Part shown: positions 1 through 64,000 of the stretch, in pieces | Numbering within the stretch: the stretch's first letter is position 1 | How the letters are laid out: each line of letters begins with the position of its first letter | DNA from: Planctomycetota bacterium | Lineage (GTDB): Bacteria > Planctomycetota > UBA1135 > UBA2386 | Assembly: GCA_014192625.1 (NCBI GenBank) | Contig: BJHM01000001.1 | Span: 187,725 to 251,724 of the forward strand | Direction of reading: 5' to 3' | DNA length: 64,000 nt | Position numbers and translations under genes: made by a program | The notes under the pieces: generated by a model | What the model saw: only the letters and a program-made list of their open reading frames with translations | Database searches by the model: none | Told to the model about the DNA's origin: nothing

Positions 1-98
1 AAGCCGTGCCGCTCAAGGATCCAGCCGATTGCAGCGGAGGTGAGGCCTTTGCCGAGCGAAGAAACCACACCGCCGGTGACGAAGATGTATTTGGTCAT
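1..98 (-). CDS. pyrG: CTP synthase, N-terminal fragment (gene continues beyond the left edge)
   Basis: The ORF is open-ended, so it is absent from the ORF track. Reverse complement from ATG 98-96 reads [32 protein letters not shown], the conserved PyrG N-terminus. It starts 2 nt after the kdsB stop. Confidence 0.85.
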
Positions 99-100
99 CA

Positions 101-838
101 CTAGGCTCTCAATCGTTGTAGGAACGCATCGTAGTCGGGCCGAGTCTCGATGCCCCATGGGTCACCTTGCGCGTCGAGCACGTGCATTGGAATATCATTT
201 TCGAGGAAGCGCAGTTGTTCCAGGCTTTCGGCCTCGGCAAGTCCGCTGCTCGCAAGTTTTGGGATCGTGAGCAGGGTCTCGCGCAAGAACCCGTAGACAC
301 CGATGTGCCGCAGGATCGGGAAACTGCCTGTCGTTACGTGCGGGATCGGTGCGCGGCTGAAATAGAGCGCCTTGCCGTTGCGGCCGCGCACGACTTTTAC
401 CACGTTGGGATTTGCCAGAGCCTGCGGATCGGTAAGCGGTGCTGCGAGCGTGTTGGTCACGGCGCGCCGCTCGAGCAACTGCGCGACCAGTGCCTCCAGA
501 TCGCGCGGGTCAACCTCGGGCCAGTCACCCTGAATATCGAGCACTGCGTCGCACGGGATGGTGGCGGCCGCCTCGGCGCAACGCTCGCTGCCGGTGCGGC
601 ATGCGGCGCTCGTGTGCAAAACGACAAAGCCGTGCCGCTTCGCCGCATTGGCAACTTTTTCGTCGTCGGTGGCAACGCAGACGCGGTCCACGTTGCGCGC
701 CAGTTTTGCTTGATCGCAGGTATGCAAAAAAAGTTCTTTCCCGCTCTCCGTTAGCAATGCCTTCTGCGGCAATCGTTGGCTGCCGACGCGCACGGGGATG
801 ATCGCCAGCGCGCGGACGATTTGCGTAGGCTTGGTCAC
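101..838 (-). CDS. kdsB: 3-deoxy-manno-octulosonate cytidylyltransferase (CMP-KDO synthetase)
   Basis: ORF 101..1063 trimmed to GTG 838-836, which overlaps the upstream stop as GTGA. The product is 245 aa. The blocks [33 protein letters not shown] and HIGVYGF are typical of KdsB. Confidence 0.9.
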
Positions 839-1419
839 TGCTTCTGTCCAGGCAAGGTCGGCTTTAGCTGCTTCGCGTTTTGCGCTTCGAGCTTGGCTTT
901 CTGGGCTTCGATGGCGGTGCGCAGGCCCGCAGAATCTTGGTCGCTGATCTTGCGCGAGTGATACGCGGTCGCTGCGTTGTAGACCGTGAGCACGTAGGCG
1001 CGGCTTTCGTCGAACGCCCGAATGAGTTCCAGGTTGGCCGGGTCGGCGAGCGGGCGTGACCACGCCATTCGCCGTTCGCCTTGGGTCACCAGGATCGCTG
1101 CGCGCGCGGAAGGCAAAGGCTGTTCGGTCGAATGCTCGAACATGCCCTGCGCGGCGAGCACGTCGAGCAGTTCTTGCAGCCGTTGGTCCTCGACCACCTT
1201 TAGATCCAAATCGCCAGCGCCTTGCCGATAGACCTCGGCGCGGCTGCCGGCAGACACGTTCTGCAGTGAAAAAGTCCGGTTGTTTGCGAAGTCATGGATC
1301 ACAACCTTGGTCTGTTCGCCGGTAGTGACGGTGACTATTCGAGGGAGTGGCGCGGCGCATCCTGCCAGCCAGAGGCAGGCGCCGAACCAAGTTGCAAGGC
1401 GCCGAAAGCAGTGGGTCAT
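835..1419 (-). CDS. hypothetical lipoprotein
   Basis: 194 aa ORF with a signal peptide and lipobox (WFGACLWLAGC). The stop overlaps the kdsB start. No recognisable domain. Confidence 0.6.
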   Translation of the reverse strand: MTHCFRRLATWFGACLWLAGCAAPLPRIVTVTTGEQTKVVIHDFANNRTFSLQNVSAGSRAEVYRQGAGDLDLKVVEDQRLQELLDVLAAQGMFEHSTEQPLPSARAAILVTQGERRMAWSRPLADPANLELIRAFDESRAYVLTVYNAATAYHSRKISDQDSAGLRTAIEAQKAKLEAQNAKQLKPTLPGQKQ

Positions 1420-1594
1420 CGATGCAGTTCGACAATAGCCATGCGAGGTGGTGGAACAAGAGATTGGAAAGATGACGGCTCGCGCCTAGCATCCGCAACC
1501 GCGCGATGGTGCTGCGGCGGCTGCACATCGACGCACCGCTATCGATATCCGGTCAGGTGTCGATGGCGGCGGGTCAGCATTGTTGGAGGGACAG

Positions 1595-2512
1595 ATGAAG
1601 CAGAACGAGAAGCTCCTGGTGTATGCAGTAACCGGGTTTTTGGTGGTCATTCTGATGCTCGCGGTCGTGCTTGGTGGCGGTGGCCGCGATGGTGCGCGGC
1701 AGCCCGAGAGTGCGCGCGAGATGGTCATAGTCGCAGCGCCGAGCCTCGAAGAGGTGCTCAACAGCGCGAAGATCGGGCTTGGCAAGGTGCCGGATCAGCC
1801 GGTTGCCTTGTTGCTGCCGATCGAGCAGCCACTCGCAGCGCCGGTGGTTATTCAGCCACCAACCTCTGCGTCGTTAGTTACGGAACGACTTGGCCTCAGT
1901 CGACGCGAGAACGGTTTTCGCATCGTTCGAGTGCAAACCAAGGACACGTTCGGTGGTTTGCTCCAGAAGTGGTGCGGCAAGCCGGACGCATTCATGGAAA
2001 GCGCACAGTGCCTCAACGAAGAACTCGATGTGACGCGGTTGCGCGCCGGCAGCGAGATCACGCTGCCCTTGGTCGAGGATGATGTGCTGCTTGCCGCCTA
2101 TGAGGCGCGAATGCCAAGGCCTTTGAGTCCCGTTGGCGGTATCGCAGTCACTCCAGCAGGCAGTCCAGCAGGCAGTCCAGCAGGCAACGCTGCTCTTGGG
2201 GGAGTGCCCCCAGTAAAAGTTGTGCCCAGCAAGCAACCCCTGCAGCCGAGTGCAATCGCTGCGAACGCGAACAACCGCGCTGGGGTGCCAATGGATGCGT
2301 CCATTGTGCGCTCAGGCGACCAGCGCAAGTACACGATCAAGTCTGGTGATTCCTACTGGAAGATCGCGGAGCGCGAAGTCGGCAAGAAGGGCGCCGCCAA
2401 GTTCATTGAGCAGATCCACAAGCTCAACCCGGACCTTGATTCGGACAACCTGCACGAAGGTGTGCAGATTCACTTGCCACCGGCCACCGCTAAAACAGCG
2501 GCGCAAAACTGA
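1595..2512 (+). CDS. membrane-anchored LysM domain protein
   Basis: The track ORF starts at TTG 1580. ATG 1595 is preferred because GGAGGG lies 5 nt upstream. There is an N-terminal TM helix (LLVYAVTGFLVVILMLAVVLGG) and a C-terminal LysM motif (YTIKSGDSYWKIAE...LNPDLDSDNLHEGVQIHLP). A second, degenerate LysM-like segment lies mid-protein. Confidence 0.8.
   Translation: MKQNEKLLVYAVTGFLVVILMLAVVLGGGGRDGARQPESAREMVIVAAPSLEEVLNSAKIGLGKVPDQPVALLLPIEQPLAAPVVIQPPTSASLVTERLGLSRRENGFRIVRVQTKDTFGGLLQKWCGKPDAFMESAQCLNEELDVTRLRAGSEITLPLVEDDVLLAAYEARMPRPLSPVGGIAVTPAGSPAGSPAGNAALGGVPPVKVVPSKQPLQPSAIAANANNRAGVPMDASIVRSGDQRKYTIKSGDSYWKIAEREVGKKGAAKFIEQIHKLNPDLDSDNLHEGVQIHLPPATAKTAAQN
2153..2188 (+). repeat. 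in-frame 12-bp coding tandem repeat (ccagcaggcagt, 3 copies; encodes PAGS-PAGS-PAGN)
   Basis: Read directly from the sequence, inside the LysM protein linker. Confidence 0.85.
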
Positions 2513-2522
2513 GCTAGTCCCT

Positions 2523-2756
2523 GCGCGCGTTTGGCGCATCGCCCGCGCGCATCGCATCGCATCGCCCGCGGGCAACGCATCGCCCGCGCGCATCGCATCG
2601 CATCGCCCGCGCGCATTGCCCCCGCGCGCATCGCATCGCCCGCGCGCATCGCCCGCGCGCATTGCCCGCGCGCATTGCATCGCCCGCGCGCAACGCATCG
2701 CCCGCGCGCATTGCCCGCGCGCATTGCATCGCCCGCGCGCATCGCATCGCCCGCCC
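2523..2756. repeat. nested GC-rich tandem repeat, units GCGCAT(C/T)G(CATCG)nCCCGC
   Basis: About 14 variable-length units (13, 18 or 23 bp) lie between two convergent genes (stops at 2512 and 2791). All six frames are open but give only Arg/Ala/Cys low-complexity translations. Confidence 0.9.
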
Positions 2757-2790
2757 GAACTCTGCTCTGCAAGGCGCGCGCTGCAGTCGG

Positions 2791-4158
2791 CTACTTGAGG
2801 CCGTACTTCTCAAGCTTCTTGTAGAGATTGCTGCGTTGCAGGTCGATGCGCTCGGCGGTGCGTTTGATGTTGCCGCCGTTTTCGAGCAGCTTGCGCCGGA
2901 TAAACTCTTTTTCGGTCGCAAAGCCGAAGTCTTCCAACTTCTCGAACGCAAACCAATCAGCGGCCCCGCCTGGCAGTGCGGCTGGCACCGGGGTTGATGC
3001 GCCTTGCATGTCGGTGGGGCCGAGTTCTGTGCCATCCGCGAGGATGGCGGCGCCTTCGATCACATTTTTCAGCTGGCGAACATTGCCGGGCCATCGTTGT
3101 TGGCGTAGCCAGTCGAGCGCGCCGCGCGTCAGTTTGCGCTTGCCGATGCTGTTGCGGTGGATCGCCTGTTGCAGGCAGTGCTTTGCAATGAGCTCAATGT
3201 CTTCCAGCCGGTCGCGCAGTGGCGGCAGGTGGATGCGCACCACGTGGAGCCGGTAGTAGAGGTCTTCGCGAAACTCTTTCTTTGCGACCATGGTCAGCAG
3301 ATCCTGATTGGTCGCTGCCAAAACGCGCACGTCGATGGGGATCTCTTTGGTCGAGCCGACGCGCAACACCACGCGCTCTTGCAAAGCGCGCAGCAGCTTG
3401 CCCTGCATGGGCAGCGGCATGTCGCCGACTTCGTCGAGAAAGAGCGTGCCGCCGTGCGCGAGCTCGAAGTGGCCTAGCCGTGCTTGTGTGGCCCCGGTGA
3501 ACGCGCCCTTCTCGTGGCCGAACAGTTCGCTTTCCACTAGATCGGCCGGGATCGCGGCACAATTGACCGCAACAAATGGCCCCGCGCGGCGGCGGCTCTG
3601 CGCGTGCACTTGTCGCGCGACCAGTTCTTTGCCGGTGCCGTTCTCACCAGTGATCAGCACCTGCGCATCGGTTGGCGCGACCTTTTGAATCAGCGCCCGC
3701 ACCGCAATCATCAACGGACTTTCGCCGTGCAGTTCGAACTCGCGCAGCAACTCCAGCTTTAGTTGTTGGTTCTCGGCAGCAAGCGCCGCGCTCTGCAGCG
3801 CATTTTTTATCGAAACCAAGACCCGGTCGGTGCCGAACGGTTTTTGCAGGAAGTCGTAGGCACCCCGTTTGACCGCGAGCACTGCGGTTTCGATGTCGCC
3901 GTGGCCGCTGATCATCACGACTGGGAGGCTGGGGCGCAGTTCCTTCATCCGGCTCAAGACCTCAAGGCCGTCGAGGCCGGGCAACTTCACATCGAGCAAC
4001 ACCGCAGTGACTTCGGGCGCGCGCACTGCCGCTAGGGCGGCCTCTCCGTCGCCAGCCTCGACGGTGGCAAATCCTTCATAACCAAGGGCGAAGGCCAGCT
4101 CCTCACGCACCGCCCGCTGGTCATCGACAATCAGGACCTTGGCGCCAGGCTCGATCAT
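2791..4158 (-). CDS. sigma-54-dependent response regulator (NtrC family: receiver + AAA+ + Fis-type HTH)
   Basis: 455 aa. Receiver domain (VLIVDDQ...[11 protein letters not shown]...KP), Walker [15 protein letters not shown] loop and C-terminal HTH ([27 protein letters not shown]). No adjacent histidine kinase. Confidence 0.9.
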
Positions 4159-4489
4159 GGGGGGATGCTAAGGCCAAGACCTTCCGCTTCTATGGTAAGG
4201 AGCGGATCCTGTAGCTTCGGGCTAGGCCGAAAAAGCTACCAAGCTGAGACTTTGCACCGGTGAGCGGGTTTTGCCGATGGCATCGGCTGCGCTAGCCCGC
4301 TGTCGGGGGGGTGGTCGCCGGCGAAAATCCATCGTCAGGAATCTGGGGTAGGCTAGTTCAACAATAGTCACAGGCGGCGTGCCCTTGACGGCCCTACAAC
4401 GGGACTTAGCATTCGTTGGCCCTTCTAGCACGGAGGGGCAACAGCTAACCCGAATGTGGGATCAACCTGGATTGCCCCCAGGCCATGTC

Positions 4490-4504
4490 TGGGTAGTAGT
4501 CTGC
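4490..4504 (+). promoter_or_regulatory. weak candidate sigma-54 (-24/-12) promoter, TGG-N9-TGC
   Basis: The sequence tcTGGgtagtagtcTGCtg lies 57 nt upstream of ATG 4562 and divergent from the NtrC-like gene. Only the core GG/TGC and the spacing match the consensus TGGCACG-N4-TTGCW. Confidence 0.2.
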
Positions 4505-4561
4505 TGACGATACATTCAGACCCCTCTACTCCGCCAAAGCAACGCTAAGGGACCCAGTTTC

Positions 4562-6673
4562 ATGGCCAGCTCGCTCGCAAAAACTTTTTTGGCATCTGTC
4601 GTCGCCGCCATCGTGGCCGGTTCAGCAATGGCGCAGGATCCATTTCAAGACGGCGTGAAGTTGCTCCGTCTCGGCAAAAAGGATGAAGCACTCGTTGCGT
4701 TCCAAGGGATCCTGAAATCGGATCCGTCCAACGCGGAAGCGATGCGGCTCTACTCGTCCATTGGTCAGGACGAGTGGTACATGCTGCTGAGTGAGCAGGG
4801 TGAGATCCAGAAGATCGCAGCATCGATCCTGGAGCGCGCCAAGCTCGAACGGAAGCAGCAGTCACGCGATGCCTCGGCGATCGATGCCTTGGTCGAGATC
4901 GTCTGCGCCAAGGACGGCAGCTACAGCGATCGCCGCGACGCGGTGATCAAGCTAGTTGCCGATCACGGTGAGTTTGCGGTGCCTGCGTTTGTCGCACGCA
5001 TGGCAAATGCGGATGACGAGAGTGGTCAGATCCAAGCGATCGCGGCGCTGGTCCAAGTCGGCCCGCGCGCAGTGATGCCGCTCATCGAGGCGCTGAAGAG
5101 CACCAGTGGGCTGCTGCGCCTGAATGCCGCCGCCGCCTTGACGCACATCAACGATGAGCGTTCGGTCCCGGCCATGGCGCGTTTAGCGCAGGTCGACGAT
5201 CAGGAAAACGTCAAGGCAGTCGCCCGCCGCTTCTTGGATGGCCGCAAAGAGAAGGGCAAGGCAGTTACCTTGCTCCTCGCCCAGTCGCGTGCCTACCTGA
5301 AGTCTGGCGTGATGCCGGGCGCATATAGCGACGTGGTATGGTCGCTGAAGAACGACAAGCTTGAGGCCACGGTTGTCCCAGCCTTGATCTACGCAGCGGA
5401 GCTGAGCAAGTCGGCCGCCAATGACGCGGTGCAGGTCGATCCCGGGAGCGAGGACGCGCGCTCGGTGCTGGCCCAGGCCAACCTGGCAGAGGCCAACCTG
5501 ATCGAAACCTCAATCGCCCAGGGCGATGCGACGGCCAAGGCGCTTGAGCCGATGGCTGCTGAGTTCAAGATGGCGGCGCTGGCGACGGGGCCTGCGATCC
5601 TGCGCAAGGCGCTGGAAGATGGTGTCAAGTCTGGGATGCCCAATGTCGCGGTCGCTGCGATCGACGCTCTGGCAATGGTCGAGGAGCGTGGCGAACTCGC
5701 CACCAGCACACTGAAGTCGGCGCTCGGCAGTGACGACAAGCGCATTCGCTATGCCGCCGCAGTGGCGCTCGCCAAGGCTTCGGGCGGTGTGAATGTTCCC
5801 GACAGCGACAAAGTCGTCAATGTCCTGGCCGCGGCCGTCATCGAAGAATCGGTGCGCATGATCCAGCTGATCGGTGCCGGTGGTGACTTCACAACCGCGA
5901 GCAAGGAAGCCGCGGCCCAACGTGGTTCTTCGGTGTGGAGCGATGCCAATGCCACCAGCGGTATGCGGCAACTGCTCGACAATCCGAACGTCGACATTGT
6001 GGTCATTAACGAGATTTTGGATGGTGGCCTGCCGGAAGACATCATCGGCAACATCAAGAAGGACCCGCGCATGGCGAGCACGAAGATCGTGATCGTTGCG
6101 AAGGACACGGAAAAGGCGCAGGCCCGTTTTGGCGAGACCATTCACGGTGTCATCAAGGCGCCGCTGACGAAGGAAACCCTGAACGAAGCGATCAGCACGG
6201 CGCTCGCGGGCGTTGCCGCTGAACCGCAGAACGTCCGCGCTGAGAGCTACGCCAAGAGTGCCAGCGAGTCGTTGCTGACTCTCGCCGCTGGCAAGAGCAA
6301 CATCAAAAACGCGCTGGTGAGCCTCGCCGGCCAGCTCAACCGTGGGGACTCGATCGCGGTCCCAGCGGCCAAGGCCCTTGGCCTCAGCGGTGGCGAACCG
6401 CAGCTCGATGCTTTGCTCGTGGCATTGAGTGGCAGTGGCAGTGTTGACCTGAAGGTTGCTGCAGCGGGCGCGCTAGGCCAGATCCTAGGTCGCGCGAAGA
6501 CCTGCCCGAAGCCTGTCGCCGAAGGTTTGATGGCGGCGCTTAACAGCGACGCTGACGTCAAAGTTCGCTCGGCCGCGGCCGCCGCGCTCGGCAAAGCCAA
6601 AGTTGATCCTGCCGAAAAGGCAAAGCTGCTCGACTCGATGAAGAAGATCGGCGTGGCCGCTGCGCAGGGTTGA
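4562..6673 (+). CDS. secreted HEAT-repeat protein (N-terminal TPR-like segment)
   Basis: 703 aa. Signal peptide MASSLAKTFLASVVAAIVAGSAMAQDP. Repeated HEAT/PBS-lyase-like units (QIQAIAALVQVGPRAVMPLIEAL, LRLNAAAALTHINDERSVPAM, DKRIRYAAAVALAKA, DVKVRSAAAAALGKA). Confidence 0.75.
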   Translation: MASSLAKTFLASVVAAIVAGSAMAQDPFQDGVKLLRLGKKDEALVAFQGILKSDPSNAEAMRLYSSIGQDEWYMLLSEQGEIQKIAASILERAKLERKQQSRDASAIDALVEIVCAKDGSYSDRRDAVIKLVADHGEFAVPAFVARMANADDESGQIQAIAALVQVGPRAVMPLIEALKSTSGLLRLNAAAALTHINDERSVPAMARLAQVDDQENVKAVARRFLDGRKEKGKAVTLLLAQSRAYLKSGVMPGAYSDVVWSLKNDKLEATVVPALIYAAELSKSAANDAVQVDPGSEDARSVLAQANLAEANLIETSIAQGDATAKALEPMAAEFKMAALATGPAILRKALEDGVKSGMPNVAVAAIDALAMVEERGELATSTLKSALGSDDKRIRYAAAVALAKASGGVNVPDSDKVVNVLAAAVIEESVRMIQLIGAGGDFTTASKEAAAQRGSSVWSDANATSGMRQLLDNPNVDIVVINEILDGGLPEDIIGNIKKDPRMASTKIVIVAKDTEKAQARFGETIHGVIKAPLTKETLNEAISTALAGVAAEPQNVRAESYAKSASESLLTLAAGKSNIKNALVSLAGQLNRGDSIAVPAAKALGLSGGEPQLDALLVALSGSGSVDLKVAAAGALGQILGRAKTCPKPVAEGLMAALNSDADVKVRSAAAAALGKAKVDPAEKAKLLDSMKKIGVAAAQG

Positions 6674-6740
6674 TCAGCGATCGGGTTGATCAGCGACCGG
6701 GTTGATCAGCGATCGGGTTGATCAGCGATCGGGTTGATCG
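6668..6740. repeat. 16-bp tandem repeat GGTTGATCAGCGATCG, ~4.5 copies
   Basis: Read directly. Each unit carries two 6-bp palindromes (TGATCA, CGATCG). The first unit contains the TGA stop (6671-6673) of the HEAT protein gene. Confidence 0.95.
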
Positions 6741-6755
6741 CCGTCGCATGGAAGT

Positions 6756-6785
6756 CGCGGGGCCTGCTCGGGCCCCGCGGTTTTG
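6756..6785 (+). terminator. Rho-independent terminator
   Basis: A 9-bp GC stem CGCGGGGCC/GGCCCCGCG (6756-6764 and 6771-6779) with a 6-nt loop, followed by GTTTTG. It lies downstream of the HEAT protein gene. Confidence 0.7.
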
Positions 6786-7081
6786 TACGGCGGGAGGATT
6801 GTCCAGCGGGCTTTGTTTTGGCGCGGGACGATTTTTGTCGCCTAGTAGCGGGTCGCCGTGCTTTCGCAGCACCGCTGGTTTTTTTGCGCCGTAGTGCGGG
6901 CGGTAGATGGCAAGGCCGGTTGGCGGTTTTTTGGGAAGAACAGACTTCTGTCGGCAGTTTTCATCCTTGGTATCCGCAGAACGACCGCAAGCTGCGCAAG
7001 GATCCTTTGCCTGCAAGTGTTTCCGATTCGAAGGCTGGCCTCCGCGGCCTTCGCTAGCTAAGTTGCCGCGCCCAACTTTGT

Positions 7082-7156
7082 GCCGGTGTAGCTCAGCGGT
7101 AGAGCAACGCTTTCGTAAAGCGTAGGTCGTGGGTCCGATTCCCACCACCGGCTCCA
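7082..7156 (+). tRNA. tRNA-Thr (anticodon CGU)
   Basis: Cloverleaf folded by hand. Acceptor GCCGGTG/CACCGGC, D arm GCTC..GAGC, anticodon stem ACGCT/AGCGT with loop TTCGTAA, T arm GTGGG-TCCGATT-CCCAC, discriminator T, encoded CCA. Confidence 0.95.
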
Positions 7157-7189
7157 CTTTTGGGCGTTAGACAACGCCGCTTTCGGTCT

Positions 7190-7735
7190 ATGACCAACCG
7201 ACTTTACTCGCTGTTGTTTGTGCCGTTCCTGTTCGCGGCCTGCAACACATCGCCGCCTACCGCGTGGCTTCGTTATGAACCACAGGACCTCACCGGCTGG
7301 CAGTCTGTCGGTGACGGAATGGTCACCACTACGATGCTCGGTGCGCGCGTCGACGTTGACTTGAAGAAGCGCGACACGCGGATTGAACTCGCCATTGAGA
7401 ACGAAACCGGTGGCGATCTTCGGGTGCGCGTTGGTCCGGAGGCCTCGCAGGCGCCAACGGCTGCGATTGGCGAACTGCGTCGCCGGCGAATTGACCAGAC
7501 TCGCGCCGAGGACGTGCGAGACTTCGTGCCGTATGTATCGATGCAGTCCGAGGTGTTGACCACTGGCTTTAGCGGGACCTTCTTCCTTGATTGCCCACTT
7601 GGGCGCGAGCCGACGATTGGTCAGCAGATCCAGCTAGTGCTCGAAGTCCGCAACGCTAAAAACGGGTTTGAGCGTCGCCTGCTATCGCTGGTCGCAACCA
7701 ACGCTGGCACGCTTGGCGATGCGCCGCGTCGCTAG
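7190..7735 (+). CDS. hypothetical lipoprotein
   Basis: The track ORF starts at TTG 7160. The ATG at 7190 gives MTNRLYSLLFVPFLFAAC (lipobox). 181 aa, no recognisable domain. Confidence 0.6.
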   Translation: MTNRLYSLLFVPFLFAACNTSPPTAWLRYEPQDLTGWQSVGDGMVTTTMLGARVDVDLKKRDTRIELAIENETGGDLRVRVGPEASQAPTAAIGELRRRRIDQTRAEDVRDFVPYVSMQSEVLTTGFSGTFFLDCPLGREPTIGQQIQLVLEVRNAKNGFERRLLSLVATNAGTLGDAPRR

Positions 7736-7770
7736 CGTAAGAAGTCATTGAGCTAGCCTGTATCTGGTGA

Positions 7771-8252
7771 GCACCGCGCACACCGCGCACACCGCGCACA
7801 CCGCGCACACCGCTGCACACCGCGCACACCGCTGCACCGCGCATACCGCTGCACCGCGCATACCGCTGCACCGCGCACACCGCGCACACCGCGCACACCG
7901 CGCACACCGCGCACACCGCGCACACCGCAGCACCGCTTTTTGGTTCGCTCTTGGTTGCAAGAACGGAACGGCGTGTGCGGGCGGGTCTGGGGTTCTGAAG
8001 AGGTGGTTTTTGACGGCAAAGTTGTGCGCTCCGCTGCACCGCGCACACCGCGCATACCGCTGCACCGCGCATACCGCGCATACCGCGCACACCGCGCACA
8101 CCGCGCACACCGCGCACACCGCGCACACCGCTGCACACCGCGCACACCGCAGCACCGCTTTTTGGTTCGCTCTTGGTTGCAAGAACGGAACGGCGTGTGC
8201 GGGCGGGTCTGGGGTTCTGAAGAGGTGGTTTTTGACGGCAAAGTTGTGCGCT
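7771..8252. repeat. higher-order repeat: [9-bp GCGCACACC-type array][104-bp block] x2
   Basis: Array A is 7771-7926 (about 17 units) and array B is 8031-8148 (about 13 units). The 104-bp blocks 7927-8030 and 8149-8252 are identical base for base, with a 222-bp period. The element lies between convergent genes. Confidence 0.95.
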
Positions 8253-8291
8253 CGCGTAGTGACAACGCAAACGCTGCGCTGCAGCGCGTCA

Positions 8292-8591
8292 TTAGACCTT
8301 GCGCCGTTTTGCCTTGCTACGCGCTCGGTAATCGAGCCATGCCTGCCGCCACGCATCGTGTTTGCGATTGAGTCGCTGATACCAGCGGTAGCGCGTGAGG
8401 CGGCGGTGGATCTGGCCCTTGATCGGCAGATCGATCATGGCGAGCCCGCCAATCATCAGCAGGATGCCTTGCACGAACGGCAGGAACAGCCCTGCGATGC
8501 CGGCCAGCAGCAGGAGTAAGCCCGCCGCATTGCGCAATACGCGGCGGGTTCTGTTGCGGGGTGGCGGCTGTGTAGGTGACGGATCGGCCAT
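8292..8591 (-). CDS. small two-TM membrane protein (PGPGW/YbaN-like architecture)
   Basis: ORF 8292..8678 trimmed to ATG 8591 (MADPSPTQPPP...) to avoid overlap with the divergent cls. Hydrophobic core LLLLLAGIAGLFLPFVQGILLMIGGLAMI followed by a basic tail. The start is uncertain. Confidence 0.5.
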   Translation of the reverse strand: MADPSPTQPPPRNRTRRVLRNAAGLLLLLAGIAGLFLPFVQGILLMIGGLAMIDLPIKGQIHRRLTRYRWYQRLNRKHDAWRQAWLDYRARSKAKRRKV

Positions 8592-8602
8592 CGACAGGCA
8601 GT

Positions 8603-10114
8603 ATGATTGCACGCTTCGGTCCGCACCATCAAAGCATGCTCGCCGTTTTACAACTAGCCTCAGAGTCCGCGACGCCATGGCACTGGGTCGTGGTTGCCTT
8701 CACATTGCTGGGCGAAGTGCTCGCGTTGATTTTTATCGTGCGTGTTTTGGAGCGTGGCGGCGCACCGGCAACGACATTGATGTGGGTCGTAGTGATCTTG
8801 CTCGCGCCGTGGTTTGGCATCGGGCTCTACTACTTGTTTCCGCGCCGACTGCAGCTGCGCAGGCTCAAGCGAATCGCGCAGCAGCAGCGTAGATGGCGCG
8901 GCGGGACGCGTGGCTCGCGCACGACGGAGCTGCTGTCGGTGCGCGAAGCCGAAGCCCAACAGGAAGGATCCCTGCATCGTCTTTTGCGCGGTCTCGTGCC
9001 AGATAGCGTGAGTTTTGGCAACGCGGTCCGGTGGCTCCCTTCTGGCGAAGACTTTTTTGCGGCTGCGCGTTTGGCAATGGCGCGAGCGCAGCATTTCGTC
9101 CACATAGAGATCTACATTTTTCGACCTGATCCGACGGGCTTGGCATTCCTTGCGCTGCTCGAGTCGGTGGCGCGCCGTGGGGTTGCGGTGCGATTGCTCT
9201 ATGACTCGTTGGGCAGCTTCAGTCTCAAAGCGCGGCATCTCGCTGCGCTGCGTAAAGCTGGCGGACGCGCCGAGCCGTGCTTGCCGTTGCTGTGGAAGCG
9301 GCGGCCGTTCACCGTCAACCTGCGCAATCACCGCAAGCAGATCATCGTTGATGGCGACGTCGTGCTCCTTGGTGGCCGCAATATTGCTGATGAATACGCA
9401 ACGGACCGCCTTGGCCAAAAACATGCTTGGTTTGACGCGATGGTGCAGATCCAGGGCCCAGCAGTAGCAGACCTGCACCATGTGTTTCTCGAAGATTGGT
9501 TCAATGCGACAGACGAAGACCTGCAAGACCCAAGGTTCTTGGCCGGGGCCGATCGCAAAGGCAACGAGTGCGTCGGCGCCGCGCGCAGTGGGCCAGACGG
9601 AGTCACCAAGGTGCTCTGGTTCTCGGTGTTTCAAGTGATCAACGATGCGCGCTATAGCCTCGAAATCAGCTCGCCTTATTTAGTCCCGCCGCCATCGATG
9701 CTGATTGCTTTGGTGGTGGCGGCATCGCGCGGCGTTCGGGTCCGGATTTTCACCAACGGTCGGGCCACCGAGGCTGTTGTGTTGCATCAGGCGCAGCGCA
9801 GTTACTACCGCGAATTGGTCAGTGCTGGGGTCGAGATCTATGAGACCATCGACGACTACAACCACGCCAAAGTATTGGTTGCAGACAATCGCACGGTGAT
9901 GGTTGGGAGTGCCAACTTTGACATGCGCAGTGCGCATCTCAACTTCGAGCTTGCGGTAGTGCTGCCCGATTCGCCTTCGTTTGCGCGCGACGTGCTGGCA
10001 ACGCTGGATAGCCGCGCATTAGCGTCGCGTCGGATCGAACTGGGGCAGTTGCGCAACTCAAGACTGCAGCGCATCATCGACGGCATTTGTCGGCTGCTGT
10101 CACCAATCCTCTGA
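8603..10114 (+). CDS. cls: cardiolipin synthase (two PLD/HKD domains)
   Basis: Two N-terminal TM helices and two HKD motifs (HRKQIIVDGD..GGRN and HAKVLVADNRTVMVGSANFDMRS). ATG 8603 is preferred (AGG 5 nt upstream). Alternative starts are GTG 8576 and ATG 8636. Confidence 0.9.
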   Translation: MIARFGPHHQSMLAVLQLASESATPWHWVVVAFTLLGEVLALIFIVRVLERGGAPATTLMWVVVILLAPWFGIGLYYLFPRRLQLRRLKRIAQQQRRWRGGTRGSRTTELLSVREAEAQQEGSLHRLLRGLVPDSVSFGNAVRWLPSGEDFFAAARLAMARAQHFVHIEIYIFRPDPTGLAFLALLESVARRGVAVRLLYDSLGSFSLKARHLAALRKAGGRAEPCLPLLWKRRPFTVNLRNHRKQIIVDGDVVLLGGRNIADEYATDRLGQKHAWFDAMVQIQGPAVADLHHVFLEDWFNATDEDLQDPRFLAGADRKGNECVGAARSGPDGVTKVLWFSVFQVINDARYSLEISSPYLVPPPSMLIALVVAASRGVRVRIFTNGRATEAVVLHQAQRSYYRELVSAGVEIYETIDDYNHAKVLVADNRTVMVGSANFDMRSAHLNFELAVVLPDSPSFARDVLATLDSRALASRRIELGQLRNSRLQRIIDGICRLLSPIL

Positions 10115-10116
10115 CG

Positions 10117-11199
10117 CTATTTTCGCGTTGTGAGCGGCAGCTCTGCTTCGAGCGAGCGCAGCTTTGCTAGTAGTAGGTCGTGGCCGCGTTGGTTCGCGTG
10201 TGAGTCGAGTGGCGAGTTGCGGATTGGTAACCGCAACTCATCGGGCGAAAACCGGAACGCATGATAAGGGATGCCTTCGGTGTGGCAAAAGTCTGGCAGT
10301 GCTTTGATCGCCGGCTGTGAGTGGTCGAGCAACACAAGAGGAATGTGCCGCGCCTCGCACAGATCACGAATCGTGCGCAGCGCTTCCCGACTGCGTTGCC
10401 AGCCGCGCGGCCCTTTGCCGAAAAGTTCTGGCACGTAATTGGTGCCCGCCGGCAGCGCGCGCAGGATTCGGACCGCCGGATCGGATTGCAAGCGCAGCAG
10501 TGTCGCGGTTGCTGGCAGCAGGCCGTCAATGTGATCAGCAGTAAAACTCCACGCATCGGGCGGCGCTACCAGTTGCTCCTTCGGATCGGGAGTGCCACCG
10601 AGCACCGCCTGCTCGACGACGTCGCGCGTTGGCTCGATGTCGTTGACTACATAGATCAGCAATACGAGATCGGGTTCGAGTTGTATGCCATCGTCGCGCA
10701 GCAGCGCGGCTTCTTGCATCGAGTCGTACATGGGGAGGCCGGTGTTCACGACTTCGCATGCGAAGCGTTGTTGCAGCTCTATTTCCCAACGCCGTAGAAA
10801 GGTGAACTGATCGTTGACGCCCCAGCCAAACGCCACGGAGTCGCCGAGTACTAGGATGCGAAAGGTGCCCGCGGGTTTTTGCGCGGTGATTTCTGGCCCA
10901 CGGAACCCGAGGCGGTTGGTGTGCAGGTCGAAACTGCCAAGATCGAGATCGAGCAGTGGCTTGTGCCAGTAAAGGCGGCCGTCGAGATCGGCAGCAGTGA
11001 GATCAGCCGGTGCCACTTGTCGTCGTTCCCAGACGTAGGTAACGGCTTCCTTTCGGTAAGTAGCCACCTCGGTTTCGTAGTTGCGGCCCAAGGGGTCGAA
11101 GTTGCGCAGCAGCAACTCACAGGCAACGAGGGCCAGAATTAGGCCGAGGCCGAGTGCCAATAGGCCAAACCACAGTTTTCGGCGCGCCCTCTGGTTCAT
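10117..11199 (-). CDS. membrane-anchored SGNH/GDSL-family hydrolase
   Basis: Trimmed to ATG 11199, which forms an ATGA overlap with the upstream stop. N-terminal TM (LWFGLLALGLGLILALVACELLL), block I ILVLGDSVAFGWG and a C-terminal D..H-like block (LDSHANQRGH). Confidence 0.7.
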   Translation of the reverse strand: MNQRARRKLWFGLLALGLGLILALVACELLLRNFDPLGRNYETEVATYRKEAVTYVWERRQVAPADLTAADLDGRLYWHKPLLDLDLGSFDLHTNRLGFRGPEITAQKPAGTFRILVLGDSVAFGWGVNDQFTFLRRWEIELQQRFACEVVNTGLPMYDSMQEAALLRDDGIQLEPDLVLLIYVVNDIEPTRDVVEQAVLGGTPDPKEQLVAPPDAWSFTADHIDGLLPATATLLRLQSDPAVRILRALPAGTNYVPELFGKGPRGWQRSREALRTIRDLCEARHIPLVLLDHSQPAIKALPDFCHTEGIPYHAFRFSPDELRLPIRNSPLDSHANQRGHDLLLAKLRSLEAELPLTTRK

Positions 11200-12722
11200 T
11201 GCCGTCGCGAGCTCCATCGGTTGCCGGAAAAGCTCGCCTTCCCCTCGGTCAAAAGTTTCTGCAAGCCAGCAAGCAGGGAGCGCGCGGCGAACGGATGCAT
11301 TTCCGGTTTCGTGTCTGAGTAGACGATCGGCACGAGTTCGTCGAGTGTGCCAGATCGCTGGGCCAGTGTTTCGAGCAGCGTGGCCTCACGCTTGCTGCGG
11401 TGTCGCAGATATTGCTGCAAATACCGCCGGCCATCGCGTACCGCAGGGCCATGCGCTGGGTAGAGCGTCGTCATAGGCTCCAAGGCGAGGAGATTGAGGC
11501 TCTGTAGATACGTGGCGAGGTGACCTTCAGGCGGGTCGATGATGATGGTCGAGATAGTCGAGATCATGTCGCCGACGATCGCGGCACCGTAGCGGGACTC
11601 GTGAAAACACAAGTGGCCGCGGTCGTGACCTGGAGTGTGGATCGCGCGCAGATGCCAGCCTGTAGAGCCGTCAGGCGCGCGACCCAGAGGGATTGAGTCG
11701 TCGTGGTGGATGGGCGCGCCTAAACGGCAGCCGGGTGGCAGTCGTTCGAGTGTCAGGGGGTGGCCGCGCACCGATAGATTGCGCGCCTCGCAGAGCGCCG
11801 CGATGCCGCCAACGTGGTCTTGATGATGGTGGGTTGCGATTACTCCGCAGAGGCGCGCGCCAGTGCGGCACAACTCATCGAGCAGCAATAACAACCGCTG
11901 TTGCTCTTCGTGCGCGGGACTGCCAGGATCGATCACCCACAGTTCATCGCGGCCAGTGATGTAGCAGTTGGTGGTGGTGGCAGGCGGCAGCGTTTTAGTG
12001 AGTAGTGGCGCCAAGACAATGCCTGGCGAAAAGCGCACGAGGTGTAGGTGCCCCCTGCGGTAGCCGTCGGTAGTTTGAGTGACACTCAGCGTGAATGCCG
12101 TGAGGTCGCCATTTGCTGCTGCAAGGTGTTCAAGCAGGATGATCACTGGTGGGACCAGCAAGAGTTCGCCTCTCTGCCAAGCCAAAAGTGCGTCGTCTGG
12201 TCGCCAGAACTTGCCGTTGATGAGCTCGCCGGGCCACACGCTCGGTTCGCGGCCGCCGTTGGTATCGCGGCAAGTCTCAAGTGCCACATGCAAGAACTCG
12301 GTGTCGTAGCGAACCGGCGCGAATGCCGGTGTCTCGATGCGGCATATGAGCGGCAGCGGTGCTGGATCTGGGAGGCCAGCGATCAGCTGCAGCCACGGAG
12401 CAGTGGTGTCGACGATGCCGGTCAGGTCGTGTTGCAGCATCGCCGTGCGCACGTTGTGAAGGTGCTCCTGCGAGTTGCGATCTGCTGGCAGCTGGTGTTG
12501 CAGTAGGCCGGTCTCCTCAAAAAGTTCGCGCAATGCACAGCGCTGCATAGCCGCTGATTCGCTGGTCACCGTACCGCCGTCGGCAGGAGCGAGGGTGCCG
12601 CCAGGCAACGCAAGGTAGCCGCCGAAGAAGCGCAACAACGGCGAACGCTCGACCAGGAACACTTCGATCGAAAGCCCCTGCCCGCGGGTTAGCAACAGCG
12701 CTGCGGCATTGCGCCTGCTCAT
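11196..12722 (-). CDS. NUDIX hydrolase / MBL-fold metallo-hydrolase fusion protein
   Basis: ORF 11196..13067 trimmed to ATG 12722, which forms an ATGA overlap with the upstream stop. NUDIX box GGTVTSE-x9-RELFEETGL near the N-terminus. MBL motif ATHHHQDHVGG plus downstream HTPGH. Confidence 0.8.
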   Translation of the reverse strand: MSRRNAAALLLTRGQGLSIEVFLVERSPLLRFFGGYLALPGGTLAPADGGTVTSESAAMQRCALRELFEETGLLQHQLPADRNSQEHLHNVRTAMLQHDLTGIVDTTAPWLQLIAGLPDPAPLPLICRIETPAFAPVRYDTEFLHVALETCRDTNGGREPSVWPGELINGKFWRPDDALLAWQRGELLLVPPVIILLEHLAAANGDLTAFTLSVTQTTDGYRRGHLHLVRFSPGIVLAPLLTKTLPPATTTNCYITGRDELWVIDPGSPAHEEQQRLLLLLDELCRTGARLCGVIATHHHQDHVGGIAALCEARNLSVRGHPLTLERLPPGCRLGAPIHHDDSIPLGRAPDGSTGWHLRAIHTPGHDRGHLCFHESRYGAAIVGDMISTISTIIIDPPEGHLATYLQSLNLLALEPMTTLYPAHGPAVRDGRRYLQQYLRHRSKREATLLETLAQRSGTLDELVPIVYSDTKPEMHPFAARSLLAGLQKLLTEGKASFSGNRWSSRRQ

Positions 12723-14848
12723 TCGAACTGCGCCGCGTTGCGCAAGGTGAGTAGCGCCATCGCCGTGCCGTAGCTGCGCCCAAGCTCGTGGCTGTCGATG
12801 AAGCTGCCGTCGATCTCGGGGATGTCTTGCAGCAGTGCGATGAACTTTTGCCAATGCGGCGCACGCTCTGCTTCTGGTAGCAGCTTCACTACTTCGCTGG
12901 CGTGATAGACGGAGTGGAAGAAAAAGAAGCCGCCGAGTTCGCCATCGCTGTGGAAGTCGTTGCGACGCACGCCCTCCAGATTTTTCAGAAACGCAAAAAA
13001 GTTGGTCATAGCGAAGCGCAGTTTGTCCAGGTCGCTGCGGCCGAGTTGCAGCAGCGCGCCTTCGCAAACAGGCATCCGGCCGACCGCGTCCTTGTGTGAC
13101 GTAGGATTCCCAGTGCCGGCGGCGCCACCGTAGGCGAAGGAGCCGGTCTTGAAGCGCGCGCTGATTAGCGCGCTGGCGCCCTTATCGGTGAGTTCGCTCG
13201 GCACGCTCGCACCACCTGCCTTCGCGGCGAGGATCTCCTGCAGGATTGCACCAGTGGCAAATGCGTTTTCGTATTCATGCGCCCAGAAGCCACTCGCCAT
13301 CTGCCGCGCCCGCGCTTGCTCGACCAGATCATTCATTCGCGCGATCCACACTTGCTTGTCATCGACACTCGCATCGCGACTACGACGCGCGAGATACATC
13401 AAGCGATACGCATCTGAGTAACAGTCTTCGTTGGCCCCCCGATTGAGCCGCTTTGGATCAAACGCGAATGCATAGCCGCGCTGCAGCGCAAGGTCGATTT
13501 GCACACCAAGGTCAGGGAACACGGAGCGGTATTCCCAAAGTGCCGTCATCGCGATCGCGGTGATAGCGACCCATACATTTGGCGTGATCTCACTGCTCGG
13601 CCAGTAGGCGTAGCGTGCGTCCGTGAAGCCGCCGTCGTCATGTTGTTGCGCCAGTAGAAACTCGAGCGCCTGCCGTGCCATTGCCTTTGGCTCGAGTGCG
13701 GCACCGTTCCAGGTGGTGTCCTTGGGCATTCCCTGATAAGCGGACTCGGGCAAGTATCGAACGCCTTCGAAGCCAGCGAATGCCGCACCGATCGGCCGAT
13801 CGTCTGGCCCAAGGGTCACATTGGCGTGCGCCCGTTTGCCAAAAAGGTCATTTGCATGACGCAAAGCCACCAGCTCGAAGCGACGCATCGCCCCAACTTC
13901 ATCGCCGAGGTGCAATGCGTTCAGCGCAAACCAGTAGCCTGCCTCGGCGGTCCGAGTGCCCGCGTTACGCCACGCGTATTCAAACTCCGGTTGCGCTTTC
14001 TGCGGTCGACCGACCATCGTCAGCACAAGGCCGCGTTCGCAGGCGATATCGGCCTTGGTCGTGCTTTTGGAACTCACTTCGCTGTCGAGTTGGGAAGCTG
14101 CTCGATCGAGGCTCAGCAAAGCGGCATCTGGTTGCCGCAGGAGCCGCTGTAGCGCCGCTAGCAGCAACCAATCCGAGCTCGATTTGCGCGGTTGCTCGAT
14201 GAGCAGGGTGGCAGCCGGGCGCCAGAGTCCCATGCGGCGCATCGCAATTGGTGAGACTGCCTTGCGTGGGACTTGCTGCTGCTCCAGAAGGCGCACCATC
14301 AAGCTGGCAAACCAATGTGCATGAAAGGTGCGGAAGCGTTCGACGAAGTGGATGACGTTGCCATCGCCATCGAGGAACACGATTGCGGGTTCAACAAACG
14401 CGAGCGGTCGCAGCCCGAACCGTTGGCTCAGGGTTTCGTCAAGCATGCAACGCACTGGCACGAAGCACTCCGTTGCCATGGCAGACACGTCGCCGTCGGA
14501 AAGGACAACTTGCTGGAGGTAGGTGTCTAGTATTGGCGACCGATACATCTGCCGCCCCCCCAAGTGCGCCTCTTCGATGCGGTGCACATACCAGAGGACC
14601 AGTTTGTTTTCGGCCTTGGCTTTTGCGCAGGCTTGATCGATCAGCTGCGTTCGGTCGACAGCACCCCGCTGTTCTGCTGCGTGGTCGTAGAACTCGGAGC
14701 CATCACTTTGCCAGGGGATCGATTCAAGAAGGTGCAGGGTGCTTGCTGGGTGAGGGGGCGCAAGCTGTCCGTAGACATCAGTCGAGATTGCCAGCAAAGA
14801 TACGGCTGGCAAAAATAGGCGCAGCAAGGCGTGATGGGTGACAGTCAT
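12719..14848 (-). CDS. secreted thioredoxin-like domain + (alpha/alpha)-toroid (prenyltransferase/squalene-cyclase-repeat-like) protein
   Basis: 709 aa with a signal peptide (LFLPAVSLLAISTDVYGQ). The N-terminal Trx-fold-like segment (AKAENKLVLWYVH..., no CxxC) is followed by repeated aromatic/Gly-rich helical-hairpin motifs (DDGGFTD, SGFWAHEY, GSFAYGG, IDGSFID, SYGTAMALLTL). The architecture resembles YyaL/SSP411 (inference). Confidence 0.55.
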   Translation of the reverse strand: MTVTHHALLRLFLPAVSLLAISTDVYGQLAPPHPASTLHLLESIPWQSDGSEFYDHAAEQRGAVDRTQLIDQACAKAKAENKLVLWYVHRIEEAHLGGRQMYRSPILDTYLQQVVLSDGDVSAMATECFVPVRCMLDETLSQRFGLRPLAFVEPAIVFLDGDGNVIHFVERFRTFHAHWFASLMVRLLEQQQVPRKAVSPIAMRRMGLWRPAATLLIEQPRKSSSDWLLLAALQRLLRQPDAALLSLDRAASQLDSEVSSKSTTKADIACERGLVLTMVGRPQKAQPEFEYAWRNAGTRTAEAGYWFALNALHLGDEVGAMRRFELVALRHANDLFGKRAHANVTLGPDDRPIGAAFAGFEGVRYLPESAYQGMPKDTTWNGAALEPKAMARQALEFLLAQQHDDGGFTDARYAYWPSSEITPNVWVAITAIAMTALWEYRSVFPDLGVQIDLALQRGYAFAFDPKRLNRGANEDCYSDAYRLMYLARRSRDASVDDKQVWIARMNDLVEQARARQMASGFWAHEYENAFATGAILQEILAAKAGGASVPSELTDKGASALISARFKTGSFAYGGAAGTGNPTSHKDAVGRMPVCEGALLQLGRSDLDKLRFAMTNFFAFLKNLEGVRRNDFHSDGELGGFFFFHSVYHASEVVKLLPEAERAPHWQKFIALLQDIPEIDGSFIDSHELGRSYGTAMALLTLRNAAQFE

Positions 14849-15147
14849 GCGCGTGGGAGCTTAACATCGGTTGACGAGCGCCGAAGTTACTGTGGTAGCG
14901 CAGGGCTTTTGGTTGGCGATTAAGGTTGCAGAATAAATACGGTGCTCTGCAACAGCGAGCGCGTAGCTTACGGCCTCTGCAACATCGGAATGTGGCGCCG
15001 CAGTCGACTCTTTGTTGGGGGGGCAATTCGCGTCGAGCACGAAGTGCCTCAGCAGGAGAAAAGTTTTCCCAGACAGAGACCTTTTTCCCTGCTTTAACCG
15101 CGGAAGATTGTCCCTATGGGATGCTTGAAGTTCCATAAGATATTCAC

Positions 15148-15213
15148 CAGCACGGCCTTCACAGCACGGCCTTCACAGCACGGCCTCCACAGCACGGCCT
15201 TCACAGCACGGCC
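15148..15213. repeat. 14-bp tandem repeat CAGCACGGCCTTCA, ~4.7 copies
   Basis: Read directly. One unit carries a T->C variant. The array ends 13 nt upstream of the candidate -35 element at 15226. Confidence 0.95.
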
Positions 15214-15225
15214 GAATAAATAAGT

Positions 15226-15251
15226 TGGAACCTATTTTTAAACGCTCCGTC
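15226..15251 (+). promoter_or_regulatory. candidate ECF-sigma-type promoter, TGGAACC-N14-CCGTC
   Basis: The sequence tTGGAACCtatttttaaacgctCCGTCaa ends 31 nt before ATG 15283. It has GGAAC/CGTC with a 16-nt spacer and an AT-rich spacer. The same 7-mer and 5-mer recur at 38482..38508. Confidence 0.55.
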
Positions 15252-15282
15252 AATCTGGGACCCAGTACACTCTGAACAACCC

Positions 15283-17013
15283 ATGAATAATCTAAAAATA
15301 CTCAGCGCGTTGCTCGCGACAGCTACTGCCCTTTCGGCGCAGTGCATTGCTCCTTCTTCTCTCAATACAAACCCCCCTGACTTCTCTGCTTCGCACTATG
15401 TTGGCTCGCCGAACCCGCCAGTGGTTCCAGATCCAGGTTTCAGCAGCCTTTGGGACATGACGGTCAACGGTTCGTTGACTATCAGCTCGATTGACAGCTA
15501 TCTATACAACGATGGCGTAAACCCATACCAGGTCGGCAACACGGGGCCCTTCGACTTTTGGATTTGCCCGACTACTCACACCGGCAATGAGCTGATCCCG
15601 GCCAACTGGACGCTAGTCGGCAGTGGCACGTTCTCGGTTGCAGATAGCAGTAGCCACTCGCCAGCCGTTTTCAATGTCCCAGTGGTCCTTACTCCGGGCA
15701 CCTATGGCTGCGCGCTAAACCTAAAAGTAACAACGGTCTCGGTCAATGCGCAGCCGCTAATGCGCTGCAACCCACTAGTCACTTTGGCAAGTGTAGTGCC
15801 AAACACTCCAATGTCGGTGAGTGATCAGTTCATGTCGATCAACAACGAAGTGACGCAGCGAATCGCTTTCGTATCGGGGATTGGCGCGAACCATACGATC
15901 AACATCCAAATCAACTACGCTCCAAATGCTTCGTCAGCATTCTCATCGACGTATGGCGCTGGCTGCTACTTCCGCCCCCAGTCGTTCTATGAGACGTTCC
16001 AATTTGCGGCGCCGATTGACCTGTCTAACTCGGGCATCACGCTAATCAACAACGGCCCTAACTACACTGCGGTCCCATCTTCGCCATTCGGGGCATACGT
16101 CCCTACTACTCTCCCACTGGTCGGTGTTGCTGGCGGCACCATTATGGGTGACGACGATATTACACTTCCGATCACTCTGCCCTTCACGTTTAGTGCTCCG
16201 GGTGGCGTGTCCACGAGCCAAATCCAAATTGGTTCTAATGGCTTTGTGTATCTTTCAGCAACTGCTGGCAGCGCTTTTGGATACTACGACGACATCAACG
16301 GCTTTTTGACCGGAGTACCGCGCATCGCGCTAGGTTTCGGTGACTGGCTGCCGAGCGGAAATGTTGGTGGTAACGGTAACATTTACTACGAGGTTGATCC
16401 GAGCAACGCATTTGTCACGATCACCTATAACGATGTTGCTGAGTGGGTTCCAACACCTCCCACCATCGCTCGTCTAAATGGTCAGATCGTTCTCTACGCC
16501 AGTGGCCAAATCGACCTTCACTGGGGTAGTTGCTCGCAGCAGATTCCAGGTGGCGCTCCAGTGCTTGTGGGTTACAGTAACGGCGACGGCAATGACCCGG
16601 GCTCACGTAATATCAGCGCGGTGCCATTCGTCACCGGCAACGGCGACCTGCCGCCATCTTTGAAAACCGACACCCGTCCAATACTCGGCGGGACTTGGAA
16701 TTTGGTCACCAATCAAGTTGACCCAGCCACGTTCCTCGTCCTGACGATCTTGAGCTTTACCCCGCCACCGCCGGCACCATTCAACAGCCTCGCGCCCTTT
16801 GGCATGCCAGGCTGCACCCAAGAGGTCGGTAGCATTGATGCGACCTTCGTGAGTCTTGCCTTTGCTGGGACGACGTCGGTTGCGATCAGTGCCCCAGCCC
16901 TACCGGGCTTTATCGGCATCCAAGTGCGCGCTCAGGCAGCGCCGTTCACTTCTGGCCTTAATCAGGCAGGCATCGTTACTTCGAATGGCGTTTGCTGTAA
17001 GCTCGGCCTCTGA
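15283..17013 (+). CDS. secreted protein of unknown function; C-terminal ~350 aa module paralogous to the C-terminus of 38626..41919
   Basis: 576 aa with signal peptide MNNLKILSALLATATALSAQC. GC is visibly lower (~54% by hand count) than in neighbouring genes. Colinear similarity to the protease C-terminus (YGAGCYF..SFYETF, SNGFVYL, GSRNIS, GMPGC, SNGV). Confidence 0.8.
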   Translation: MNNLKILSALLATATALSAQCIAPSSLNTNPPDFSASHYVGSPNPPVVPDPGFSSLWDMTVNGSLTISSIDSYLYNDGVNPYQVGNTGPFDFWICPTTHTGNELIPANWTLVGSGTFSVADSSSHSPAVFNVPVVLTPGTYGCALNLKVTTVSVNAQPLMRCNPLVTLASVVPNTPMSVSDQFMSINNEVTQRIAFVSGIGANHTINIQINYAPNASSAFSSTYGAGCYFRPQSFYETFQFAAPIDLSNSGITLINNGPNYTAVPSSPFGAYVPTTLPLVGVAGGTIMGDDDITLPITLPFTFSAPGGVSTSQIQIGSNGFVYLSATAGSAFGYYDDINGFLTGVPRIALGFGDWLPSGNVGGNGNIYYEVDPSNAFVTITYNDVAEWVPTPPTIARLNGQIVLYASGQIDLHWGSCSQQIPGGAPVLVGYSNGDGNDPGSRNISAVPFVTGNGDLPPSLKTDTRPILGGTWNLVTNQVDPATFLVLTILSFTPPPPAPFNSLAPFGMPGCTQEVGSIDATFVSLAFAGTTSVAISAPALPGFIGIQVRAQAAPFTSGLNQAGIVTSNGVCCKLGL

Positions 17014-17032
17014 TCTGAGTGATCCTTGTCAG

Positions 17033-17062
17033 CCTAGGACTTAGAGTAGTCTTAGGATTTTG
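17033..17062 (+). terminator. Rho-independent terminator
   Basis: A 9-bp stem CCTAGGACT/AGTCTTAGG (one G-U pair) with a 6-nt loop, followed by ATTTTGT. It starts 20 nt after stop 17013. Confidence 0.7.
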
Positions 17063-17063
17063 T

Positions 17064-17105
17064 GCGAGCCGGTGACCAATGGGTTGCCGGCTCGCTGCAT
17101 TTTTG
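17064..17105 (+). terminator. second terminator-like hairpin
   Basis: A perfect 9-bp stem GCGAGCCGG/CCGGCTCGC with a 14-nt loop, followed by TGCATTTTTG. Confidence 0.5.
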
Positions 17106-17152
17106 GGTAGTGCCAACTGTTTCTGGTGTGCGTGTTACCGGAATATCCGTGC

Positions 17153-18751
17153 ATGCGAACAGCCCTTGTTGGTGCGTTGCTTGCTTTTTCGGCATCCGCA
17201 CGGCTGAGCAGCCAAGAGCCGTTCGATCTTATTTTGCGGGGCGGACGGGTGCTCACTGGATCTATGGCGCAGTCGCGTGCGGCTGACGTCGGTGTGCGTG
17301 GCGGCAAAATCGCTGCGCTCGGCGACCTTTCCTTCTCGCACGCCCAAAGCGAGCTCGAGTGTGGAGGCCGCATCGTGTCCCCGGGCTTCATCGATGTGCA
17401 TGCCCATGTGGATGCCGATGTGGTGCGTCACCCAGGTTGCGACAACTACTTGTTGATGGGTGTCACAACTTTGATTACCGGCAACTGCGGTGGCTCGGTG
17501 GCGGATCTCGCAGCCCACTTGGCAAGGCTCGAACACGGCGGTATCGGCGTCAACTATGGCAGCTTGGTCGGCCTGGGCACCGTGCGCACTTCGGTGCTCG
17601 GATCAGAGAATCGTGCGCCTGATGATGGTGAACTTGCCGCGATGTGTGCCCTGGTCGAGCAGGGAATGCAGGCAGGCGCTTATGGTGTGTCGACGGGGCT
17701 CATCTACGTGCCTGGGACCTATGCGAGCACCATCGAGATCGCGACGCTTGCCGCAGTGGCCGCGCGGCATGGCGGTATCTATGCATCACACATGCGCAAC
17801 GAGAACGATCGCATCGTCGACTCGATTCGCGAGATCCTGCGGATTGGCGAACTGGCAGGGATCCCGGTGCATATCTCCCATATCAAGTGCACAGGCAAGC
17901 CCAACTGGGGCCGAGCTGGCGAAATCATCAGCATGCTTTCAATGGCCCGAGCCAATGGCAGCCGCATCACTGCAGATCAATATGCCTACGACGCGAGTTC
18001 GACCGGAATCGATGTGCTGTTTCCAGCTGCAGATTTGGCGATTGGTCGTGCCGAGTTTGCTCGCCAGCTAGCGGCAGTCCCTGCCTTCCGGGCACGCATG
18101 AAGCAGGCTTTGTTTGCGACCATGGATCGCGTCGGCTTTGGTGACTTCCGTTATGCGCGGATTGCCAGTGCCGAGGGTAACAAGGACTTAGCTGGGAGGT
18201 CGCTACTTGAAGCTGCCAAGCTGCGAACGGGAAGGGATGATCGAGACGCACAAGCAGAAATGGCGATGGAGTTATTTATCAAAGCTGCGCCGAAGCGCGT
18301 GCAAATGATCTATCACGCGATTAGCGAAGACGATGTTGCGACCTTTATGGCGCAGGATTGGATCGCGATCGCCGCCGACGCTGGGCTGCGCGTAGAGATC
18401 GACGGTGATAAGCCGCACCCGCGCGGCTATGGCCACAACCCGCGTGTGTTGGGCCGCTATGTACGCGAACTTCAAGTGCTCGATTTGTCGACGGCGATCC
18501 ACAAGATGACTGCGGTTCCGGCGGGCATTTTTGGTATCACGGGAAGGGGCGAACTCGGGGTTGGCGGGATTGCCGATCTGGTGGTGTTTGATCCTGACTC
18601 GGTGATCGATCGGGCGACCTATGAAGAGCCCACTCTGCCGCCAGTTGGGATTGACTACGTGATCGTGAACGGCTGTGTCGCCGTCGATCATGGCGTGGTT
18701 GCCAAACAGCGCTCGGGTGTGGTTTTGCGACGGGGTAGAGAGAAGCTCTGA
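17153..18751 (+). CDS. N-acyl-D-amino-acid deacylase (D-aminoacylase) family amidohydrolase, secreted
   Basis: Trimmed to ATG 17153, giving signal peptide MRTALVGALLAFSASARLSSQE. Metal-binding GFIDVHAHVD. The overall length and blocks (ITGNCGGS, GIYASHMRNE, HISHIK, DLVVFD) fit the D-aminoacylase subfamily. Confidence 0.75.
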   Translation: MRTALVGALLAFSASARLSSQEPFDLILRGGRVLTGSMAQSRAADVGVRGGKIAALGDLSFSHAQSELECGGRIVSPGFIDVHAHVDADVVRHPGCDNYLLMGVTTLITGNCGGSVADLAAHLARLEHGGIGVNYGSLVGLGTVRTSVLGSENRAPDDGELAAMCALVEQGMQAGAYGVSTGLIYVPGTYASTIEIATLAAVAARHGGIYASHMRNENDRIVDSIREILRIGELAGIPVHISHIKCTGKPNWGRAGEIISMLSMARANGSRITADQYAYDASSTGIDVLFPAADLAIGRAEFARQLAAVPAFRARMKQALFATMDRVGFGDFRYARIASAEGNKDLAGRSLLEAAKLRTGRDDRDAQAEMAMELFIKAAPKRVQMIYHAISEDDVATFMAQDWIAIAADAGLRVEIDGDKPHPRGYGHNPRVLGRYVRELQVLDLSTAIHKMTAVPAGIFGITGRGELGVGGIADLVVFDPDSVIDRATYEEPTLPPVGIDYVIVNGCVAVDHGVVAKQRSGVVLRRGREKL

Positions 18752-18754
18752 TCA

Positions 18755-20833
18755 TCAGTGGCGTGGTTCTTTGCGCCAAAGCTGCAGGTCTTCGGTGCGG
18801 CACAGCGCCAGCAGCTCTTGACCCGCGTGCAGGACAAGTTCTTGCGTTGCCGGCACGCGTAGGTCGCGGTTATTTGGCACCTGCACCGTGACGAGCACGG
18901 GGGCTAGCCATGCGAGTGCTTCCGCGGGCAAGTTGTCGATCGAGAGTCCGTGCCATTCTTCTGGCACCTCTAGGGTGGCAAGTTCCCAGCCCGATGGCAG
19001 CACTACGAGGTTGGAAACTTTGCCTTTGTTATCCTGAAAGCGCGCCCTTCGGTGTTGACCGAGGACTTCGCTGCGGATGCCGGCAATCACGTCTTGCTGA
19101 CGCAAGCGGCCGATCAGTTGCTTTGTGCCCGTCGCCACAACGGAAAGTTCGCCGAGGTCGGAGTCATCAAAGCGCGGCATGACAGTCGCGAGCGAATCCT
19201 CTGGTGTGATGCTGATGGCTGGTCGCGTCAGATCGGATGCGATCACGACCGACCTGAGTGACGGGTCATTGATGAAGTTCTTTACGTCCTGCAGCTGGAT
19301 GATGCCCGTTAGCGCACCGTGCTGGTCGAGCACATAGAGCGTGTCACCACGGTGGTTTGCTAGGAGGCCCATCACCTCGTCGAAGCTTGCTACGTCGCGC
19401 ACGGTCAGCACATCCCTGCGCATCACGTCGCGGACGTAGGTGGTCTTGATCGCGAGTTCTTCGAGGCCGGTTGGCACCAGATCGCCCTTGGCCTTCAGCG
19501 CTGCCGTGTAGAGGCTGTCTTCGTCGATCAAGCTTGCGACGATGCTCGCGACGATGCTGCAAAGCATGACGGGTAGTACCAACTCGTAGTGCCCTGTCAG
19601 CTCAAATACGAGCACGACGGAGGTCACGGGTGCATGCATCGTCGCCGCAGTGAGGCCGGCCATGCCGACGAAGGCAAAGATGGCGACTTCGCTTTCGTGT
19701 ATTGCGCCAAAGCCGATGGCGCGCATCCCGTAGGCGAAGAACCCGCCGAACGCGGCGCCGATGACGAGGTTTGGCGTGAAAATGCCGCCGAGACCACCTG
19801 AGCCGATGGTGGCGGCGGTGGCGACAACCTTCCAAAAGAACAACGCCGCGATCAGAGAGATCGGCGGTGTCTCGCGCGCGATCGTCTTGATTACCTCAAT
19901 GCCATTGCCCCAGGTTTCCGGCAGCCACAGACCGATGATGCCGACTACGAAACCGCCGAGCGCCATCGTCAACGGCAGCGGCAGTCTGGCCCCGGCCATT
20001 ACGCTGCGTCCCAGGCGGAGCGAATGGCGGAACATGATGCCGCCCACGCCACACATCACGCCGAGCACGACTGCCGCGAGTATGAGATTCCACGACAGGA
20101 CAGAAAGGGTGCGGGGCAGCACGTCACCGTAGATCGCGCCGTCGCCCATCAGCACGTGACGCAGCATCGTCGCCAAGACGGACGACACGACGATCGGGGC
20201 GAATACGTCCATCGCGAAGTTGCCGAGCACGGCTTCCATCACGAAGATCGCGCCGGCGATCGGTGCGTTGTAGGAGGTGGCCATACCTGCCGCGACGCCG
20301 CAGCCGAGCAGGACGGCACGGCCGCGCGCGCCCACTTGCAGCACGCGCGTGAGCCAGCACGCAACGGTTGCGGCAATGTGCGAGTTGGCACCTTCGCGAC
20401 CAATGCTGCCGCCCGAGCCGATCGTGCAGGCTGCCGACAGGATCTGCACTACACTGTCGCGCACGCGGATCGTCCCCTTGCGGAGTTGCACCATGCCGAC
20501 GATGTCGGTGATGCCAAACGGCGCTTTCTTCTTTAGCAGCAGAAGAAAGAGGCCGGCGGCGAGTCCGCCAAACATCGGCACCGCGATGATGCGCCAAGCG
20601 GGTAAGCGATGGACGGCTGCGGACAGCGGTTCCAAAGCGCCACTGGTAGTTTGCGCCTGCTCGGTGAGCAGCCTTTGGATCTGGTTTAGCCCGAGCTGAA
20701 AACCGCTGCCAAGCAGACCGCCGGCAACGCCGATGATTGCGGCGAGCAGGAAGATCGCGAACGCGCGAACCGGGATGCCTTTGGTCCCGACCATGGGGGA
20801 TTGCAGGTTGTCCGACCGACTGCCCGCCGTCAA
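18755..20833 (-). CDS. ClC-family chloride channel/transporter with CBS pair and TrkA-C (RCK_C) domain
   Basis: 692 aa. ClC motifs GSGGSIGREG and GGLGGIFTP, multiple TM helices, two CBS-like segments and a C-terminal TrkA-C-like region (LATLEVPEEWHGLSIDNL...). Confidence 0.9.
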   Translation of the reverse strand: MTAGSRSDNLQSPMVGTKGIPVRAFAIFLLAAIIGVAGGLLGSGFQLGLNQIQRLLTEQAQTTSGALEPLSAAVHRLPAWRIIAVPMFGGLAAGLFLLLLKKKAPFGITDIVGMVQLRKGTIRVRDSVVQILSAACTIGSGGSIGREGANSHIAATVACWLTRVLQVGARGRAVLLGCGVAAGMATSYNAPIAGAIFVMEAVLGNFAMDVFAPIVVSSVLATMLRHVLMGDGAIYGDVLPRTLSVLSWNLILAAVVLGVMCGVGGIMFRHSLRLGRSVMAGARLPLPLTMALGGFVVGIIGLWLPETWGNGIEVIKTIARETPPISLIAALFFWKVVATAATIGSGGLGGIFTPNLVIGAAFGGFFAYGMRAIGFGAIHESEVAIFAFVGMAGLTAATMHAPVTSVVLVFELTGHYELVLPVMLCSIVASIVASLIDEDSLYTAALKAKGDLVPTGLEELAIKTTYVRDVMRRDVLTVRDVASFDEVMGLLANHRGDTLYVLDQHGALTGIIQLQDVKNFINDPSLRSVVIASDLTRPAISITPEDSLATVMPRFDDSDLGELSVVATGTKQLIGRLRQQDVIAGIRSEVLGQHRRARFQDNKGKVSNLVVLPSGWELATLEVPEEWHGLSIDNLPAEALAWLAPVLVTVQVPNNRDLRVPATQELVLHAGQELLALCRTEDLQLWRKEPRH

Positions 20834-20852
20834 GCGCGCGCTCCTTCGCGCA

Positions 20853-22328
20853 TCAGTCCTTTCGCTCCGGGGCAGTGTCTAGCCGCAGGCACGCTCCATG
20901 CGTTGTTTGCGAAAGCACCTCGGGCAGCGGCGCCTCGATTGGTGGCAGTGGCACGTGGCGATCGTGCAGTTGAACCGAATGGATGTGCCGCGTCTCTCCG
21001 GCGTGGGGGGTGCCGATCGTAATTTGATCGGGGACCCCTAACGGCATTTCGCTGCCGCCTGCGCCAGTGAGCATTCGCACGATCGGCAGATCAATGCGCG
21101 AAGTCTGGCCGATCACGGTGGCAAGTGCGCCAGAGTCCAACTGCACGCGGGTGCCAACCGGAAAGATGCCGAGCGTGCGCACGAACAGTCGCAGCCAGCG
21201 TTGGTCGAAGTCACATGGGTTGCGATGCATCACCGCGAACGCTTCGGCTGGTGCGAGTGCCCGCTTGTATGGGCGGACTGCGGTGAGCGCTTCGAAGGCG
21301 TCGCAGACGCGCACCAACTTGCTGGTGCCGCTCGGCATCACCGGCACCGCCGCTTGCGGATAACCTGCGCCGTCGGCTTGCATGTGGTGGCAGAACGCTG
21401 CGCCGATCGCGCTGGGATCGAGGTCTTGCTGCTCCATCAAGATGTGCGCGCCGAGTCGCGGGTGCTGTGCCATCCACTGCCACTCGGATTCATCGAGCTT
21501 GCCCTCCTTGAACAGGATCTCTTGCGGCACTTTCGATTTGCCAATGTCGTGCAGAAGCGCTGCCGTTCCGACCAGCACCAATTGGTCGCGATCGGCGCCA
21601 GCGGCTCGCGCTACCTGCAAGGCGAGCAGTGCCACGCGGACGGAATGACCAACCGTGAAGCGGTCGACGTTGTCCTGCGCCGCGAGCGAGAGCAGGCCAC
21701 TGGGTTCGGTGTCGAGGCGGAGTAGCACGCGTTCCACGGCGGTGCTGGCTTGATCCACGGCAAGCATCTGATCGCGGTGTGCGCGGGCGTGGTTGTGTTG
21801 CAGCGATGCGGCAAGGTTTTGGTAGTGGTGCAGGTCGTCGATTGCCTCGATCACGGACGCACTGCGATCACTCGGGTCCGCTGGTGTGCGGGAGGTAAGG
21901 CGCACATTGCGGATGCCAAAGGCTTGCAACGCCTGCTCGCGATGGCTGCGGTGCAGCGCCTCAACGTTTTGCGGCAGCAGCAGCAGATCGAACAGCCGCA
22001 ATGCTTCCTCGGCCTTCAGTTCGCTGTCAAACGCGAGTGCCGCCACATCGCGGGCGGCGAGGTCGCGCAGCAGACCTGCGGCCTGCAAGCTTGGCGCCAC
22101 CAGTGGCTTTCCGTCGTGATGGATCCAGTCGTCGCTGAACTGCAACTGCAGGGGCAGTTCGCAGCCGTGTGTATCCGCGGTGCGCAACATGCGGATCAGC
22201 GCGTGCAGCGACACCAAGACGTGTGTGCTGTCGCGGCCATTGAGATCGTAGTCTTGCGCGGCGGTGACCAACGCGTGAGCGAATTGCACGATCGCGGTCG
22301 CCTGCAAATCGGACTGAGTGCGCGTCAT
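20853..22328 (-). CDS. HD-GYP domain protein (putative c-di-GMP phosphodiesterase) with ~230 aa N-terminal domain of unknown function
   Basis: 491 aa. HD motif LLHDIGKSKVP and HHMQADGAGYP (HD-GYP signature). The start ATG shares 1 nt with the upstream stop (TAATG). Confidence 0.85.
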   Translation of the reverse strand: MTRTQSDLQATAIVQFAHALVTAAQDYDLNGRDSTHVLVSLHALIRMLRTADTHGCELPLQLQFSDDWIHHDGKPLVAPSLQAAGLLRDLAARDVAALAFDSELKAEEALRLFDLLLLPQNVEALHRSHREQALQAFGIRNVRLTSRTPADPSDRSASVIEAIDDLHHYQNLAASLQHNHARAHRDQMLAVDQASTAVERVLLRLDTEPSGLLSLAAQDNVDRFTVGHSVRVALLALQVARAAGADRDQLVLVGTAALLHDIGKSKVPQEILFKEGKLDESEWQWMAQHPRLGAHILMEQQDLDPSAIGAAFCHHMQADGAGYPQAAVPVMPSGTSKLVRVCDAFEALTAVRPYKRALAPAEAFAVMHRNPCDFDQRWLRLFVRTLGIFPVGTRVQLDSGALATVIGQTSRIDLPIVRMLTGAGGSEMPLGVPDQITIGTPHAGETRHIHSVQLHDRHVPLPPIEAPLPEVLSQTTHGACLRLDTAPERKD

Positions 22329-22915
22329 TAGCGCGCCCCGCCATCGGTCGACAACGCTGCCACCGCGATCAGATGGCAGAGTGCTAAAAGCGCCTTATCG
22401 TCGATTGTGCTTAGTTGTTGGCTCTGCACGATCCGTTGGCTGATTGCGGTCGCCAGCGCGCCAAGTTCCGAGCCTGTGGCGCCGCTCTGCTGCTGCAATA
22501 CGGCGCGTGCGCGTTGCTGCTGTGTGGCGGGACCCCGTAGGCAGGTATCGCCGAGGATTGCATAAAACTCTTCGTCACGATTTTCGTCGAGTCGCGGGAA
22601 GGCGCCGGTGCCGAAATCGGCTCGTGCAGCCGCGGCCAGCAACGCCGAAAGTTCTTCTTGGGTGACCAGCTCAAGCGAGCGGTCTGCGCCATTTCTTCGC
22701 GCTAAAGAGGGCATTGGCTGGTCCTGCAGCAAGCGAAACAGTCCTTCGGTTGACTCGGCAAGCCGCGCTTCCAGCATCGGATCGCTGGCGTCGAACATCG
22801 CCGTCGGCAGCGAGGAAGCCTGCTTCAGTTCGGTCTGCAGTCGAAGCTGCCAGTCGGCGATCACACTGCGAAAGTGTTCGCCACCTGGTTTGCGTTTGTT
22901 GCTGCGTTTCTTCAT
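22328..22915 (-). CDS. hypothetical protein
   Basis: 195 aa with a basic N-terminus (MKKRSNKRKPGG). Translationally coupled to the HD-GYP gene. No recognisable domain. Confidence 0.5.
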   Translation of the reverse strand: MKKRSNKRKPGGEHFRSVIADWQLRLQTELKQASSLPTAMFDASDPMLEARLAESTEGLFRLLQDQPMPSLARRNGADRSLELVTQEELSALLAAAARADFGTGAFPRLDENRDEEFYAILGDTCLRGPATQQQRARAVLQQQSGATGSELGALATAISQRIVQSQQLSTIDDKALLALCHLIAVAALSTDGGAR

Positions 22916-23014
22916 GGCCGTGGACCTGTTCGTTATCGGTCGCCGTCGTCCTGCCGCGTGAGCAGGAAGCTCATGGTTCGCTTGCGCAGCCGCCTTTGCG
23001 TATGGTGCGTTGGC

Positions 23015-24193
23015 ATGGAACGGATCGCGATCGTCGCCGCGGCTCGCACGCCGATCGGCAAGTTTATGGGTTCGCTGTCGTCGCTCACCGCGGTCGACTT
23101 GGGCGTTGTGGCGGTGCAGCGCGCCATGGCAATGGCCTCACTGGGGCACGGCGAGGTCGATGAAGTCATCTTCGGTCAAGCGCGCCAACTCGGCTCGGGG
23201 CCCAATCCTGCTCGCCAGGTGGCGATTGCCGCGGGCTGCGCCGAGACCTGCGTTGCGATGACGGTCAACAAGGCGTGTGGATCGAGTCTGAAGGCGATCG
23301 ACCTCGGCCGCGCAGCGATTTTGCTCGAGGGCAAGCAGATCGTCGTGGTCGGCGGCATGGAGAGCATGACCAACATCCCGTTCCTGTTGCCCGGCTATCG
23401 CCAAGGTTTCCGGCTGGGCCATGTCGAGGTGAAGGATGGCAACTTTCAGGACGGCTTCACTTGCGGCATCCTGAAGGAGCCGATGGGGATGACGGCCGAG
23501 TATCTCGCCGACGACTATCGGATTGGCAGGCCGGAACAGGATGAATACGCGCTAACGAGTCATCAGCGCGCAGCAGCGGCGCAACTCGCCGGCCGCTTTG
23601 TTGACGAGATCGCCAAGGTCGAGATCGCAGGCCGCAAGGGAGCCGTGGTTGTCGATACGGACGAGCACGTGCGGCCGGGTGCTTTGATCCTCGATCTGCA
23701 AAAGCTGCCGCCAGTGTTTCGGCCCAAAAACGGCACCGTCCATGCGGGCAACAGTTCGGGTGTCACCGACGGTGCCGCGGCCCTTGTGCTGATGGCGGAG
23801 TCCGAAGCGCGCCGCCGTGGCCTGACCCCGATGGCCTTTGTCGGTGCCTCGGCAAGCGCTGGGGTGAGCCCGCGCATCATGGGCATCGGCCCAGTGCCGG
23901 CGATCCAGAAACTGTGCCAGCGCACGGGCCGCGTGCTCGGCGATTTTGACCTGGTCGAACTCAACGAGGCGTTCGCGGCACAGATGCTGGCGTGCCTGCA
24001 TGACCTGCCGATTGCGCGCGACCGGCTCAACGTCAACGGCGGCGCGATTGCACTGGGGCATCCGATCGGCGCCACCGGTGCGCGCATCGTCGTTACCTTG
24101 CTGCACGAGATGGTCCGCCGGGGCAGCCAAAGGGGGCTAGCCAGCCTCTGCATGAGTGGCGGCATGGGCATGGCGATTGAGTTCGAGCGGTGA
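23015..24193 (+). CDS. acetyl-CoA C-acetyltransferase (thiolase II)
   Basis: ORF 22874.. trimmed to ATG 23015 (MERIAIVAAARTPIGKF). Active-site blocks NKACGSSLKA, NGGAIALGHPIGATGARI and CMSGGMGMA. Confidence 0.9.
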   Translation: MERIAIVAAARTPIGKFMGSLSSLTAVDLGVVAVQRAMAMASLGHGEVDEVIFGQARQLGSGPNPARQVAIAAGCAETCVAMTVNKACGSSLKAIDLGRAAILLEGKQIVVVGGMESMTNIPFLLPGYRQGFRLGHVEVKDGNFQDGFTCGILKEPMGMTAEYLADDYRIGRPEQDEYALTSHQRAAAAQLAGRFVDEIAKVEIAGRKGAVVVDTDEHVRPGALILDLQKLPPVFRPKNGTVHAGNSSGVTDGAAALVLMAESEARRRGLTPMAFVGASASAGVSPRIMGIGPVPAIQKLCQRTGRVLGDFDLVELNEAFAAQMLACLHDLPIARDRLNVNGGAIALGHPIGATGARIVVTLLHEMVRRGSQRGLASLCMSGGMGMAIEFER

Positions 24194-24287
24194 GCGATTG
24201 CCCACTGGATGGCGATTGCTCCTCACCTGCGCAGTTGAGCAAAATCCGATGCGCGGCTAGAACCTGCAAACCATTAGCGCCCTATCC

Positions 24288-25247
24288 ATGAACAGGTCCC
24301 TGCTCGCGTCCGCCGTCGTTCTCAGTTCGTACTGTTCCGCGGTCCTTTCACAGGACCTCCCTGGCCTCAAAGTAGTGCTGCTTGCAGAGCAGCCGTTCGT
24401 GTCGGCCATAGGTGAGGTGTCATTCAAACTGCTGCTCGATGCGCAGCAGGATGTGACCATCCCGGCCGATTTGATGAGCGGCATCCAGCTTGATGTGAAG
24501 CTCGGAGATCAATTTGGGCCGCTGATTCGCGATAGCGGCAAAGGCAGCCCGGTTGCGGTCGCGGCCGGCACCAAGATCGAGCGCCGCATCAAGCTCCCGG
24601 TCAGCAGGCTGTGCCCCAATGGGCCTGGTCCCACCGGCAAGATCGTGCTGCAGTGGCCTTCCATCAACGGCGGCAACTGCGTGCTTACCGTTGCAGCTGA
24701 CTGCAGCAAGATCGCGCTCGATGATCTCGATCTGGAAAAGACGCGCGTGGTGCTCGTCACCAACTTTGGCACGATCACGCTCGGCTTCTATCCAAAGAAG
24801 GCGCCCGAGTCGGTGAAGAACTTCGTCAAGCTGGCCAAAGAAGGTTTCTACGACGGCACCAAGTTTCACCGCGTGATCCGCAACTTCATGGTGCAGGGCG
24901 GCGACCCGAACACGAAGGATGACAGTAAGCTCGCGACGTGGGGCCAAGGTGGTCCGGGTTACAACATCAAGGGTGAGGTCAATGACACCGCGCATTCGCG
25001 TGGCGTGATCTCGATGGCCAACAGTGGCAGCCCCGACACGGCTGGCTCGCAGTTCTTCCTCTGCCACCGCGACGCTGCGCATCTAAACAAAGGCTATACC
25101 GCGTTTGGTGCGATCGAGGACGGCGGCGGACTCGATGTGCTCGATGCAATTGCCAATGTACGCTGCGCTGGCGTGGAGGGCTCGCGCCCGCTGTCGCCGG
25201 TGCTCTTGCTGCAAGCGATTCTATTGCCTGCAATGAAGCAGAAATGA
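24288..25247 (+). CDS. secreted peptidyl-prolyl cis-trans isomerase (cyclophilin type) with ~150 aa N-terminal domain
   Basis: Signal peptide, then a C-terminal cyclophilin core (FHRVIRNFMVQGGDP...GVISMANSG.PDTAGSQFF). Confidence 0.85.
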   Translation: MNRSLLASAVVLSSYCSAVLSQDLPGLKVVLLAEQPFVSAIGEVSFKLLLDAQQDVTIPADLMSGIQLDVKLGDQFGPLIRDSGKGSPVAVAAGTKIERRIKLPVSRLCPNGPGPTGKIVLQWPSINGGNCVLTVAADCSKIALDDLDLEKTRVVLVTNFGTITLGFYPKKAPESVKNFVKLAKEGFYDGTKFHRVIRNFMVQGGDPNTKDDSKLATWGQGGPGYNIKGEVNDTAHSRGVISMANSGSPDTAGSQFFLCHRDAAHLNKGYTAFGAIEDGGGLDVLDAIANVRCAGVEGSRPLSPVLLLQAILLPAMKQK

Positions 25248-25266
25248 TCCCGAAGGAGCGACACCT

Positions 25267-25839
25267 GTGATGAACCTCGAGACCACCGATCCGCAGACGA
25301 TTGAAGCAGCCATGGTGACCAGCAAGGGTGCCATGGTGATCACGTTCTTCCCCGACAAGGCGCCGCAACACGTGCGCAACTTCCTGCAGTTGGCGCAGCA
25401 GGGCTTTTACGATGCCCTCGCGTTTCACCGCGTGATCCGCAACTTCATGATTCAGGGCGGTTGCCCGAACACGAAGCTTGGTGCGACGGGTATTCCTGGC
25501 ACGGGCCGCCCTGAGTCGCCGCCGCTGCGTCAGGAGTTTCACGACCAGAAACACACGCGGGGCATTGTGTCGATGGCGCGTGGTGCAGACCCCAACTCGG
25601 CGGGGTCGCAGTTTTTCATCGTGCACTCGGACCACGCCACGCATCTTGATGGCCAATACACGGCGTTTGGCAAGGTCGAAGAAGGCCTCGAAGTGCTCGA
25701 TGATATTGCAGCCGTCGAGTGTGACTTTGGCGCGATGGGCGAGCGGTCGACGCCGCGCGAGCGGATTGTGATCCAGCGGATTGAGCTGCGACCGCGAAAG
25801 CAGCGCGGTGAGAGTGCGCCAGCGACCATGGCCGAGTGA
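25267..25839 (+). CDS. peptidyl-prolyl cis-trans isomerase (cyclophilin type), cytoplasmic
   Basis: FHRVIRNFMIQGGCP and GIVSMARGADPNSAGSQFFIV. AAGGAG lies 8 nt before GTG 25267 (ATG 25270 is the alternative). Confidence 0.9.
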   Translation: MMNLETTDPQTIEAAMVTSKGAMVITFFPDKAPQHVRNFLQLAQQGFYDALAFHRVIRNFMIQGGCPNTKLGATGIPGTGRPESPPLRQEFHDQKHTRGIVSMARGADPNSAGSQFFIVHSDHATHLDGQYTAFGKVEEGLEVLDDIAAVECDFGAMGERSTPRERIVIQRIELRPRKQRGESAPATMAE

Positions 25840-25891
25840 GTCGCGGACTCGACGTAGTAACGAACCCACACAGAAACGGACTCGATCCTAT

Positions 25892-26668
25892 ATGCAGAAT
25901 GTGATCCTCGAGCGTGATGGCCAACTTGCCATCGTCACCGTGAACCGTCCCACGAAGCTCAATGCACTCGACGATCAGACGATCGCGGAGCTGGATGGTT
26001 GCATCCAGCAGTTGTCGGCCGACGCGGCGGTCGGCGCGATTATCCTCACGGGTGCAGGCGAGAAGGCGTTTATCGCCGGCGCTGACATCACTGTGCTGGC
26101 CAAGCAGGGCGTGCTCGATGGTCGCGACAACGCACGCCGTGGTCAGGCACTTACGCAGCGAATCGAGGACTCGTGCAAGCCGGTGCTTGCTGCGATCAAC
26201 GGCTTTGCCCTAGGTGGCGGCCTCGAGCTCGCACTCGCCTGCGATCTGCGCTTCGCCTCGGCCAACGCCAAGCTCGGCTTGCCCGAAGTCAGCCTCGGCA
26301 TCATCCCCGGCTACGGCGGCACGCAGCGTTTGCCGCGTCTGGTAGGGAGCGGCGTGGCGTTGCAGATGATCTTGACGGGCGACCCGGTCACTGCGGACGA
26401 AGCGCTGCGGATCGGCCTCGTGAATGGCGTGTTCAGCCAGCCTGAATTGCTCGTCAGCGTGAAGGCGATCGCCAGCAAGATGGTGAGTCGTGGCAGCAAC
26501 GCGCTGGCGCTCGCCAAGCAGGCTGTGCGCCGTGGCAGCCACATGAGCATGCAGGATGGGCTAGCGCTGGAGGCGGATTTGTTCGGCGTGATCAGCAGCA
26601 CAACGGAGATGAAAGAAGGCATGGCTGCCTTCTTGGAAAAGCGCAAGCCGGCCTGGCTGCGCGGTTGA
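25892..26668 (+). CDS. enoyl-CoA hydratase (crotonase family)
   Basis: ORF 25781.. trimmed to ATG 25892 (MQNVILERDGQLAIVTVNRP). GAGEKAFIAGADI and INGFALGGGLELALACD. Confidence 0.9.
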   Translation: MQNVILERDGQLAIVTVNRPTKLNALDDQTIAELDGCIQQLSADAAVGAIILTGAGEKAFIAGADITVLAKQGVLDGRDNARRGQALTQRIEDSCKPVLAAINGFALGGGLELALACDLRFASANAKLGLPEVSLGIIPGYGGTQRLPRLVGSGVALQMILTGDPVTADEALRIGLVNGVFSQPELLVSVKAIASKMVSRGSNALALAKQAVRRGSHMSMQDGLALEADLFGVISSTTEMKEGMAAFLEKRKPAWLRG

Positions 26669-26672
26669 TCGT

Positions 26673-27884
26673 TTGACTGTCGCGGACGAGCCATTTGCGT
26701 TGCTGCAGCAGTGCCAAAGGGGTGAGCCCGTGGCGTTGCTCGCAAGTTGCGGACGTGGTCCTTCTCGATTGCTTACCGCGCCAATCGCTGCGCTGACGCT
26801 GCCGGCCGACAGTTGGCATGGCGCATTTGCGCTGCTCGATCAGTTCTTGTCGAAGCATAAGGATCGCATCTGTGCTGGCTGGCTCGGCTACGACCTCGGG
26901 CTCGATGTCGAAGCGTGGCCGAGGTCCTTGCAGGGTGATTTTGGCGCGCCGATCCTGCACGTCGCCGCATACCGCACGGTGCGCGAGTTTGCACAAGCGC
27001 CGGTGCCGATCGCACCATGCGTGCCCGCGGCGCGTTCGCTCGTCGCTCACACCACGCAAAGCGATTACGAGCGTCGCGTTGCCGAAGTGGTGGAACGCAT
27101 CTGTGCGGGCGACATCTTTCAGGCGAACCTCACGCAACCGTTCACGGCTTCGTGGCAAGGCGATCCGCGGCAACTTTTCTGGCGGCTGTGTGAGCAGAGC
27201 CCGGCGCCGTTTGCGGCCTACGTCGAAGATGGTCAGGGCACCGCGGTGTTGAGCAGTTCGCCGGAAGAGTTTTTGTGGCGCTCGGCTGACGTGGTTCGCA
27301 CGCGGCCGATCAAGGGCACGCGACCGCGCAGCGAGGACCGAACAGCCGACGCGGCGTTGTTGCGCGAGTTGCTGACGAGCGAGAAGGACCAGGCTGAGCT
27401 GTTGATGATCGTCGACTTGCTGCGCAATGACCTTGGCAAAGTGGCAACCACTGGCAGCGTCTTGGTGGGGACGTTTCCAGAGCACGACACCTTTGCGCAA
27501 GTGCACCACATGCACGCGACGGTGTCGGCGCGAGTGCCATTTGCGCTCTCAAACGTCGACTTGCTGCGCGCGACATTTCCTGGCGGGTCGATCACCGGTT
27601 GCCCAAAGCTTGCTGCCATGGAGCTCATTGAAGAGCTCGAATTGGTGCGGCGCGGGGTCTACACCGGAGCGATCGGCACGTTTGGTCCGGGACAGTCGCT
27701 CCATCTCAACATTGCAATCCGGACGCTCGTGCATCGCGGCAATCAGTTGCGTGGCAACGCTGGCGGTGGCGTGACGGCGCTCAGTGATCCAAGGAGTGAG
27801 TGGGAGGAGACCTTGCACAAGATGGCCGGTCTTGAACGGGCTTTGCAATGCCGCGTGACTGCGCCTCGCGAGGTGCGCGAATGA
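26673..27884 (+). CDS. pabB: aminodeoxychorismate synthase component I (chorismate-binding enzyme)
   Basis: Chorismate-binding blocks SSSPEEF, PIKGTRPR, EKDQAELLMIVDL, GGSITGCPK and GAIG. ATGA-coupled to a class-IV aminotransferase-like gene. TTG start. Confidence 0.75.
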   Translation: MTVADEPFALLQQCQRGEPVALLASCGRGPSRLLTAPIAALTLPADSWHGAFALLDQFLSKHKDRICAGWLGYDLGLDVEAWPRSLQGDFGAPILHVAAYRTVREFAQAPVPIAPCVPAARSLVAHTTQSDYERRVAEVVERICAGDIFQANLTQPFTASWQGDPRQLFWRLCEQSPAPFAAYVEDGQGTAVLSSSPEEFLWRSADVVRTRPIKGTRPRSEDRTADAALLRELLTSEKDQAELLMIVDLLRNDLGKVATTGSVLVGTFPEHDTFAQVHHMHATVSARVPFALSNVDLLRATFPGGSITGCPKLAAMELIEELELVRRGVYTGAIGTFGPGQSLHLNIAIRTLVHRGNQLRGNAGGGVTALSDPRSEWEETLHKMAGLERALQCRVTAPREVRE

Positions 27885-28639
27885 AGTGGTTTGACGGTGC
27901 TTTGATCGAAGATGACGTGGCGGTTGCGGCCGGAGTCATTTTTGCGCCGTTTGAGACGATGGGAGCCACCGGTTTTTTGCTGCCGCTTTGGTCGCTTCAT
28001 GAGGCGCGGCTGGTTGCTGCACTGCAACGCATCGGCCACTCGCTGCCGGTGCCAAGCGATTTGCTGGCGATTGCCGCCGACCTGCTTGCCCGCAATGGGC
28101 ATCGAGATGGTGTCGTGCGGCTCTCGTGGTGTTCGCTGCGTGTGACTGGCGGCTGGCTTTTGACGACGCGCACGCGTTCGTTGCAGAACAGCGTGTCGTT
28201 ACTGCCCTGTGTCGTGCGCCGCCCGCCCGCTGTACCGTCACCGGACATCAAATGTTCGCCGCGCACGGCCTACGACGCGGTGCTTTTAGAAGCGCGCGCT
28301 GGCGGTGCCGACGATGGCATCGTGCTCGGCAACGATGGCGCGTTGTTGGAAACCGCGCAGGGCAACCTCTGGTTGCTGCTCGATGGCAGCTGGGTGACAC
28401 CGCCGCTCGATGGCCGCGTGTTGCCCGGTATAGCGCGCGGGATCATGCTCGAACGCGCTCTGTCGCATGGACTCCCCGTCGCTGCGCGCGCCTGCGACCT
28501 CAGCGATCTGCATCGTGCGAAGGCGATGATAGTTAGCAATGCCGTGTATGGCCCGCGCGCGGCTCACTTGCCCGGTGCAGATGTCGTAAAACTCGACATT
28601 CGCTTCGCTGCTTTGTGGCGCGCTGCAGTCTCGCATTGA
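27881..28639 (+). CDS. pabC: aminodeoxychorismate lyase-like (class IV aminotransferase fold)
   Basis: Trimmed to ATG 27881 (ATGA overlap with the pabB stop). FETMG, NLWLL..G.W.TPP...VLPGIAR and a C-terminal SNAV block. Confidence 0.6.
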   Translation: MKWFDGALIEDDVAVAAGVIFAPFETMGATGFLLPLWSLHEARLVAALQRIGHSLPVPSDLLAIAADLLARNGHRDGVVRLSWCSLRVTGGWLLTTRTRSLQNSVSLLPCVVRRPPAVPSPDIKCSPRTAYDAVLLEARAGGADDGIVLGNDGALLETAQGNLWLLLDGSWVTPPLDGRVLPGIARGIMLERALSHGLPVAARACDLSDLHRAKAMIVSNAVYGPRAAHLPGADVVKLDIRFAALWRAAVSH

Positions 28640-28672
28640 AGTTGCAAGCCGTCGAAGGTCGATGCGACCGGC

Positions 28673-29215
28673 ATGATGACGCCACACTATCCTGTGTCCC
28701 AAGCTACTCCGACGGTGCGAGAACCACGGGCGTTTACGCGCCTCGCACCATTGATCATCACTGCCGAGTTGCCCGAACTCGACCTTCTTGGCCGAGCACT
28801 GCTCGCCGCCAAGGCGGCGGATGACATCCCGATGCTGGTGCGCGCGCTAGTGGATCACACCATCGCGCTGCAAAATCGTCGTGGACTTGAGACTGGCAAC
28901 CGCCAGCCCATCCTAGTCTCGGTGCTCAATCGCCGCCGTCGTGCGGCACGCACGTGGCTGCTCGCCGTTGTGAATGGCGAGATCGAACGCACGACCCTTT
29001 ACGCGGTAGCACACCAGTGGCTGCCGACGCTGGCCGGCAATGTCGACGATCCGGCAGAGTTGCGTCGTCAGGCGGCGTCCTGCATCGAGTTCGTGCGCGG
29101 TGCCATCACCGGGCTGATTTTCGATGCGCCGGCCGATAACTTGCTTGGTCATGCCCGCGCGCTGCATGTTCTGGAAATCGTGCTCGGCCTGCATCTGGCC
29201 GCTGTGGCCGGGTAG
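28673..29215 (+). CDS. hypothetical protein (all-helical; faint protoglobin/globin-sensor-like pattern)
   Basis: 180 aa ORF with coding-like GC3. I could not confirm any motif. Confidence 0.4.
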   Translation: MMTPHYPVSQATPTVREPRAFTRLAPLIITAELPELDLLGRALLAAKAADDIPMLVRALVDHTIALQNRRGLETGNRQPILVSVLNRRRRAARTWLLAVVNGEIERTTLYAVAHQWLPTLAGNVDDPAELRRQAASCIEFVRGAITGLIFDAPADNLLGHARALHVLEIVLGLHLAAVAG

Positions 29216-29415
29216 CCAGATCGCTGGCGCGCAGCAATGCGGGCGATAAATGCCGCAGTGCGGGTGGGCTGTCACCTAGGCAAAGCCTGTTTGCTGCATG
29301 GCCACCTTTCGCCCCAAGGATTGCTTGCGCGAAGTGGATCGCCAAGGCCTAGCTCGTGCTCGGCAAAAACCGCTTGCACGCATCTGCGAGCTTTCCTATG
29401 GTCCCCGCCCCTCGT

Positions 29416-29492
29416 GCGCCCGTAGCTCAATTGGATAGAGCTCCAGACTACGGATCTGGAGGTTAGAGGTTCAACTCCTCTCGGGCGTACCA
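29416..29492 (+). tRNA. tRNA-Arg (anticodon ACG)
   Basis: Folded by hand. Acceptor GCGCCCG/CGGGCGT (G1-U72), D arm GCTC-AATTGGATA-GAGC, anticodon stem CCAGA/TCTGG with loop CTACGGA, T arm AGAGG-TTCAACT-CCTCT, discriminator A, encoded CCA. Confidence 0.95.
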
Positions 29493-29668
29493 GTTTGCTC
29501 ATTCCTTTGACGTGGCCCGCATTGACGCGGCGCGCAGCGTCGCTTGCACGAAGGCCCGCGCCACGCGGTTCGGAACTAAGCTTTGGGCGTGGTGGCAGGC
29601 TTTTTAGCGGCCATCAGAGTTGCTGTGTAACTGGCAACGGGGCTGCGCCAATACCCTGCGCCGCTGGG

Positions 29669-31783
29669 TTACTTCGCGGCCGCAGCAGCAGTCGCAGCCC
29701 ATCGCACCGTATCCCATTCGCTCAACCGGTCGATGTAGCCATCGCTCGGGGCCTTTTGTGTGGCGCGAATGCGAGCCTGAATCGTCGCTGCCCGTTCTGC
29801 CACGCTCTGCTCGCCACGCGCGAGTGCCGCTACTCGCGCAATCTCGACAGCACCGATGGCCCATTCGTTGAAACCGGTGCCATACGACCAGAGCACAAAG
29901 TCCGGGTCGTTGAGCTGGGCGTCAGTCAGCGGGGTGCCTTCAAGCCAGCGGATCGCGGTGGCGACGATGCACTCCTTGTCGTCGAGTTTCCAACCATAGC
30001 GAACGGAGTTGAGCGCGAGTTCTTCGGCTAGCAGCCGTGCGTGTTCGTTGCCGGTGATCCGATACGCAGCGCCGAGGCCAACCGCGGCGATCGCATCCTG
30101 CCAAGGCGTCCAATACTTGGTGGCCCCTTTCAACATGCGCGCATCGGGATCCTGCACCGCCATCGGTCGTACTTTGTCGGGGCCGAGCGTCGTGCCAGTC
30201 CATTCCTTCGCATAGACCTGGTCGATGCGCTCGTTCATGCGTTGCAATAGCTCGATGGAGCCGGTTGCTAAATACATCCACGTTGCCGATTGCTCGGTGC
30301 GACCAATGCCGCGCGGTGCCCCAGCAAACGAGGTTGATAGATTGCGGCCGATCGTCTGGCCGGCAAGGTAGAGCTGAATGTCATTCTGTAGTTCGTGCCG
30401 CGCCCAATACGCGCCGGTCAACTGAGCGTATGCGCCAAGCGTATTGGTGCTCCAATGTTCGCGGTCTTTGCCGCTCCAGCCATGCGCTTCAAAGGATGGC
30501 TCAGGCACTGGCTTGCTGAGCCGGTCGCGCGAGACCTCGGGATGCCAATGCGTGCGGCCGGACCACACAACCCACTCGGGGCGGTCGGCGGCGTGAAGGG
30601 GCGCGCCGGTCGCCGTGAACATGTGCACTGGACGACACGCCTCCTGCAGTGCGATGGACTCAAACTCGAGCAGCATGCTCGGGATGCCGCTCGTCGCTAT
30701 GATCGACAACTTTACGACCCCGAAGTCTTCTTGATCACCGGTCTGGCCGGCACCCTTGGCCATGCCGAGCATGCTGCTGCCGAACGGGTCACCCAAGTTG
30801 CGTTCGTCTTGCGCAAACGCCGCGTGTCGTTGTGCGAGCATTTGCCGGAGGCCTGCGTTTTGCAGCCACGGCGGCATGGCGGCTGGTTCGCCATACGCAG
30901 AGAACGCGCCGGTGCCCTGCCACGAGGTGGCAGCGAGCAAGGGGCAAAACATTGCCGCCTTGACGCTTTGGTCGTCCGCTTTATTGCCGGTCATCTGCGG
31001 CAGGAGCGCACCGCAGCGGCGAATGCCTTGGCCGTCGCCGAGGACCGTGTCATGCAGCAGCACGACGCGGCTGCCGGTTTTGGATGTGGCCTGCAAAACG
31101 CCAGTGCGATTGGCGTGGCGCAGCAACAATGCGGCGCCGTCCGCCTCGATCGCGAGTTCTATGATCTTGCACTCCACTGCTGGCGAGGCCGTGTCGCTAA
31201 AAAACACCGCAACGTCCACGTAGGCATGCTTGTCGAGGCGACCCTGGTGCACGATCAGTTCTGCCACGAGGCCGGTGGTGCCGAGGCGCGCGCGGCGCAG
31301 TTCGACCACGCGCATGGCGTTCTCTTCAAGTCGTTCGACAGCCGGCAACTCGCCGCGAAAATCGCCCGCGCCGGTGCGCGCGACAAACTCGAGCTTTGCA
31401 GTTGGCAGCGTGATCGGCTCACTGCCGGGCGGCGGTCCGGCACCGGCTGCTAGGTCGAGCACGACTTCGCCAAGTGCGGGCACCTCGGCGGTAAACAGGC
31501 ACAAGGCTTGGCGCAGCGATCCGTCGGGCCACCGTGCGCCGAATGGCTGCCATGCAGTGGCTCTGTCCCGCACGTGCAAATCGGGGATCGTGGGCACGGT
31601 TCCGCGCAGAAACGGCACGACCACGGTGACGACTTCGCGCCGTGGTATTGGGACGAGGTTCTGCACCGTGATTTTTTGCGCGGTGGCAGTGGCCAAGGTC
31701 AGTAGCAAAACGGCAGCGGGAGTGTGGACAGTCAAAGCGAGGCCCCTAAGTGCGCCGTGTTCGCCGGCGCGCGCGCAGATCAT
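29669..31783 (-). CDS. large secreted protein of unknown function
   Basis: ORF 29669..31969 trimmed to ATG 31783 so that it does not overlap the divergent gene. Hydrophobic signal-like segment AAVLLLTLATATAQ. No named domain recognised. Confidence 0.55.
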   Translation of the reverse strand: MICARAGEHGALRGLALTVHTPAAVLLLTLATATAQKITVQNLVPIPRREVVTVVVPFLRGTVPTIPDLHVRDRATAWQPFGARWPDGSLRQALCLFTAEVPALGEVVLDLAAGAGPPPGSEPITLPTAKLEFVARTGAGDFRGELPAVERLEENAMRVVELRRARLGTTGLVAELIVHQGRLDKHAYVDVAVFFSDTASPAVECKIIELAIEADGAALLLRHANRTGVLQATSKTGSRVVLLHDTVLGDGQGIRRCGALLPQMTGNKADDQSVKAAMFCPLLAATSWQGTGAFSAYGEPAAMPPWLQNAGLRQMLAQRHAAFAQDERNLGDPFGSSMLGMAKGAGQTGDQEDFGVVKLSIIATSGIPSMLLEFESIALQEACRPVHMFTATGAPLHAADRPEWVVWSGRTHWHPEVSRDRLSKPVPEPSFEAHGWSGKDREHWSTNTLGAYAQLTGAYWARHELQNDIQLYLAGQTIGRNLSTSFAGAPRGIGRTEQSATWMYLATGSIELLQRMNERIDQVYAKEWTGTTLGPDKVRPMAVQDPDARMLKGATKYWTPWQDAIAAVGLGAAYRITGNEHARLLAEELALNSVRYGWKLDDKECIVATAIRWLEGTPLTDAQLNDPDFVLWSYGTGFNEWAIGAVEIARVAALARGEQSVAERAATIQARIRATQKAPSDGYIDRLSEWDTVRWAATAAAAAK

Positions 31784-31871
31784 GGCCCGGCACGGAGTGG
31801 ACGGGAAGCATCGCCGTGCAACTGCGGCGCGCGGCCCTGTTCGGTAGCGCGCTGTGCGGTAGATTCCCGCT

Positions 31872-34160
31872 ATGCACCGCTGGTCCATCACCGCTCTAGC
31901 TTGCGCCGTATTTTTTGCCTCACTCAGTGCGCAAAGCACCGATCCTGCAGAGCTATTCAAGAAGGCCAACGAACAAGCGGTTTTCTTGATGAAGGCTCGA
32001 GCGCAGGGCCTTGCTGAGCAAAAGCAGTTTGCGCGCGCCCTTGCTTTGCGCCGCGAATTGGTCGGCGAGCTAGCGTCGGGCGACGCGCAGACAATGACCG
32101 AACTTGGCTTCGTGATGGATGCGAGTGGCTTTCATCGTGATGCCAATAAGCTCGTGTTTGACAAGGACATCAAGGGCGACCTGAAGGCGATCAAAAAGCT
32201 CGATCAGGATTGGGAGAAGGCGCAGAAGGAACTGGCGAAGGCATATGAAAAGGCGGCGGAGGCGTTGTCGGCTGCGGGGCAACCGGAGCAGGCAATGCTC
32301 GCATGGCAGCGTCTGGCGCGTTTTCGTCCGGGTGACGCGAAGGCGGCGGTCGCAATGCAGTTGCTTGGCTTCGATGGCATAACGGGTACGGCGGATGATC
32401 TGAACCTGTTGCGCAGGAGCCGGGCGATCCGGCTTGCGGTCGAGTATCTCACAGCGCGCACAGTGCCGATCCAGCCGATCAAAGGGCGGCAACATCCGGT
32501 GCTAGAAAAAGCCAAGGTTGCGGCGCAGGGCTTTGCCACCGAGCACTTCGAGTTTTGGGGCACGATTCCGGCCGACAAGCTGCAGCTTGCGGCACAGTGG
32601 GCGGAGCGCAGTCTGCTGCTCAGTCGCACCCTCATGCCCATTGCAGAGGGTCAGCTGTGGTCGCCGCGCAGTGTCCGTTCGTATTGCTGGGTCGATGACC
32701 GCGCAACCTATCAACAGATCGTCACCGCACATGCCTCGCAGCTTGGTGCGAAAGAGCGGCTGCGTTTTCTGTGCGATGATGTGGAGCTTTGCTTTCTTCA
32801 GGTCGGCAGCAGCGAATGTCGTTTGTTGTTGAACAAGTCAAAGGCGGATGACGAGCTGCTCGACCAGACTGTGCGCGGCGTTTTGCAGGACGCGCTCCAG
32901 CTGACGGCCGATGGACTTTGGGAGGGAGTCGGTCACGCCATCTGCGGGATGTGCTTTGGCAAGACGCTGACGTTTTTCATTGAGCAAGCTAAGGGCCGCA
33001 CGGTGACCAGTTGGCAAGCGCGGCCGTTGATGCCGGATATCAAGGTTTGGATGGAGATCGCGACGGAGTCTGCCTGGGCAAAAAGCGATTCACCAACTTC
33101 GCGGATCGCTGTGCTGTCGGGTGCCAAGTTTACTAATGAGGAGCGCGTCAAAGCCTGGGCGATCTGCGACTACTTGTTTCGTGTAAGACCGGACCTGCTG
33201 GTGGAATTGGCGGCGAGCCGCCTCCAGGGCAACACCGATCCGGTTGCCGTTGAGGCCGAGTTTCGGCGGCGCACGCGAATAGATCTGAAGCAAATCGATC
33301 AGGATTGGCGCAAGTACTGGGGCAACGGTGGCGCTTTGCGAGTCGCGGCCGCAGCACCATTGCGCGGCAGCAAGGACGAGGTGGCAGCGGCCAAGGCGAT
33401 TGCGATTGCGATCAACGATGCGCGCGCCACCGCACTGCGCGGGCCGATCGGTTACTACGTGCCGGCCACTGCCGCAGTGAAGGTCGCGTTGACCTTTGCA
33501 GAGGCGCTAGCTCAGGCGCAGAAGCAAGCGCAGCAGGTGCCAAAGGTCGAGGTTGTTGCGCCTCCAGAGCCTGAGTGTGTTGGCCGCACGGTGTTACTGC
33601 ACCTCGGCGCGGATCCGGCGGCCGCCGTCGCCGAATGGTTGATTGCCATAGGCGCACGCGACGCGCTGCTGCATCCGGGGCGAATCCTGATCGGCGCCAG
33701 CATGTCAAAGTTGGCGATTGTGCTCGACCTGGCAGAGCCTGCGACGCGGCCGACGACTGGACTGCCGGTGGCTTGGCCGCGGCATCTGCAGAGCTCGGTG
33801 CCCGCAGCTTGCCGCGTGCAGCAACTGCCGCAGTGGCTGCAGGAGCAGCTGCTCGCGCACGGCAAGCAGCCCGCTGATTTGGTTGGTATGCCGCTGTCGC
33901 TGCACTTTGCGCGCGAGCTGCTGCCGACCGAGATTCCCGCCGTCACTTGCAGGCTCGTTTCCGACCACGGCGAACTGGCAGGCGTGTTCGCTTGCGCCCA
34001 GCGCGACGGCAGGCCGAGCGACGTTGCACTCGGTTGCTTCGTGTTCGTACCACTCGAGCCGCTGCCGAAGAACCGCGAGCTATCGGTCGAATGGACAGTT
34101 CCGCCTTCGCTGTTGACGAAGCGCGAGAAGTTTGCGCCGATCTCTTTTGCGCTGCAGTGA
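31872..34160 (+). CDS. large secreted protein of unknown function
   Basis: 762 aa with signal peptide MHRWSITALACAVFFASLSAQS. Helical N-terminal third. No named domain recognised. Confidence 0.6.
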   Translation: MHRWSITALACAVFFASLSAQSTDPAELFKKANEQAVFLMKARAQGLAEQKQFARALALRRELVGELASGDAQTMTELGFVMDASGFHRDANKLVFDKDIKGDLKAIKKLDQDWEKAQKELAKAYEKAAEALSAAGQPEQAMLAWQRLARFRPGDAKAAVAMQLLGFDGITGTADDLNLLRRSRAIRLAVEYLTARTVPIQPIKGRQHPVLEKAKVAAQGFATEHFEFWGTIPADKLQLAAQWAERSLLLSRTLMPIAEGQLWSPRSVRSYCWVDDRATYQQIVTAHASQLGAKERLRFLCDDVELCFLQVGSSECRLLLNKSKADDELLDQTVRGVLQDALQLTADGLWEGVGHAICGMCFGKTLTFFIEQAKGRTVTSWQARPLMPDIKVWMEIATESAWAKSDSPTSRIAVLSGAKFTNEERVKAWAICDYLFRVRPDLLVELAASRLQGNTDPVAVEAEFRRRTRIDLKQIDQDWRKYWGNGGALRVAAAAPLRGSKDEVAAAKAIAIAINDARATALRGPIGYYVPATAAVKVALTFAEALAQAQKQAQQVPKVEVVAPPEPECVGRTVLLHLGADPAAAVAEWLIAIGARDALLHPGRILIGASMSKLAIVLDLAEPATRPTTGLPVAWPRHLQSSVPAACRVQQLPQWLQEQLLAHGKQPADLVGMPLSLHFARELLPTEIPAVTCRLVSDHGELAGVFACAQRDGRPSDVALGCFVFVPLEPLPKNRELSVEWTVPPSLLTKREKFAPISFALQ

Positions 34161-34173
34161 GGGCCGTTTTGCT

Positions 34174-35166
34174 ATGCACACAATCCACTTGATCGGGCCG
34201 GGTCATGTTGGCCGCGAGTTCTTGGCGCTGCTGTCACAGTCGCAGTTGCAGGCGCATTTGCAGATGCGGCTTTTGGCAGTCAGTGATCGTTTGGGCGTGC
34301 TGTGCGATGAGCGTGGCCTCGATCCGGCGGCAGTGGCAGTAGTCAAAGCCGCCGGCCGGCCGCTCTGTGATTTGGGAGCGGTCGATGCGGGTGCTGCTGA
34401 GTTTGCGGTTGCTCGGATCCGCGCAGACGTGGTGGTCGATGCAACAGATTCAACCAAGACCGGCACAGATGCCGCGATTGCGCGCGGTCATGCAGCATTG
34501 CAGATTGGCGCGTATCTTGCCTTGAGCGGCAAGAATGCGCTCGCCGCCGCCGCCCCTGCCTGGTTGCTCGGCGTGCACCGTGGCCGGGTCGGTGTGAACG
34601 CGGTGCTTGGTGGTGCTGGGGCACAACTCGTAGACGAACTCGATGAGCTGCGCGCTGGCTGCGAGCGCGTAATGCTGAACGGCAATGTTACGACGGGGGT
34701 GATTGTGCAGGCGATTGAGCGCGGCGCTTCGGTCGAGCAGGGCATCGCACATGCGGCCTCGCTTGGTCTGTTGGAGACGGACCCGACGCTTGACTTCGAT
34801 GGCAGTGATGCCGCGGTCAAGTTGCTGGCGGTCGCCGGTGCGGTGTTTGGTGACGCGCTGCGGCCAGCCCCTTCGTTGGCCAGTGTACAGCGCGAAGATG
34901 TGCGCACGCTGGATGCGAAATTGCTGCGTGACCGTGTGCGTCGTGGCGCAACGACGCGCCTGATCGCGCGTGCAGATCGTGCTGGGCTAAACAGCGTCCG
35001 CTTTGAAGAAATCGTGTCGTCATCGCCGTTATTGGTGCCAGCAGATTGTGTTGCCTATGGCTATGAGATTGCTGGTCAGTTGCGCGTGCACCTAGGCCAT
35101 GGCGTTGGGTATCGCTGCACTGCGGCTGCGCTGATGAGTGACGTGATTGCGTTTGTGCTTCGCTGA
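34174..35166 (+). CDS. homoserine dehydrogenase-family oxidoreductase (no ACT domain)
   Basis: Trimmed to ATG 34174. N-terminal Rossmann motif IHLIGPGHVGREF. A catalytic-domain-like block (AASLGLLETDPTLDFDGSDAAVKLLAVAG) resembles the HSDH pattern G.AE.DP..D..G.D.A.K. Confidence 0.55.
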   Translation: MHTIHLIGPGHVGREFLALLSQSQLQAHLQMRLLAVSDRLGVLCDERGLDPAAVAVVKAAGRPLCDLGAVDAGAAEFAVARIRADVVVDATDSTKTGTDAAIARGHAALQIGAYLALSGKNALAAAAPAWLLGVHRGRVGVNAVLGGAGAQLVDELDELRAGCERVMLNGNVTTGVIVQAIERGASVEQGIAHAASLGLLETDPTLDFDGSDAAVKLLAVAGAVFGDALRPAPSLASVQREDVRTLDAKLLRDRVRRGATTRLIARADRAGLNSVRFEEIVSSSPLLVPADCVAYGYEIAGQLRVHLGHGVGYRCTAAALMSDVIAFVLR

Positions 35167-35366
35167 GTAAGCGGGGTTCCTTTGGGGCGCTGCGTGCGGG
35201 CATTTGCGGTGTCCTAAGGGGTTCTCCTTGCGGGTTCCCTGCCGCATAACCCCAACGGTTCGGGGGCTGCTCGCCGGTGGCGGCAAAGCCATCGCCAGCA
35301 GCTTGCCATAGTCTGCAACGCTGTTCGATCCGGTCGCCGTCATGGCTATGCTGCGCGCAACGCCGC

Positions 35367-37532
35367 ATGAGCCAATCATTCCTCGACGATCTGAACGATG
35401 CGCAGCGTGCCGCGGTGCTGCATGGCGAAGGCCCGCTCATGGTGCTGGCTGGTGCTGGCTCTGGCAAGACGCGGGTGGTGACTCGCCGCATTGCACGATT
35501 GCTCGATCAGGGCGTTCGCTCAAGTCAGATCCTAGCGTTGACGTTCACCAACAAAGCCGCTGGCGAGATGGCTAATCGCGTGCAGGCGCTGTTTGGTGGT
35601 TACGTGCGGGTTGCGACCTTCCATTCGGCTTGCGCGCGCTTTTTGCGGAGCGACGCGACATTGCTCGGCTACCCAGCCAACTTCTCGATCTACGACACCT
35701 ACGACCGTGACTCGCTGATCAAATCGTTGCTCGAGGATGTCGGCCTGACTTCAACCAAGGTCAAGCCAGCGGCGGTCGGCAGCATGGTCTCGCGGCTCAA
35801 GAACTGCGCGACCAAGCCCGGCGATTCTGTGCTCGGTGACAACGACATCGCGCGAGCCGTCGAGCGGATTTGGCAGCGTTACGAAGAGCGAATGCAGCAG
35901 CTGGGCGCGATGGATTTTGATGATCTGCTGCTGTGCTTCCTGCGCCTTTTGCGGGAACACCCGCAAAAGGCCGAGAGCTACCGCGAACGGTTCCCATGGC
36001 TACTCGTAGACGAGTTCCAGGACACCAATCGCGTGCAATACGACATCCTGCGCGCGCTCAGCAAGCAAGACGGCAACATCTGCGTTGTCGGTGACCCGGA
36101 TCAGTCGATCTATGGCTTTCGTGGCGCCGAAGTGCGCAACATCCTCGATTTTGAGGATCACTATCCCGGCACGACGGTGGTGCGCCTCGAACAGAACTAC
36201 CGTAGCTCGGCCAATATTCTTTCCGCCGCCGAGTCGGTCATCGAGAACAACAAACTAAGAAAGCAGAAGCGGCTGCGGACCGACAACGCGCCCGGCGACA
36301 AGTTGCTGCTGTTCCACGCCGGTGGGCCTAGCGAAGAGGCGGATGCGATTGCGGATCGCGTGCTCGGGCTCTCCGGCGAGGGCGCTGCGCTTGATCAGAT
36401 CGCGATTTTCTATCGGGCGCACTACCTCTCGCGCTCCATCGAGCAGTCCCTCAAAGACAAGGGCGTGCCGTATGAGATTGTCGGCGGCCTGACGTTCTTC
36501 GAGCGCCGTGAGATCAAGGACCTGCTCGCCTACCTGCGCGTGTTGGTCAATCCGCTCGATGATGTCAGCATGCAGCGCATCATCAATGTGCCGCCACGGG
36601 GACTTGGCAAGACTTCGCTCGACAAGTTGAAGGACGCGGCTGCTGCCGAAGGCATGTCGTTGCGCGAAGGCGTTTCATTGTCGGAGTTGCACGTTGGCCT
36701 CTCGGCGAAATCGCGCAAGGCGCTCCTGCAGCTGGGCGAGGCGCTCGATAAGGCGCAGGCAGCGTCTTCGCGCGGCGCGCACCAGGCCCTCAAGGTGATC
36801 CTCGAAGGCACTGGCTACATCCAGCATGCGACCGGCATTGGTGACCCGGATGACATTGCGCGGGAAGAGAACATCCAAGAGTTGGTGTCTGACACGATCT
36901 CGTTCGACGAAAAGAATGGCGAAGGGCTTGCCGGTTATCTCCAGCACGTCTCATTGCTGACCTCGGCAGATCGCAACGGCGGCAGTGGTCCAGCAGTGCA
37001 GATGATGAGCGTGCACGCGGCGAAGGGCCTTGAGTTTGATCACGTCTTCATTGCTGGACTCGAAGACTCGGTGTTTCCAAGTATGCGCGCAGCGGCGGCC
37101 AAGGACGGGATCGAAGAAGAGCGCCGCTTGATGTATGTCGCGTTGACTCGTGCGCGCCGCACGTTGTTCTTGAGTCACGCGCGCGAACGCATGGTCAATG
37201 GCTCCATGGAACGGATGCAGCCGTCGCGGTTCTTGAAGGAGATCCCCAAGGGGCTGCTGGCGGATCACGAAGCTGTATGGCATCGATTTTCCAGAGAAGA
37301 GGATCGCGCCGACTGGAGTCCCGACCCTGACCCTGACCCGGACGCGGTGATTCAGGTCAGCGTCGGCGCGCGGGTGCGGCACGACATGTACGGCGCGGGC
37401 ACCATTCGCCGCGTCAGTGGGATGGGGATCATGTCGCGTGCGGTGGTGCGCTTTGACGATGGCATCGATCGTGAACTCATCCTCGAGTATGCGGGATTGC
37501 AGCAGCTTGGTGACGGAGACTTTGACCTGTGA
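35367..37532 (+). CDS. pcrA: ATP-dependent DNA helicase, UvrD/PcrA family
   Basis: Trimmed to ATG 35367. SF1 motifs AGAGSGKT, TFTNKAA, LVDEFQDTN, VGDPDQSIYGFRGA, LEQNYRS, VHAAKGLEFDHVF and YVALTRAR. C-terminal Tudor-like tail. Confidence 0.9.
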   Translation: MSQSFLDDLNDAQRAAVLHGEGPLMVLAGAGSGKTRVVTRRIARLLDQGVRSSQILALTFTNKAAGEMANRVQALFGGYVRVATFHSACARFLRSDATLLGYPANFSIYDTYDRDSLIKSLLEDVGLTSTKVKPAAVGSMVSRLKNCATKPGDSVLGDNDIARAVERIWQRYEERMQQLGAMDFDDLLLCFLRLLREHPQKAESYRERFPWLLVDEFQDTNRVQYDILRALSKQDGNICVVGDPDQSIYGFRGAEVRNILDFEDHYPGTTVVRLEQNYRSSANILSAAESVIENNKLRKQKRLRTDNAPGDKLLLFHAGGPSEEADAIADRVLGLSGEGAALDQIAIFYRAHYLSRSIEQSLKDKGVPYEIVGGLTFFERREIKDLLAYLRVLVNPLDDVSMQRIINVPPRGLGKTSLDKLKDAAAAEGMSLREGVSLSELHVGLSAKSRKALLQLGEALDKAQAASSRGAHQALKVILEGTGYIQHATGIGDPDDIAREENIQELVSDTISFDEKNGEGLAGYLQHVSLLTSADRNGGSGPAVQMMSVHAAKGLEFDHVFIAGLEDSVFPSMRAAAAKDGIEEERRLMYVALTRARRTLFLSHARERMVNGSMERMQPSRFLKEIPKGLLADHEAVWHRFSREEDRADWSPDPDPDPDAVIQVSVGARVRHDMYGAGTIRRVSGMGIMSRAVVRFDDGIDRELILEYAGLQQLGDGDFDL

Positions 37533-38434
37533 CCGAGCGTGCAGCATTGCAAGCAGAGTTCTCTGCGTTGCTATTGCGCGCGGTTTCGCTGGCCGACCGG
37601 GCACTGCTCGATGACTGGCGGGCAATCCTCGATGCGCTGCCAGCAGCGGCAGTCCCGGAGCTCGCTGCCGATGATCTGTGGCAAGGGCTGTTGGGCAACT
37701 GCGCGGCGATGCTGCAACTCCGGACACGAATCCAAAAGTTTGCCCCTGCCGACGCGCCCGTCTTGATCACCGGCGAGAGTGGCACTGGCAAGGAGAAGGT
37801 CGCGCGCGCATTGCATGATCTCAGTCGCCGTAAAGCACAGCCGATGGTTGCGGAGAACTGCGCTGCGATCCCTGACACGCTGCTGGAGTCGGTGCTCTTT
37901 GGTCATGTGAAGGGCGCGTTCACCGGTGCCGTGAAAGACCACCCCGGGCACTTTTTGTCGGCTGATCATGGCACTTTGTTCCTCGACGAAATCGGCGACA
38001 TGAAGTTGCCGATGCAGGTGAAGCTTTTGCGAGCGCTGCAAGAAAGCGAAGTGCGGCCGGTGGGTGGCAGTAAGGTCAGGAAGGTGGATGTGCGCGTGAT
38101 CGCAGCGACCAACTCGGACCTGGAAAACGCAGTCAAGCAGGGCCGCTTCCGAGAAGACCTATATTTTCGCTTGAACGTGTTGCGAATCGGTCTGCCGCCG
38201 CTGCGTGACCGTGGGAATGACATCGTGTTGCTGGCCCGCAGCTTTCTGGCCGAAGCCAGTGCGAGGAGTGGCCGTAGGCTCACGCTATCGCCGGAAGCCG
38301 AGGCCGTGATCGTGGCGCTGCGCTGGCCCGGCAATGTCCGTCAGTTGCAGAATGAAATGCAGCGACTTGCGGCATTGTGCACTGGCAGCGAGGCGCGAGT
38401 GCGCGATATCTCCAGCGAAGCGCTCGGGCGATAG
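37529..38434 (+). CDS. sigma-54 interaction (AAA+) domain protein lacking both receiver and DNA-binding domains
   Basis: 301 aa. GTG start overlaps the pcrA stop (GTGA). GESGTGKE, GAFTGA, GTLFLDEIG, VRVIAATN and WPGNVRQL are all present. There are only ~57 aa before the AAA+ core, and the protein ends ~25 aa after it without an HTH. Confidence 0.85.
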   Translation: MTERAALQAEFSALLLRAVSLADRALLDDWRAILDALPAAAVPELAADDLWQGLLGNCAAMLQLRTRIQKFAPADAPVLITGESGTGKEKVARALHDLSRRKAQPMVAENCAAIPDTLLESVLFGHVKGAFTGAVKDHPGHFLSADHGTLFLDEIGDMKLPMQVKLLRALQESEVRPVGGSKVRKVDVRVIAATNSDLENAVKQGRFREDLYFRLNVLRIGLPPLRDRGNDIVLLARSFLAEASARSGRRLTLSPEAEAVIVALRWPGNVRQLQNEMQRLAALCTGSEARVRDISSEALGR

Positions 38435-38481
38435 CCGTAGGTTCAGTGTGGTCCATTGGTTTGCGGGGGGGCGGAAAATCG

Positions 38482-38508
38482 TGGAACCCTACCTGGCTAT
38501 GGACCGTC
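38482..38508 (+). promoter_or_regulatory. candidate ECF-sigma-type promoter, TGGAACC-N15-CCGTC
   Basis: The sequence gTGGAACCctacctggctatggaCCGTCtc ends 117 nt before ATG 38626. It has the same 7-mer and 5-mer as 15226..15251. Confidence 0.5.
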
Positions 38509-38625
38509 TCAGCCCTCGCTGGGCATGGAAAAGCTGCGCCGCCCAGTTCTAATCTTCTACAAGCAATCGGCAGGGCCTATCTAGGGTCTGACGGATTGCT
38601 TTTACAGTCCTTTACGAGGGTTCGA

Positions 38626-41600
38626 ATGTCCAGTTACAGTCGCCATGCTGGTGGAGTTGGCGGTTTTTTTTTGGCAGTAAGCATCGCCCTCGGGCAGAAA
38701 CCTAGCCAATCGATTGGTATCCAATCGGCGGAGGATTTTGCGCGGCAGCAGATTGCGCTCGGCATTCCAGATCCTCGATTTGACGCAAGGAGTCAGGCGG
38801 AGAATCCCGCCTGGCAGCGATTCCTGGCAACCGCCGGCGGACAGTGGATCAGTCATTGGTCGCCCGCCACGAATACGCCAACTGCCGTCTTCGGTACTGG
38901 CCTTTCGATCGCAGATTGGCGCGGCAACTCGCAAGCTGAGGCAAGTAGGCACGCACGGCAACTCTTGGTCGACCAGCAGGAGTTGCTCGGCTTGGGCACC
39001 AGTGAGTTCCGTGAAGCGATCGCCGCGCGCATCGGCGGCATGTGGTCGTTCGTTTATGATCAGTATTACCGCGGCCTCCCAGTGCTAGCTGGTCGCGCCG
39101 ATGTGCGCGTGCACATGACGGGCAAGGTGTCGATGTTTGGTAGCGCGGCACTGCCGATTGCCGCCGACTTCGTGATCGTGCCCTCGATTGATGAGCTCAA
39201 CGCAGCACGCATCAGCTGGCAGGCCCTTGGCCAGCAGCCGCGCGCAAAGCAGCCCAACGACAAGCGGCCGCTGCGGCTGGTGATCTATGGCGACCTAAAA
39301 GCGCCTGCCTTGACTAAGGCTCAGCTTGCTTATGAGGTGCCGGTGTCGGCGGTCGATTTCGAAGGTCGCGGCCCCATTGGGCGCTACTTGATCGATGCGC
39401 ACAGCGGCGAAGTGCTGACCTACATCAATGACAAGCACGAGTGTGGCATTCCGGGCTGCACCTACCCGCCCAATGGCTTCACGAATGGCGGCACGGATGA
39501 AAAGCCCCCGGCCCTGATTGGCGCAGCACTACCACCAACCACCGGCATCGTGAGAGGCTTTACGCGCACCGGCAACGTCGCATCAGACGCGCTCGTCAAC
39601 GTGCCACTCGCGGGCGTTGAATTGTCGATCCCCGGCGTCGGTATCGTGGTGACAGATGCGAACGGCAGCTTCGCGGCGACGATCGCGAGCCCCGTCGTTG
39701 TGGTCGCCACGCTGGATGGCATACACAATCAATTGATCCTTGGCGCAACTGCCCCGACGGTAACGTTCACGCTCACTCCGGGTGTGCCAGCAGTCGTGCA
39801 GTTTCTGACTAGCCTTGCATCACCTGAGGCTGCCGCGCACACGTCGACTTACTGGTGGGTCAATAAAGTCAACGAGTTCAGCCGCTCGATCCTGGGCAAC
39901 TCAGCGCAGCTCAATATTGCGGACGCCGTCTTGCCGTCGGTCAACCTCGCGTCGACCTGCAACGCCTACTACACCAATAACACGATCAACTTTTATGCGA
40001 CCGGCGGCGGCTGTGCGAACACTGCGTTTTCGACTGTCGTCGCCCACGAATGGGGACACGGTCTTGACGAGCGCTACGGTGGCATTTCGCAAGTGAATGG
40101 GCTTAGCGAAGCCTGGGGCGACATCCTCGCGATGTATTTGACCGACACGCCGATCGTCGGCGATGGCTTCTTCACTACGGGCGGCTTCATTCGCACTGGT
40201 AATAATACGCGGCAGTATCCAAGCGGCACCGGCGTGCACCAGCAGGGCGAGTCCTTCATGGGCTTTGCCTGGAATCTGCGCGATGGACTTGCCGTCTCGC
40301 TTGGCAGTCGCGCGCTAGCAATAGCGCTTTCCAACACTCTTGTAGTTGGCTCGATCGCGGCCAATGCCCCGGATCAATATGGGGCAGTCACGCAGATATT
40401 CCTCGCCGATGACAACGACGGCAACCTACTGAACGGCACGCCTCACTCGAGCCAGTTGATCTTTGCCTGCAACCTGCACTCACTGCCAAACCCAGTCAAC
40501 CCGCCGACCTCTCCCGCCAACGACGAGTGCCTCAACGCGATCTCAATCACGAGTGGCGTGAATGGCCCCTACACGAATTCGTTTTCGACCACTTCGTCGG
40601 CATGGCCATGTGCATTAGGTAGCGCCGACGTCTGGTTCAGATACGTGCCGGTCAGCTCAGGAACGGTCACTGTCGACATCTGCGGCGTGGCGACTTTTGA
40701 TACTGCGCTTGAGATCCTTTTCGGCTCGTGCGGCGCGCTCACTTCGCTGTCCTGCAACGACGACTCCTGCACTCTTCAGTCCAGCGTGACCGCGCCGATT
40801 ACCGCTGGCACTGTCTACTTCGTTCGGGTCGGCGGCTACAGCGGCGCGATGGGCCCGTTCAGCATCAATCTGACTGGTCCTCCGGGCGGCGGCGGAACTG
40901 TGCCAGCTGCCACGACCAACTACGGCATTGGTTGCTACATCGATTCGCGCTCGTTTTACGAGAGCTTCCCAACGGCGGGAGCGTTTGACTTGAGCAACTT
41001 GAACATGCGACTGGCCAGCTCCGGCGGTCGCTACATCGCATCGGCGGCTGGCAACTACGTTGCGCCAACAGGAGCGGCGACAGTGCTTGCGCTCACGGAC
41101 GACTCGGAGGTCAGCGTCGCACTCCTTGGCGCCTTCCCGTATCCGGGCGGCACTACGTCATCGTTGGTGGTCTGCTCCAACGGTTTCGTTTCGGTTGCCA
41201 CCGGCAACGGTTCCGGTTTTACACCGAATGCGTTCCAGTGGCTCAGTAGCGCGCAGATGCGCTGGGGCGATTGGCACGACTATAACCCATCCTCGGGCGT
41301 GGGCCGCGTCAAGTTTGAGCAGGTCGGCTCGGTGGCTTTCGTGACATGGGATGGTGTTGTCGACTTTGGCGCTACGACGGTCAACACGTGGCAACTGCAG
41401 TTCAATCTGAGCAACGGGAGCGTCACCTACGCATGGAGCACGATGAGTAACGGTGGCAACCCGCACCTCGTCGGCTTTGCCGCCGGTGGGGCATCTAATG
41501 ACCTCGGCAGTCGCGATATCTCGACTTCGCTTCTGGGTGGATTTTCGACGGGCGCTGCCAACTCGGTGGGGCTTCTGCAAGCGAGCTCGTTGCCGCAAAT

Positions 41601-41919
41601 CGGCACGACACTCACGATCACGACCAGTGGCTACCCAAGTGGTGCGGCGCTCGGCGTTGGCTTCCTCAGCTTTACCCGTCACGACCCTGGTCTGGATTTG
41701 ACGTCACTCGGCATGCCGAACTGCTTTCAGTATGTCGGGCTCGATATCTCCTACGTCATGATTGCCAGCTTAGGTCAGTCGACGTTTACGCTGACGATCC
41801 CTAACAATCCGGCGCTGGCTGGGTTGGCCTTCCAGAGTCAGGCATTCGCTTTGGTTCCGGGCATAAACAGTCAGGGCGCGATCTCGTCAAACGGCGTGCG
41901 CCTCGTGATCGGCACTTAG
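38626..41919 (+). CDS. secreted multidomain M4-like (thermolysin-type) zinc metalloprotease
   Basis: ORF 38377.. trimmed to ATG 38626 (GAGGG 6 nt upstream), giving a signal-like N-terminus. FTP/PepSY-like propeptide, HEWGH...GLSEAWGDI (HExxH plus a downstream Glu ligand pattern), Cys-framed domain NDECLNA...CNDDSC...VRVGGY, then the 332-aa module shared with 15283..17013. Confidence 0.8.
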   Translation: MSSYSRHAGGVGGFFLAVSIALGQKPSQSIGIQSAEDFARQQIALGIPDPRFDARSQAENPAWQRFLATAGGQWISHWSPATNTPTAVFGTGLSIADWRGNSQAEASRHARQLLVDQQELLGLGTSEFREAIAARIGGMWSFVYDQYYRGLPVLAGRADVRVHMTGKVSMFGSAALPIAADFVIVPSIDELNAARISWQALGQQPRAKQPNDKRPLRLVIYGDLKAPALTKAQLAYEVPVSAVDFEGRGPIGRYLIDAHSGEVLTYINDKHECGIPGCTYPPNGFTNGGTDEKPPALIGAALPPTTGIVRGFTRTGNVASDALVNVPLAGVELSIPGVGIVVTDANGSFAATIASPVVVVATLDGIHNQLILGATAPTVTFTLTPGVPAVVQFLTSLASPEAAAHTSTYWWVNKVNEFSRSILGNSAQLNIADAVLPSVNLASTCNAYYTNNTINFYATGGGCANTAFSTVVAHEWGHGLDERYGGISQVNGLSEAWGDILAMYLTDTPIVGDGFFTTGGFIRTGNNTRQYPSGTGVHQQGESFMGFAWNLRDGLAVSLGSRALAIALSNTLVVGSIAANAPDQYGAVTQIFLADDNDGNLLNGTPHSSQLIFACNLHSLPNPVNPPTSPANDECLNAISITSGVNGPYTNSFSTTSSAWPCALGSADVWFRYVPVSSGTVTVDICGVATFDTALEILFGSCGALTSLSCNDDSCTLQSSVTAPITAGTVYFVRVGGYSGAMGPFSINLTGPPGGGGTVPAATTNYGIGCYIDSRSFYESFPTAGAFDLSNLNMRLASSGGRYIASAAGNYVAPTGAATVLALTDDSEVSVALLGAFPYPGGTTSSLVVCSNGFVSVATGNGSGFTPNAFQWLSSAQMRWGDWHDYNPSSGVGRVKFEQVGSVAFVTWDGVVDFGATTVNTWQLQFNLSNGSVTYAWSTMSNGGNPHLVGFAAGGASNDLGSRDISTSLLGGFSTGAANSVGLLQASSLPQIGTTLTITTSGYPSGAALGVGFLSFTRHDPGLDLTSLGMPNCFQYVGLDISYVMIASLGQSTFTLTIPNNPALAGLAFQSQAFALVPGINSQGAISSNGVRLVIGT

Positions 41920-42007
41920 TTGCCGCGGCAAAGTTTGCGAGCCAAGGTAGCATTCATGCCGAATGCTCGCAGCTTTGCCGAAAAATCCCAAACCACACTA
42001 GGCCCCC

Positions 42008-42307
42008 ATGTTTTCGCATGTCGTGGTGTTTTGGACTGATCCCAAAAACCCGCTCGCGGCCGACGCGTTGCTGCATGGCGCACGGCGATACTTGCAGCCC
42101 ATTCCGGGCGTGCTGAGTTTTCACATTGGCAAGATGGTCGGCAGTGACCGCCCGGTTGTCGAGCAGTCCTATCAAGTCGCGCTCAACCTGATTTTCGCCG
42201 ACCAGCAGGCGCAGGACACTTATCAGGGGCACCCTTTGCACCTTGAGTTTGTCGAGCGCGCATTCCTGCCCAACTGCGTGAAGTGCGTCGTCTACGACTT
42301 CGCATGA
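42008..42307 (+). CDS. Dabb (stress-responsive alpha/beta-barrel) domain protein
   Basis: 99 aa. MFSHVVVFW...L..IPGV..F..G...... and a C-terminal HP.H..F pattern. Confidence 0.75.
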   Translation: MFSHVVVFWTDPKNPLAADALLHGARRYLQPIPGVLSFHIGKMVGSDRPVVEQSYQVALNLIFADQQAQDTYQGHPLHLEFVERAFLPNCVKCVVYDFA

Positions 42308-42459
42308 GCACCAAAGCGCGGGGCTGACCTACCGCGCTCAATGCAGAATGCGTCCTCGGGCCAATCACTGGGGCCGGTCGCCCTGCTCCTTGCTAGTATG
42401 TGATGCCCGCTGGTTTGTTCGCTGCCAGCGTTCTTGGTTACCCTTGCCATTCGCTGCCG

Positions 42460-45420
42460 ATGCTCACGCTCCAGATTCAGGATCGAGGTCCGTCGTCCGT
42501 TTGTTGTATTGAGATTATGCCCGCAGTTGTGGGTAGTGCAGAAGGGGTAGCCGTGCAGTTGCTTGCAAGTGGGGTGTTGCCGCGGCATGCGCGCTTTGAG
42601 GTGGTGGATGGAGTGCCGCAGGTGGTCGCGCTCGGCGGTAGCACGGTGCTGGTTAATGGTCGAACGGTCCGTCGCGCGCCGTTGCTTTCTGGTGATCGGA
42701 TTGAGGTTGGCGCAGCGGTCATGGTGGTCCGCGTGCAGGCGGCGCCTGCCAAGCTCTTCACATCGCGCGAAGCTCCGTTGCCGGTTCGCAATAGTAAGCA
42801 GCTGCGCCGCCGTGGGAATGCCGCCAAGCTCGGGCTCGCGCTCACTGCCGCAATTGCAGTGGTGGCGATCTTCGTGATGCCCAAGCTGGGGTTTGGTCGG
42901 CCAGAAGAGTTTGCCGAGATGGAACAGCTGCGCCGCGCTGGCAGCTTCGAACTTGCGCGTGAGGTAGCTGACAAGTTGCGGAATGAATGGGTCGTCGATG
43001 ATCCTCTGCGAGCAGCCGAACTCGATGCTTCTTTGGTGCGGCTTCAGACGCTTGAGAACGCTGTGGTCGAGCGCCGCACGAAGCTGCGCGAGTATGCAGT
43101 CGGACACAGCGACGCGCAGTTGCGGTTCGTGTTGCAGCGCGAACAGGAACAGACCGACAATGAGACCATGCGACTGGCAGCAGGGCTGGTTCTCAGGTCG
43201 CTAACGGAGGTGGTAGCTGGTGTTGACCGCAACCCGGTCGCAAAAAATCCAGCAGGGCCTTTCGTCGCGGTGAACAAGGCGCCAACCGAGCAACTGCCAA
43301 CCGCGCCCGCAGTCTCCGCAGCGGCTGATTCGCCCGCAGTTCTCCCAGTTCCCGATTCGCTCAAATCGTCGGTAGGTATCGATGTCGGCTTTTTGCTGTC
43401 GGAGGCGGACCGCTTTGCCAGCCAAGGCCAGATCCGCTTTGCGATCGAGACTCTGCGCGCTGGGATTGCATCGGCAAACGAGGTCGATACCAGCGCGCTG
43501 CTTGCACGGATGACCGCGGTGACGGATCAGGGCATGAAGCTTTGCGACCAGGTCGTTGCGGCGGCCCGCGCGCAGGCTGAGACGGGGCAAATCGCGGCAG
43601 CGATCACGACGCTCGAAGCCGCGGTGCAGCAGTTGCCATCTGGTGGAGCCTTTGCGCCGCTGGGCCAGACCTACCTGCAGCTCCGTAACGAACAAACGTT
43701 GGCCGCGCGCGCCGCCAGAAGTGGCATCAATAAGCCCGGCCTCGCGGTGGTGGCTTCTGAGCCAGTGCGTGGTGTGACGTTGCAGGCATTGGCTTTGCAG
43801 CTCGATAAGATTCAGGCCGCCGAAGCGGTGGGTGACTTTCCGTTGTGCGAGTCGTTGCTGCGCGCCGCCGCAGAGATGGTGAAAGAGCGCGACGCAGATT
43901 ATTCGGCACGCATGCTCGCGCGCGCGACCGAGTATGCCTTGCTGCAAGACCTGCATGTCGCGGTTGCGGCGCAGTTGCAGCAGGGGGCGAAGTTTCCTGT
44001 CACGCTGCAAAGTGGCATTGGCGGAGAACTGCATGCTGCCAATGGCCCGGCGCTGATGGTTGATGTTCTTGGTGTAGATCAGCGCGTGATGTGGCTCGGC
44101 CTCAAGCCGAGCAGCGTCGCGTTGATTGCGATCAGCGGCAAGCTCACGGGCAGGGCCGCGCTGGGTGCTGCTGCCTTGCTGTATCGCGCTACGGAACCCA
44201 GCGAAGCGGAATCGGTGTTGGCAAAAGCGCTGCAGGCAGATGCCGGGCTGAAGGAGAGTGTCGATCGCACGATTGCCAGCGGTCGTGGCGAGTCCTTCGA
44301 TCCGGGCGGCTATACGCTCGGCAAGGATGGCAAGTTTAGTTCGTCGAGTCAGGTGGAAGCAGAGCAAGCGGCACAAAGGGTATTGCTCCGCCTCGATGCG
44401 ACTTTGCGCGGCAAGGACACGCGCGCGCGCGAGCAGTTTACCGCCGACCTCATGCGCCTTCCCAACGGCGCACACGGCCTGGTGGGGCGGGCCTTTGGCA
44501 GTCAGATCAATAAACTGGTCGACCAGATCAATGCCTTGCCGCTGCGCAAGCAGCTTCTGCGCGTGGCTGCGCAGCGCAAGTTGATTGACGATGCGCGCAC
44601 CTTTGCCAAGGAGCTGATTTACGACGAGGCGAAGTATTTTTATCCCTACAAGCCGCCGCAGGTCTCCAGTGACCGCTACGCCGAGTATGTAAGGGTGCAG
44701 GCCGAAGTTGACGCCCGGGTAGCCGCGGTTCGCGAACTGTGGGATGACGCTCGCTTCAACCTGCCGATTCCGGCAAGGGTAAAAGAGGACCTGCAGCGCA
44801 TCGATTGGCTTGCATCCACCATGCAAGGGCTTGGCATCGCCGAGGCATTATCACTCGTCAACGTAGGTTGGGCGCGCGCATTGCCGGCAGCGGTGCCGGT
44901 CACCCTGAAGAACTATTGCAGTACCATTTTGGAACGCGAAGAGTTGGACCTCTGGCAGCGCATCGAGGCATACAACGAAGTGCTCCGCAAGACTGAGAAG
45001 AGCATCTCGCCGGGTGAGTTCGAATTGCTGGCGATTACCAACGAATACCGGGGGATGTTTCGCCATCAGCCGCTCGCTTTGCAGATCAACTGCTGTGCGG
45101 CTGCCCATGGTCACGCCGATGAGATGTCGAAGCTCGGTTACTTCTCGCACTTTTCGCCAACTATGGGCCGCCGCTCGCCGTCCGATCGCATGAAGCTCGC
45201 CGGCTACCCGGGCGGCGCGAGTGAGAACATCGCGCTCGTTGATGGTGCCCTTTCTGCGCACGTCGCATGGCTCCATTCTTCAGGACACCATCGCAATTTG
45301 CTTGAGGCGGGGCACACAGAGATCGGCATCGGTGGTATCGGACGCTATTGGGTGCAAAACTTTGGTGTTGGTCGCACGTATCAGGAGCACCCGGCATGGC
45401 GTGCACTGGGCAAAAATTAA
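42460..45420 (+). CDS. FHA domain - single TM - long helical region - C-terminal CAP/SCP (PR-1-like) domain protein
   Basis: ATG 42460 is preferred (MLTLQIQD...). FHA-like N-terminus (VVGSAEGVAVQL...VSRxHARFEV...VLVNGR...L..GD.IEVG), TM helix LGLALTAAIAVVAIFVM, C-terminal CAP block (NEYR...LAL...AAAHGHADEM...YFSHFSP...GENIA...WLHSSGHHRNLL...EIGIG). Confidence 0.75.
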   Translation: MLTLQIQDRGPSSVCCIEIMPAVVGSAEGVAVQLLASGVLPRHARFEVVDGVPQVVALGGSTVLVNGRTVRRAPLLSGDRIEVGAAVMVVRVQAAPAKLFTSREAPLPVRNSKQLRRRGNAAKLGLALTAAIAVVAIFVMPKLGFGRPEEFAEMEQLRRAGSFELAREVADKLRNEWVVDDPLRAAELDASLVRLQTLENAVVERRTKLREYAVGHSDAQLRFVLQREQEQTDNETMRLAAGLVLRSLTEVVAGVDRNPVAKNPAGPFVAVNKAPTEQLPTAPAVSAAADSPAVLPVPDSLKSSVGIDVGFLLSEADRFASQGQIRFAIETLRAGIASANEVDTSALLARMTAVTDQGMKLCDQVVAAARAQAETGQIAAAITTLEAAVQQLPSGGAFAPLGQTYLQLRNEQTLAARAARSGINKPGLAVVASEPVRGVTLQALALQLDKIQAAEAVGDFPLCESLLRAAAEMVKERDADYSARMLARATEYALLQDLHVAVAAQLQQGAKFPVTLQSGIGGELHAANGPALMVDVLGVDQRVMWLGLKPSSVALIAISGKLTGRAALGAAALLYRATEPSEAESVLAKALQADAGLKESVDRTIASGRGESFDPGGYTLGKDGKFSSSSQVEAEQAAQRVLLRLDATLRGKDTRAREQFTADLMRLPNGAHGLVGRAFGSQINKLVDQINALPLRKQLLRVAAQRKLIDDARTFAKELIYDEAKYFYPYKPPQVSSDRYAEYVRVQAEVDARVAAVRELWDDARFNLPIPARVKEDLQRIDWLASTMQGLGIAEALSLVNVGWARALPAAVPVTLKNYCSTILEREELDLWQRIEAYNEVLRKTEKSISPGEFELLAITNEYRGMFRHQPLALQINCCAAAHGHADEMSKLGYFSHFSPTMGRRSPSDRMKLAGYPGGASENIALVDGALSAHVAWLHSSGHHRNLLEAGHTEIGIGGIGRYWVQNFGVGRTYQEHPAWRALGKN

Positions 45421-45680
45421 GGAGCTTTTAGGCCAGCACAAAGTGACGGGCGGTTGGTTTTGCGGCAGCTTCTGCAGCATCGGTGCGGATGCGGTTCGTC
45501 TTGTCGATTTTGTGCTCGCCGTTGCCGGTAGATGTGTTGCGCGGGTGCGGTCCTATTGGCCGAGCCCGAACGCTGCGACGGGTGTAAGCCTGCCTTTGTG
45601 AGCTAGCGTCCGAGCTGTGCGCGTTGCCGCTTCACTGCTACGACAACGATCGATGTCGTGGCGGGGTCTTTTCGAGCTGG

Positions 45681-46661
45681 CTAACGTTGTTCGCGTAGGG
45701 CGAGCAGGGAGCGGGCCGCGGCTGGTGGCAGTTCGCGGCCTGCGGCCACGGCGGCGCGTAGTGCTGGCAGCGCCGCTTGCACGCGCGGATCGGCGAAGAA
45801 CGCATCGAGCAGATACTGGCGCAGCGTCGCGTCGAGCCACTGCTGTTGCTGCTGCTCGCGACGTTGTTGCAGCGAGCCATTGGCGCGCGCGGTTGCCACT
45901 TGTTGCGCGATCGCATGCCACAACTCGTCGATGCCTTTGCCGGTGGCCGACGAGCCAACGACTACCGGTGGCTTTTGCGTGCTACCTGCGTGCAGCACAT
46001 GCAGGGCAAGCAGCACCTGTTGCGCTGCGCGATCGGCGGCCGCCGCAAGGTCGCCGTCGGCCTTGTGCACGAGAATGCCGTCGCACAATTCCATCACACC
46101 GCGCTTGATGCCTTGCAGCTCGTCGCCGGCCGCAGGTGACAATAGCAACAGGAAGAAGTCGACCATGCCGGCCACAGCGGTTTCGGACTGGCCCGTGCCG
46201 ATGGTCTCGACGAGCACGATGTCAAAGCCCGCAGCCTCGCACAGCAGCATCGCTTCGCGGGTGCTCGCAGCAACGCCGCCGAGCGTGGCGCCGCCGGGCG
46301 ATGGACGGATGAACGCGCTCGGATGCCGCGCAAGATCTTGCATACGCGTCTTGTCGCCGAGGATGCTGCCGCCGGTGATGGTGCTGCTCGGGTCAACCGC
46401 GAGCACGGCGACCTTATGGCCGCGCGCGCAGAGTCGCATGCCGAGCACTTCGATCAGCGTGCTCTTGCCGATGCCAGGTGCCCCGGTGATGCCAAGGCGC
46501 AGCGCGTTGCCGGTGTTTGGCAACAGACTGCGCAGCAAGGCCTCTGCTCGCACGCGGTCATCGTCGCGACGACTCTCGACCAACGTGATTGCGCGCGCCA
46601 GTGCCTGGCGGTCGCCGCTCTGGATTGCGTTTGCGAGTGATGCGATCGAAGTCACTGGCAA
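45681..46661 (-). CDS. meaB: methylmalonyl-CoA mutase-associated GTPase (MeaB/ArgK, G3E family)
   Basis: 326 aa. P-loop GAPGIGKSTLIE, GDKTRM, VETIGTGQSE and HKADGD blocks. Confidence 0.9.
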   Translation of the reverse strand: MPVTSIASLANAIQSGDRQALARAITLVESRRDDDRVRAEALLRSLLPNTGNALRLGITGAPGIGKSTLIEVLGMRLCARGHKVAVLAVDPSSTITGGSILGDKTRMQDLARHPSAFIRPSPGGATLGGVAASTREAMLLCEAAGFDIVLVETIGTGQSETAVAGMVDFFLLLLSPAAGDELQGIKRGVMELCDGILVHKADGDLAAAADRAAQQVLLALHVLHAGSTQKPPVVVGSSATGKGIDELWHAIAQQVATARANGSLQQRREQQQQQWLDATLRQYLLDAFFADPRVQAALPALRAAVAAGRELPPAAARSLLALREQR

Positions 46662-46810
46662 GGGAGGCTAGTGCCACGCCTCTGAGTTTCCACGCGTTTC
46701 GCATCCGAGCTTTTATGCAAACGGGCTTTTTGGTCTGCCGAGTAGGGTGTGCTGGCGCGCGCGCCGCGCCGTGTTATCAGCTTTGTCCATAACGGCATTA
46801 GACTGCGCCG

Positions 46811-47788
46811 ATGCTAGCCCTGCTCCTCGCTATGCTGCTGCCGCAGTCGCCGCCCTTGCCAAGCGCTCTTTCTGCCACGCAAGTCCCCGCCACTGATGGC
46901 ACGTTCCCAGTTGGCCGTTCGGCGCGCACGCTGCGCCTTGGCGACGTTGACTTGGAGGTGTTCGTGTATCGCCCTGCTCAGTGGCGTGCGACGCGCATGC
47001 TGTTGGTGATGCACGGCGTGCTGCGCAATGCCTTTGAGTATCGCGACCACGCAGTCGCAATGGCGGATCGCTTTGACGCGCTCATCGTGGCGCCGAAGTT
47101 TGACAGCGAGCGATTTCCTAGCCGAAAGTTTCAGCGCGGCGGCATCCTGCGCGAGGATGGTTCAGCTGCAAAGCCGGGCGAGTGGACCTATGCATTGATC
47201 CCGCAGCTGGCTGCCAGCGCGCGGGCAATCGTTGGTAATGCGACCATGCCGTTTTGGATCATCGGCCACTCGGCGGGCGGCCAGTTTGTAATGCGCATGA
47301 GTGCGTTTTTAGAAACTGGCGCCGAGCGCCTGGTCGCTGCCAACCCGGGGACAGATCTGTTCCCGGTGCGCTCACGTCCGTTTGGTTACGGCTTTGGTGG
47401 TTTGCCGGAAGATCTCAGCAGTGATGATCGGCTGCGTCAGTATCTCGCTGCGCCGTTGACGATTTACCTCGGCACCGCCGATGACGCGCCGGACGAAGAC
47501 TTTGATACCAGCGCAACTGGCATGTTGCAGGGGCCTGGTCGCCACCAGCGCGGACTCGCGTGCTACTGGACAGGCAGGACGCTCGCTGAGTTGCGTGGTT
47601 GGCCATTTGCATGGCGACTCGTCGAGGCGAATGGTGTTGGCCACGATCACGAAAAGATGTTCGCGCATCCAAACTGCGAGCAGGCGTTGTTTGGCAGCGG
47701 CGGCTTGCCTGCGCCAGTGCCATCGTCCGGCCTCAGGGTGCCAGAGAAGGATGCGCCACACTCGGCGACCGGCAAGCAGGATGCCTAG
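46811..47788 (+). CDS. alpha/beta hydrolase (esterase/depolymerase-like)
   Basis: 325 aa with a hydrophobic N-terminus, a nucleophile elbow GHSAGG and a late His (GVGHDHE). Confidence 0.65.
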   Translation: MLALLLAMLLPQSPPLPSALSATQVPATDGTFPVGRSARTLRLGDVDLEVFVYRPAQWRATRMLLVMHGVLRNAFEYRDHAVAMADRFDALIVAPKFDSERFPSRKFQRGGILREDGSAAKPGEWTYALIPQLAASARAIVGNATMPFWIIGHSAGGQFVMRMSAFLETGAERLVAANPGTDLFPVRSRPFGYGFGGLPEDLSSDDRLRQYLAAPLTIYLGTADDAPDEDFDTSATGMLQGPGRHQRGLACYWTGRTLAELRGWPFAWRLVEANGVGHDHEKMFAHPNCEQALFGSGGLPAPVPSSGLRVPEKDAPHSATGKQDA

Positions 47789-47824
47789 TCGCGCCCGGCG
47801 CGGCGCACAGTTGCACGCAGTGGC

Positions 47825-49381
47825 TCAGCTCAGTTTTTCACTGATCGTCTTCGCCTGCAGGAACTGCAGCAGGTAGTCGGGGCCGCCGGCCTTGCTGTCC
47901 GTGCCCGACATGTTGAAGCCGCCAAATGGATGCGCACCGACGAGTGCGCCAGTGCACTTGCGGTTGATGTAAAAGTTGCCGACGTGAAAGCGGCGGCGCG
48001 CGATGGCCTTGTGCTGTTCGTTCGTGGTGAACAAAGAGCCAGTAAGGCCGTATTCAGTGTTGTTGGCGACGGTGAGGCCCTCCTCAAAGTCTTTCACCCG
48101 AATCAGTGCCAGCACTGGGCCGAAGATCTCTTCCAGTGAGATTTTGGCATCGGGTGCTACGTCGCCGATCACGGTCGGTCTCACGTAGTAGCCGGACTTC
48201 GGGCCCGTCGTGCCGCCGGCGAGCAACGTGCCTTCCTGCTTGCCAGTCTCGATGTATTCGAGGGTCTTCTTCTGTGCGGCAGCATCGACCATCGGGCCCA
48301 TATAGTTGGTGCGTTGCTTTGGATGGCCCATCTGGATCGCCTCGACCTTGGGGATCAGTCTCTTGACGAACTCGTCGTAGATGTCCTGGTGCAGAATCGC
48401 GCGGCTGCAAGCCGAGCACTTTTGGCCTTGGTAGCCAAAAGCCGAGGCGAACACTGCATCGACCGCAGCTTCGAGGTTGCAATCCTTGTCGACCAGGATG
48501 CTGTCTTTGCCACCCATCTCAGCGATCAGGCGCTTCATCCAGATCTGGCCGGGTTTTGTCTTGGACGATTGGTCGAAGATCCAGAGGCCGACATCGCGAC
48601 TGCCGGTGAAGGAGATAAAGCGCGTGAGCTTGTGCTGGACGAGGGCGCTACCGATCTTCGAGCCAGGGCCGGTGATCAGGTTGAGCACATTCCTCGGTAG
48701 TCCGCACTCGTGCATCAAGTTGACAAACATTCCGGCAACCAGAGGCGATTGGCTTGCTGGTTTCAACACGATGGTGTTGCCGGCGAGCATCGCTGCGGAT
48801 GCCATGCCGGCCATGATTGCGAGTGGGAAGTTCCACGGCGGGATGATCGCGCCCACGCCGAGCGGGATATAGATCATCTGATTGCGTTCGCCTATGACTG
48901 GCGTGACTGGTTGCGGCTTTCCCATCCGCAGCATCTGGCCCGCGTAGTAGTCGAGGAAGTCGATTGCCTCGGCGGTATCGCCGTCGGCCTCGGCCCAAGA
49001 CTTGCCGACTTCAAAGCACAGCATCGCCGAGAAATCGTGCTTGCGCTCCCGCATTTTCTGGGCGGCGGCGAAGAAGATCTTCGCGCGCTCTGCAACCGGT
49101 GTGTCGGCCCACTCCGGGAACGCTGAGTGGGCGGCTTCGACTGCTCGGTTGGCATCGGCCTCGCTCAGTAGCGGGAAGGTGCCGATGACGCGCGTGATCT
49201 CGCCAGGATCATGCGTGGTGAAGGTCGCAACACTGCGAACCTCCTTGCCGTCGATCCAGCACGGCCAAGACTTGCCGAGCACCGACGATTCGATCTTCGT
49301 CAATGAAAGGGCAAAGGCCTGTTGTTGTTCGAGACTGGAGAAGTCGGTGAAAGGCTCGTTGCTGAAGTCAGGCAAATGCAT
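47825..49381 (-). CDS. pruA: L-glutamate gamma-semialdehyde (1-pyrroline-5-carboxylate) dehydrogenase
   Basis: Trimmed to ATG 49381 (MHLPDFSNEPFTDF). ALDH blocks FTGS, EMGGKDSILVD and GYQGQKCSACSRAILH match the RocA/PruA type. 518 aa. Confidence 0.85.
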   Translation of the reverse strand: MHLPDFSNEPFTDFSSLEQQQAFALSLTKIESSVLGKSWPCWIDGKEVRSVATFTTHDPGEITRVIGTFPLLSEADANRAVEAAHSAFPEWADTPVAERAKIFFAAAQKMRERKHDFSAMLCFEVGKSWAEADGDTAEAIDFLDYYAGQMLRMGKPQPVTPVIGERNQMIYIPLGVGAIIPPWNFPLAIMAGMASAAMLAGNTIVLKPASQSPLVAGMFVNLMHECGLPRNVLNLITGPGSKIGSALVQHKLTRFISFTGSRDVGLWIFDQSSKTKPGQIWMKRLIAEMGGKDSILVDKDCNLEAAVDAVFASAFGYQGQKCSACSRAILHQDIYDEFVKRLIPKVEAIQMGHPKQRTNYMGPMVDAAAQKKTLEYIETGKQEGTLLAGGTTGPKSGYYVRPTVIGDVAPDAKISLEEIFGPVLALIRVKDFEEGLTVANNTEYGLTGSLFTTNEQHKAIARRRFHVGNFYINRKCTGALVGAHPFGGFNMSGTDSKAGGPDYLLQFLQAKTISEKLS

Positions 49382-49571
49382 GGTTCGATTCGCGAGCGAC
49401 GAATGTATGCCGCGGCCGCAATGCGAGCCACAAAAAGCACGCGGCCCACTGGAAGGTTTCCAGTGAGCCACGTTTTAGGATCAGGGAACTGGGTTGCCGT
49501 AGTCGCGGCAACCCTGCAACAAGAGTTTGGTTCGCCAACCGGTCTGTGACCGTTGGGCTAAATGCGGTTTG

Positions 49572-49757
49572 TTACGACGCCTGCCACTTGTGGCGCTGGA
49601 TCGTATCGTGGAAGCGGATGGAGTCTTCGCGGCTGAAGATGCGCACCTTGCTGTGGCACTTCACACAGAAGGAGTGGTCGGTGCTCATCAGGTAGGGCAC
49701 GTATTCCTTGCAGGTCTCGCACCACTTCCGCTCGCAGTAGAAATTTGAGTTTGACAT
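49572..49757 (-). CDS. small zinc-ribbon protein (CxxC...CxxC), function unknown
   Basis: 61 aa with strongly G/C-biased third codon positions. Cys pairs WCETC and FCVKC are 14 residues apart. Confidence 0.6.
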   Translation of the reverse strand: MSNSNFYCERKWCETCKEYVPYLMSTDHSFCVKCHSKVRIFSREDSIRFHDTIQRHKWQAS

Positions 49758-50040
49758 AGGACCTGGTTGTTAGCCATGAGGCTTGCGGGCGCTCCGCGAG
49801 CTCTTGAATAAAGCAACTACCTTGCCAAGTGCGGTGTTGCGCAGCGCTACTGCGGAGCTTCACTCCGTGTCATCGCGGGAGCGGACAGGAGAGATTCTGG
49901 GGGACAGTTTTTGGCTCGGCTCCGTGGTCGCAGAAGCAAGACCTGGGGCCGCGCACTGGCTACTGGTTTTGCTGTGAAGTGTCGGTGCGACTGCGGAAGC
50001 GCCTTTGTCGCAATAATGCGACGGGTCGCCAGCGTGCGAC

Positions 50041-51165
50041 TCAGCGATTTTCGTCGATCGTCGATGCGATGTCGTTGCGCACTGTGGCATCGACCTCGCG
50101 GCTGAGTGCGCGGTCGAGCGACGCATGCCTCGGCGCAATGCGGCCGATGGCCCATGCCGCGTGGCCGCGCACCAACGGGTCGTTGTCCGCTAGTGCGCGT
50201 TCGAGCGCTGGCAGCGCGCTCGGGTCGCCGAGGTTGCCGAGCACAACGGCTGCATTGCGGCGCAGGCCTGATTGCGTCGCGCGGCGCATCGCAGTGCCGG
50301 TCCACTCGGCTTGGTATTCTGCCGCATCGAGTTCTAATACGTCGACCAGCGTCCACGTGGCGAGCAGCCGGTGCGGTTGCAGATCTCGCGGCCGATCGCC
50401 GCCGGTGCGTGGCAATAGTGAACTGCGTTTTGTGAACGGGCAGACCTCAAGACACACGTCGCAGCCGAAGAAGTGATCGCCCTGCTTGGCTCGCAGGTCG
50501 CGCGGGATGGGGCCGCGTAGTTCGATCGTTGTGTAGCTCAGGCAGCGCCGCGCGTCGACTTCGTGCGGGGCCACGATCGCCTGCGTCGGACACGCATCGA
50601 TGCAGGCCGTGCAGGTGCCGCACGAACCCGGCGAGGGACCATCCGGCGGCAGGTCCATCCCGGTCAGTAACTCAGCGAGTTGCAGGTATGGGCCGTGGGT
50701 GGGTGAGATCACCATGGCGCTTTTAGCGAGGAAGCCGATGCCAGAGCGCACGGCCAGTGCGCGCTCGAGGACTGGCACCGCGTCGGCGCCGCCATTCATC
50801 GAACCGTAGGGGACACCTTCCTGCTCAAGTGTGGTGCGTAGCTTATAGACGCGGTCACGCAACCAACGATGGTAGTCGCGGCCACTCGCGTAGCGGGCCA
50901 CTTGGCCACCGCCGTCTAATTGCGCTGGCGGGCCGCCATAGTCGACGGCAAGTGTGATTGCCGAGCGCACGCCCTGCCGCCAAGTTTGCGGCTCTACGAT
51001 TCGTTCCCGGTTGTCAGCCAGATACTGCATCTCGCCGTGCCGGCCTTTTTCTAGCCAGGACAGAAAATGCTGGCCGAACGGGCCTGGGTCCACGGGGCCG
51101 AACCGCACGAGGTCGAACCCGCAGTCGAAAGCTAGTTCGCGAATTCGTTCAGCGGCCGGTGCCAT
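50041..51165 (-). CDS. queG: tRNA epoxyqueuosine(34) reductase
   Basis: 374 aa. Ferredoxin-type clusters CGTCTACIDACPT and CDVCLEVCP, with C-terminal HEAT-like repeats (DPLVRGHAAWAIGRI). Confidence 0.9.
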   Translation of the reverse strand: MAPAAERIRELAFDCGFDLVRFGPVDPGPFGQHFLSWLEKGRHGEMQYLADNRERIVEPQTWRQGVRSAITLAVDYGGPPAQLDGGGQVARYASGRDYHRWLRDRVYKLRTTLEQEGVPYGSMNGGADAVPVLERALAVRSGIGFLAKSAMVISPTHGPYLQLAELLTGMDLPPDGPSPGSCGTCTACIDACPTQAIVAPHEVDARRCLSYTTIELRGPIPRDLRAKQGDHFFGCDVCLEVCPFTKRSSLLPRTGGDRPRDLQPHRLLATWTLVDVLELDAAEYQAEWTGTAMRRATQSGLRRNAAVVLGNLGDPSALPALERALADNDPLVRGHAAWAIGRIAPRHASLDRALSREVDATVRNDIASTIDENR

Positions 51166-51238
51166 GGCTCAAGTCAGTGTGGCGTGGCACCCGATGAAAA
51201 GTAAAGCCAACCTCGCTGGTTCGCAAAAGGATCGCTCT

Positions 51239-51985
51239 ATGCACTCGCCAATCGAACAACGCATCACGCATCTCACTGAGTCTGAGTTCGTGTTGCCGAA
51301 GCCGCCGAAAGCGCACAGCGAACTGCTGGTCGCAGCCGAGCCCGGCGTGGCAAGGTCGCTGCTGCAGCGCGCCGTATCGTGTTCTGCCTTGGCTGGTGCT
51401 CGGATGTGCGTGCTGCTCGATTGCCAGGAGTTATTCTTTGCCGAGATCCGCGTAGAACTAGGCGGCATCCGCGCCGCGCTGACAGGTGTTGAGTTGGAGC
51501 GGGTGACTGCTCATGCGCGCACGATCGACGAGATCCTCGACTGGTGTGATGCGGCGCATCTGGAAGCAAAGCAGGAAGCGCACCGGGCCGCGCATGGTGA
51601 ACAGTTGGTTGATCTGAATGAGCTTTGCGAAGACGTAGTTTACGAGCTCGCAAAACTTCGCCCTGAGATCCTCGTGCAGGTCCACGGCGGCGCCACTTGT
51701 GGAGTCTTTGCCAAGGTGGTGGAGCTTTTTGCTCTTGTGCGCATGGCTATCGAGCGGGTGGCAGATCGCGTTGGTGGGCACGGCAACGTTAGTCTTTCGA
51801 TTCAGGGTGACGAGTTGGCAACGAGCCTGTGGATTCGCGCCAATGGCGAACCTGTGGCGACCATGGACACCGTTACTCTGCAACGCTTCCGCGCGGCGGC
51901 CACAGCCCTAGGTGTGGCCATCTACCCCGATTCGTCTGGCCCGCATGGGACGGGGCTGATTCTTGGGCTTGCCGGAAGCCGTTGA
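51239..51985 (+). CDS. hypothetical protein; C-terminal half faintly resembles a histidine-kinase ATPase domain lacking N- and G-boxes
   Basis: ORF 50954.. overlaps queG and was trimmed. Possible starts are 51164, 51194 and 51239. The layout VDLNELCEDVV...ILVQV...VSLSIQGDE...LWIRANGEP...GTGLILGL is reminiscent of HATPase_c, but the catalytic residues are not evident. Confidence 0.45.
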   Translation: MHSPIEQRITHLTESEFVLPKPPKAHSELLVAAEPGVARSLLQRAVSCSALAGARMCVLLDCQELFFAEIRVELGGIRAALTGVELERVTAHARTIDEILDWCDAAHLEAKQEAHRAAHGEQLVDLNELCEDVVYELAKLRPEILVQVHGGATCGVFAKVVELFALVRMAIERVADRVGGHGNVSLSIQGDELATSLWIRANGEPVATMDTVTLQRFRAAATALGVAIYPDSSGPHGTGLILGLAGSR

Positions 51986-52181
51986 CGGCACGAACGGGCG
52001 GCCAAAAAGGCCAGTCCGCAGCAGCTTAGTGCGCGATGTCTCTGCTTTCTCGCTGGTGCGAATCAGGTGCTTAGGCGGTGGTTACTTTTGCCGGTTACTT
52101 CCAGCTAAAGGCATAGCTATGGCATGATGGCGCTCGTAGAGCATCCCAGTGGATCTGCTAGTGCCAACGGAGGTCTTAGCC

Positions 52182-53081
52182 ATGCACGCTGTCGCCCAGA
52201 GTATCGAAGAGCGCGAAGCCTTGAAGGCCCGCTTACTCAGTCTGTGGGAGCGAACTGGTGATGCGTCTTTACAGCGTCTTGCCAACGGCGAGGCGCCACG
52301 CGACGGCGCTGCGTTTGCGACCCAGCAAGAGCGAACCGACTGGGTCAACACTTGCTTGATGGAGAACTACAAAGTCACGGGCGATGCGCAGGTGTTCGCG
52401 CTGCTGTTTGAGTTGAACCATCCGGTGTTTGCGATTGCGGTCCAAGGGCACATGCGCCGCGCCTTCTGCCACGTGGATGCCAACGATGTGTTGCAGGATG
52501 TGTTCCTAAACATCTATCGCTACCCGCACCGATTCCTGTCGGACCGTGCCGATGCATTTCGCAATTGGGGCCACCGGATCGTGCGCAACACGATGCTGAA
52601 GGCGATGCGTGGTGCAGGGCGGCAAGCGCGCATCCTGAGCATGGATGATGAGATTCAATATGCCGACGCGCGCGCCCATTCGCCGGAGTTCGTCGCCATC
52701 GAGGGCGAAGCTTTAGTGTTCGTCAATCACGCATTCGTGCTCTACCTGAGCCTCTACTTGTTGCACTTTAGCCGCCTGTCGGAGAAGGAGCAGCGCGCGT
52801 TGACGATGGTGGAGATCGATGCTGCGTCCTACCGCGATGCTGCCGCCGCGCTTGGGGTTCGTGTTGAGAACCTCAAGATGGTCATCTTCCGCGGCCGCCG
52901 CAAGATCTTCCGTGGGATGGGTCGCACTCTCGCTGCGATGGGCAAGCTGGGGGAGACGGGCGGGCCCGATGCGACGGGCAGGCCCAAAGCCGTAAAGCCG
53001 GCCCTGCAAGTACGACAACGTGTGGCACGTGCGTGCCCTGTCCGAACCGCTGACGGGGTAACCAAACAACATCTGCGCTAG
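52182..53081 (+). CDS. ECF-family RNA polymerase sigma factor with N- and C-terminal extensions
   Basis: ATG 52182 is preferred (GGAGG 8 nt upstream). Region 2 is DVLQDVFLNIYRYPHRF and region 4 is LSEKEQRALTMVEIDAASYRDAAAALGVRVENLKMVIFRGRRKI. About 70 aa precede region 2 and about 55 aa follow region 4. Confidence 0.85.
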   Translation: MHAVAQSIEEREALKARLLSLWERTGDASLQRLANGEAPRDGAAFATQQERTDWVNTCLMENYKVTGDAQVFALLFELNHPVFAIAVQGHMRRAFCHVDANDVLQDVFLNIYRYPHRFLSDRADAFRNWGHRIVRNTMLKAMRGAGRQARILSMDDEIQYADARAHSPEFVAIEGEALVFVNHAFVLYLSLYLLHFSRLSEKEQRALTMVEIDAASYRDAAAALGVRVENLKMVIFRGRRKIFRGMGRTLAAMGKLGETGGPDATGRPKAVKPALQVRQRVARACPVRTADGVTKQHLR

Positions 53082-53096
53082 AGCCAAATAACAAAA

Positions 53097-54089
53097 GTGA
53101 GTGATACCGACGATAACCCGTGCCTGCAGATCCAAGTGGACCTGTCAGCCATGCTCGACGGCGAGCTAGACGCTGCGTCCATTCGGCGGGTGCTTGTGCA
53201 CAGCGATATTTGCCTGCACTGCAGTAGTTTCCTCGGCGGGATCCGTCAGCAGGCGCGGTTGCATCAGGCCGTTCACGAGGTGGGTGCGTCCAGTCCGACG
53301 AGCCGCCTGCGTCGGCAGTTGTCCGAAAACCGCAAGCAGCTCTCGCGCATCCTCTATGAGCTGGGACGCGGCTTTGTCCTGATGGGTTTGTCGTCAGATT
53401 TTTACAAGGAAGTCGGCAAGGAGCCGGTGCCGGTGCCAGATATGGCGTTGCGCGGTCGCAACTTCATCGCCGAGATCACGCGCTGGGCGCACGGCAACGG
53501 CCAGAACGTCACGGAGTGGGTGGTGGCGCAGGAGCTGTTCGATCATGGCATGCGCAGCGCCACCGAAAACCTCGCCAAGGGGCAGCGGCTTTTGGCGGAA
53601 TGTCTGGCCCTCGATGAGGCCAATCACGAGGCGCGCATCTATCTCGGGCTAGTGCACCATGTGCGCGGCCAGCGCAGCCTCGCGCGGCAGCAGTTCACAG
53701 CGGTGATCGCGTCAACCAATGACCAAGTGATGCGCGGCTTTGCGCTCCTCAATCTCGGCAACGTGCATCTCGACGAAGGCGATTGCGAAGGTGCGATCCA
53801 GTTGCTGCTACAGCTCGTTCAGTCTGGTGTCGTGGCGCAGCAGCCGCGATTCGGCATGGCGTATTTCAATCTTGCCCTGGCCTTTGGCTTGCTCGGTCAA
53901 TTTGACGACAGCCATCTCTGGTTCGGTCGACTGCATGACGAGTTGCCCCATAAGCGCAGCATCGTCGCTAGGGAGTTGACGAGGAGGCGGCAGTTCGTGC
54001 ATGTATTACGCAATCACCCCGAGATCGAAGGCCGATTTGCGGTGAGTTTCCCAGTTTGGTTTCCACTGACCGCCAAGGAGGCGGGCTAG
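53097..54089 (+). CDS. cytoplasmic anti-sigma factor (ZAS-type H-x3-C-x2-C) fused to TPR repeats
   Basis: N-terminal CLQIQVDLSAMLDGELD...VHSDICLHC motif, no TM helix, and a TPR-like C-terminal half (ARIYLGLVHHVRGQ..., FALLNLGNVHLDEGD..., MAYFNLALAFGLLGQ...). It starts 15 nt after the sigma gene. Confidence 0.75.
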   Translation: MSDTDDNPCLQIQVDLSAMLDGELDAASIRRVLVHSDICLHCSSFLGGIRQQARLHQAVHEVGASSPTSRLRRQLSENRKQLSRILYELGRGFVLMGLSSDFYKEVGKEPVPVPDMALRGRNFIAEITRWAHGNGQNVTEWVVAQELFDHGMRSATENLAKGQRLLAECLALDEANHEARIYLGLVHHVRGQRSLARQQFTAVIASTNDQVMRGFALLNLGNVHLDEGDCEGAIQLLLQLVQSGVVAQQPRFGMAYFNLALAFGLLGQFDDSHLWFGRLHDELPHKRSIVARELTRRRQFVHVLRNHPEIEGRFAVSFPVWFPLTAKEAG

Positions 54090-54090
54090 G

Positions 54091-54540
54091 ATGCTGCGGA
54101 TGGTTCGTCTTTTGATCGCGCTCCTAACAGCGCTGCTGCTCGCCCTGCCAGGATTTGGTGGCGGCGGTGGTGGCGGCGGTGATAGCACCGGCGTATGGAT
54201 TCTGCCGCGCAGTAGCCAACTCGGCACCATGCCCCCGAGTTCGGTCACCACACCGCGTGGCACGACGAATTATCCAGGCTTTTCGACTTCGATCACGCTG
54301 AAGGTCGCTGCCGAGGTGATCCGGCCTACTGCCGCGCTGATCAACCCGCTGACCAATCAGCTGATGGCGCTGCCGGTCGCTGGTGACGTCGTCACGATTC
54401 CGGCCTCGGTGCTCACCAACTTCGCCAGCCTCGGAATCACGACCGCTAGCGGCTACATCGTCGGCGCCAACGGTCGTGGCTACTACTTCCGCTTGCGCCT
54501 TGACCTTGTGCAGCGAGTCGTAGCGCTCGAGATCTTCTGA
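54091..54540 (+). CDS. small secreted protein with Gly8 tract, function unknown
   Basis: 149 aa. The signal peptide MLRMVRLLIALLTALLLALPG is followed by FGGGGGGGGD and a beta-rich remainder. The ATG is 1 nt after the anti-sigma stop. Confidence 0.6.
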   Translation: MLRMVRLLIALLTALLLALPGFGGGGGGGGDSTGVWILPRSSQLGTMPPSSVTTPRGTTNYPGFSTSITLKVAAEVIRPTAALINPLTNQLMALPVAGDVVTIPASVLTNFASLGITTASGYIVGANGRGYYFRLRLDLVQRVVALEIF

Positions 54541-54607
54541 CCGGCCGGACCCTGATCGGCCGAACGCTAGTGACCTGATAGGGCGTGTCGGAACGAGCTT
54601 TCTGCGT

Positions 54608-55414
54608 TCAGCTTGAACGCCGTAGGAGGCCGCGATGTTGTGCGGCCAACATGGCGCCTGGGTCGTTGGTGCAGATCGCATCGATGCCAAGTTGTGCGCC
54701 GCCAGACCACGCGAGTTGGGTGTCGCTCGTGTAGGTGACGAGCAGTAGTCCGGCCGCATGCACGGCGGCGACACCATCCGCAGTAACTTTTGGTGCGTGC
54801 CAGTGAATGAAGCTGGCATCGAGTTCGCGCGCTGCAGCCAGCACGTGTTCAGAGATCTGGTCTGTTGCGTCTGGGCCGAGCAGGCCAATGGCCAAGGTCG
54901 GCATCAGCTTTCGCGCGGCTCGCAAGAAATCCCAATCGAAGGATTGCAGCAGCACGCGCTCTGCGAGTCCCAATCGCTCTAGCAGCGCGGCATATAGCTT
55001 CGCATCACCGGCCTTGTGCTCGATCATCGGCATCGACTGCGGCAGCATTACAGCGAGTGCCTGCTCCAATTCGGGCACCCTTGCGCCCTGGCAGGAAGCG
55101 TTCTTCCAACTGCCGGCATCGAGATCGCGCAGCTGGGATGCGTCGCACTGTGCGATCAATGCGCCTTGGCCGAGTGTCCGCGCCGCATTGGTCGTGCGAT
55201 CAAGGTTCTCATCGTGCAGGCAGAACAGCACACCATCGCGGCTTGCCTGAACATCAAACTCCTGAACGTGGACGCCAAGTTTGACCGCGGCTGCAAACGC
55301 GGGCAGCGTGTTTTCGGGATGGTGGCGGCTGTCACCACGATGCGCGACGACGATCGGGCCTTCGGCAGAAAGCGCGCGGAGCCGGATGGCGAGTGGGTGG
55401 CAAGCTGCGTGCAT
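54608..55414 (-). CDS. glycerophosphodiester phosphodiesterase
   Basis: 268 aa. VVAHRGDSRHHPENTLPAF, EFDVQASRDGVLFCLHD and the overall GDPD layout. Confidence 0.85.
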   Translation of the reverse strand: MHAACHPLAIRLRALSAEGPIVVAHRGDSRHHPENTLPAFAAAVKLGVHVQEFDVQASRDGVLFCLHDENLDRTTNAARTLGQGALIAQCDASQLRDLDAGSWKNASCQGARVPELEQALAVMLPQSMPMIEHKAGDAKLYAALLERLGLAERVLLQSFDWDFLRAARKLMPTLAIGLLGPDATDQISEHVLAAARELDASFIHWHAPKVTADGVAAVHAAGLLLVTYTSDTQLAWSGGAQLGIDAICTNDPGAMLAAQHRGLLRRSS

Positions 55415-55619
55415 GCGAAGTTCTGTTGGTTATCGGCGCATTGCAGAAAGCACCTGCTTTTGCGAATGAGAAAAAACGAAGCACAGCAAGGTGCCACTAA
55501 GGATGTCCAGCGCTATGGCGCGCAGCCACAAAATGCGAACGGGCATTGTGCAAGTAATGGCTAAGCAGGGTGCCTGAGTGCCGTGTTGCTCTCGGACGAG
55601 GGAAGAAACGAACCACCAG

Positions 55620-56108
55620 TCACTGCCGATGGCGTTGTACGTGTTGGTCGATCAGCACCGGGTTCCCGTCGGGGTCCTGTAGCGAAAGGCTTGCAGGGCC
55701 AGACGTAGATTCGTCGGCTGCCGACATCAGGGCGAGGCCGCGACTCTTCAGAGTCCGCTGAATGTCGCGCACGTCGTCAAATTCCGGCAAGGTATTGCAG
55801 GCTCGGTCCCAACCAGGATTAAACGTCAGGCAGTTCTTGTCGAACATCCCCTGGAAGAGCCCGATGGTGCTGGTCTCGTTTTGCAGGATCAGCCAGTTGT
55901 TTGCGGCGTTACCAGCGATCGCCCGAAAGCCGAGCTTCTCGTAGAACGCACGCGAAACCGAGAGGTCTTTGACGGCGAGACTCACCGAGAAGTTGCCGAG
56001 CCGCATGCGTGTCTTTCCCGCAGCAAGTTCGTTGGTGGAATCCGTGGCTTGCGTGGTTGCACATCCGCTGACAAGGCACATGACTACGCTGAGGAGGAAT
56101 CGTTTCAT
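55620..56108 (-). CDS. VOC/glyoxalase-family lipoprotein
   Basis: Trimmed to ATG 56108 (MKRFLLSVVMCLVSGC lipobox). The VOC-like block is FSVSLAVKDLSVSRAFYEKLGF...DPDGNPVLIDQH. Confidence 0.7.
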   Translation of the reverse strand: MKRFLLSVVMCLVSGCATTQATDSTNELAAGKTRMRLGNFSVSLAVKDLSVSRAFYEKLGFRAIAGNAANNWLILQNETSTIGLFQGMFDKNCLTFNPGWDRACNTLPEFDDVRDIQRTLKSRGLALMSAADESTSGPASLSLQDPDGNPVLIDQHVQRHRQ

Positions 56109-56807
56109 TGGCAGCTGTGAGTCTGGCAGATTGCAGCGACAATTCATTGCTCGATCCGTCACGCTCGCCATCGACTGCGTGCGCCTGTGCTCGTTCCGTT
56201 GCATGCACGCGTCGACGGATTTGCAAAGATCGCCAACCTTCTTACCGGGGCTTAATCAACAGCGAGACGCGTTCCCGGCGGATCTCAGATGGCCGAGAAG
56301 TGCTGCAGGTGCCTGCGAAATAGCGCAGCTAATTCGTTGGCGTGATTTATCTGCCGGTGAAGCTTGGGCGGGCTCTGTTAGGCAGAGGTATTCTTCGAAA
56401 GCCCGATCCATCGGTCGCAATTGCTGGCAACCTTAGACCACGGCTTGACGTCGAGGCGCGGCCTGCGACTGGCCAAGCAGCCAACAGCCTACACGCTTAC
56501 CTGTATCAGCTTTCGGTCACAGGCATAATGTAATTGATGCTGTTACGCATGGTTTACAGGTGCGTTGCTAAAGCAGCTTCGTTCTTCTAATCGTGGCCTT
56601 TGCCTTCTGGGTGTTGTTGGCCGTCGTGACGTTCATCCGTCCGTTTGCCTGCAATGATTTCGGCTGCGCGGTTGCCGTGGCAGGCATAGAAAATATGGGG
56701 TCAGGCAAGTGCGTTGACATGCTGGCATGTAGCGGGGATGGTGTTGGAGTCGGTCCCGGTTGGTCTGGGACGCTGCTAAAACCCCAATAGCCCACATCAG
56801 TTTCGCA

Positions 56808-58415
56808 ATGTTGCCAACCATGCGCACGCCGAGCAAAGGTTGCCTGCTCGTCATCGTCGCCATTTTCGTGTACGCATTGCTGTCCAATGCGTGGGTCGTT
56901 GATGACGCGTATATTACCTTCAGGTCAGTGTCTAACTGGCACGACGGTTTTGGGCTCAGATGGAACGTCGGCGAGCGCGTCCAGGTTTATACGCATCCTT
57001 TGTGGATGCTAATTATCAGCCTAGGATACCTGCTAACCAATGAGTTCTTCTACACGGCAATTGCGATCTCTGGTCTTCTATGCGTGGCCACAATCTGGCT
57101 GATGCTGCGGTTATTATCTTCCGAAGACAAATGGAAGTTTATCCCATTTGTTCTCCTGTTATTGGGGTCGAAGGCCTTCATGGATTTTACCTCCTCCGGC
57201 CTAGAGAATCCGCTCTCCTATTTTTTCGTCGTGCTATTTTATGGGCCTTTTCTGCTCAGCAGCATGCCAGCTCCGATCGATAGCCGGAGCCTGCGGCATT
57301 ACGTGACCTACTTCGGCCTCATCGCGTCGTTAGCATTCGTCAACCGCATCGATACGGTGCTGCTGTTTGCGCCGGCTTTGAGCTACATCGTCTTTAAATC
57401 CGTGCGGCTACTCAAATGGCGCCTGACAGGCCCCATTTTGATCGGGGCTGCTCCCGCGTTGGCCTGGCTGCTTTTTTCGTTGGTGTATTACGGCTTCCCG
57501 TTCCCTAATACCTACTACGCGAAGAGTGCTTACATTGGGATTGCGGCCGCGGACTTCTTGAGGCAAGGATTTGCCTACTATATCAATAGCCTTGCTTGGG
57601 ACCCCCCAACGTTGGGCGCTATTGCCATACTATTGGTGTTAGCCATTCGCGAAGGCAACGCCAAAATCCGGTGCGGGGCGGCGGGACTTGTGCTGTATCT
57701 GCTTTACGTTCTCAGGGTCGGCGCGAGCGGGACACATATGAGTGGCAGGTTTTTTTCTGTGCCCTATCTCTTGGCGATCGTGCTGCTAATGGCCTTGCCG
57801 ATTTCGCGCCGGGCAGGCACCGCGATATCGGCTCTTGCAATCGCGCTCATTTTCTTTTGTCCGATGTCCCCGATGAAGGCGAACACGGGTGACTACCATT
57901 CCGGTGGAGAGGGGACTGGATCGGGCCGCAATGGGATTTTAGACACAAGGTTTTTGGTGCAGAGGCACGACGGCTCCTCGCTATTCAATTTCGAGCGTAT
58001 GAAAGAGATGCCCAACATGCGCTGGCATGACGAGGGGCGCTTGTTTCATGAATCACCTGAGCAAGTCAAAGTAGGCGGCAGCAACGCGGCGGTAGGATTT
58101 TTTGGATTCGCAGCGGGCCCGAACAAGACCATCATCGACACATTTGGTCTGACGGATGCGCTGTTAGCTCGTTTGCCCACCCGGTCGGTGAATTGGTATG
58201 GCGGGCATTTTGAGCGCAAAATTCCTGATGGGTATGAGGAATCCGTTCGAAGTAATAAAAACCTCATCGTCGACCCGGATTTGCGAGCTTACTACGGGAA
58301 GCTTTTGCTCGTAACTCAGGAGTCGATATTTAGCTCTGCCCGATTCCGCGCCATCTGGGAACTTAACAGCGGGTCCGCGGATTCACTATTGCGCGCTTAC
58401 GCAGAGCGTCACTGA
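56808..58415 (+). CDS. GT-C-fold integral membrane glycosyltransferase (family uncertain)
   Basis: Trimmed to ATG 56808. More than 10 predicted TM helices, an acidic first-loop motif VVDDAYITFR right after TM1, and a C-terminal soluble domain. GC is about 48-52% by hand count. Confidence 0.7.
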   Translation: MLPTMRTPSKGCLLVIVAIFVYALLSNAWVVDDAYITFRSVSNWHDGFGLRWNVGERVQVYTHPLWMLIISLGYLLTNEFFYTAIAISGLLCVATIWLMLRLLSSEDKWKFIPFVLLLLGSKAFMDFTSSGLENPLSYFFVVLFYGPFLLSSMPAPIDSRSLRHYVTYFGLIASLAFVNRIDTVLLFAPALSYIVFKSVRLLKWRLTGPILIGAAPALAWLLFSLVYYGFPFPNTYYAKSAYIGIAAADFLRQGFAYYINSLAWDPPTLGAIAILLVLAIREGNAKIRCGAAGLVLYLLYVLRVGASGTHMSGRFFSVPYLLAIVLLMALPISRRAGTAISALAIALIFFCPMSPMKANTGDYHSGGEGTGSGRNGILDTRFLVQRHDGSSLFNFERMKEMPNMRWHDEGRLFHESPEQVKVGGSNAAVGFFGFAAGPNKTIIDTFGLTDALLARLPTRSVNWYGGHFERKIPDGYEESVRSNKNLIVDPDLRAYYGKLLLVTQESIFSSARFRAIWELNSGSADSLLRAYAERH

Positions 58416-58668
58416 CGATCTCGGCGGTCTCTTTCTTGCCAGCTTTCAAACCCTCGCCGTGACCATCTAGATCAGGATGATATCGCTAACCGCTGTTAGC
58501 GATGTCATCCAGTCCCGCTGCGCGGTTGGCGAGGGCTGCCGCTGGCTAGCCTGCACAGAGTCAGCGATGGCAGCGGCCGCGCAGTTGGCTTGCCGCTTTG
58601 GGGTCATTCTCGAAGCGGATCCGCGCGCATGGAAACTGCGCGGCACATCCGGCTGAGCCAAGGAACGG

Positions 58669-59394
58669 CTATTTCTTCTCAGGCATGAATTGTTGCAGTT
58701 TCTGCATCGGATCAACCTGCACTTTTTCGCCTTTTGCATCCTTCTTCGCCACGATTTGCAGCGTCGCTGTCCAGATGCCAGCCGTCTTTGTCGGCAGCAT
58801 AGGCGCATTGGGGTTTGCCAGCTTCGGCTCTGCTAGCGCTATCAGCAGCAGTGGGTGCGGTGGCGCTTCCGTAGGCAGGCCGATCGGCGGCTTGCCGTCA
58901 TTTGGATTGCTGACCACCACGGTGCCATTGGTAAACGTTGTGTTGCTCGCCTGCCGGAGCCGCGGCATCACGGCACCGAGGTCGGCGATTGCTGTTCGCG
59001 AGGCAATCACTATCCAGTCGGTGACAGCCAAGCTCGGCTGCGCCGCAAAAGACCTGAGCACGTCATTTTGCTTGCCGGGCAACGTGGTAGTTCCGGCGGG
59101 CAGCGGATTTTGCAGGTCGGTATGCAGCATCGGGGATGGCCACCAAGCGATCGTGCCCGTTTGCAGGTCGTGCGACAGCACATACACAAACAGCGGTTCG
59201 CTGGTGCGCACCGACAGTCGCAGCGGCTCGTCGACGCCTACTTCCTGATATGTGCCAGCAGCCTGTGCGGTAGCGCTATCGCCCAACTGCCATGTGAGCA
59301 CTGGGCCACTGGCGCCAGTGTTTGCCACCAGCGAATACGCCAATCCAGCAGCAATGAGAACCAACAAGAGCCACACCGTTCGACGCAAACTCAT
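58669..59394 (-). CDS. membrane-anchored/secreted protein of unknown function (DUF4384-like pattern)
   Basis: 241 aa with the N-terminal anchor VWLLLVLIAAGLAY. The segment LRLSVRTSEPLFVYVLSHDLQTGTIAWWP resembles DUF4384-type domains. Confidence 0.5.
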   Translation of the reverse strand: MSLRRTVWLLLVLIAAGLAYSLVANTGASGPVLTWQLGDSATAQAAGTYQEVGVDEPLRLSVRTSEPLFVYVLSHDLQTGTIAWWPSPMLHTDLQNPLPAGTTTLPGKQNDVLRSFAAQPSLAVTDWIVIASRTAIADLGAVMPRLRQASNTTFTNGTVVVSNPNDGKPPIGLPTEAPPHPLLLIALAEPKLANPNAPMLPTKTAGIWTATLQIVAKKDAKGEKVQVDPMQKLQQFMPEKK

Positions 59395-59500
59395 GCGCTA
59401 CAACTTAGCCCCGAAGTTGGATTACTTCACGCGCTTGTCTTTCTGCATGCTTGTTCCGGAAACCAAAGACGCGTAGATGATCAGTTGCCTAGGAGGCCCC

Positions 59501-60766
59501 ATGAGACGCTTATTGATGCTGGCGTTCTATTTTGCATCCGTGCTGGTTGCTCAAGACGGCAAGGCTCGTGCGCCTTTTGGCAAGGGAGCTCGCACGGGAA
59601 CCAATCTCAACGACACGGTTCGTTTCACCAAGGATACGATCAAGGATGCCGCACCGCTGGACACCGATGCCGCGAGTGCCGCTGGCATCAAAGCTATCCT
59701 GAATCTGCAAGAGGGTGAGGGCCATGATCAGTGGCCCTATGAAGGCGTTTATCGTGAGGACAACGGTGTCCTGCCGATCGGCTATCGGGTTGGGGGCACG
59801 GCCATTGTCGGGCTCGCACTGATCGCAGTGCCGGGTTATTCAAAGGATGAGGCACGGCAGGCGGCGCTTTTGCGTGGACTCGCCTTCATCCTGAAGTCGC
59901 TTGACGTGCCGCGCATGCAAAACTCGTTTGAGGGCACGTATGATGTGCGTGGCTGGGGCCACATTTTTGCGCTGCATTTGTTCCTGGAACTCGCCGCTCA
60001 CAACCTCATTCCGGCAGTGCACGCTGCTGCCGTTGCGGACCAGACCAAGTTGCTGGTGAAGACCCTTTGTGAATCGGCGATCCCGGATTCGGGCGGCTGG
60101 AACTATTCGCGGACGGCGGGCTACATGAATCCCAAGAATCGCGCCTCCACATTCATGACGGCGCCGGCGTTACAGGTTTTGTTCCTCGCCAAAGCGCGTG
60201 GCTATGAAGTATCTGACCAAGTGATCGACCAGGCGCTCGCGTCGCTGGAGCGGGCGCGCAGCGACGGCGGTGGTTACGGCTACGGCGCTTCAATGCAGAG
60301 CCAGAATGCGGTGCCCGAAGAGAAGCTCGCATTCATGGACAAGGTGCCGAGCAGTGCTTCGCGAGCTACTGCCTGCGAGGTGACACTGATGCTCGGCGGT
60401 CGTGGCGATCAAGACCGTTTGCATCGCTCTGTGCTGCGTTTTTTCGAGAACTGGGACGAACTCGCGGTGCGCAAGAGTCAGCTTGGCACCCACATTCAGC
60501 CGTACGGCATAGCGCCGTATTACTTCATGTATGGCCATCTCTATGCTGCGCAAGCAATCGAGATGCTCGATGACGCGGCGGAGCAGGCCTTACTGCGGAC
60601 AAAGCTGCGCGCCTATCTTGCCCGATCCCGTGATCAAGATGGCGCATGGAATGATCGTCAGTTTGATCGGTCTGCCGGTTACGGCACGGCAATGGCACTG
60701 CTGTGTTTGCAGATGCCGCATTTGCAGAAGCCTGCTGCTCGGCCCGCAGCCACTAAGAAGGAATAA
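59501..60766 (+). CDS. secreted (alpha/alpha)-toroid protein (prenyltransferase/squalene-oxidase-repeat-like), paralogous to the C-terminal part of 12719..14848
   Basis: ATG 59501 with AGGAGG 5 nt upstream. Signal peptide MRRLLMLAFYFASVLVAQDG. Motifs GGWNYSR, DGGGYGYG, DQDGAWND and the C-terminal GYGTAMALLCL (compare SYGTAMALLTL in 12719..14848). Confidence 0.65.
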   Translation: MRRLLMLAFYFASVLVAQDGKARAPFGKGARTGTNLNDTVRFTKDTIKDAAPLDTDAASAAGIKAILNLQEGEGHDQWPYEGVYREDNGVLPIGYRVGGTAIVGLALIAVPGYSKDEARQAALLRGLAFILKSLDVPRMQNSFEGTYDVRGWGHIFALHLFLELAAHNLIPAVHAAAVADQTKLLVKTLCESAIPDSGGWNYSRTAGYMNPKNRASTFMTAPALQVLFLAKARGYEVSDQVIDQALASLERARSDGGGYGYGASMQSQNAVPEEKLAFMDKVPSSASRATACEVTLMLGGRGDQDRLHRSVLRFFENWDELAVRKSQLGTHIQPYGIAPYYFMYGHLYAAQAIEMLDDAAEQALLRTKLRAYLARSRDQDGAWNDRQFDRSAGYGTAMALLCLQMPHLQKPAARPAATKKE

Positions 60767-60787
60767 GTTTGTTAGTGAGGAGCCACC

Positions 60788-61852
60788 ATGAGAAGTGCTG
60801 GGTCTTTGATCGCGAATGGCCTCTGCTGGGTTCTGATCGCCACGCATGGTTCTGCCCAGGCATCTGACGAGAAAGCCGTAAAGGTTTTCCTGCTTGCTGG
60901 CCAATCCAACATGGAAGGAAAGGCCCCTACCGCGCTGCTCAACCTGCAGGCGTTAGCGCCGGCGACCAAGGACCAGTTCGCGCACTTGCGAACGGGCGAC
61001 GCCTTTGAAGTTCGTCAGGATGTGTTTATCAAGTATCTAACGCGGCATGGCCCACTTTCGGTCGGCTATGGCTCCCCTGATCGGACCGGGGTGGAATTTG
61101 AGTTTGGTCACATGCTGGGGGAGCATTTCTCCGAGCCAGTATTGCTCATCAAGGCTGCGTGGGGCGGTCATTCTCTGTGCAAAGATTTTCGTCCGCCATC
61201 GGCTGGCTTGCCTAATGCGGAGGTGCTTGCCGCCGAGTTGGCGAAGGCGCAAAAGCAAGTGCAAGCCGACAACGATAAGAACCATAGAAATGTTCCGTTG
61301 CCGACCTATGACGATATCCGCAATCAGTATGGAGCCTCCTACCGCAATATGCTTAGTGAAGTTGTCGAGACCCGTAATAACCTTGGCACATTGTTTCCCG
61401 AGCTCAAAGGCTGCAAGTTTGAGCTCGCTGGCTTCGTCTGGTTTCAGGGCTGGAACGATCAATATGGCGGGCAAGACGAATACGAGTCCAACCTGAAGAA
61501 TCTTATCCACGACCTGCGCCGCGATGTATCGGCGGCGCACTTGCCCATTGTGATTGCCGCGATGGGGCAGAATGGCTCAAAGCCAGCAGGCGGTGCTTTG
61601 AAGATGGTTCAGGCGGCTCAGATGGCGATGAATGACGTGCCGGAGTTTGGCGGCAATGTGCGGTCGATCCGCACCGATAATCTGGTCGATCGCGCGGCAG
61701 AGGATTTATATCCGCACTGGAAGGAGCGCGAAAAGGAATGGCAGGTGACCGGCGGTGATCACCCATACCATTACTTTGGCAGCCCAATCTGGTTTACCCG
61801 CATTGGTCACGCGATGGGCGAGGCGATGCTTCTTTTGTTGCCGGCTAAGTAA
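60788..61852 (+). CDS. sialate O-acetylesterase-like (SASA/DUF303) carbohydrate esterase, secreted
   Basis: 354 aa with a signal peptide. VFLLAGQSNMEGKA and FVWFQGWND blocks. It starts 21 nt after the upstream gene. Confidence 0.75.
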   Translation: MRSAGSLIANGLCWVLIATHGSAQASDEKAVKVFLLAGQSNMEGKAPTALLNLQALAPATKDQFAHLRTGDAFEVRQDVFIKYLTRHGPLSVGYGSPDRTGVEFEFGHMLGEHFSEPVLLIKAAWGGHSLCKDFRPPSAGLPNAEVLAAELAKAQKQVQADNDKNHRNVPLPTYDDIRNQYGASYRNMLSEVVETRNNLGTLFPELKGCKFELAGFVWFQGWNDQYGGQDEYESNLKNLIHDLRRDVSAAHLPIVIAAMGQNGSKPAGGALKMVQAAQMAMNDVPEFGGNVRSIRTDNLVDRAAEDLYPHWKEREKEWQVTGGDHPYHYFGSPIWFTRIGHAMGEAMLLLLPAK

Positions 61853-62078
61853 CAGAGTCGGGCACTCGGGCTGACCAGGTGAAGTAGCGGCGATTCGCGT
61901 GGCGGCAAGCTTTTTTGGCCTGCGGAATCGCCCTTCTGAGTCGGCGAATCTGATTGCGTGAGCGCATTGCTAGAAACGCGCACTTGCTGGTCTTTTGGGG
62001 ATTTTGACGAAGGATTTTTCAATCCGTGCGGGTTTCATGCAGGCAGGCGGCATGTCTTATTTTTGCCGTTGCTAGATT

Positions 62079-62105
62079 TGCTCTGCACGCTTGGCGTGCA
62101 GAGCA
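62079..62105 (+). promoter_or_regulatory. perfect 12-bp inverted repeat (hairpin) in the 5' leader
   Basis: TGCTCTGCACGC-ttg-GCGTGCAGAGCA ends 20 nt before ATG 62126. It is followed by GTTTATTC, which is not a strong U-tract. Confidence 0.5.
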
Positions 62106-62125
62106 GTTTATTCAGCGGTAATCCC

Positions 62126-64000
62126 ATGAAGTCCTCAGCAAAAATCGCGGTCTTATTCGTGCTATCAGGGGTCGGCACCTCGATATGGCTGCTGCAGGGC
62201 AGGGATGCCACACCGCCGCAGGCGCCAGCTAATGCTGTCTCGAATGAATCTGCATCGTCGGTTGCAGTCTTAGAAGGCACGGCCCATCGGGACGCGGCGG
62301 ATCGTTCGGCTTTGTTGCCCGCGGCCAAGGTTGCCGAGAGTCTGCTCGAGCACGGGTTCGCCTATGCGCTCGATGTCGAGGTGATCGATCGAACCGGGCT
62401 ACCCGTGGTTGGTGCCAAAGTTCTGCTCGCGCCGATTCGTTGTCGGCTAGATGAAGTGGCGCAGCGCACCGATGACTCCGGCAGATTGCATGTCGAGTGG
62501 CGCGGTCGCTCGGCCGCAATGGCGATGGTGATTGCAACGACTGCCAGTGAGCAGCGCGATTCGATGTGCCAGTTGCTGGTGCAGAGCGGCAGCCCTAGGC
62601 GCATCGTGCTCGGTGGGCGCAGAGGGAGCGGTGGCGCTACCTTGCACCTTGTCAGCGGTGGTGACAGTCTGGGCGGGGGTGGGATGACGTTTATGATCGA
62701 GGGCGGCTCTGGCAATACCGATCTCAACCAGTTGTTGTCGTCGATTGTGCTGCAACAATCGTCGTTCGACGACAACCCGAAAATGCGTGCAGGCCTGCAT
62801 CCCTTTGCCAGCTTTGGTGACGTGCAGCTCTTGGCGCCAGTTGGTAAAAAAGACTCCGGCGCGACAGTGCTCAGCAGGCACGGGTTGAGCTTCAATCTTG
62901 GTGGTGGTGAATTCAGTTTTGGGGTGACCCAGCCAACTGAAAAAGCCGCGGGTGCCGTGGAGGGTGCTGTGCTACAGCCCGCTCGCATTGCCGGCATTGT
63001 CTATGGCGAAGACGGCAAGCCGGTAGCGCGCTGTCCGGTTTGTTGGGGCACGGATGTGGATCGGCCAAAGAAGCGCACCGAGACCGACGAAGCCGGAGTG
63101 TTCAAGTTTGACAGCGTGCCCGAGGGCAAACTGGAATTGCGTGCCGGAGGTGCGCTTGCTGGGATGCAGCACGCCGCGGTGTCGACAGCGCGCGGCGTTC
63201 TGACGAAGGTCATCATCAATCTAAAGCGCGAGATCACTGTGCGCGGCAAAGTGATCGGGGAAGATAACAAGCCGGTCCCCGGTTGTCGCATCGAATGGGT
63301 TGGCACCAATAACCTCTGGACCGACTCCGCAACGTCGCAGCAGGATGGTGCGTTTTGGATCACCAATCTGCCGGGCGGTGAAGGTCAGTTACTGTTGTGG
63401 AGCGAGGACGATGCGGTGCATCTGCCCGTCGCGTGGATCACCGTGCTGCCAGATAGCACCATGCTGACGCTGCATCGTGACTCGACGATCACCAGTGGTC
63501 AGATTGTGCTGGAGCCGCTGCTGCCTGATGGCTGCGACAAGGCCGCAATTGAGGCGCGCATTTTTCAGGAGGAAACTGGCCGCGGTTCGGCCATGGCTAA
63601 GATTGAGAACAGCAACCAGTTTTCGATCCAGCACCTCGCCGTTGGTTGGTATCACGTCGAGCTGGGCGGACCTGGCCTTGGGTGGGTCGATGCCGGTCGT
63701 CATTACGTCGATGGCAAGAACAAGGTTGATCTCGGTCGGTTGCAGTTGCTCAGTCCGGGCACTGCGCGGTTGCAGTTGCCAGCGGCAGCGCTGGAGCCGC
63801 ACGTCGGCACCAGCCTGAAAGTGACAGCTGGCGCAGGCACGGCTATTGAGGGACAGCCTTCGGCCAGTGTCGAGATTTATGTTAGGCGTGCAGACACCGA
63901 TGTGCGGGTCGAAGAGCTTGCGATTGCGGCGCTGGGACAGCCGCTCGTGCTCGCGCCCGGCGATTACTTTGTGATGTGGAAGCTCGAGTCTGGCGAGACT
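62126..64000 (+). CDS. membrane-anchored protein with multiple carboxypeptidase-regulatory-like (CarboxypepD_reg) domains, 5' part (continues beyond right edge)
   Basis: Not in the ORF track because it is open-ended. I translated 625 codons by hand without meeting a stop. N-terminal anchor MKSSAKIAVLFVLSGVGTSIWLL. Repeated units of the type VIDRTGLPVVGAKVLL..TDDSGRLHV, GIVYGEDGKPVARCPV..TDEAGVFKFDSVPEGKLEL and VRGKVIGEDNKPVPGCRIEW..QDGAFWITNLPGGEGQLLL. Confidence 0.75.
   Translation, partial: MKSSAKIAVLFVLSGVGTSIWLLQGRDATPPQAPANAVSNESASSVAVLEGTAHRDAADRSALLPAAKVAESLLEHGFAYALDVEVIDRTGLPVVGAKVLLAPIRCRLDEVAQRTDDSGRLHVEWRGRSAAMAMVIATTASEQRDSMCQLLVQSGSPRRIVLGGRRGSGGATLHLVSGGDSLGGGGMTFMIEGGSGNTDLNQLLSSIVLQQSSFDDNPKMRAGLHPFASFGDVQLLAPVGKKDSGATVLSRHGLSFNLGGGEFSFGVTQPTEKAAGAVEGAVLQPARIAGIVYGEDGKPVARCPVCWGTDVDRPKKRTETDEAGVFKFDSVPEGKLELRAGGALAGMQHAAVSTARGVLTKVIINLKREITVRGKVIGEDNKPVPGCRIEWVGTNNLWTDSATSQQDGAFWITNLPGGEGQLLLWSEDDAVHLPVAWITVLPDSTMLTLHRDSTITSGQIVLEPLLPDGCDKAAIEARIFQEETGRGSAMAKIENSNQFSIQHLAVGWYHVELGGPGLGWVDAGRHYVDGKNKVDLGRLQLLSPGTARLQLPAAALEPHVGTSLKVTAGAGTAIEGQPSASVEIYVRRADTDVRVEELAIAALGQPLVLAPGDYFVMWKLESGET

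Follow-up and report, generated by a model that had tools for sequence, protein, structure and literature searches.

A probable hypervariable minisatellite between convergent genes of an uncultured freshwater planctomycete

Introduction

What kind of element is formed by a short tandem array and a 104-bp block that follow each other twice between two convergent genes? The question is raised by a stretch of 64,000 nucleotides of planctomycete DNA, here called the window, for which the first-pass annotation knew of no described element with this layout and offered a structured RNA locus, a recombination or replication-slippage hotspot and a protein-binding array as possible identities. The HEAT-repeat protein encoded next to the locus was identical to GDY00808.1 (LBMAG49_01370, Planctomycetota bacterium). 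The LBMAG series consists of metagenome-assembled genomes from Lake Biwa, obtained from MiSeq 2 × 300 reads with metaSPAdes (bioRxiv 10.1101/655167); a literature search under the MAG accession or the name LBMAG49 returned no matches.

Organisation of the locus

The order array, block, array, block reported in the first-pass annotation was recovered in the sequence, with a 222-bp period spanning 7808–8253 (Tandem Repeats Finder). The same program placed 9-bp arrays at 7772–7933 (18.1 copies) and 8037–8155 (13.1 copies). Both arrays had been described as runs of 9-mers; they were instead found to be mosaics, in which ACCGCGCAY 9-mers (ACCGCGCAC, written N, and ACCGCGCAT, written n) are interspersed with ACCGCWGC 8-mers (ACCGCTGC, written t, and ACCGCAGC, written a) and with the 10-mer ACCGCTGCAC (two 10-mers in total). 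With this notation the features of the region are:

7082–7156: tRNA-Thr, upstream of the 181-aa gene
7190–7735, + strand: left flank gene, 181-aa hypothetical protein with a lipoprotein-like N-terminus; stop 36 nt before the array
7772–7926, no strand: array 1, unit string NNNN[t+AC]NtntntNNNNNNa
7927–8030, no strand: block copy 1, 104 bp of non-repetitive spacer DNA; the extra copy, present in the window only
8031–8032: putative duplication junction from the block end into the array interior, ...GTTGTGCGCTC|CGCTGCACC..., read from the sequence
8032–8148, no strand: array 2, unit string (t)NntnnNNNNN[t+AC]Na
8149–8252: block copy 2, in the ancestral position, running into the right flank as in all other strains
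8248–8274, − strand: predicted hairpin (RNA fold), 10 bp with a 7-nt loop, GCGUUUGCGU / ACGCGAGCGC
8292–8591, − strand: right flank gene, 99-aa small membrane protein, convergent with the 181-aa gene

The two blocks (7927–8030 and 8149–8252) were identical at 104/104 bases, as first reported, and the exact match at offset 222 extended to 121 bp (7911–8031 = 8133–8253). A recent duplication of the blocks, as had been suggested, fits this exact 121-bp identity. Arrays 1 and 2 are not copies of one another, the identity being confined to the last 16 nt of each array together with the block. Within the 64-kb window, an 18-mer of two units gave 15 matches against 0.04 expected from shuffles, and a 40-mer taken from the block gave exactly 2 matches with 0 expected in shuffles. 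The array is made of head-to-tail copies with periods of 9 and 17 (Tandem Repeats Finder), and its units of 8–10 bp abut without spacers, in agreement with the earlier statement that the locus is not CRISPR-like.

The two flanking genes were called identically in public contigs. No Pfam family was found for the 181-aa protein; its homologues in relatives (177–193 aa) share its end point. The exact 99-aa protein was present on 36 blocks of public contigs, and several Planctomycetota MAGs list it under the name 'hypothetical protein' (Planctomycetota bacterium). Starts of this small membrane protein (8292–8678, − strand) vary among MAGs, giving 81, 99 or 106 aa, and the longest ORF for it in the window encodes 128 aa; its true start is uncertain. 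The hairpin at 8248–8274 (− strand) starts 17 nt past the stop of the 99-aa gene and is followed by a weak U-tract; only its last 5 nt lie within the block, the remainder belonging to the right flank. Its predicted fold may represent the terminator stem of the 99-aa gene. Stop-free ORFs of 200–250 aa cross the array in the window, and in one public assembly a 175-aa gene was called over it.

Array length in other strains

Look-up of the exact proteins recovered about 30 conspecific public contigs, 98.4–99.4% identical to the window. The complete spacer was crossed by twelve other contigs (given as L008–L014, L071 and L072–L076), and every contig that crosses it showed a single array followed by a single block. 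In these strains the array is a strict alternation of 9-mers and 8-mers, which gives a 17-bp unit, CACCGCGCAYACCGCWG (CACCGCGCAY + ACCGCWG). In the window lineage, the 9-mer half has expanded independently of the 8-mer half.

The number of units ranged from 2 (L014) to 16 (L009) in complete spacers and exceeded 20 in L015, a contig that starts within the array; these copy numbers come from assemblies, in which arrays longer than the assembly k-mer may be partly mis-assembled, while the shortest alleles fit within one k-mer and are hence safe from this error. Spacer lengths were 209, 226, 362, 379, 379, 396, 396 and 447 bp, that is, 209 + 17n with n = 0, 1, 9, 10, 10, 11, 11 and 14. Copy number thus changes among strains in whole-unit steps, and the flanks are conserved apart from single SNPs. 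With steps of 17 bp, no reading frame could be kept across the array. Alleles of equal length can differ in sequence (L008 vs L071, L011 vs L012), and the unit maps form minisatellite-variant-repeat patterns that differ between alleles. The 226-bp allele, built of degenerate units, had the same sequence in six assemblies; such stability is to be expected of an interrupted array. The array ended 13 of the contigs (L001–L007, L015–L017 and L077–L079). Array starts also differed among Lake Biwa reassemblies, and in one of them (L001) the array opens with at least 7 N units vs 4 in the window.

The suggestion of a replication-slippage or recombination hotspot is strongly supported by this range of 2 to more than 20 units, in exact 17-bp steps, among near-identical strains. 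The block was invariant in all strains; this is uninformative, because only about 1 difference is expected per 104 bp at roughly 1% divergence.

Relatives and origin of the block

Among homologues of the 181-aa protein, identity drops from 99% directly to 68%. In relatives at 51–61% protein identity, the genes stand in the same order (HEAT / 177 aa / small membrane protein / PLD), with a spacer of 51–68 bp that contains neither array nor block. Two other loci, L065 (68% protein identity; 2433–3179) and L070 (42%; 4680–5462), have an extra gene of 248 aa and 260 aa, respectively, at the site of array and block. It encodes a DUF4097 'toastrack' protein with HNGxI repeats, and it was likewise absent from the relatives at 51–61%.

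Low-stringency blastn and nhmmer searches detected no homologue of the block in the loci of the relatives. Neither block nor unit had a further locus within the 64-kb window, and the block was unmatched in plasmid, phage and viral contig collections. A search of 185,579 species genomes for the array pattern returned 47 single chance matches in G+C-rich unrelated genomes; no array was among them, and none came from the species. Array and block have no counterpart in relatives and are thus young DNA, specific to the species. No terminal inverted repeats were detected, the best inverted repeats reaching at most 14 nt at 79%; with one locus in the window and no inverted termini, the features of dispersed repeats and mobile elements (REP/BIME, MITE, IS) are lacking. 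The block had been put forward as part of a distinct repeated element. That view was not supported: in every other strain the block is single-copy spacer DNA between the array and the 99-aa gene.

Two similar sequences were encountered elsewhere. The 68-bp spacer of L066 (4167–4234; the same in L067) contains GTCGACCGCGC twice, followed by the hairpin GTCGACCGCGCC-GAAG-GCGGCGGTCGAC, and shares an ACCGCGC core with the repeat unit of the window; from its sequence this core could be the seed of the array, or a coincidence. On a 200-kb viral contig (L083, IMGVR_UViG_3300034121_001273), a similar 9-bp repeat with the variants CACCGCGCA, CACCGCGGA and CACCACGCG lies directly after an ATG at 3437–3660. 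In frame it would give a Pro-Arg-Thr tripeptide repeat, and the 9-mer seems to have arisen there independently, in coding sequence.

In our judgement the locus is, with high probability, a hypervariable VNTR/minisatellite in the 3′-to-3′ spacer of an uncultured freshwater planctomycete (LBMAG49 type), to which a strain-specific tandem duplication, possibly an artefact of assembly, has been added. Its arrays would grow, shrink and be reshuffled by slipped-strand mispairing in replication or by unequal recombination. As judged from the alleles, the array would have no function that depends on its length, since alleles of 2 and of 3 units persist in nature. The first-pass annotation had set out what would point to a neutral local duplication: a block found nowhere else and lacking in relatives, and array lengths that are fixed. 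In the sequences searched the block behaved in this way, but the array lengths were far from fixed.

Is the doubled array and block real?

The doubled array and block was found in the window only and was absent from all other assemblies of the locus. A SNP at 8279, otherwise specific to the window, was present in three contigs of the same lineage (L077, L078 and L079), in each of which an array, one block and the right flank follow directly on one another. The tail of array 1 (NNNa) is found in L077 and L078, both of them from Lake Biwa samples, and the tail of array 2 (N[t+AC]Na) lies beside the single block of L079.

These observations leave a substantial possibility that the doubling is an assembly artefact, in which two single-block alleles were placed in tandem by metaSPAdes from 2 × 300 bp reads; the VNTR would then be real and the higher-order repeat would not. 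In favour of an artefact, the duplication occurs in none of roughly 30 other contigs, both array tails were seen in the same lineage, each with one block and the right flank, and the source MAG set was assembled from short reads. The longer N run at the array start of L001 points the same way. Furthermore, L078 and L079 (Logan, k = 31) should break at the block end were the junction present at comparable coverage; they are unbroken there, which indicates that the block-to-array junction is not abundant in the L078 and L079 samples. JGI metagenome contigs gave 0 matches to the junction and 0 to the block core, this collection evidently being without the locus.

Against an artefact stands the junction itself. 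The overlap at GTTGTGCGCTC|CGCTGCACC is about 1–5 nt, far under any de Bruijn k, so that k-mers spanning it must come from reads: an overlap this short is not one that a de Bruijn graph would join in error. In addition, 300-bp reads are able to span either array plus anchors. We therefore lean towards the duplication being a real allele rather than a product of short-read assembly.

A real duplication would have arisen as a single, recent tandem event of about 222 bp via a non-homologous junction at 8031|8032, where microhomology is about 1 nt. After it, slippage would have kept altering the arrays, and the blocks would have remained identical. Recombination between the 121-bp identical stretches would restore the single-block form. 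If real, the duplicated allele would be rare or transient.

Functional alternatives

As RNA, the whole spacer was on either strand less stable than its dinucleotide-shuffled versions (z +4.16 and +2.51), and 100/100 shuffles folded at least as well. For the arrays, too, neither RNA nor DNA folding revealed excess stability on either strand. The block alone gave z +1.5 and −0.8 as RNA and +0.5 and −0.05 as DNA. For 8149–8291 (− strand), a z of −1.6 was obtained, which is owed to the terminator-like hairpin at 8248–8274. A consensus scan of the spacer (7736–8291) for promoters and intrinsic terminators found none and did not report this hairpin. Rfam scans (permissive, 6500–9000, E ≤ 5; gathering threshold, whole window) returned only two tRNAs, none of them in the spacer.

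Rut sites are C-rich, G-poor and unstructured stretches of RNA. The spacer could accordingly be imagined as a two-way zone of Rho-dependent termination, with array length tuning convergent read-through: the + transcript of the 181-aa gene would meet the C-rich, G-poor array (54% C and 22% G on the + strand over the 155 nt of array 1), and the − transcript of the 99-aa gene would meet the complement of the block, which has the opposite strand bias (38% C and 19% G on the − strand). The weak structure of the spacer RNA and the want of an intrinsic-terminator consensus are consistent with this reading, which we nevertheless hold to be improbable. Alleles of 2–3 units (39–56 nt) are widespread, relatives manage with spacers of just 51–68 bp, and the mean C-over-G skew in the 100 nt downstream of window genes was 0.003 (rough gene model), which is no general excess of C. 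A broader form of the idea regards intergenic arrays as a maintained planctomycete architecture, with array and block complement serving here as a length-tunable two-way zone of Rho-dependent termination or insulation. We give it very little credence; if it were true, slippage and block duplication would amount to a heritable, reversible tuning of read-through.

A role of the array in protein binding or as non-B DNA (Z-DNA, for instance) is highly improbable. Each CGCGCACAC 9-mer is a perfect purine-pyrimidine alternation and such 9-base runs recur through the 9-mer stretches, and the tandem arrangement resembles iteron-like site arrays. The alternation is, however, interrupted every 9 bp, and further by the 8-mer half in other strains. 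Moreover, neither the number nor the type of units is constrained, no other occurrence of the motif was found in the window or in other genomes, and the 3′–3′ location is away from promoters.

A structured RNA, in which the array would pair with complementary motifs of the block, can hardly be upheld. The complementarity noted at first is real in its short cores, GTGTGCG and GTGCGC of the block matching CGCACAC and GCGCAC of the array, but it is limited to cores of 6–8 nt; the long duplexes that had been envisaged were not found, the best arms being 14 nt at 79%. The folding energies speak against this reading on both strands of the spacer and for the block (z −0.8 to +4.2 overall), no Rfam family matched the spacer even at E ≤ 5, array length is unconstrained, and covariation is impossible, since there is no homologue in the relatives recovered.

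An origin of the block in a lost gene or mobile element, as the 248-aa and 260-aa genes of L065 and L070 between the same two flanking genes might suggest, is scarcely credible, given that tblastn with these DUF4097 proteins against the spacer returned nothing better than E = 5 and that the block has no terminal inverted repeats, no second locus in the window and no match among plasmids, phages and viral contigs.

The hypervariable VNTR thus remains our reading of the locus. Its practical consequences are that it breaks contigs (13 of about 30 public contigs end there), that its array is a source of spurious gene calls such as the 175-aa call and the ORFs of 200–250 aa, and that it would be a very discriminating strain marker, with nearly each assembly having its own allele.

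Other arrays in the window

Alignments between strains break exactly at tandem arrays. The arrays at 2534–2754, 6667–6739 and 15143–15213, each with its own unit, are polymorphic in copy number too, and the locus is thus not special within its genome.

The array at 2534–2754 is a compound one on GCGCATCGCCCGC, with periods of 13, 18, 31 and 49, and sits between convergent genes for a sigma-54 response regulator and a LysM-like protein (contig gene calls). The anchored segment measures 271 bp in the window vs 67, 126, 139 and 160 bp elsewhere, and it is thus another VNTR. A 16-mer array (GGGTTGATCAGCGAYC) lies at 6667–6739, and the HEAT-repeat gene terminates at a TGA within its first unit; the copy number is 4.6 in the window, as against 5.6 or 7.6 in other strains. 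The array at 15143–15213, in an apparently divergent intergenic region, consists of 5 copies of a 14-mer (TTCACAGCACGGCC), and in most other strains the unit is a 15-mer (TTCACCAGCACGGCC), repeated 2 or 4 times. The overall range is 2–5 copies, and the window lineage has a differently sized unit, as at the main locus. A 12-mer array (GCAGGCAGTCCA) lies at 2144–2186; the version in L010 is 24 bp longer and contains other unit variants.

Comparison with known repeat systems

The layout, for which no described element had been known, resolves into a VNTR plus a local tandem duplication, and intergenic variation of this type is described for Planctomycetota of the same lake in the accessible text of Okazaki et al. 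2022 (mSystems, PMC9426551). There, structural variants are disproportionately many in Lake Biwa Planctomycetota; their deletions in noncoding DNA frequently correspond to tandem repeats between genes, and the authors ascribe them to polymerase slippage. The present locus shares with these variants the phylum, the lake and the nature of the change, namely intergenic tandem-repeat indels between co-occurring genotypes, and as far as that text goes both very probably concern the same kind of population. It reports the pattern in aggregate (Fig. S8b), with single loci uncharacterised; the locus, its 9 + 8 = 17-bp unit and the doubled block are not described in it. The intergenic VNTR is thus known as a kind, and the individual locus, its 17-bp unit and the doubled block are a new example. 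It provides a base-level worked example for the published excess of slippage-prone intergenic repeats in Planctomycetota, and by itself raises no new question.

The likeness to CRISPR arrays is superficial and extends to short direct repeats in a non-coding stretch. CRISPR repeats measure 23–55 bp and are separated by unique spacers, whereas the units here are 9–17 bp long, abut and have no unique spacers; no cas genes were found in the flanks examined.

In contingency loci of Neisseria, Haemophilus and Campylobacter, repeats in promoters or reading frames switch genes on and off. The mechanism would be the same here, with slipped-strand mispairing and high-frequency, reversible changes in length; the array differs in lying downstream of both convergent genes, and no switch is apparent.

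Bacterial VNTR loci serve for MLVA typing, as with MIRU-VNTR in Mycobacterium tuberculosis and the VNTRs of Yersinia pestis and Bacillus anthracis; bacterial VNTRs and minisatellites have reportedly been reviewed by Zhou, Aertsen and Michiels in 2014, a paper that Okazaki et al. cite. MIRUs form a dispersed family, and the unit of the present locus is not a member of one. With the MLVA loci it shares a head-to-tail array, unique conserved flanks, changes by whole units and internal variant-repeat patterns. It differs from them in its short, compound unit (9 + 8 bp), in its uncultured host and in the adjacent non-repeat segment, which is duplicated in one assembly.

What the first reader, a model, noticed from the sequence alone, without database searches (positions are those of the whole stretch)
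15226..15251. Same ECF-type promoter motif (TGGAACC-N14/15-CCGTC) in front of two paralogous secreted-protein genes 23 kb apart
The sequence shows tTGGAACCtatttttaaacgctCCGTCaa at 15226-15251, ending 31 nt before ATG 15283. It also shows gTGGAACCctacctggctatggaCCGTCtc at 38482-38508, ending 117 nt before ATG 38626. The 7-mer and the 5-mer are identical and the spacers differ by 1 nt. A GGAAC -35 element and a CGT(C) -10 element about 16-17 nt apart is the classic architecture of ECF sigma promoters (established knowledge). The two downstream genes share a long C-terminal module. In the other intergenic regions I read, including upstream of the ECF sigma operon at 52182, I found no further TGGAACC...CCGTC pair. 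Simple 4^-12 arithmetic for 12 fixed positions, 2 spacers and a ~200-nt search window gives about 2e-5 by chance. This looks like a small dedicated regulon for an undescribed family of exported proteins. The ECF/anti-sigma module at 52182..54089 is an obvious but unproven candidate regulator.
Basis: partly seen in the sequence, partly recalled or inferred. Interest (0 to 1): 0.75.

Follow-up and report, generated by a model that had tools for sequence, protein, structure and literature searches.

The report
ECF-type promoters before two paralogous secreted-protein genes
Two related genes for exported proteins in an uncultured planctomycete both carry the classic promoter signature of an alternative (ECF) sigma factor; relatives keep it in front of one gene but not the other, so this is probably a small, ordinary stress-type regulon whose regulator is not the sigma factor encoded nearby.

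Summary
TGGAACC-N14-CCGTC lies at 15226-15251, 31 nt before ATG 15283. TGGAACC-N15-CCGTC lies at 38482-38508, 117 nt before ATG 38626. These are the only GGAAC-N14-19-CGTC matches in the 64 kb, on either strand. The two genes share a ~360-aa C-terminal module (32% identity, E 5e-32).

The real support is threefold: the match to the a-priori ECF consensus (AAC at -35, CGT at -10), the paralogy, and conservation across genomes. GGAAC-N16-18-CGTC recurs 31-112 nt upstream of gene-1 orthologues at 37-92% identity in other Planctomycetota, with unrelated spacers, and upstream of a third module-bearing protein (a trypsin-like protease). Seven non-redundant family upstream regions carry it, against about 0.1 expected.

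Seven gene-2 orthologues (55-61% identity) lack it, including at the homologous position in a syntenic relative. Site 2 is therefore lineage-specific or, less likely, chance.

The proposed regulator (ECF 52182-53081) is not supported. Its conserved own promoter is GTTACTT-N17-TATGGCA. In three genomes a different ECF/anti-sigma pair sits beside the gene-1 orthologue.

Verdict: a new member of a known kind, of modest interest.

The parts
15226..15232 (+). Site 1, predicted -35 element TGGAACC
   Evidence: GGAAC(C) is kept in orthologous promoters: L006 (92% aa identity), L007/L047 (63-64%), and L001, L003, L005 (37-38%).
15247..15251 (+). Site 1, predicted -10 element CCGTC. It lies 16 nt after GGAAC and 31 nt before ATG 15283.
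   Evidence: (C)CGTC is conserved in the same orthologues while the spacer sequence is unrelated.
15283..17013 (+). Gene 1: 576-aa all-beta exported protein. It has an N-terminal signal-peptide-like sequence ending in a conserved AQ-C. It has no Pfam or NCBIfam hit; its C-terminal module (aa ~219-575) is NIDO-like in part.
   Evidence: Homologues are only Planctomycetota or metagenomic. 5 of 15 orthologues hit Pfam NIDO, best E 1e-8. The AlphaFold model is all-beta with pLDDT 75.6.
38482..38488 (+). Site 2, predicted -35 element TGGAACC
   Evidence: It is not conserved at the homologous position of the syntenic relative L036 or in six other orthologous loci.
38504..38508 (+). Site 2, predicted -10 element CCGTC. 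It lies 17 nt after GGAAC and 117 nt before ATG 38626.
   Evidence: The leader that would follow (38515-38640) has no significant structure (z = -1.2) and no Rfam match.
38626..41919 (+). Gene 2: 1097-aa exported protein. It has an HEWGH thermolysin/fungalysin-like metalloprotease region (weak M36/M4/FTP hits), a galactose-binding-like domain, and the same C-terminal module (aa ~761-1096).
   Evidence: It has more than 100 orthologues at 45-61% identity in Planctomycetota MAGs, plus one at 98%.
15143..15213 (+). 14-bp tandem repeat TTCACAGCACGGCC x5, directly upstream of the site-1 -35 element. Its role is unknown and it may not be part of the promoter.
   Evidence: The 92%-identical relative L006 has 4 copies; L047 has none.
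52182..54089 (+). ECF-like sigma (N-terminally extended) plus zf-HC2/TPR anti-sigma. It is listed here because it was tested and not supported.
   Evidence: The conserved own promoter GTTACTT-N17-TATGGCA lies at about 52094-52123 in the window, and there is no GGAAC-CGTC upstream.

Best explanation
Both sites are promoters of the ECF (group 4 sigma-70) type. An RNA polymerase holoenzyme carrying an ECF sigma factor would bind GGAAC(C) through sigma region 4 and melt the DNA at (C)CGTC through region 2. Transcription would start a few bases downstream, near 15257-15260 and 38514-38517.

The transcripts encode two exported proteins that share a ~350-aa C-terminal NIDO-like module, so the two genes would be switched on together when that sigma factor is released from its anti-sigma factor.

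The promoter in front of gene 1 is ancestral to that gene family. The one in front of gene 2 was acquired, or retained, only in this lineage. The responsible sigma factor is encoded outside this window and is most likely not the ECF at 52182-53081. A TIGR02989-type ECF like the one next to gene-1 orthologues in other genomes is the best lead.

Shown here: the sequence, its position, its conservation and the paralogy. Inferred: sigma dependence, start sites, co-regulation and the identity of the regulator.
For: - Exact sites and their uniqueness in the window.
- Match to the ECF hallmark (AAC at -35, CGT at -10; PMC8103513) and to ECF spacing (GGAACA-N17-GTT for Mtb sigma-H; PMC6411747).
- No sigma-70-like consensus near either start and no known RNA element.
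- Phylogenetic footprint for gene 1. L006 keeps both boxes. L007/L047 (63-64% aa identity) has cacGGAACC-N15-CCGTC 35 nt before the ATG, with a completely different spacer. L001, L003 and L005 have GGAAC-N18-CGTC 92-112 nt upstream. L004 and L011 have C/TGAAC-N18-CGTC.
- L024 encodes a trypsin-like protease with the same module and has GGAACC-N16-ACGTC 38 nt before its ATG.
- Enrichment. In one search, 11 of the 20 GGAAC-N16-18-CGTC hits in 257 kb of window plus loci (both strands) lie upstream of family genes; the other 9 are inside ORFs. Seven non-redundant family upstream regions carry the motif against about 0.1 expected.
- ECF genes lie next to family members. A TIGR02989-type ECF with a putative anti-sigma lies downstream of the gene-1 orthologue in L001, L003 and L005. 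An ECF fusion protein lies directly upstream of the gene-2 orthologue in L039, and an ECF lies 2.5 kb upstream in L041.
Against: - No transcription data exist.
- Site 2 is not conserved. Seven gene-2 orthologues lack the motif. In the syntenic relative L036 the homologous bases read GAGGCTCC and GCCCGC.
- Five gene-1-type loci (L002, L009, L015, L018, L019) also lack it; L002, L015 and L019 show TTGAC-type -35 boxes instead.
- The GGAAC-to-CGTC spacer ranges from 16 to 18 nt across genomes, whereas single ECFs are usually strict about spacing (PMC6411747).
- A weight matrix trained on sites from other genomes ranked site 2 first in the window with wide flanks, but outside the top 15 with narrow flanks. 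That test is not robust.
- The TIGR02989-type ECF genes do not carry the motif in their own proximal upstream region.
- No sigma factor with this specificity was identified in the window.
Confidence: 0.6

Rival explanations
1. Only site 1 is a real ECF-type promoter. The match in front of gene 2 is a chance occurrence, and gene 2 is transcribed from another promoter.
For: The motif is absent from all seven gene-2 orthologous upstream regions and from the homologous position in the syntenic locus L036. L038, L040, L041 and L042 instead share CCTTGAC-N16-C(G/T)TCTCC about 65 nt before the ATG. Shared 7+5 bipartite words are common between upstream regions, at 6% of pairs. The weight-matrix ranking of site 2 is not robust.
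Against: With the core fixed a priori, a hit in one given 250-nt upstream region is expected about 0.003-0.006 times. Site 2 also matches the three flanking positions of site 1 (T, C, C), and two of them recur in orthologous sites. It is the only other hit in 128 kb of strand, and it falls in front of the only other clear module-bearing gene. No alternative sigma-70-like promoter is seen there.
Confidence: 0.2
2. The ECF/anti-sigma pair at 52182-54089 is the regulator of both promoters.
For: It is the only ECF-like sigma detectable in the window and has a zf-HC2/TPR anti-sigma partner. Not all ECFs are autoregulated (PMC7826278), so the lack of the motif upstream of its own gene does not exclude it.
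Against: There is no GGAAC-CGTC upstream of it in the window or in four orthologous loci. Instead a different promoter, GTTACTT-N17-TATGGCA(A/T)GAT, is conserved there in four of the five sequences and is degenerate in L046. The sigma is highly conserved (524 homologues, most at 55-74% identity) within a fixed synteny of QueG, a 250-aa protein, the ECF, the anti-sigma, a 150-aa protein and GDPD, unrelated to the target family. Gene-1 orthologues that carry the motif are adjacent to a different ECF of TIGR02989 type. That ECF has no significant BLASTP similarity to the window ECF.
Confidence: 0.1
3. The conserved bipartite motif is the binding site of a conventional transcription factor, not a sigma-factor recognition sequence.
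For: No experimental data separate the two readings. Site 1 is preceded by a 14-bp tandem repeat array that could bind a regulator. The 16-18-nt range of spacers is looser than is typical for one ECF (PMC6411747).
Against: The two half-sites are neither direct nor inverted repeats of each other. They match the two ECF boxes in sequence, order, orientation and spacing. They always lie on the coding strand, 31-160 nt before the start codon. No other promoter-like sequence is present.
Confidence: 0.07
4. The sites are sigma-54 promoters (TGGAAC resembles the -24 TGGCAC box) driven by the sigma-54-type AAA+ activator encoded just upstream of site 2 (37529-38434).
For: A sigma-54 interaction-domain protein ends 47 nt before site 2 (Sigma54_activat, E 7.5e-70). 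TGGAAC differs from TGGCAC by one base.
Against: The -12 element is missing. Five bases after TGGAAC the sequence reads TTTA (site 1) and CTGG (site 2) instead of TTGC, and the orthologous sites show nothing like it either. The conserved second box, CGTC, lies 16-18 nt downstream, not 5. Site 1 has no such activator nearby. The consensus used is established knowledge of sigma-54 promoters (GG at -24, GC at -12, fixed spacing).
Confidence: 0.02

Closest known systems
ECF (group 4 sigma-70 family) dependent promoters in general, for example Mtb sigma-H (GGAACA-N17-GTT) and E. coli sigma-E (-35 GGAACTT)
   Same: A -35 box containing GGAAC and a -10 box containing CGT, about 16-17 nt apart, upstream of genes for exported or envelope proteins (PMC8103513, PMC6411747). 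The boxes are conserved while the spacers vary freely.
   Different: No cognate sigma has been identified. No copy of the motif lies in front of any ECF gene seen here, whereas classical ECFs are positively autoregulated. The spacer varies from 16 to 18 nt between genomes.
EcfG-type general-stress promoters of Alphaproteobacteria (AAC at -35, CGTT at -10)
   Same: A nearly identical consensus: GGAAC at -35 and a CGT-containing -10 (PMC8103513).
   Different: The phylum is different (Planctomycetota). The -10 is CGTC, not CGTT. No NepR/PhyR-type partner genes were seen in the window; I did not search for them specifically. The resemblance concerns the promoter only, not the system.
Planctomycetal ECF groups, including the N-terminally extended ECFs (ECF87-89 of Wiegand et al., as cited in PMC8103513) and NCBIfam TIGR02989 (the Rhodopirellula/Verrucomicrobium ECF subfamily)
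   Same: The window ECF has an N-terminal extension of about 95 aa before region 2. The ECF next to gene-1 orthologues in L005 passes the TIGR02989 cut-off (130.4 bits against 124.55).
   Different: I could find no published target promoter for these groups in the library. Assignment to a numbered ECF group could not be tested with the tools available.

Membership tests
ECF sigma-dependent promoter | -35 element containing AAC (typically GGAAC) | tested here: met
   TGGAACC at 15226-15232 and 38482-38488. The hallmark is taken from PMC8103513.
ECF sigma-dependent promoter | -10 element containing CGT | tested here: met
   CCGTC at 15247-15251 and 38504-38508.
ECF sigma-dependent promoter | Fixed spacer of about 16-17 nt between the boxes | tested here: met
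   16 and 17 nt between GGAAC and CGTC in the window. Across orthologues the spacer is 16-18 nt, which is somewhat looser than expected for a single sigma (PMC6411747).
ECF sigma-dependent promoter | Conserved in orthologous upstream regions while the spacer sequence drifts | tested here: inconclusive
   Met for gene 1: L006, L007/L047, L001, L003 and L005, and relaxed in L004 and L011. Not met for gene 2: L036-L042.
ECF sigma-dependent promoter | Transcription start 5-10 nt downstream of the -10 box | not testable with these tools
   There are no transcriptome data for this uncultured organism.
ECF sigma-dependent promoter | Transcription depends on a specific ECF holoenzyme | not testable with these tools
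   This needs genetics or in vitro transcription.
Regulon of the window ECF (52182-53081) | The same motif upstream of the sigma's own operon (positive autoregulation) | tested here: not met
   No GGAAC-CGTC in 51986-52185 or in four orthologous loci. The conserved promoter there is GTTACTT-N17-TATGGCA in four of the five sequences, and degenerate in L046.
Regulon of the window ECF (52182-53081) | Genomic linkage or co-occurrence of the sigma with its target genes | tested here: not met
   The ECF lies 14-37 kb from the targets, in a fixed and unrelated synteny block. Gene-1 orthologues neighbour a different ECF.
Sigma-54 promoter | GG at -24 and GC at -12 with fixed spacing (TGGCAC-N5-TTGC) | tested here: not met
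   The GG is present, but the -12 TTGC is absent at the required distance in both sites and in the orthologous sites.
NIDO (Pfam PF06119) domain proteins | Significant match to the Pfam NIDO model | tested here: inconclusive
   Gene 1 itself has no hit. 5 of 15 orthologues match, best E 1e-8. One orthologue (P0009) has a precomputed PF06119 hit.

The most novel reading that the evidence does not exclude
Planctomycetota of this lineage run a dedicated ECF regulon for a large, undescribed family of exported proteins. The family is defined by an invariably C-terminal ~350-aa NIDO-like module attached to different heads: a beta-sandwich domain, a thermolysin-like metalloprotease or a trypsin-like protease. 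The cognate TIGR02989-type sigma/anti-sigma pair sits beside a target gene in some genomes. The regulon gains and loses members by promoter turnover, and gene 2 was recruited in this lineage only.
Probability: 0.25. Interest if true: 0.5.

Novelty: new member of a known kind. Interest (0 to 1): 0.35.

Why it matters
Planctomycetota encode many ECF sigma factors, and I found no experimentally mapped target promoter for them in the literature available here.

A motif conserved across genomes and tied to a defined family of secreted proteins gives a concrete, testable entry point. One can fuse the two promoters to a reporter and screen the organism's ECFs, or the TIGR02989-type ECF from related MAGs, in a heterologous host.

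It also flags a widespread uncharacterised C-terminal module. That module is found in 727 representative clusters and always sits at the C-terminus. It is attached to different proteases and may matter for how these bacteria degrade polymers.

The mechanism itself, an ECF promoter in front of exported-protein genes, is textbook.

Tried and rejected
1. Weight-matrix ranking of the window with sites from other genomes. Site 2 ranked first with 10+9-nt blocks. It fell outside the top 15 with 7+7-nt blocks, and shuffled windows reached similar maxima. Seven training sites are too few, so this was not used as evidence.
2. MAFFT alignments of the promoter regions. There is no extended similarity, and MAFFT mis-aligns the boxes. 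This shows only that the shared signal is limited to the two boxes.
3. Autoregulation test for the window ECF: negative.
4. Autoregulation test for the TIGR02989-type ECFs. They have a terminator-like hairpin followed by a conserved TGTCCC-N16-GACAAT, and no GGAAC-CGTC.
5. Search for further ECFs or further module genes in the window by phmmer. Nothing was found beyond the known ones. The weak hit of ORF 61940-64000 (E 3e-4) was judged not meaningful.
6. More distant module-bearing loci (L021-L035): no further motif copies.
7. Structure prediction with a Foldseek search of the PDB, and a phmmer search of PDB sequences. The protein is multi-domain and all-beta, with no informative match.
8. Rfam and RNA folding of the gene-2 leader: nothing.
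9. Literature. The supplement of the ECF reclassification paper is not held. There were no papers on TIGR02989 or on bacterial NIDO modules.
10. The first search for related loci attempt, with the 21-sequence alignment, failed for lack of a conserved stretch.

Full report
**1. The observation**

The two sequences are present exactly as described.
- Site 1 is tTGGAACC-tatttttaaacgct-CCGTCaa at 15226-15251. It ends 31 nt before ATG 15283.
- Site 2 is gTGGAACC-ctacctggctatgga-CCGTCtc at 38482-38508. It ends 117 nt before ATG 38626.
- Both lie on the coding strand of the downstream gene.
- The 12-base pattern with a 13-17-nt gap occurs twice in the window against 0.02 expected from shuffles.
- The relaxed core GGAAC-N14-19-CGTC also occurs only at these two places on either strand, against 3.4 expected. 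There is no excess of motifs. What stands out is where the two copies sit.
- The downstream proteins (576 and 1097 aa) share a C-terminal module of about 360 residues, at 32% identity and E 5e-32.
- A phmmer search of all window ORFs finds no other clear carrier of that module.

**2. How much is chance?**

As a control I took 200 nt upstream of 45 putative genes in the window. I asked how many of the 990 pairs share any 7-mer plus any 5-mer at a spacing of 12-18 nt, +/-1. Sixty pairs do, or 6%. A shared bipartite word alone is therefore weak evidence.

The weight comes from three other facts.
- The shared words are the ECF consensus, fixed in advance by the literature: AAC at -35 and CGT at -10 (PMC8103513). 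The spacing is that of a well-studied ECF, GGAACA-N17-GTT for M. tuberculosis sigma-H (PMC6411747).
- With the core GGAAC-N16-18-CGTC fixed a priori, a hit in one given 200-250-nt upstream region is expected only about 0.003-0.006 times. The one other hit in the window falls in front of the one other clear paralogue.
- The motif recurs in other genomes (section 4).

**3. The genes and the organism**

- Gene 1 (15283-17013) has a signal-peptide-like N-terminus ending in a conserved Ala-Gln-Cys. It has no Pfam or NCBIfam match.
- Its 22 homologues come from metagenomes and Planctomycetota MAGs.
- Five of 15 orthologues hit the Pfam NIDO model, best E 1e-8.
- An AlphaFold model built on the orthologue alignment is all-beta (pLDDT 75.6) and has no informative match in the PDB.
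- Gene 2 (38626-41919) has an HEWGH motif, weak fungalysin/thermolysin (M36, M4, FTP) matches and a galactose-binding-like domain, followed by the module.
- Gene 2 has more than 100 orthologues at 45-61% identity, and one at 98% in an NCBI Planctomycetes MAG.
- Searching the module alone against 1.8 billion representative proteins finds 727 clusters at E <= 1e-3. In the 150 best, which are the ones listed, the module sits at the very C-terminus of proteins of about 150-1240 aa.
- 'Undescribed family of exported proteins' is therefore fair.

**4. Comparative test of site 1**

I fetched loci encoding gene-1 relatives from genome and metagenome collections. I then scanned the upstream regions. 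Counting from GGAAC to CGTC, the sites are:

| Locus | Sequence | Spacer (nt) | Distance to ATG (nt) |
|---|---|---|---|
| window site 1 | agttGGAAC-N16-CGTCaatc | 16 | 31 |
| L006 (92% aa identity) | ttttGGAAC-N16-CGTCattc | 16 | 31 |
| L007/L047 (63-64%) | ccacGGAAC-N17-CGTCtgtc | 17 | 35 |
| L001 | tcacGGAAC-N18-CGTCgaag | 18 | 112 |
| L003 | gcacGGAAC-N18-CGTCcaac | 18 | 92 |
| L005 (= L010, L016) | ccggGGAAC-N18-CGTCcaag | 18 | 104 |
| L004 | ctgcCGAAC-N18-CGTCgaac | 18 | 160 |
| L011 | cagtGAAC-N18-CGTCcaag | 18 | 160 |
| L024 | caacGGAAC-N17-CGTCcgag | 17 | 38 |

- In L007/L047 the spacer (ccgtgggagaacaagac) has nothing in common with that of the window (ctatttttaaacgctc). The boxes, and the stretch from the -10 box to the ATG, are kept. 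This is the pattern expected of a promoter.
- L024 encodes a different protein, a Trypsin_2 domain followed by the module. The motif therefore follows the module family rather than one orthologous group.
- In one search, 20 strict hits were found in 257 kb of window plus loci, both strands. Eleven lie 31-117 nt upstream of family genes, and the other nine lie inside long ORFs.
- In a non-redundant set of 22 family upstream regions (5.5 kb), seven carry the strict motif against about 0.1 expected.
- Not all relatives have it. L002, L009, L015, L018 and L019 do not; L002, L015 and L019 show TTGAC-type -35 boxes instead.

**5. Comparative test of site 2**

- Seven loci with gene-2 orthologues at 55-61% identity were fetched. 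None has GGAAC-CGTC upstream.
- L036 is syntenic with the window: UvrD helicase, then the sigma-54-type AAA+ protein, then the protease. It comes from the same metagenome sample as L047, which does keep the gene-1 motif.
- Aligned at the homologous position, L036 reads GAGGCTCC and GCCCGC, with a 6-nt insertion.
- L038, L040, L041 and L042 share another conserved element, CCTTGAC-N16-C(G/T)TCTCC, about 65 nt before the ATG.
- Site 2 is thus not under long-term conservation. Either gene 2 joined the regulon in this lineage or the match is fortuitous. No relatives between 61% and 98% identity are available to decide.
- I rate a real site about three times as likely as chance, for the reasons given in section 2.

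**6. A test that failed**

A weight matrix trained only on sites from other genomes ranked site 2 first among all positions of the window when wide flanks were used. With narrower blocks it fell outside the top 15, and shuffled windows reached similar maximum scores. Seven training sites are too few. I do not count this test either way.

**7. Alternatives for the nature of the motif**

- Sigma-54. TGGAAC resembles the -24 box, and a Sigma54_activat protein (37529-38434, with no DNA-binding domain) ends just before site 2. But the -12 TTGC is absent at the required distance in both sites and in the orthologous sites. The conserved second box lies 16-18 nt away instead. Rejected.
- Sigma-70. No consensus-like site lies near either start.
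- RNA element. No Rfam match, and the gene-2 leader is not unusually structured (z = -1.2).
- Transcription-factor site. This cannot be excluded. However, the half-sites are not repeats of each other, and their order, orientation and spacing are those of a promoter.

**8. Which sigma factor?**

It has an N-terminal extension of about 95 aa and scores just under the NCBIfam ECF superfamily cut-off.
- It has 524 homologues, most at 55-74% identity.
- In all four fetched loci it lies in the same block: QueG, a ~250-aa protein, the ECF, the anti-sigma, a ~150-aa protein and GDPD.
- Its upstream region has no GGAAC-CGTC. It has a different conserved promoter: GTTACTT, 17 nt, then TATGGCA(A/T)GAT. 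This is clear in four of the five sequences and degenerate in L046.
- If that promoter is autoregulatory, this sigma has a different specificity. If it is a housekeeping promoter, the test is neutral. Nothing points positively to this sigma.

By contrast, in L001, L003 and L005 the gene-1 orthologue with its GGAAC-N18-CGTC promoter is followed on the same strand by another ECF and a 333-aa putative membrane anti-sigma.
- The L005 ECF is 176 aa and reaches the TIGR02989 cut-off (130.4 bits against 124.55).
- The window encodes no orthologue of that ECF.
- Those ECF genes are preceded by a terminator-like hairpin and by their own conserved TGTCCC-N16-GACAAT, not by the motif. The adjacency is therefore a lead, not proof.

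ECF genes also neighbour gene-2 orthologues. An 853-aa ECF fusion protein lies directly upstream in L039, and an ECF lies 2.5 kb upstream in L041.

**9. Verdict**

- The promoter interpretation is well supported for site 1 and reasonably supported for site 2.
- The regulon idea is plausible.
- The proposed regulator is not supported.
- This is a new member of a known kind: an ECF-type promoter in front of exported-protein genes, in a little-studied phylum.
- Its value is practical. It gives a motif conserved across genomes, two or three defined target types and a candidate ECF subfamily, all of which can be tested with reporter assays.

Noticed in passing
window 15143-15213: A 14-bp tandem repeat, TTCACAGCACGGCC, in 5 copies directly upstream of the site-1 -35 box. 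It occurs nowhere else in the window. The 92%-identical relative L006 has 4 copies, and L047 has none. It could be a regulator-binding array or simply a variable repeat.
   Followed up: partly
window 37529-38434: A 301-aa sigma-54 interaction-domain AAA+ protein with no receiver or DNA-binding domain. It overlaps the end of a UvrD-type helicase gene (35277-37532). The same gene pair precedes the gene-2 orthologue in L036.
   Followed up: partly
window 51986-54540; L043-L046: An N-terminally extended ECF-like sigma with a zf-HC2/TPR anti-sigma. They lie in a strictly conserved block: QueG, a 250-aa protein, the ECF, the anti-sigma, a 150-aa protein and GDPD. The ECF has a conserved upstream promoter, GTTACTT-N17-TATGGCA(A/T)GAT, at about 52094-52123 in the window.
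   Followed up: yes
L001 5421-7054; L003 5359-6965; L005 4728-6238: A TIGR02989-type ECF sigma plus a ~333-aa putative membrane anti-sigma, immediately downstream of gene-1 orthologues that carry GGAAC-N18-CGTC. The window has no orthologue of this ECF.
   Followed up: partly
L024 1572-4029: A 798-aa protein with a Trypsin_2 domain followed by the same C-terminal module. It is preceded by GGAACC-N16-ACGTC, 38 nt before its ATG. The module is thus fused to serine as well as metallo-proteases.
   Followed up: partly
L038 ~2918-2950; L040 ~2399-2430; L041 ~2421-2452; L042 ~2430-2462: Gene-2 orthologues share a different conserved upstream element, CCTTGAC-N16-C(G/T)TCTCC, about 65 nt before the ATG and after a terminator-like hairpin. 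They are preceded by a conserved 612-667-aa gene that looks like a lipoprotein gene by its N-terminal sequence.
   Followed up: no
L039 244-2802; window 62126-64000: L039 encodes an 853-aa fusion of an ECF sigma domain, a membrane segment and CarboxypepD_reg-like repeats, directly upstream of a gene-2 orthologue. The window ORF that runs off the end (start 62126) appears, by inspection of its sequence only, to contain similar repeats behind a membrane anchor. It is preceded by TTGAC-N16-CGTG.
   Followed up: no
window 15937-17007 and 40906-41913: The shared ~350-aa module matches 727 representative clusters at E <= 1e-3. In the 150 best, which are the ones listed, it sits at the extreme C-terminus of proteins of about 150-1240 aa. 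This suggests an anchoring, sorting or substrate-binding role.
   Followed up: partly
window 42400-45420: A 1006-aa protein with an N-terminal FHA domain and a C-terminal CAP (cysteine-rich secretory protein) domain, downstream of gene 2.
   Followed up: no
L001, L003, L004, L011 (about 14 nt upstream of the -35 box): The promoters with the 18-nt spacer share an A-tract (AAAA, often AAAATG) about 14 nt upstream of GGAAC. Window site 2 has GGAAAATCG directly before its -35 box. This may be an UP-element-like feature.
   Followed up: no
window 12719-14848 (- strand): A 709-aa protein with a signal-peptide-like N-terminus and no Pfam or NCBIfam hit is transcribed divergently from gene 1. The same arrangement is kept in L047 (a 713-aa gene).
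   Followed up: no

Follow-up and report, generated by a model that had tools for sequence, protein, structure and literature searches.

Sigma-54 activators serve as a standard case of bacterial transcription that depends on an enhancer and is gated by a signal. Absence of both the signal-sensing and the DNA-binding domain is very rare among the described activators, and a 2020 review gives FleT as the only known case (PMC7175178). FleT of Rhodobacter (Cereibacter) sphaeroides consists essentially of the AAA+ central domain, without regulatory and DNA-binding domains (PMC3162934; PMC7175178). It regulates flagella in an alphaproteobacterium, acts together with FleQ and has its gene among those for the flagellum. 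FlgR of Helicobacter pylori and CtcC of Chlamydia (group 5) have no DNA-binding domain and activate the sigma-54 holoenzyme without an enhancer, but they keep a phospho-accepting receiver and remain under histidine kinase control. The PVC superphylum includes the Chlamydiae as well as the Planctomycetota. PspF and HrpR/HrpS (group 4) have no cis regulatory domain but keep the C-terminal HTH and bind enhancers, and the genes for their trans regulators adjoin the activator gene. Control of these group 4 activators is exerted by proteins acting in trans (PMC7175178). Finally, the AAA+-only proteins DctD250 and PspF 1-275 are laboratory truncations; DctD250 works constitutively and promiscuously from solution at many sigma-54 promoters, and without an enhancer it activates promoters that normally answer to different activators (PMC3844500).

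We analysed a 64-kb window, meaning the whole stretch of planctomycetal DNA under study, that encodes an activator with the same domain content as the engineered AAA+-only proteins (Table 1). Like FleT it is without both terminal domains, the architecture classed as 'type Ic, both'; like FlgR and CtcC it has no DNA-binding domain, but it has no receiver either; and like PspF and HrpR/HrpS it has no cis regulatory domain, but it does not share their HTH. DctD250 is its best functional analogue, whereas the window family is natural and under purifying selection, carries an extra hairpin and keeps one and the same operon partner. The family also stands apart from FleT in its host, its invariable position behind pcrA, its N-terminal hairpin and its grouping beside (FHA-)GAF regulators; an independent origin is therefore likely. 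The window family is apparently a second, independent family of this minimal architecture and far more widespread than FleT: it spans a deep uncultured clade of Planctomycetota, with expression tied to a housekeeping DNA helicase.

Table 1. Features of the activator locus and related genes in the window
Feature	Position	Strand	Description
Full-length NtrC-type activator gene	2791..4158	-	Response_reg, Sigma54_activat and HTH_8; GAFTGA at 3490-3507
TATGCT, sigma-70-type -10-like hexamer	35347..35352	+	14 nt upstream of pcrA ATG; putative operon promoter
pcrA/uvrD-type SF1 helicase gene	35367..37532	+	721 aa from ATG 35367; ORF open from 35277
Shine-Dalgarno-like core GGAG	37515..37518	+	inside last pcrA codons, 14 nt upstream of activator start
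AAA+-only sigma-54 activator gene	37529..38434	+	301 aa, GTG start; no receiver, sensor or DNA-binding domain
Start/stop overlap GTGA	37529..37532	+	activator GTG start and pcrA TGA stop (37530-37532)
Family-specific N-terminal two-helix hairpin	37535..37636	+	residues 3-36; AlphaFold2 helices 3-20 and 24-36
Variable Ala/Pro-rich flexible linker	37637..37678	+	residues 37-50, stops just before W51
Sigma-54 interaction AAA+ domain	37691..38188	+	residues 55-220; PF00158, E 7.5e-70; profile positions 2-167 of 168
AAA+ lid domain (with sensor motif)	38204..38422	+	residues 226-298; AAA_lid_14, PF25601, E 3.2e-19
Intergenic region 3' of activator gene	38435..38625	+	no sigma-54 promoter, no convincing terminator
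FHA-TM-CAP protein gene	42460..45420	+	986 aa; Pfam FHA and CAP; possible associated component

Domain content, predicted fold and conservation

The preliminary description had read from the sequence a complete sigma-54 activator AAA+ core with neither a sensory or receiver domain nor a C-terminal HTH, and the Pfam and NCBIfam searches agree on both counts. Besides the two Pfam domains, all the named motifs are present: a motif scan places Walker A (GESGTGKE) at 37772-37795 and the sigma-54 contact loop L1 (GAFTGA) at 37913-37930, and the Walker B motif FLDEIG and the WPGNVRQL motif are both found. The core is thereby of the clade-6 AAA+ type of bacterial enhancer-binding proteins. The Pfam scan returned no Response_reg, GAF, PAS or HTH_8 in the activator, and neither Pfam nor NCBIfam assigned a domain to the 54 residues N-terminal of the AAA+ core. 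There is no room for an HTH, because the protein stops three residues past the lid (298 of 301). The NCBIfam FlgR model matches the core only (residues 67-294; 222.7 bits against a cut-off of 750), and the PspF models likewise give core matches below their cut-offs.

The AlphaFold2 model of the whole activator has a pLDDT of 89.8, and the solved activator cores superpose at 1.4-2.0 Å. Foldseek TM-scores, normalised to the target, are 0.91-0.95 against the LuxO, FleQ, FlrC and ZraR cores, and the fold also matches the NtrC1 and PspF cores. None of the solved activator structures aligns upstream of residue 49 of the window activator. The model places a two-helix hairpin at the N-terminus, with block-mean pLDDT of about 81-94 over residues 1-30; its residues F11, L14 and L15 are at least 90% conserved among 52 family sequences. 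The linker that follows differs in length and sequence across the family and falls below a pLDDT of 50 at residues 40-44, and the next residue after it, W51, is invariant in the 52 sequences. This hairpin, which is predicted with confidence, is the sole family-specific addition to the AAA+ motor.

Seen alone, a 301-residue activator without both terminal domains resembles a fragment, and it could be taken for a functionless remnant of a full-length regulator, cut short or in decay, or for a gene-calling artefact. The conservation data refute this reading, and we give it practically no chance of being right. Orthologues with an HTH or a receiver would have pointed to truncation, as the preliminary description remarked, and the orthologues in the best 120 database clusters and in 30 loci have neither. 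Those clusters contain proteins of 294-330 aa with only AAA+ and lid domains, the one exception in length, of 414 aa, being an over-called start. The activator ORFs in the 30 loci are 295-327 aa long with the stop codon just past the lid, and six deep-branching relatives are also about 295-330 aa, so this length and architecture are shared by the best 120 clusters and more than 35 loci. Past the core match, the family proteins extend by 1-13 aa, versus 67-101 aa in complete generic and sister-group ORFs. An identical protein is found on eight contigs from several sequencing runs.

Among the 52 sequences, which are 63-80% identical to the window protein, 95 columns are invariant and every catalytic motif is among them. 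G129, F131-T132-G133-A134, Walker A and B, the arginine fingers and sensor II do not vary; GESGTGKE, FLDEIG, the R/N/T motifs and WPGNVRQL as whole motifs are invariant or nearly so; and position 130 of the GAFTGA loop is A or S across the family. The invariant FTGA and catalytic motifs indicate selection for sigma-54 contact and ATP hydrolysis. In an unbootstrapped neighbour-joining tree the family forms a single clade, which also speaks against truncation. It stands there closest to full-length (FHA-)GAF-AAA+-HTH regulators, and this suggests that it was derived from such regulators by loss of the sensor and DNA-binding domains. An RpoN box was found neither in the 64-kb window nor in the family loci examined. 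The invariant FTGA, together with a full-length activator in the same window, suggests that this genome carries rpoN; the planctomycete R. baltica has an rpoN gene that is translated (PMC2754498).

The pcrA junction and the putative operon promoter

The gene upstream had been described as that of a canonical SF1 helicase whose stop codon is overlapped by the GTG start of the activator. The overlap is there in the sequence, and Pfam finds both helicase domains in the product (UvrD-helicase, E 1.4e-80; UvrD_C, E 3.7e-71). Its best NCBIfam match is PcrA TIGR01073 with 709.9 bits, under the equivalog cut-off of 911, and gene callers give it 721-723 aa on contigs of the same species. We found pcrA directly upstream of the activator gene in all 35 assessable loci, down to 40% PcrA identity, compared with one of the 134 generic activator loci that served as control. 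It is the sole universally conserved neighbour in the 35 loci, with both flanks changing around the pair.

The junction itself is also preserved. Four-nucleotide NTGA overlaps occur at 24-25 of 34 junctions (23/30 scripted, plus locus L091), and the other junctions lie at -11, -7, -1, +11/12 and, in one case, +48 nt, all but one within 12 nt. A Shine-Dalgarno-like core is located at -16 to -7 of the activator start in 19 of 23 loci. Thus the pcrA adjacency, which the preliminary description had proposed to check in relatives, is kept throughout and the overlap in most, and the pcrA coupling is a deep, clade-wide trait across a broad uncultured group of Planctomycetota, not a local oddity. It would seem that the junction is conserved more strictly than mere shared expression would require.

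Upstream of the pair, the hexamer TATGCT occurs within 110 nt of the estimated pcrA start in 21/24 loci, usually at -16 to -20, against a background rate of 0.006 per 110 nt. This hexamer is probably the promoter of the pcrA-activator operon, and its distance from the pcrA ATG implies a very short leader. SOS control of pcrA was considered and rejected, none of five LexA-box types being found upstream of pcrA in 25 loci.

Proposed working of the activator and alternative readings

We propose that the protein most likely acts as a sigma-54 activator independently of DNA binding and is produced in step with PcrA. Each family member would comprise the AAA+ motor and a 35-residue N-terminal helical hairpin. 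The two genes would be co-transcribed from the sigma-70-type promoter, and translation of the activator would be coupled to the end of pcrA through the Shine-Dalgarno sequence inside pcrA and the NTGA overlap; the activator would therefore be made whenever PcrA is made, and roughly in proportion to it. It could not be targeted by an enhancer, because it has no HTH. Instead, it would form hexamers whose GAFTGA loops touch region I of sigma-54 directly from solution, and ATP hydrolysis would turn closed promoter complexes open at any sigma-54 promoter, in parallel with the behaviour of engineered DctD250. The protein would accordingly possess ATPase and activator activity, be constitutively expressed and act from solution. 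We judge it probable, though by no means assured, that the family works in this way, as a stand-alone motor with a hairpin that is coupled to pcrA and acts from solution on sigma-54 promoters.

Such an unregulated, promiscuous activator would cross-activate all sigma-54 promoters in a genome that has sensor-controlled activators as well, such as that at 2791-4158, and this argues for some control not apparent from the present data, which the hairpin, a partner protein or low dosage might exert. It also counts against the proposal that the window gave no RpoN box, that no sigma-54 promoter was identified as the target, and that the pcrA junction is kept so strictly. If the activator simply acts from solution, these genomes tolerate a DctD250-like global activator beside gated ones, and one must ask how cross-activation is avoided.

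One candidate for a partner is PcrA, which would serve as the missing regulatory or targeting domain in trans, with the activator binding to it, probably via the hairpin. PcrA might silence the activator as long as the helicase is not engaged on DNA or stalled RNA polymerase, or the RNA-polymerase-binding Tudor domain of PcrA might deliver the activator to the sigma-54 holoenzyme; in either variant, sigma-54 transcription or closed-complex clearance would be linked to stress in replication or repair. The universal adjacency of pcrA speaks for such a partnership, as do the translational coupling, which favours co-production at a fixed ratio, and the conserved hairpin, which has no assigned role. 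PspF and HrpR/S, without a regulatory domain, are likewise controlled by proteins that bind in trans (PMC7175178). The PcrA of related loci carries a PcrA/UvrD Tudor domain, clearer in the orthologues of loci L091 and L178, but the C-terminal Tudor match of the window PcrA is weak (PF21196, E 0.0012; 19.1 bits, under the cut-off of 23.9). The literature searched describes no link of PcrA/UvrD to sigma-54 activators, and two overlapping genes may stay together simply because such an overlap is difficult to undo. A true fusion of PcrA with the activator was not found either: P0121, the sole match of a chimeric query made of a PcrA C-terminus and the activator, was judged an assembly indel artefact; the long-read contig on which it sits has 3x coverage and a split pcrA. 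The N-terminal extension of P0012 was judged to be an over-called start. On balance we think control or targeting by PcrA rather unlikely. The same doubt attaches to a physical two-protein module, in which this RNA polymerase-binding helicase, working at stalled or conflicting transcription complexes, would act as sensor or targeting domain in trans, or in which the activator would fire and clear long-lived sigma-54 closed complexes that block replication. If PcrA is the true partner, replication, repair and the management of RNA polymerase conflicts would be connected to sigma-54 transcription, and the module would represent a previously unknown sigma-54 input and a new kind of PcrA/UvrD partner.

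The activator may also have other activators as its partners, doing little alone and forming mixed hexamers with DNA-binding activators, such as that at 2791-4158, and so alter their choice of promoters or their output, in the manner of FleT with FleQ. Its architecture is that of FleT, without both domains (PMC3162934; PMC7175178), hetero-oligomers of paralogous activators are documented in the literature, and the window itself codes for at least one full-length activator: the NtrC-type regulator pointed out in the preliminary description exists, on the minus strand, with three domains by Pfam. Yet none of 35 loci shows a full-length activator in genetic linkage with the family, the AAA+ core of the NtrC-type regulator ranks only 79th of 135 non-family cores in closeness to the activator, and the (FHA-)GAF sister group makes an origin independent of FleT likely. 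We therefore hold a mixed-hexamer subunit to be unlikely. Still less probable, in our estimate, is that the membrane protein whose FHA domain faces the cytoplasm and whose CAP domain lies outside is a trans sensor that binds or sequesters the activator and replaces the cis FHA domain of the sister group. The sister-group regulators are indeed of the FHA-GAF-AAA+-HTH type, a single hydrophobic segment (about residues 122-143) follows the FHA domain, and in 11 loci, deep branches included, the gene immediately 3' of the activator encodes a homologue and in L178 overlaps the activator stop by 4 nt. However, the gene usually lies 80-280 nt from the activator gene and has its own sigma-70-like -10 box (TAGGAT/TAGTAT) and no -24/-12 site, the large sub-clade B of about 13 species is without the protein in the flanks examined, which reach up to 6 kb, and the activator N-terminus offers no standout conserved threonine as an FHA ligand. 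In the window the FHA/CAP gene is two genes from the activator. Neighbours differ between the sub-clades, with an SSF symporter and a B12/radical-SAM enzyme in sub-clade B and the FHA/CAP protein in sub-clade A, and no shared functional theme was found among the remaining ones.

Flanking DNA

We scored a -24/-12 site where GG/GC stood in register and 8 or more of the 11 consensus positions matched. No such site lies in 38405-38834, which upholds and widens the earlier statement that the intergenic region behind the activator holds no correctly spaced -24/-12 promoter. Near-consensus matches in the whole window number 59, against 48.7 expected, and are not above chance. Neither the region ahead of pcrA, nor that behind the activator, nor that ahead of the FHA/CAP gene has a conserved -24/-12 element, and TGGCTATGAGATTGCT, a site at 35058 of the window, shows no conservation; sigma-54 autoregulation and an adjacent sigma-54 target were thus rejected. 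The terminator scan downstream of 37894 returned no terminator-like site, and the RNA fold z-score for the region after the activator gene is -0.54. Rfam matches over the window are two tRNAs only. A borderline stem-loop followed by UUUU is present at about 38563-38608.

Linkage of the activator to pcrA

The link between the activator and pcrA is our main result. The preliminary description had placed the activator behind an SF1 helicase gene with its GTG start overlapping the helicase stop, and both points hold. The gene upstream encodes an SF1 helicase of the UvrD/PcrA type (Pfam UvrD-helicase, E 1.4e-80, and UvrD_C, E 3.7e-71; best NCBIfam equivalog PcrA with 709.9 bits, under the 911 cut-off), and the activator start shares bases with its TGA stop. 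We scanned one genome for each GTDB species and found PcrA immediately upstream and on the same strand in 21 of 21 loci of the family, that is, the short stand-alone Planctomycetota homologs of the window protein, with 45–70% identity to the window PcrA over the aligned part. PcrA is also upstream in five JGI metagenome family loci (in one, L091, with only 43% identity), on the contigs carrying the database proteins P0109 and P0094, and in all six deep-branching short relatives that turned up when 1.84 billion representatives were searched with a profile; its identity in these is 40–44% in the five alignable loci. With the window counted, the adjacency is kept in every one of the 35 loci that have enough sequence on the upstream side, as compared with only 1 of 134 control loci with ordinary sigma-54 activators outside the family.

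The junction itself is a 4-nt NTGA overlap at 24–25 of the 34 assessable pairs; the others have spacings of −11, −7, −1 or +11/12 nt, and one is at +48 nt. In 19 of 23 loci, the final codons of pcrA contain a GGAG or GAGGA core. The other neighbors of the pair vary: in one sub-clade (B) the pair is preceded by a symporter gene and followed by the gene of a B12/radical-SAM enzyme, and in the other it is followed by an FHA/CAP gene.

Ahead of the pcrA ATG, 21 of 24 loci have the hexamer TATGCT, most of them at 16–20 nt, and its background rate is 0.006 per 110 nt. There is no LexA-type box upstream of pcrA, and a conserved −24/−12 element is missing there as well as behind the activator, the latter in agreement with the earlier failure to find such a promoter in this position. 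Given the putative sigma-70-type −10 box and the lack of both other elements, the pair looks like a housekeeping operon with a sigma-54 promoter on neither side.

On metagenome contig L116 (Ga0163150_10014095), the gene directly after a PcrA-like gene with 39.6% identity, in the same orientation, encodes a full-length FHA-GAF-AAA+-HTH_8 activator from the group that is sister to the short family. This arrangement could be the ancestral one for the linkage, or else a coincidence (1 of the 134 control loci). Separately, the protein P0121 (L167, ENA ERZ25072999 ctg292551_3x_l) looks like a fusion, 432 aa long, in which the PcrA C-terminus is joined to the activator. It is most likely an indel artefact, because its long-read contig has 3x coverage and shows pcrA split into two calls.

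Architecture and origin of the activator

Pfam places a complete Sigma54_activat domain at residues 55–220 (E 7.5e-70) and the AAA+ lid at residues 226–298, and detects no receiver, GAF, PAS or HTH_8 domain in the window protein, which bears out its description as an AAA+-only sigma-54 activator. The NCBIfam models NorR, NifA, NtrC, RtcR, PspF, FlgR and others match only the core, far under their cut-offs. The AlphaFold2 model is confident (pLDDT 89.8) and predicts a two-helix hairpin (residues 3–20 and 24–36) joined by a disordered linker to a canonical core, which superposes on LuxO, FleQ, FlrC, ZraR, NtrC1 and PspF. The hairpin has no counterpart in the solved structures, as the solved activators align to the window protein only from residue 49 onward.

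A protein search covered 5.8 billion clusters, and its best 120 hits are proteins of 294–330 aa, with one 414-aa outlier, at 64–99% identity and mostly near full-length coverage; the named members come from Planctomycetota MAGs. A receiver or HTH domain in orthologs, which had been put forward as the sign of a truncated window copy, occurs in none of these 120 clusters. The few longer family entries are over-called starts or carry longer Ala/Pro linkers. Several sequencing runs yielded eight contigs that encode a protein identical to the window's, among the same neighbors. A 52-member family alignment has 95 invariant columns, including Walker A, Walker B, the GAFTGA-loop residues G129 and F131-T132-G133-A134, the arginine fingers and sensor II. 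The activator is a conserved architecture and not a fragment, and the feature is real and unusual.

In a neighbor-joining tree of 162 AAA+ cores, the 27 family cores form one clade with no other sequence inside. The organisms that carry the family are known from MAGs only. Members of the adjacent group extend beyond the core by at least about 250 aa on the N-terminal side and by 68–101 aa on the C-terminal side; all five that were scanned with Pfam are GAF-AAA+-HTH_8 proteins, three of them with an N-terminal FHA domain as well. Since the tree is unbootstrapped, we only infer that the family may have arisen by double domain loss. The representative library also returned much longer proteins, among them P0122 with 942 aa, P0123 with 1027 aa and a large number in the range 1200–1890 aa; some library proteins contain two or three tandem activator cores, and many of the very long ones contain a single core near the C-terminus.

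Possible mode of action

Sigma-54 activators form a hexameric AAA+ ring that remodels the closed promoter complex through its GAFTGA loops and ATP hydrolysis, and the HTH serves only to raise the local concentration at enhancers (PMC7175178). DctD250, an engineered AAA+-only protein, needs no enhancer to switch on many sigma-54 promoters of Salmonella that are normally under various other activators, and is about ten-fold weaker than activated NtrC at the glnKamtB promoter (PMC3844500). On these two grounds, the most likely reading in our view is that the window protein is probably a natural DNA-binding-independent activator, which would work on sigma-54 without binding DNA and whose amount would follow pcrA expression.

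Simple activity in solution may not be the whole account. A promiscuous ungated activator would be awkward in a genome that also has gated ones, and no other neighbor comes close to the pcrA junction in conservation; both points suggest that more is going on. PcrA would be the prime candidate for a partner in trans, with the conserved hairpin as candidate interface; the domain-less activators PspF and HrpR/S are controlled in trans (PMC7175178), and no other neighbor is kept to a similar extent. Our search for natural PcrA–activator fusions, however, had an assembly artefact as its sole candidate, and we consider such a partnership possible but rather unlikely. A role in mixed hexamers, like that of FleT, seems less probable again, and control by the recurrent FHA-TM-CAP neighbor is very unlikely.

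FleT shares the family architecture. Francke et al. classed such proteins as 'type Ic' and named FleT as the example with neither a regulatory nor a DNA-binding domain (PMC3162934), and Gao et al. described FleT as the only known activator of this kind (PMC7175178). The present family differs from FleT in phylum, likely origin, N-terminal hairpin and fixed pcrA coupling. It belongs neither to group 5, as the receiver is absent, nor to group 4, as the HTH is absent. We found no paper connecting PcrA/UvrD to sigma-54 activators in the literature searched, and helicases go unmentioned in a 2025 survey of sigma-54 regulons that covers Planctomycetota among other groups.

Candidate sigma-54 sites and flanking genes

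Near-consensus −24/−12 matches occur at chance level across the window, and rpoN was not found within these 64 kb; it is known in R. baltica (PMC2754498). The full-length NtrC-type regulator noted earlier is present. Three sites match TGGCAC-N5-TTGCW with one mismatch, and the intergenic one, TGGCAAGGTAGTTGCT, could be a real sigma-54 promoter.

Features in the window and in comparison loci
Feature	Coordinates	Strand	Remark
NtrC-type regulator	2791–4158	−	full-length
One-mismatch −24/−12 match	15786–15801	−	intragenic
One-mismatch −24/−12 match	22084–22099	−	intragenic
TATGCT	35347–35352		reads as sigma-70-type −10 box, very short leader
GTGA	37529–37532		start/stop overlap
Activator ORF	37529–38434	+	301 codons, GTG start
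1097-aa protein	38626–41919	+	weak match to T9SS-associated galactose-binding-like domain
Dabb protein	42008–42307	+	99 aa
FHA/CAP gene	42460–45420	+	one hydrophobic segment, about residues 122–143
Aldehyde-dehydrogenase gene	47825–49471	−	
One-mismatch −24/−12 match	49812–49827	−	intergenic, upstream of aldehyde-dehydrogenase gene
PcrA-like gene and full-length activator	L116:645–4987		same strand
GC-rich tandem unit	L010:6990–7090		activator stop to FHA/CAP gene
Sub-clade B motifs	L011:3540–3620		upstream of pcrA

The FHA/CAP protein (roughly 560–1000 aa) has a C-terminal CAP/SCP domain and, in the longer copies, an N-terminal FHA domain. Its gene recurs just downstream of the activator (L007, L008, L009, L010, L020, L025, L026, L089, L167, L174 and L178), overlaps the activator stop by 4 nt in L178, has its own TAGGAT/TAGTAT −10-like box and is absent from the flanks (up to 6 kb) of the pair in sub-clade B. 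It directly follows the activator in related species, and in the window species the 1097-aa and Dabb genes lie in between. In L010 alone, the intergenic region from the activator stop to the FHA/CAP gene is filled by GC-rich tandem repeats with a unit of about 14 nt (CCGGGATCGGGCGT / CCGGGACTGGGCCT). In sub-clade B (e.g., L011, L012, L013, L016, L088 and L090), conserved AGCGAACCG and GATCCAGT motifs adjoin the start of a divergently transcribed SSF symporter gene.
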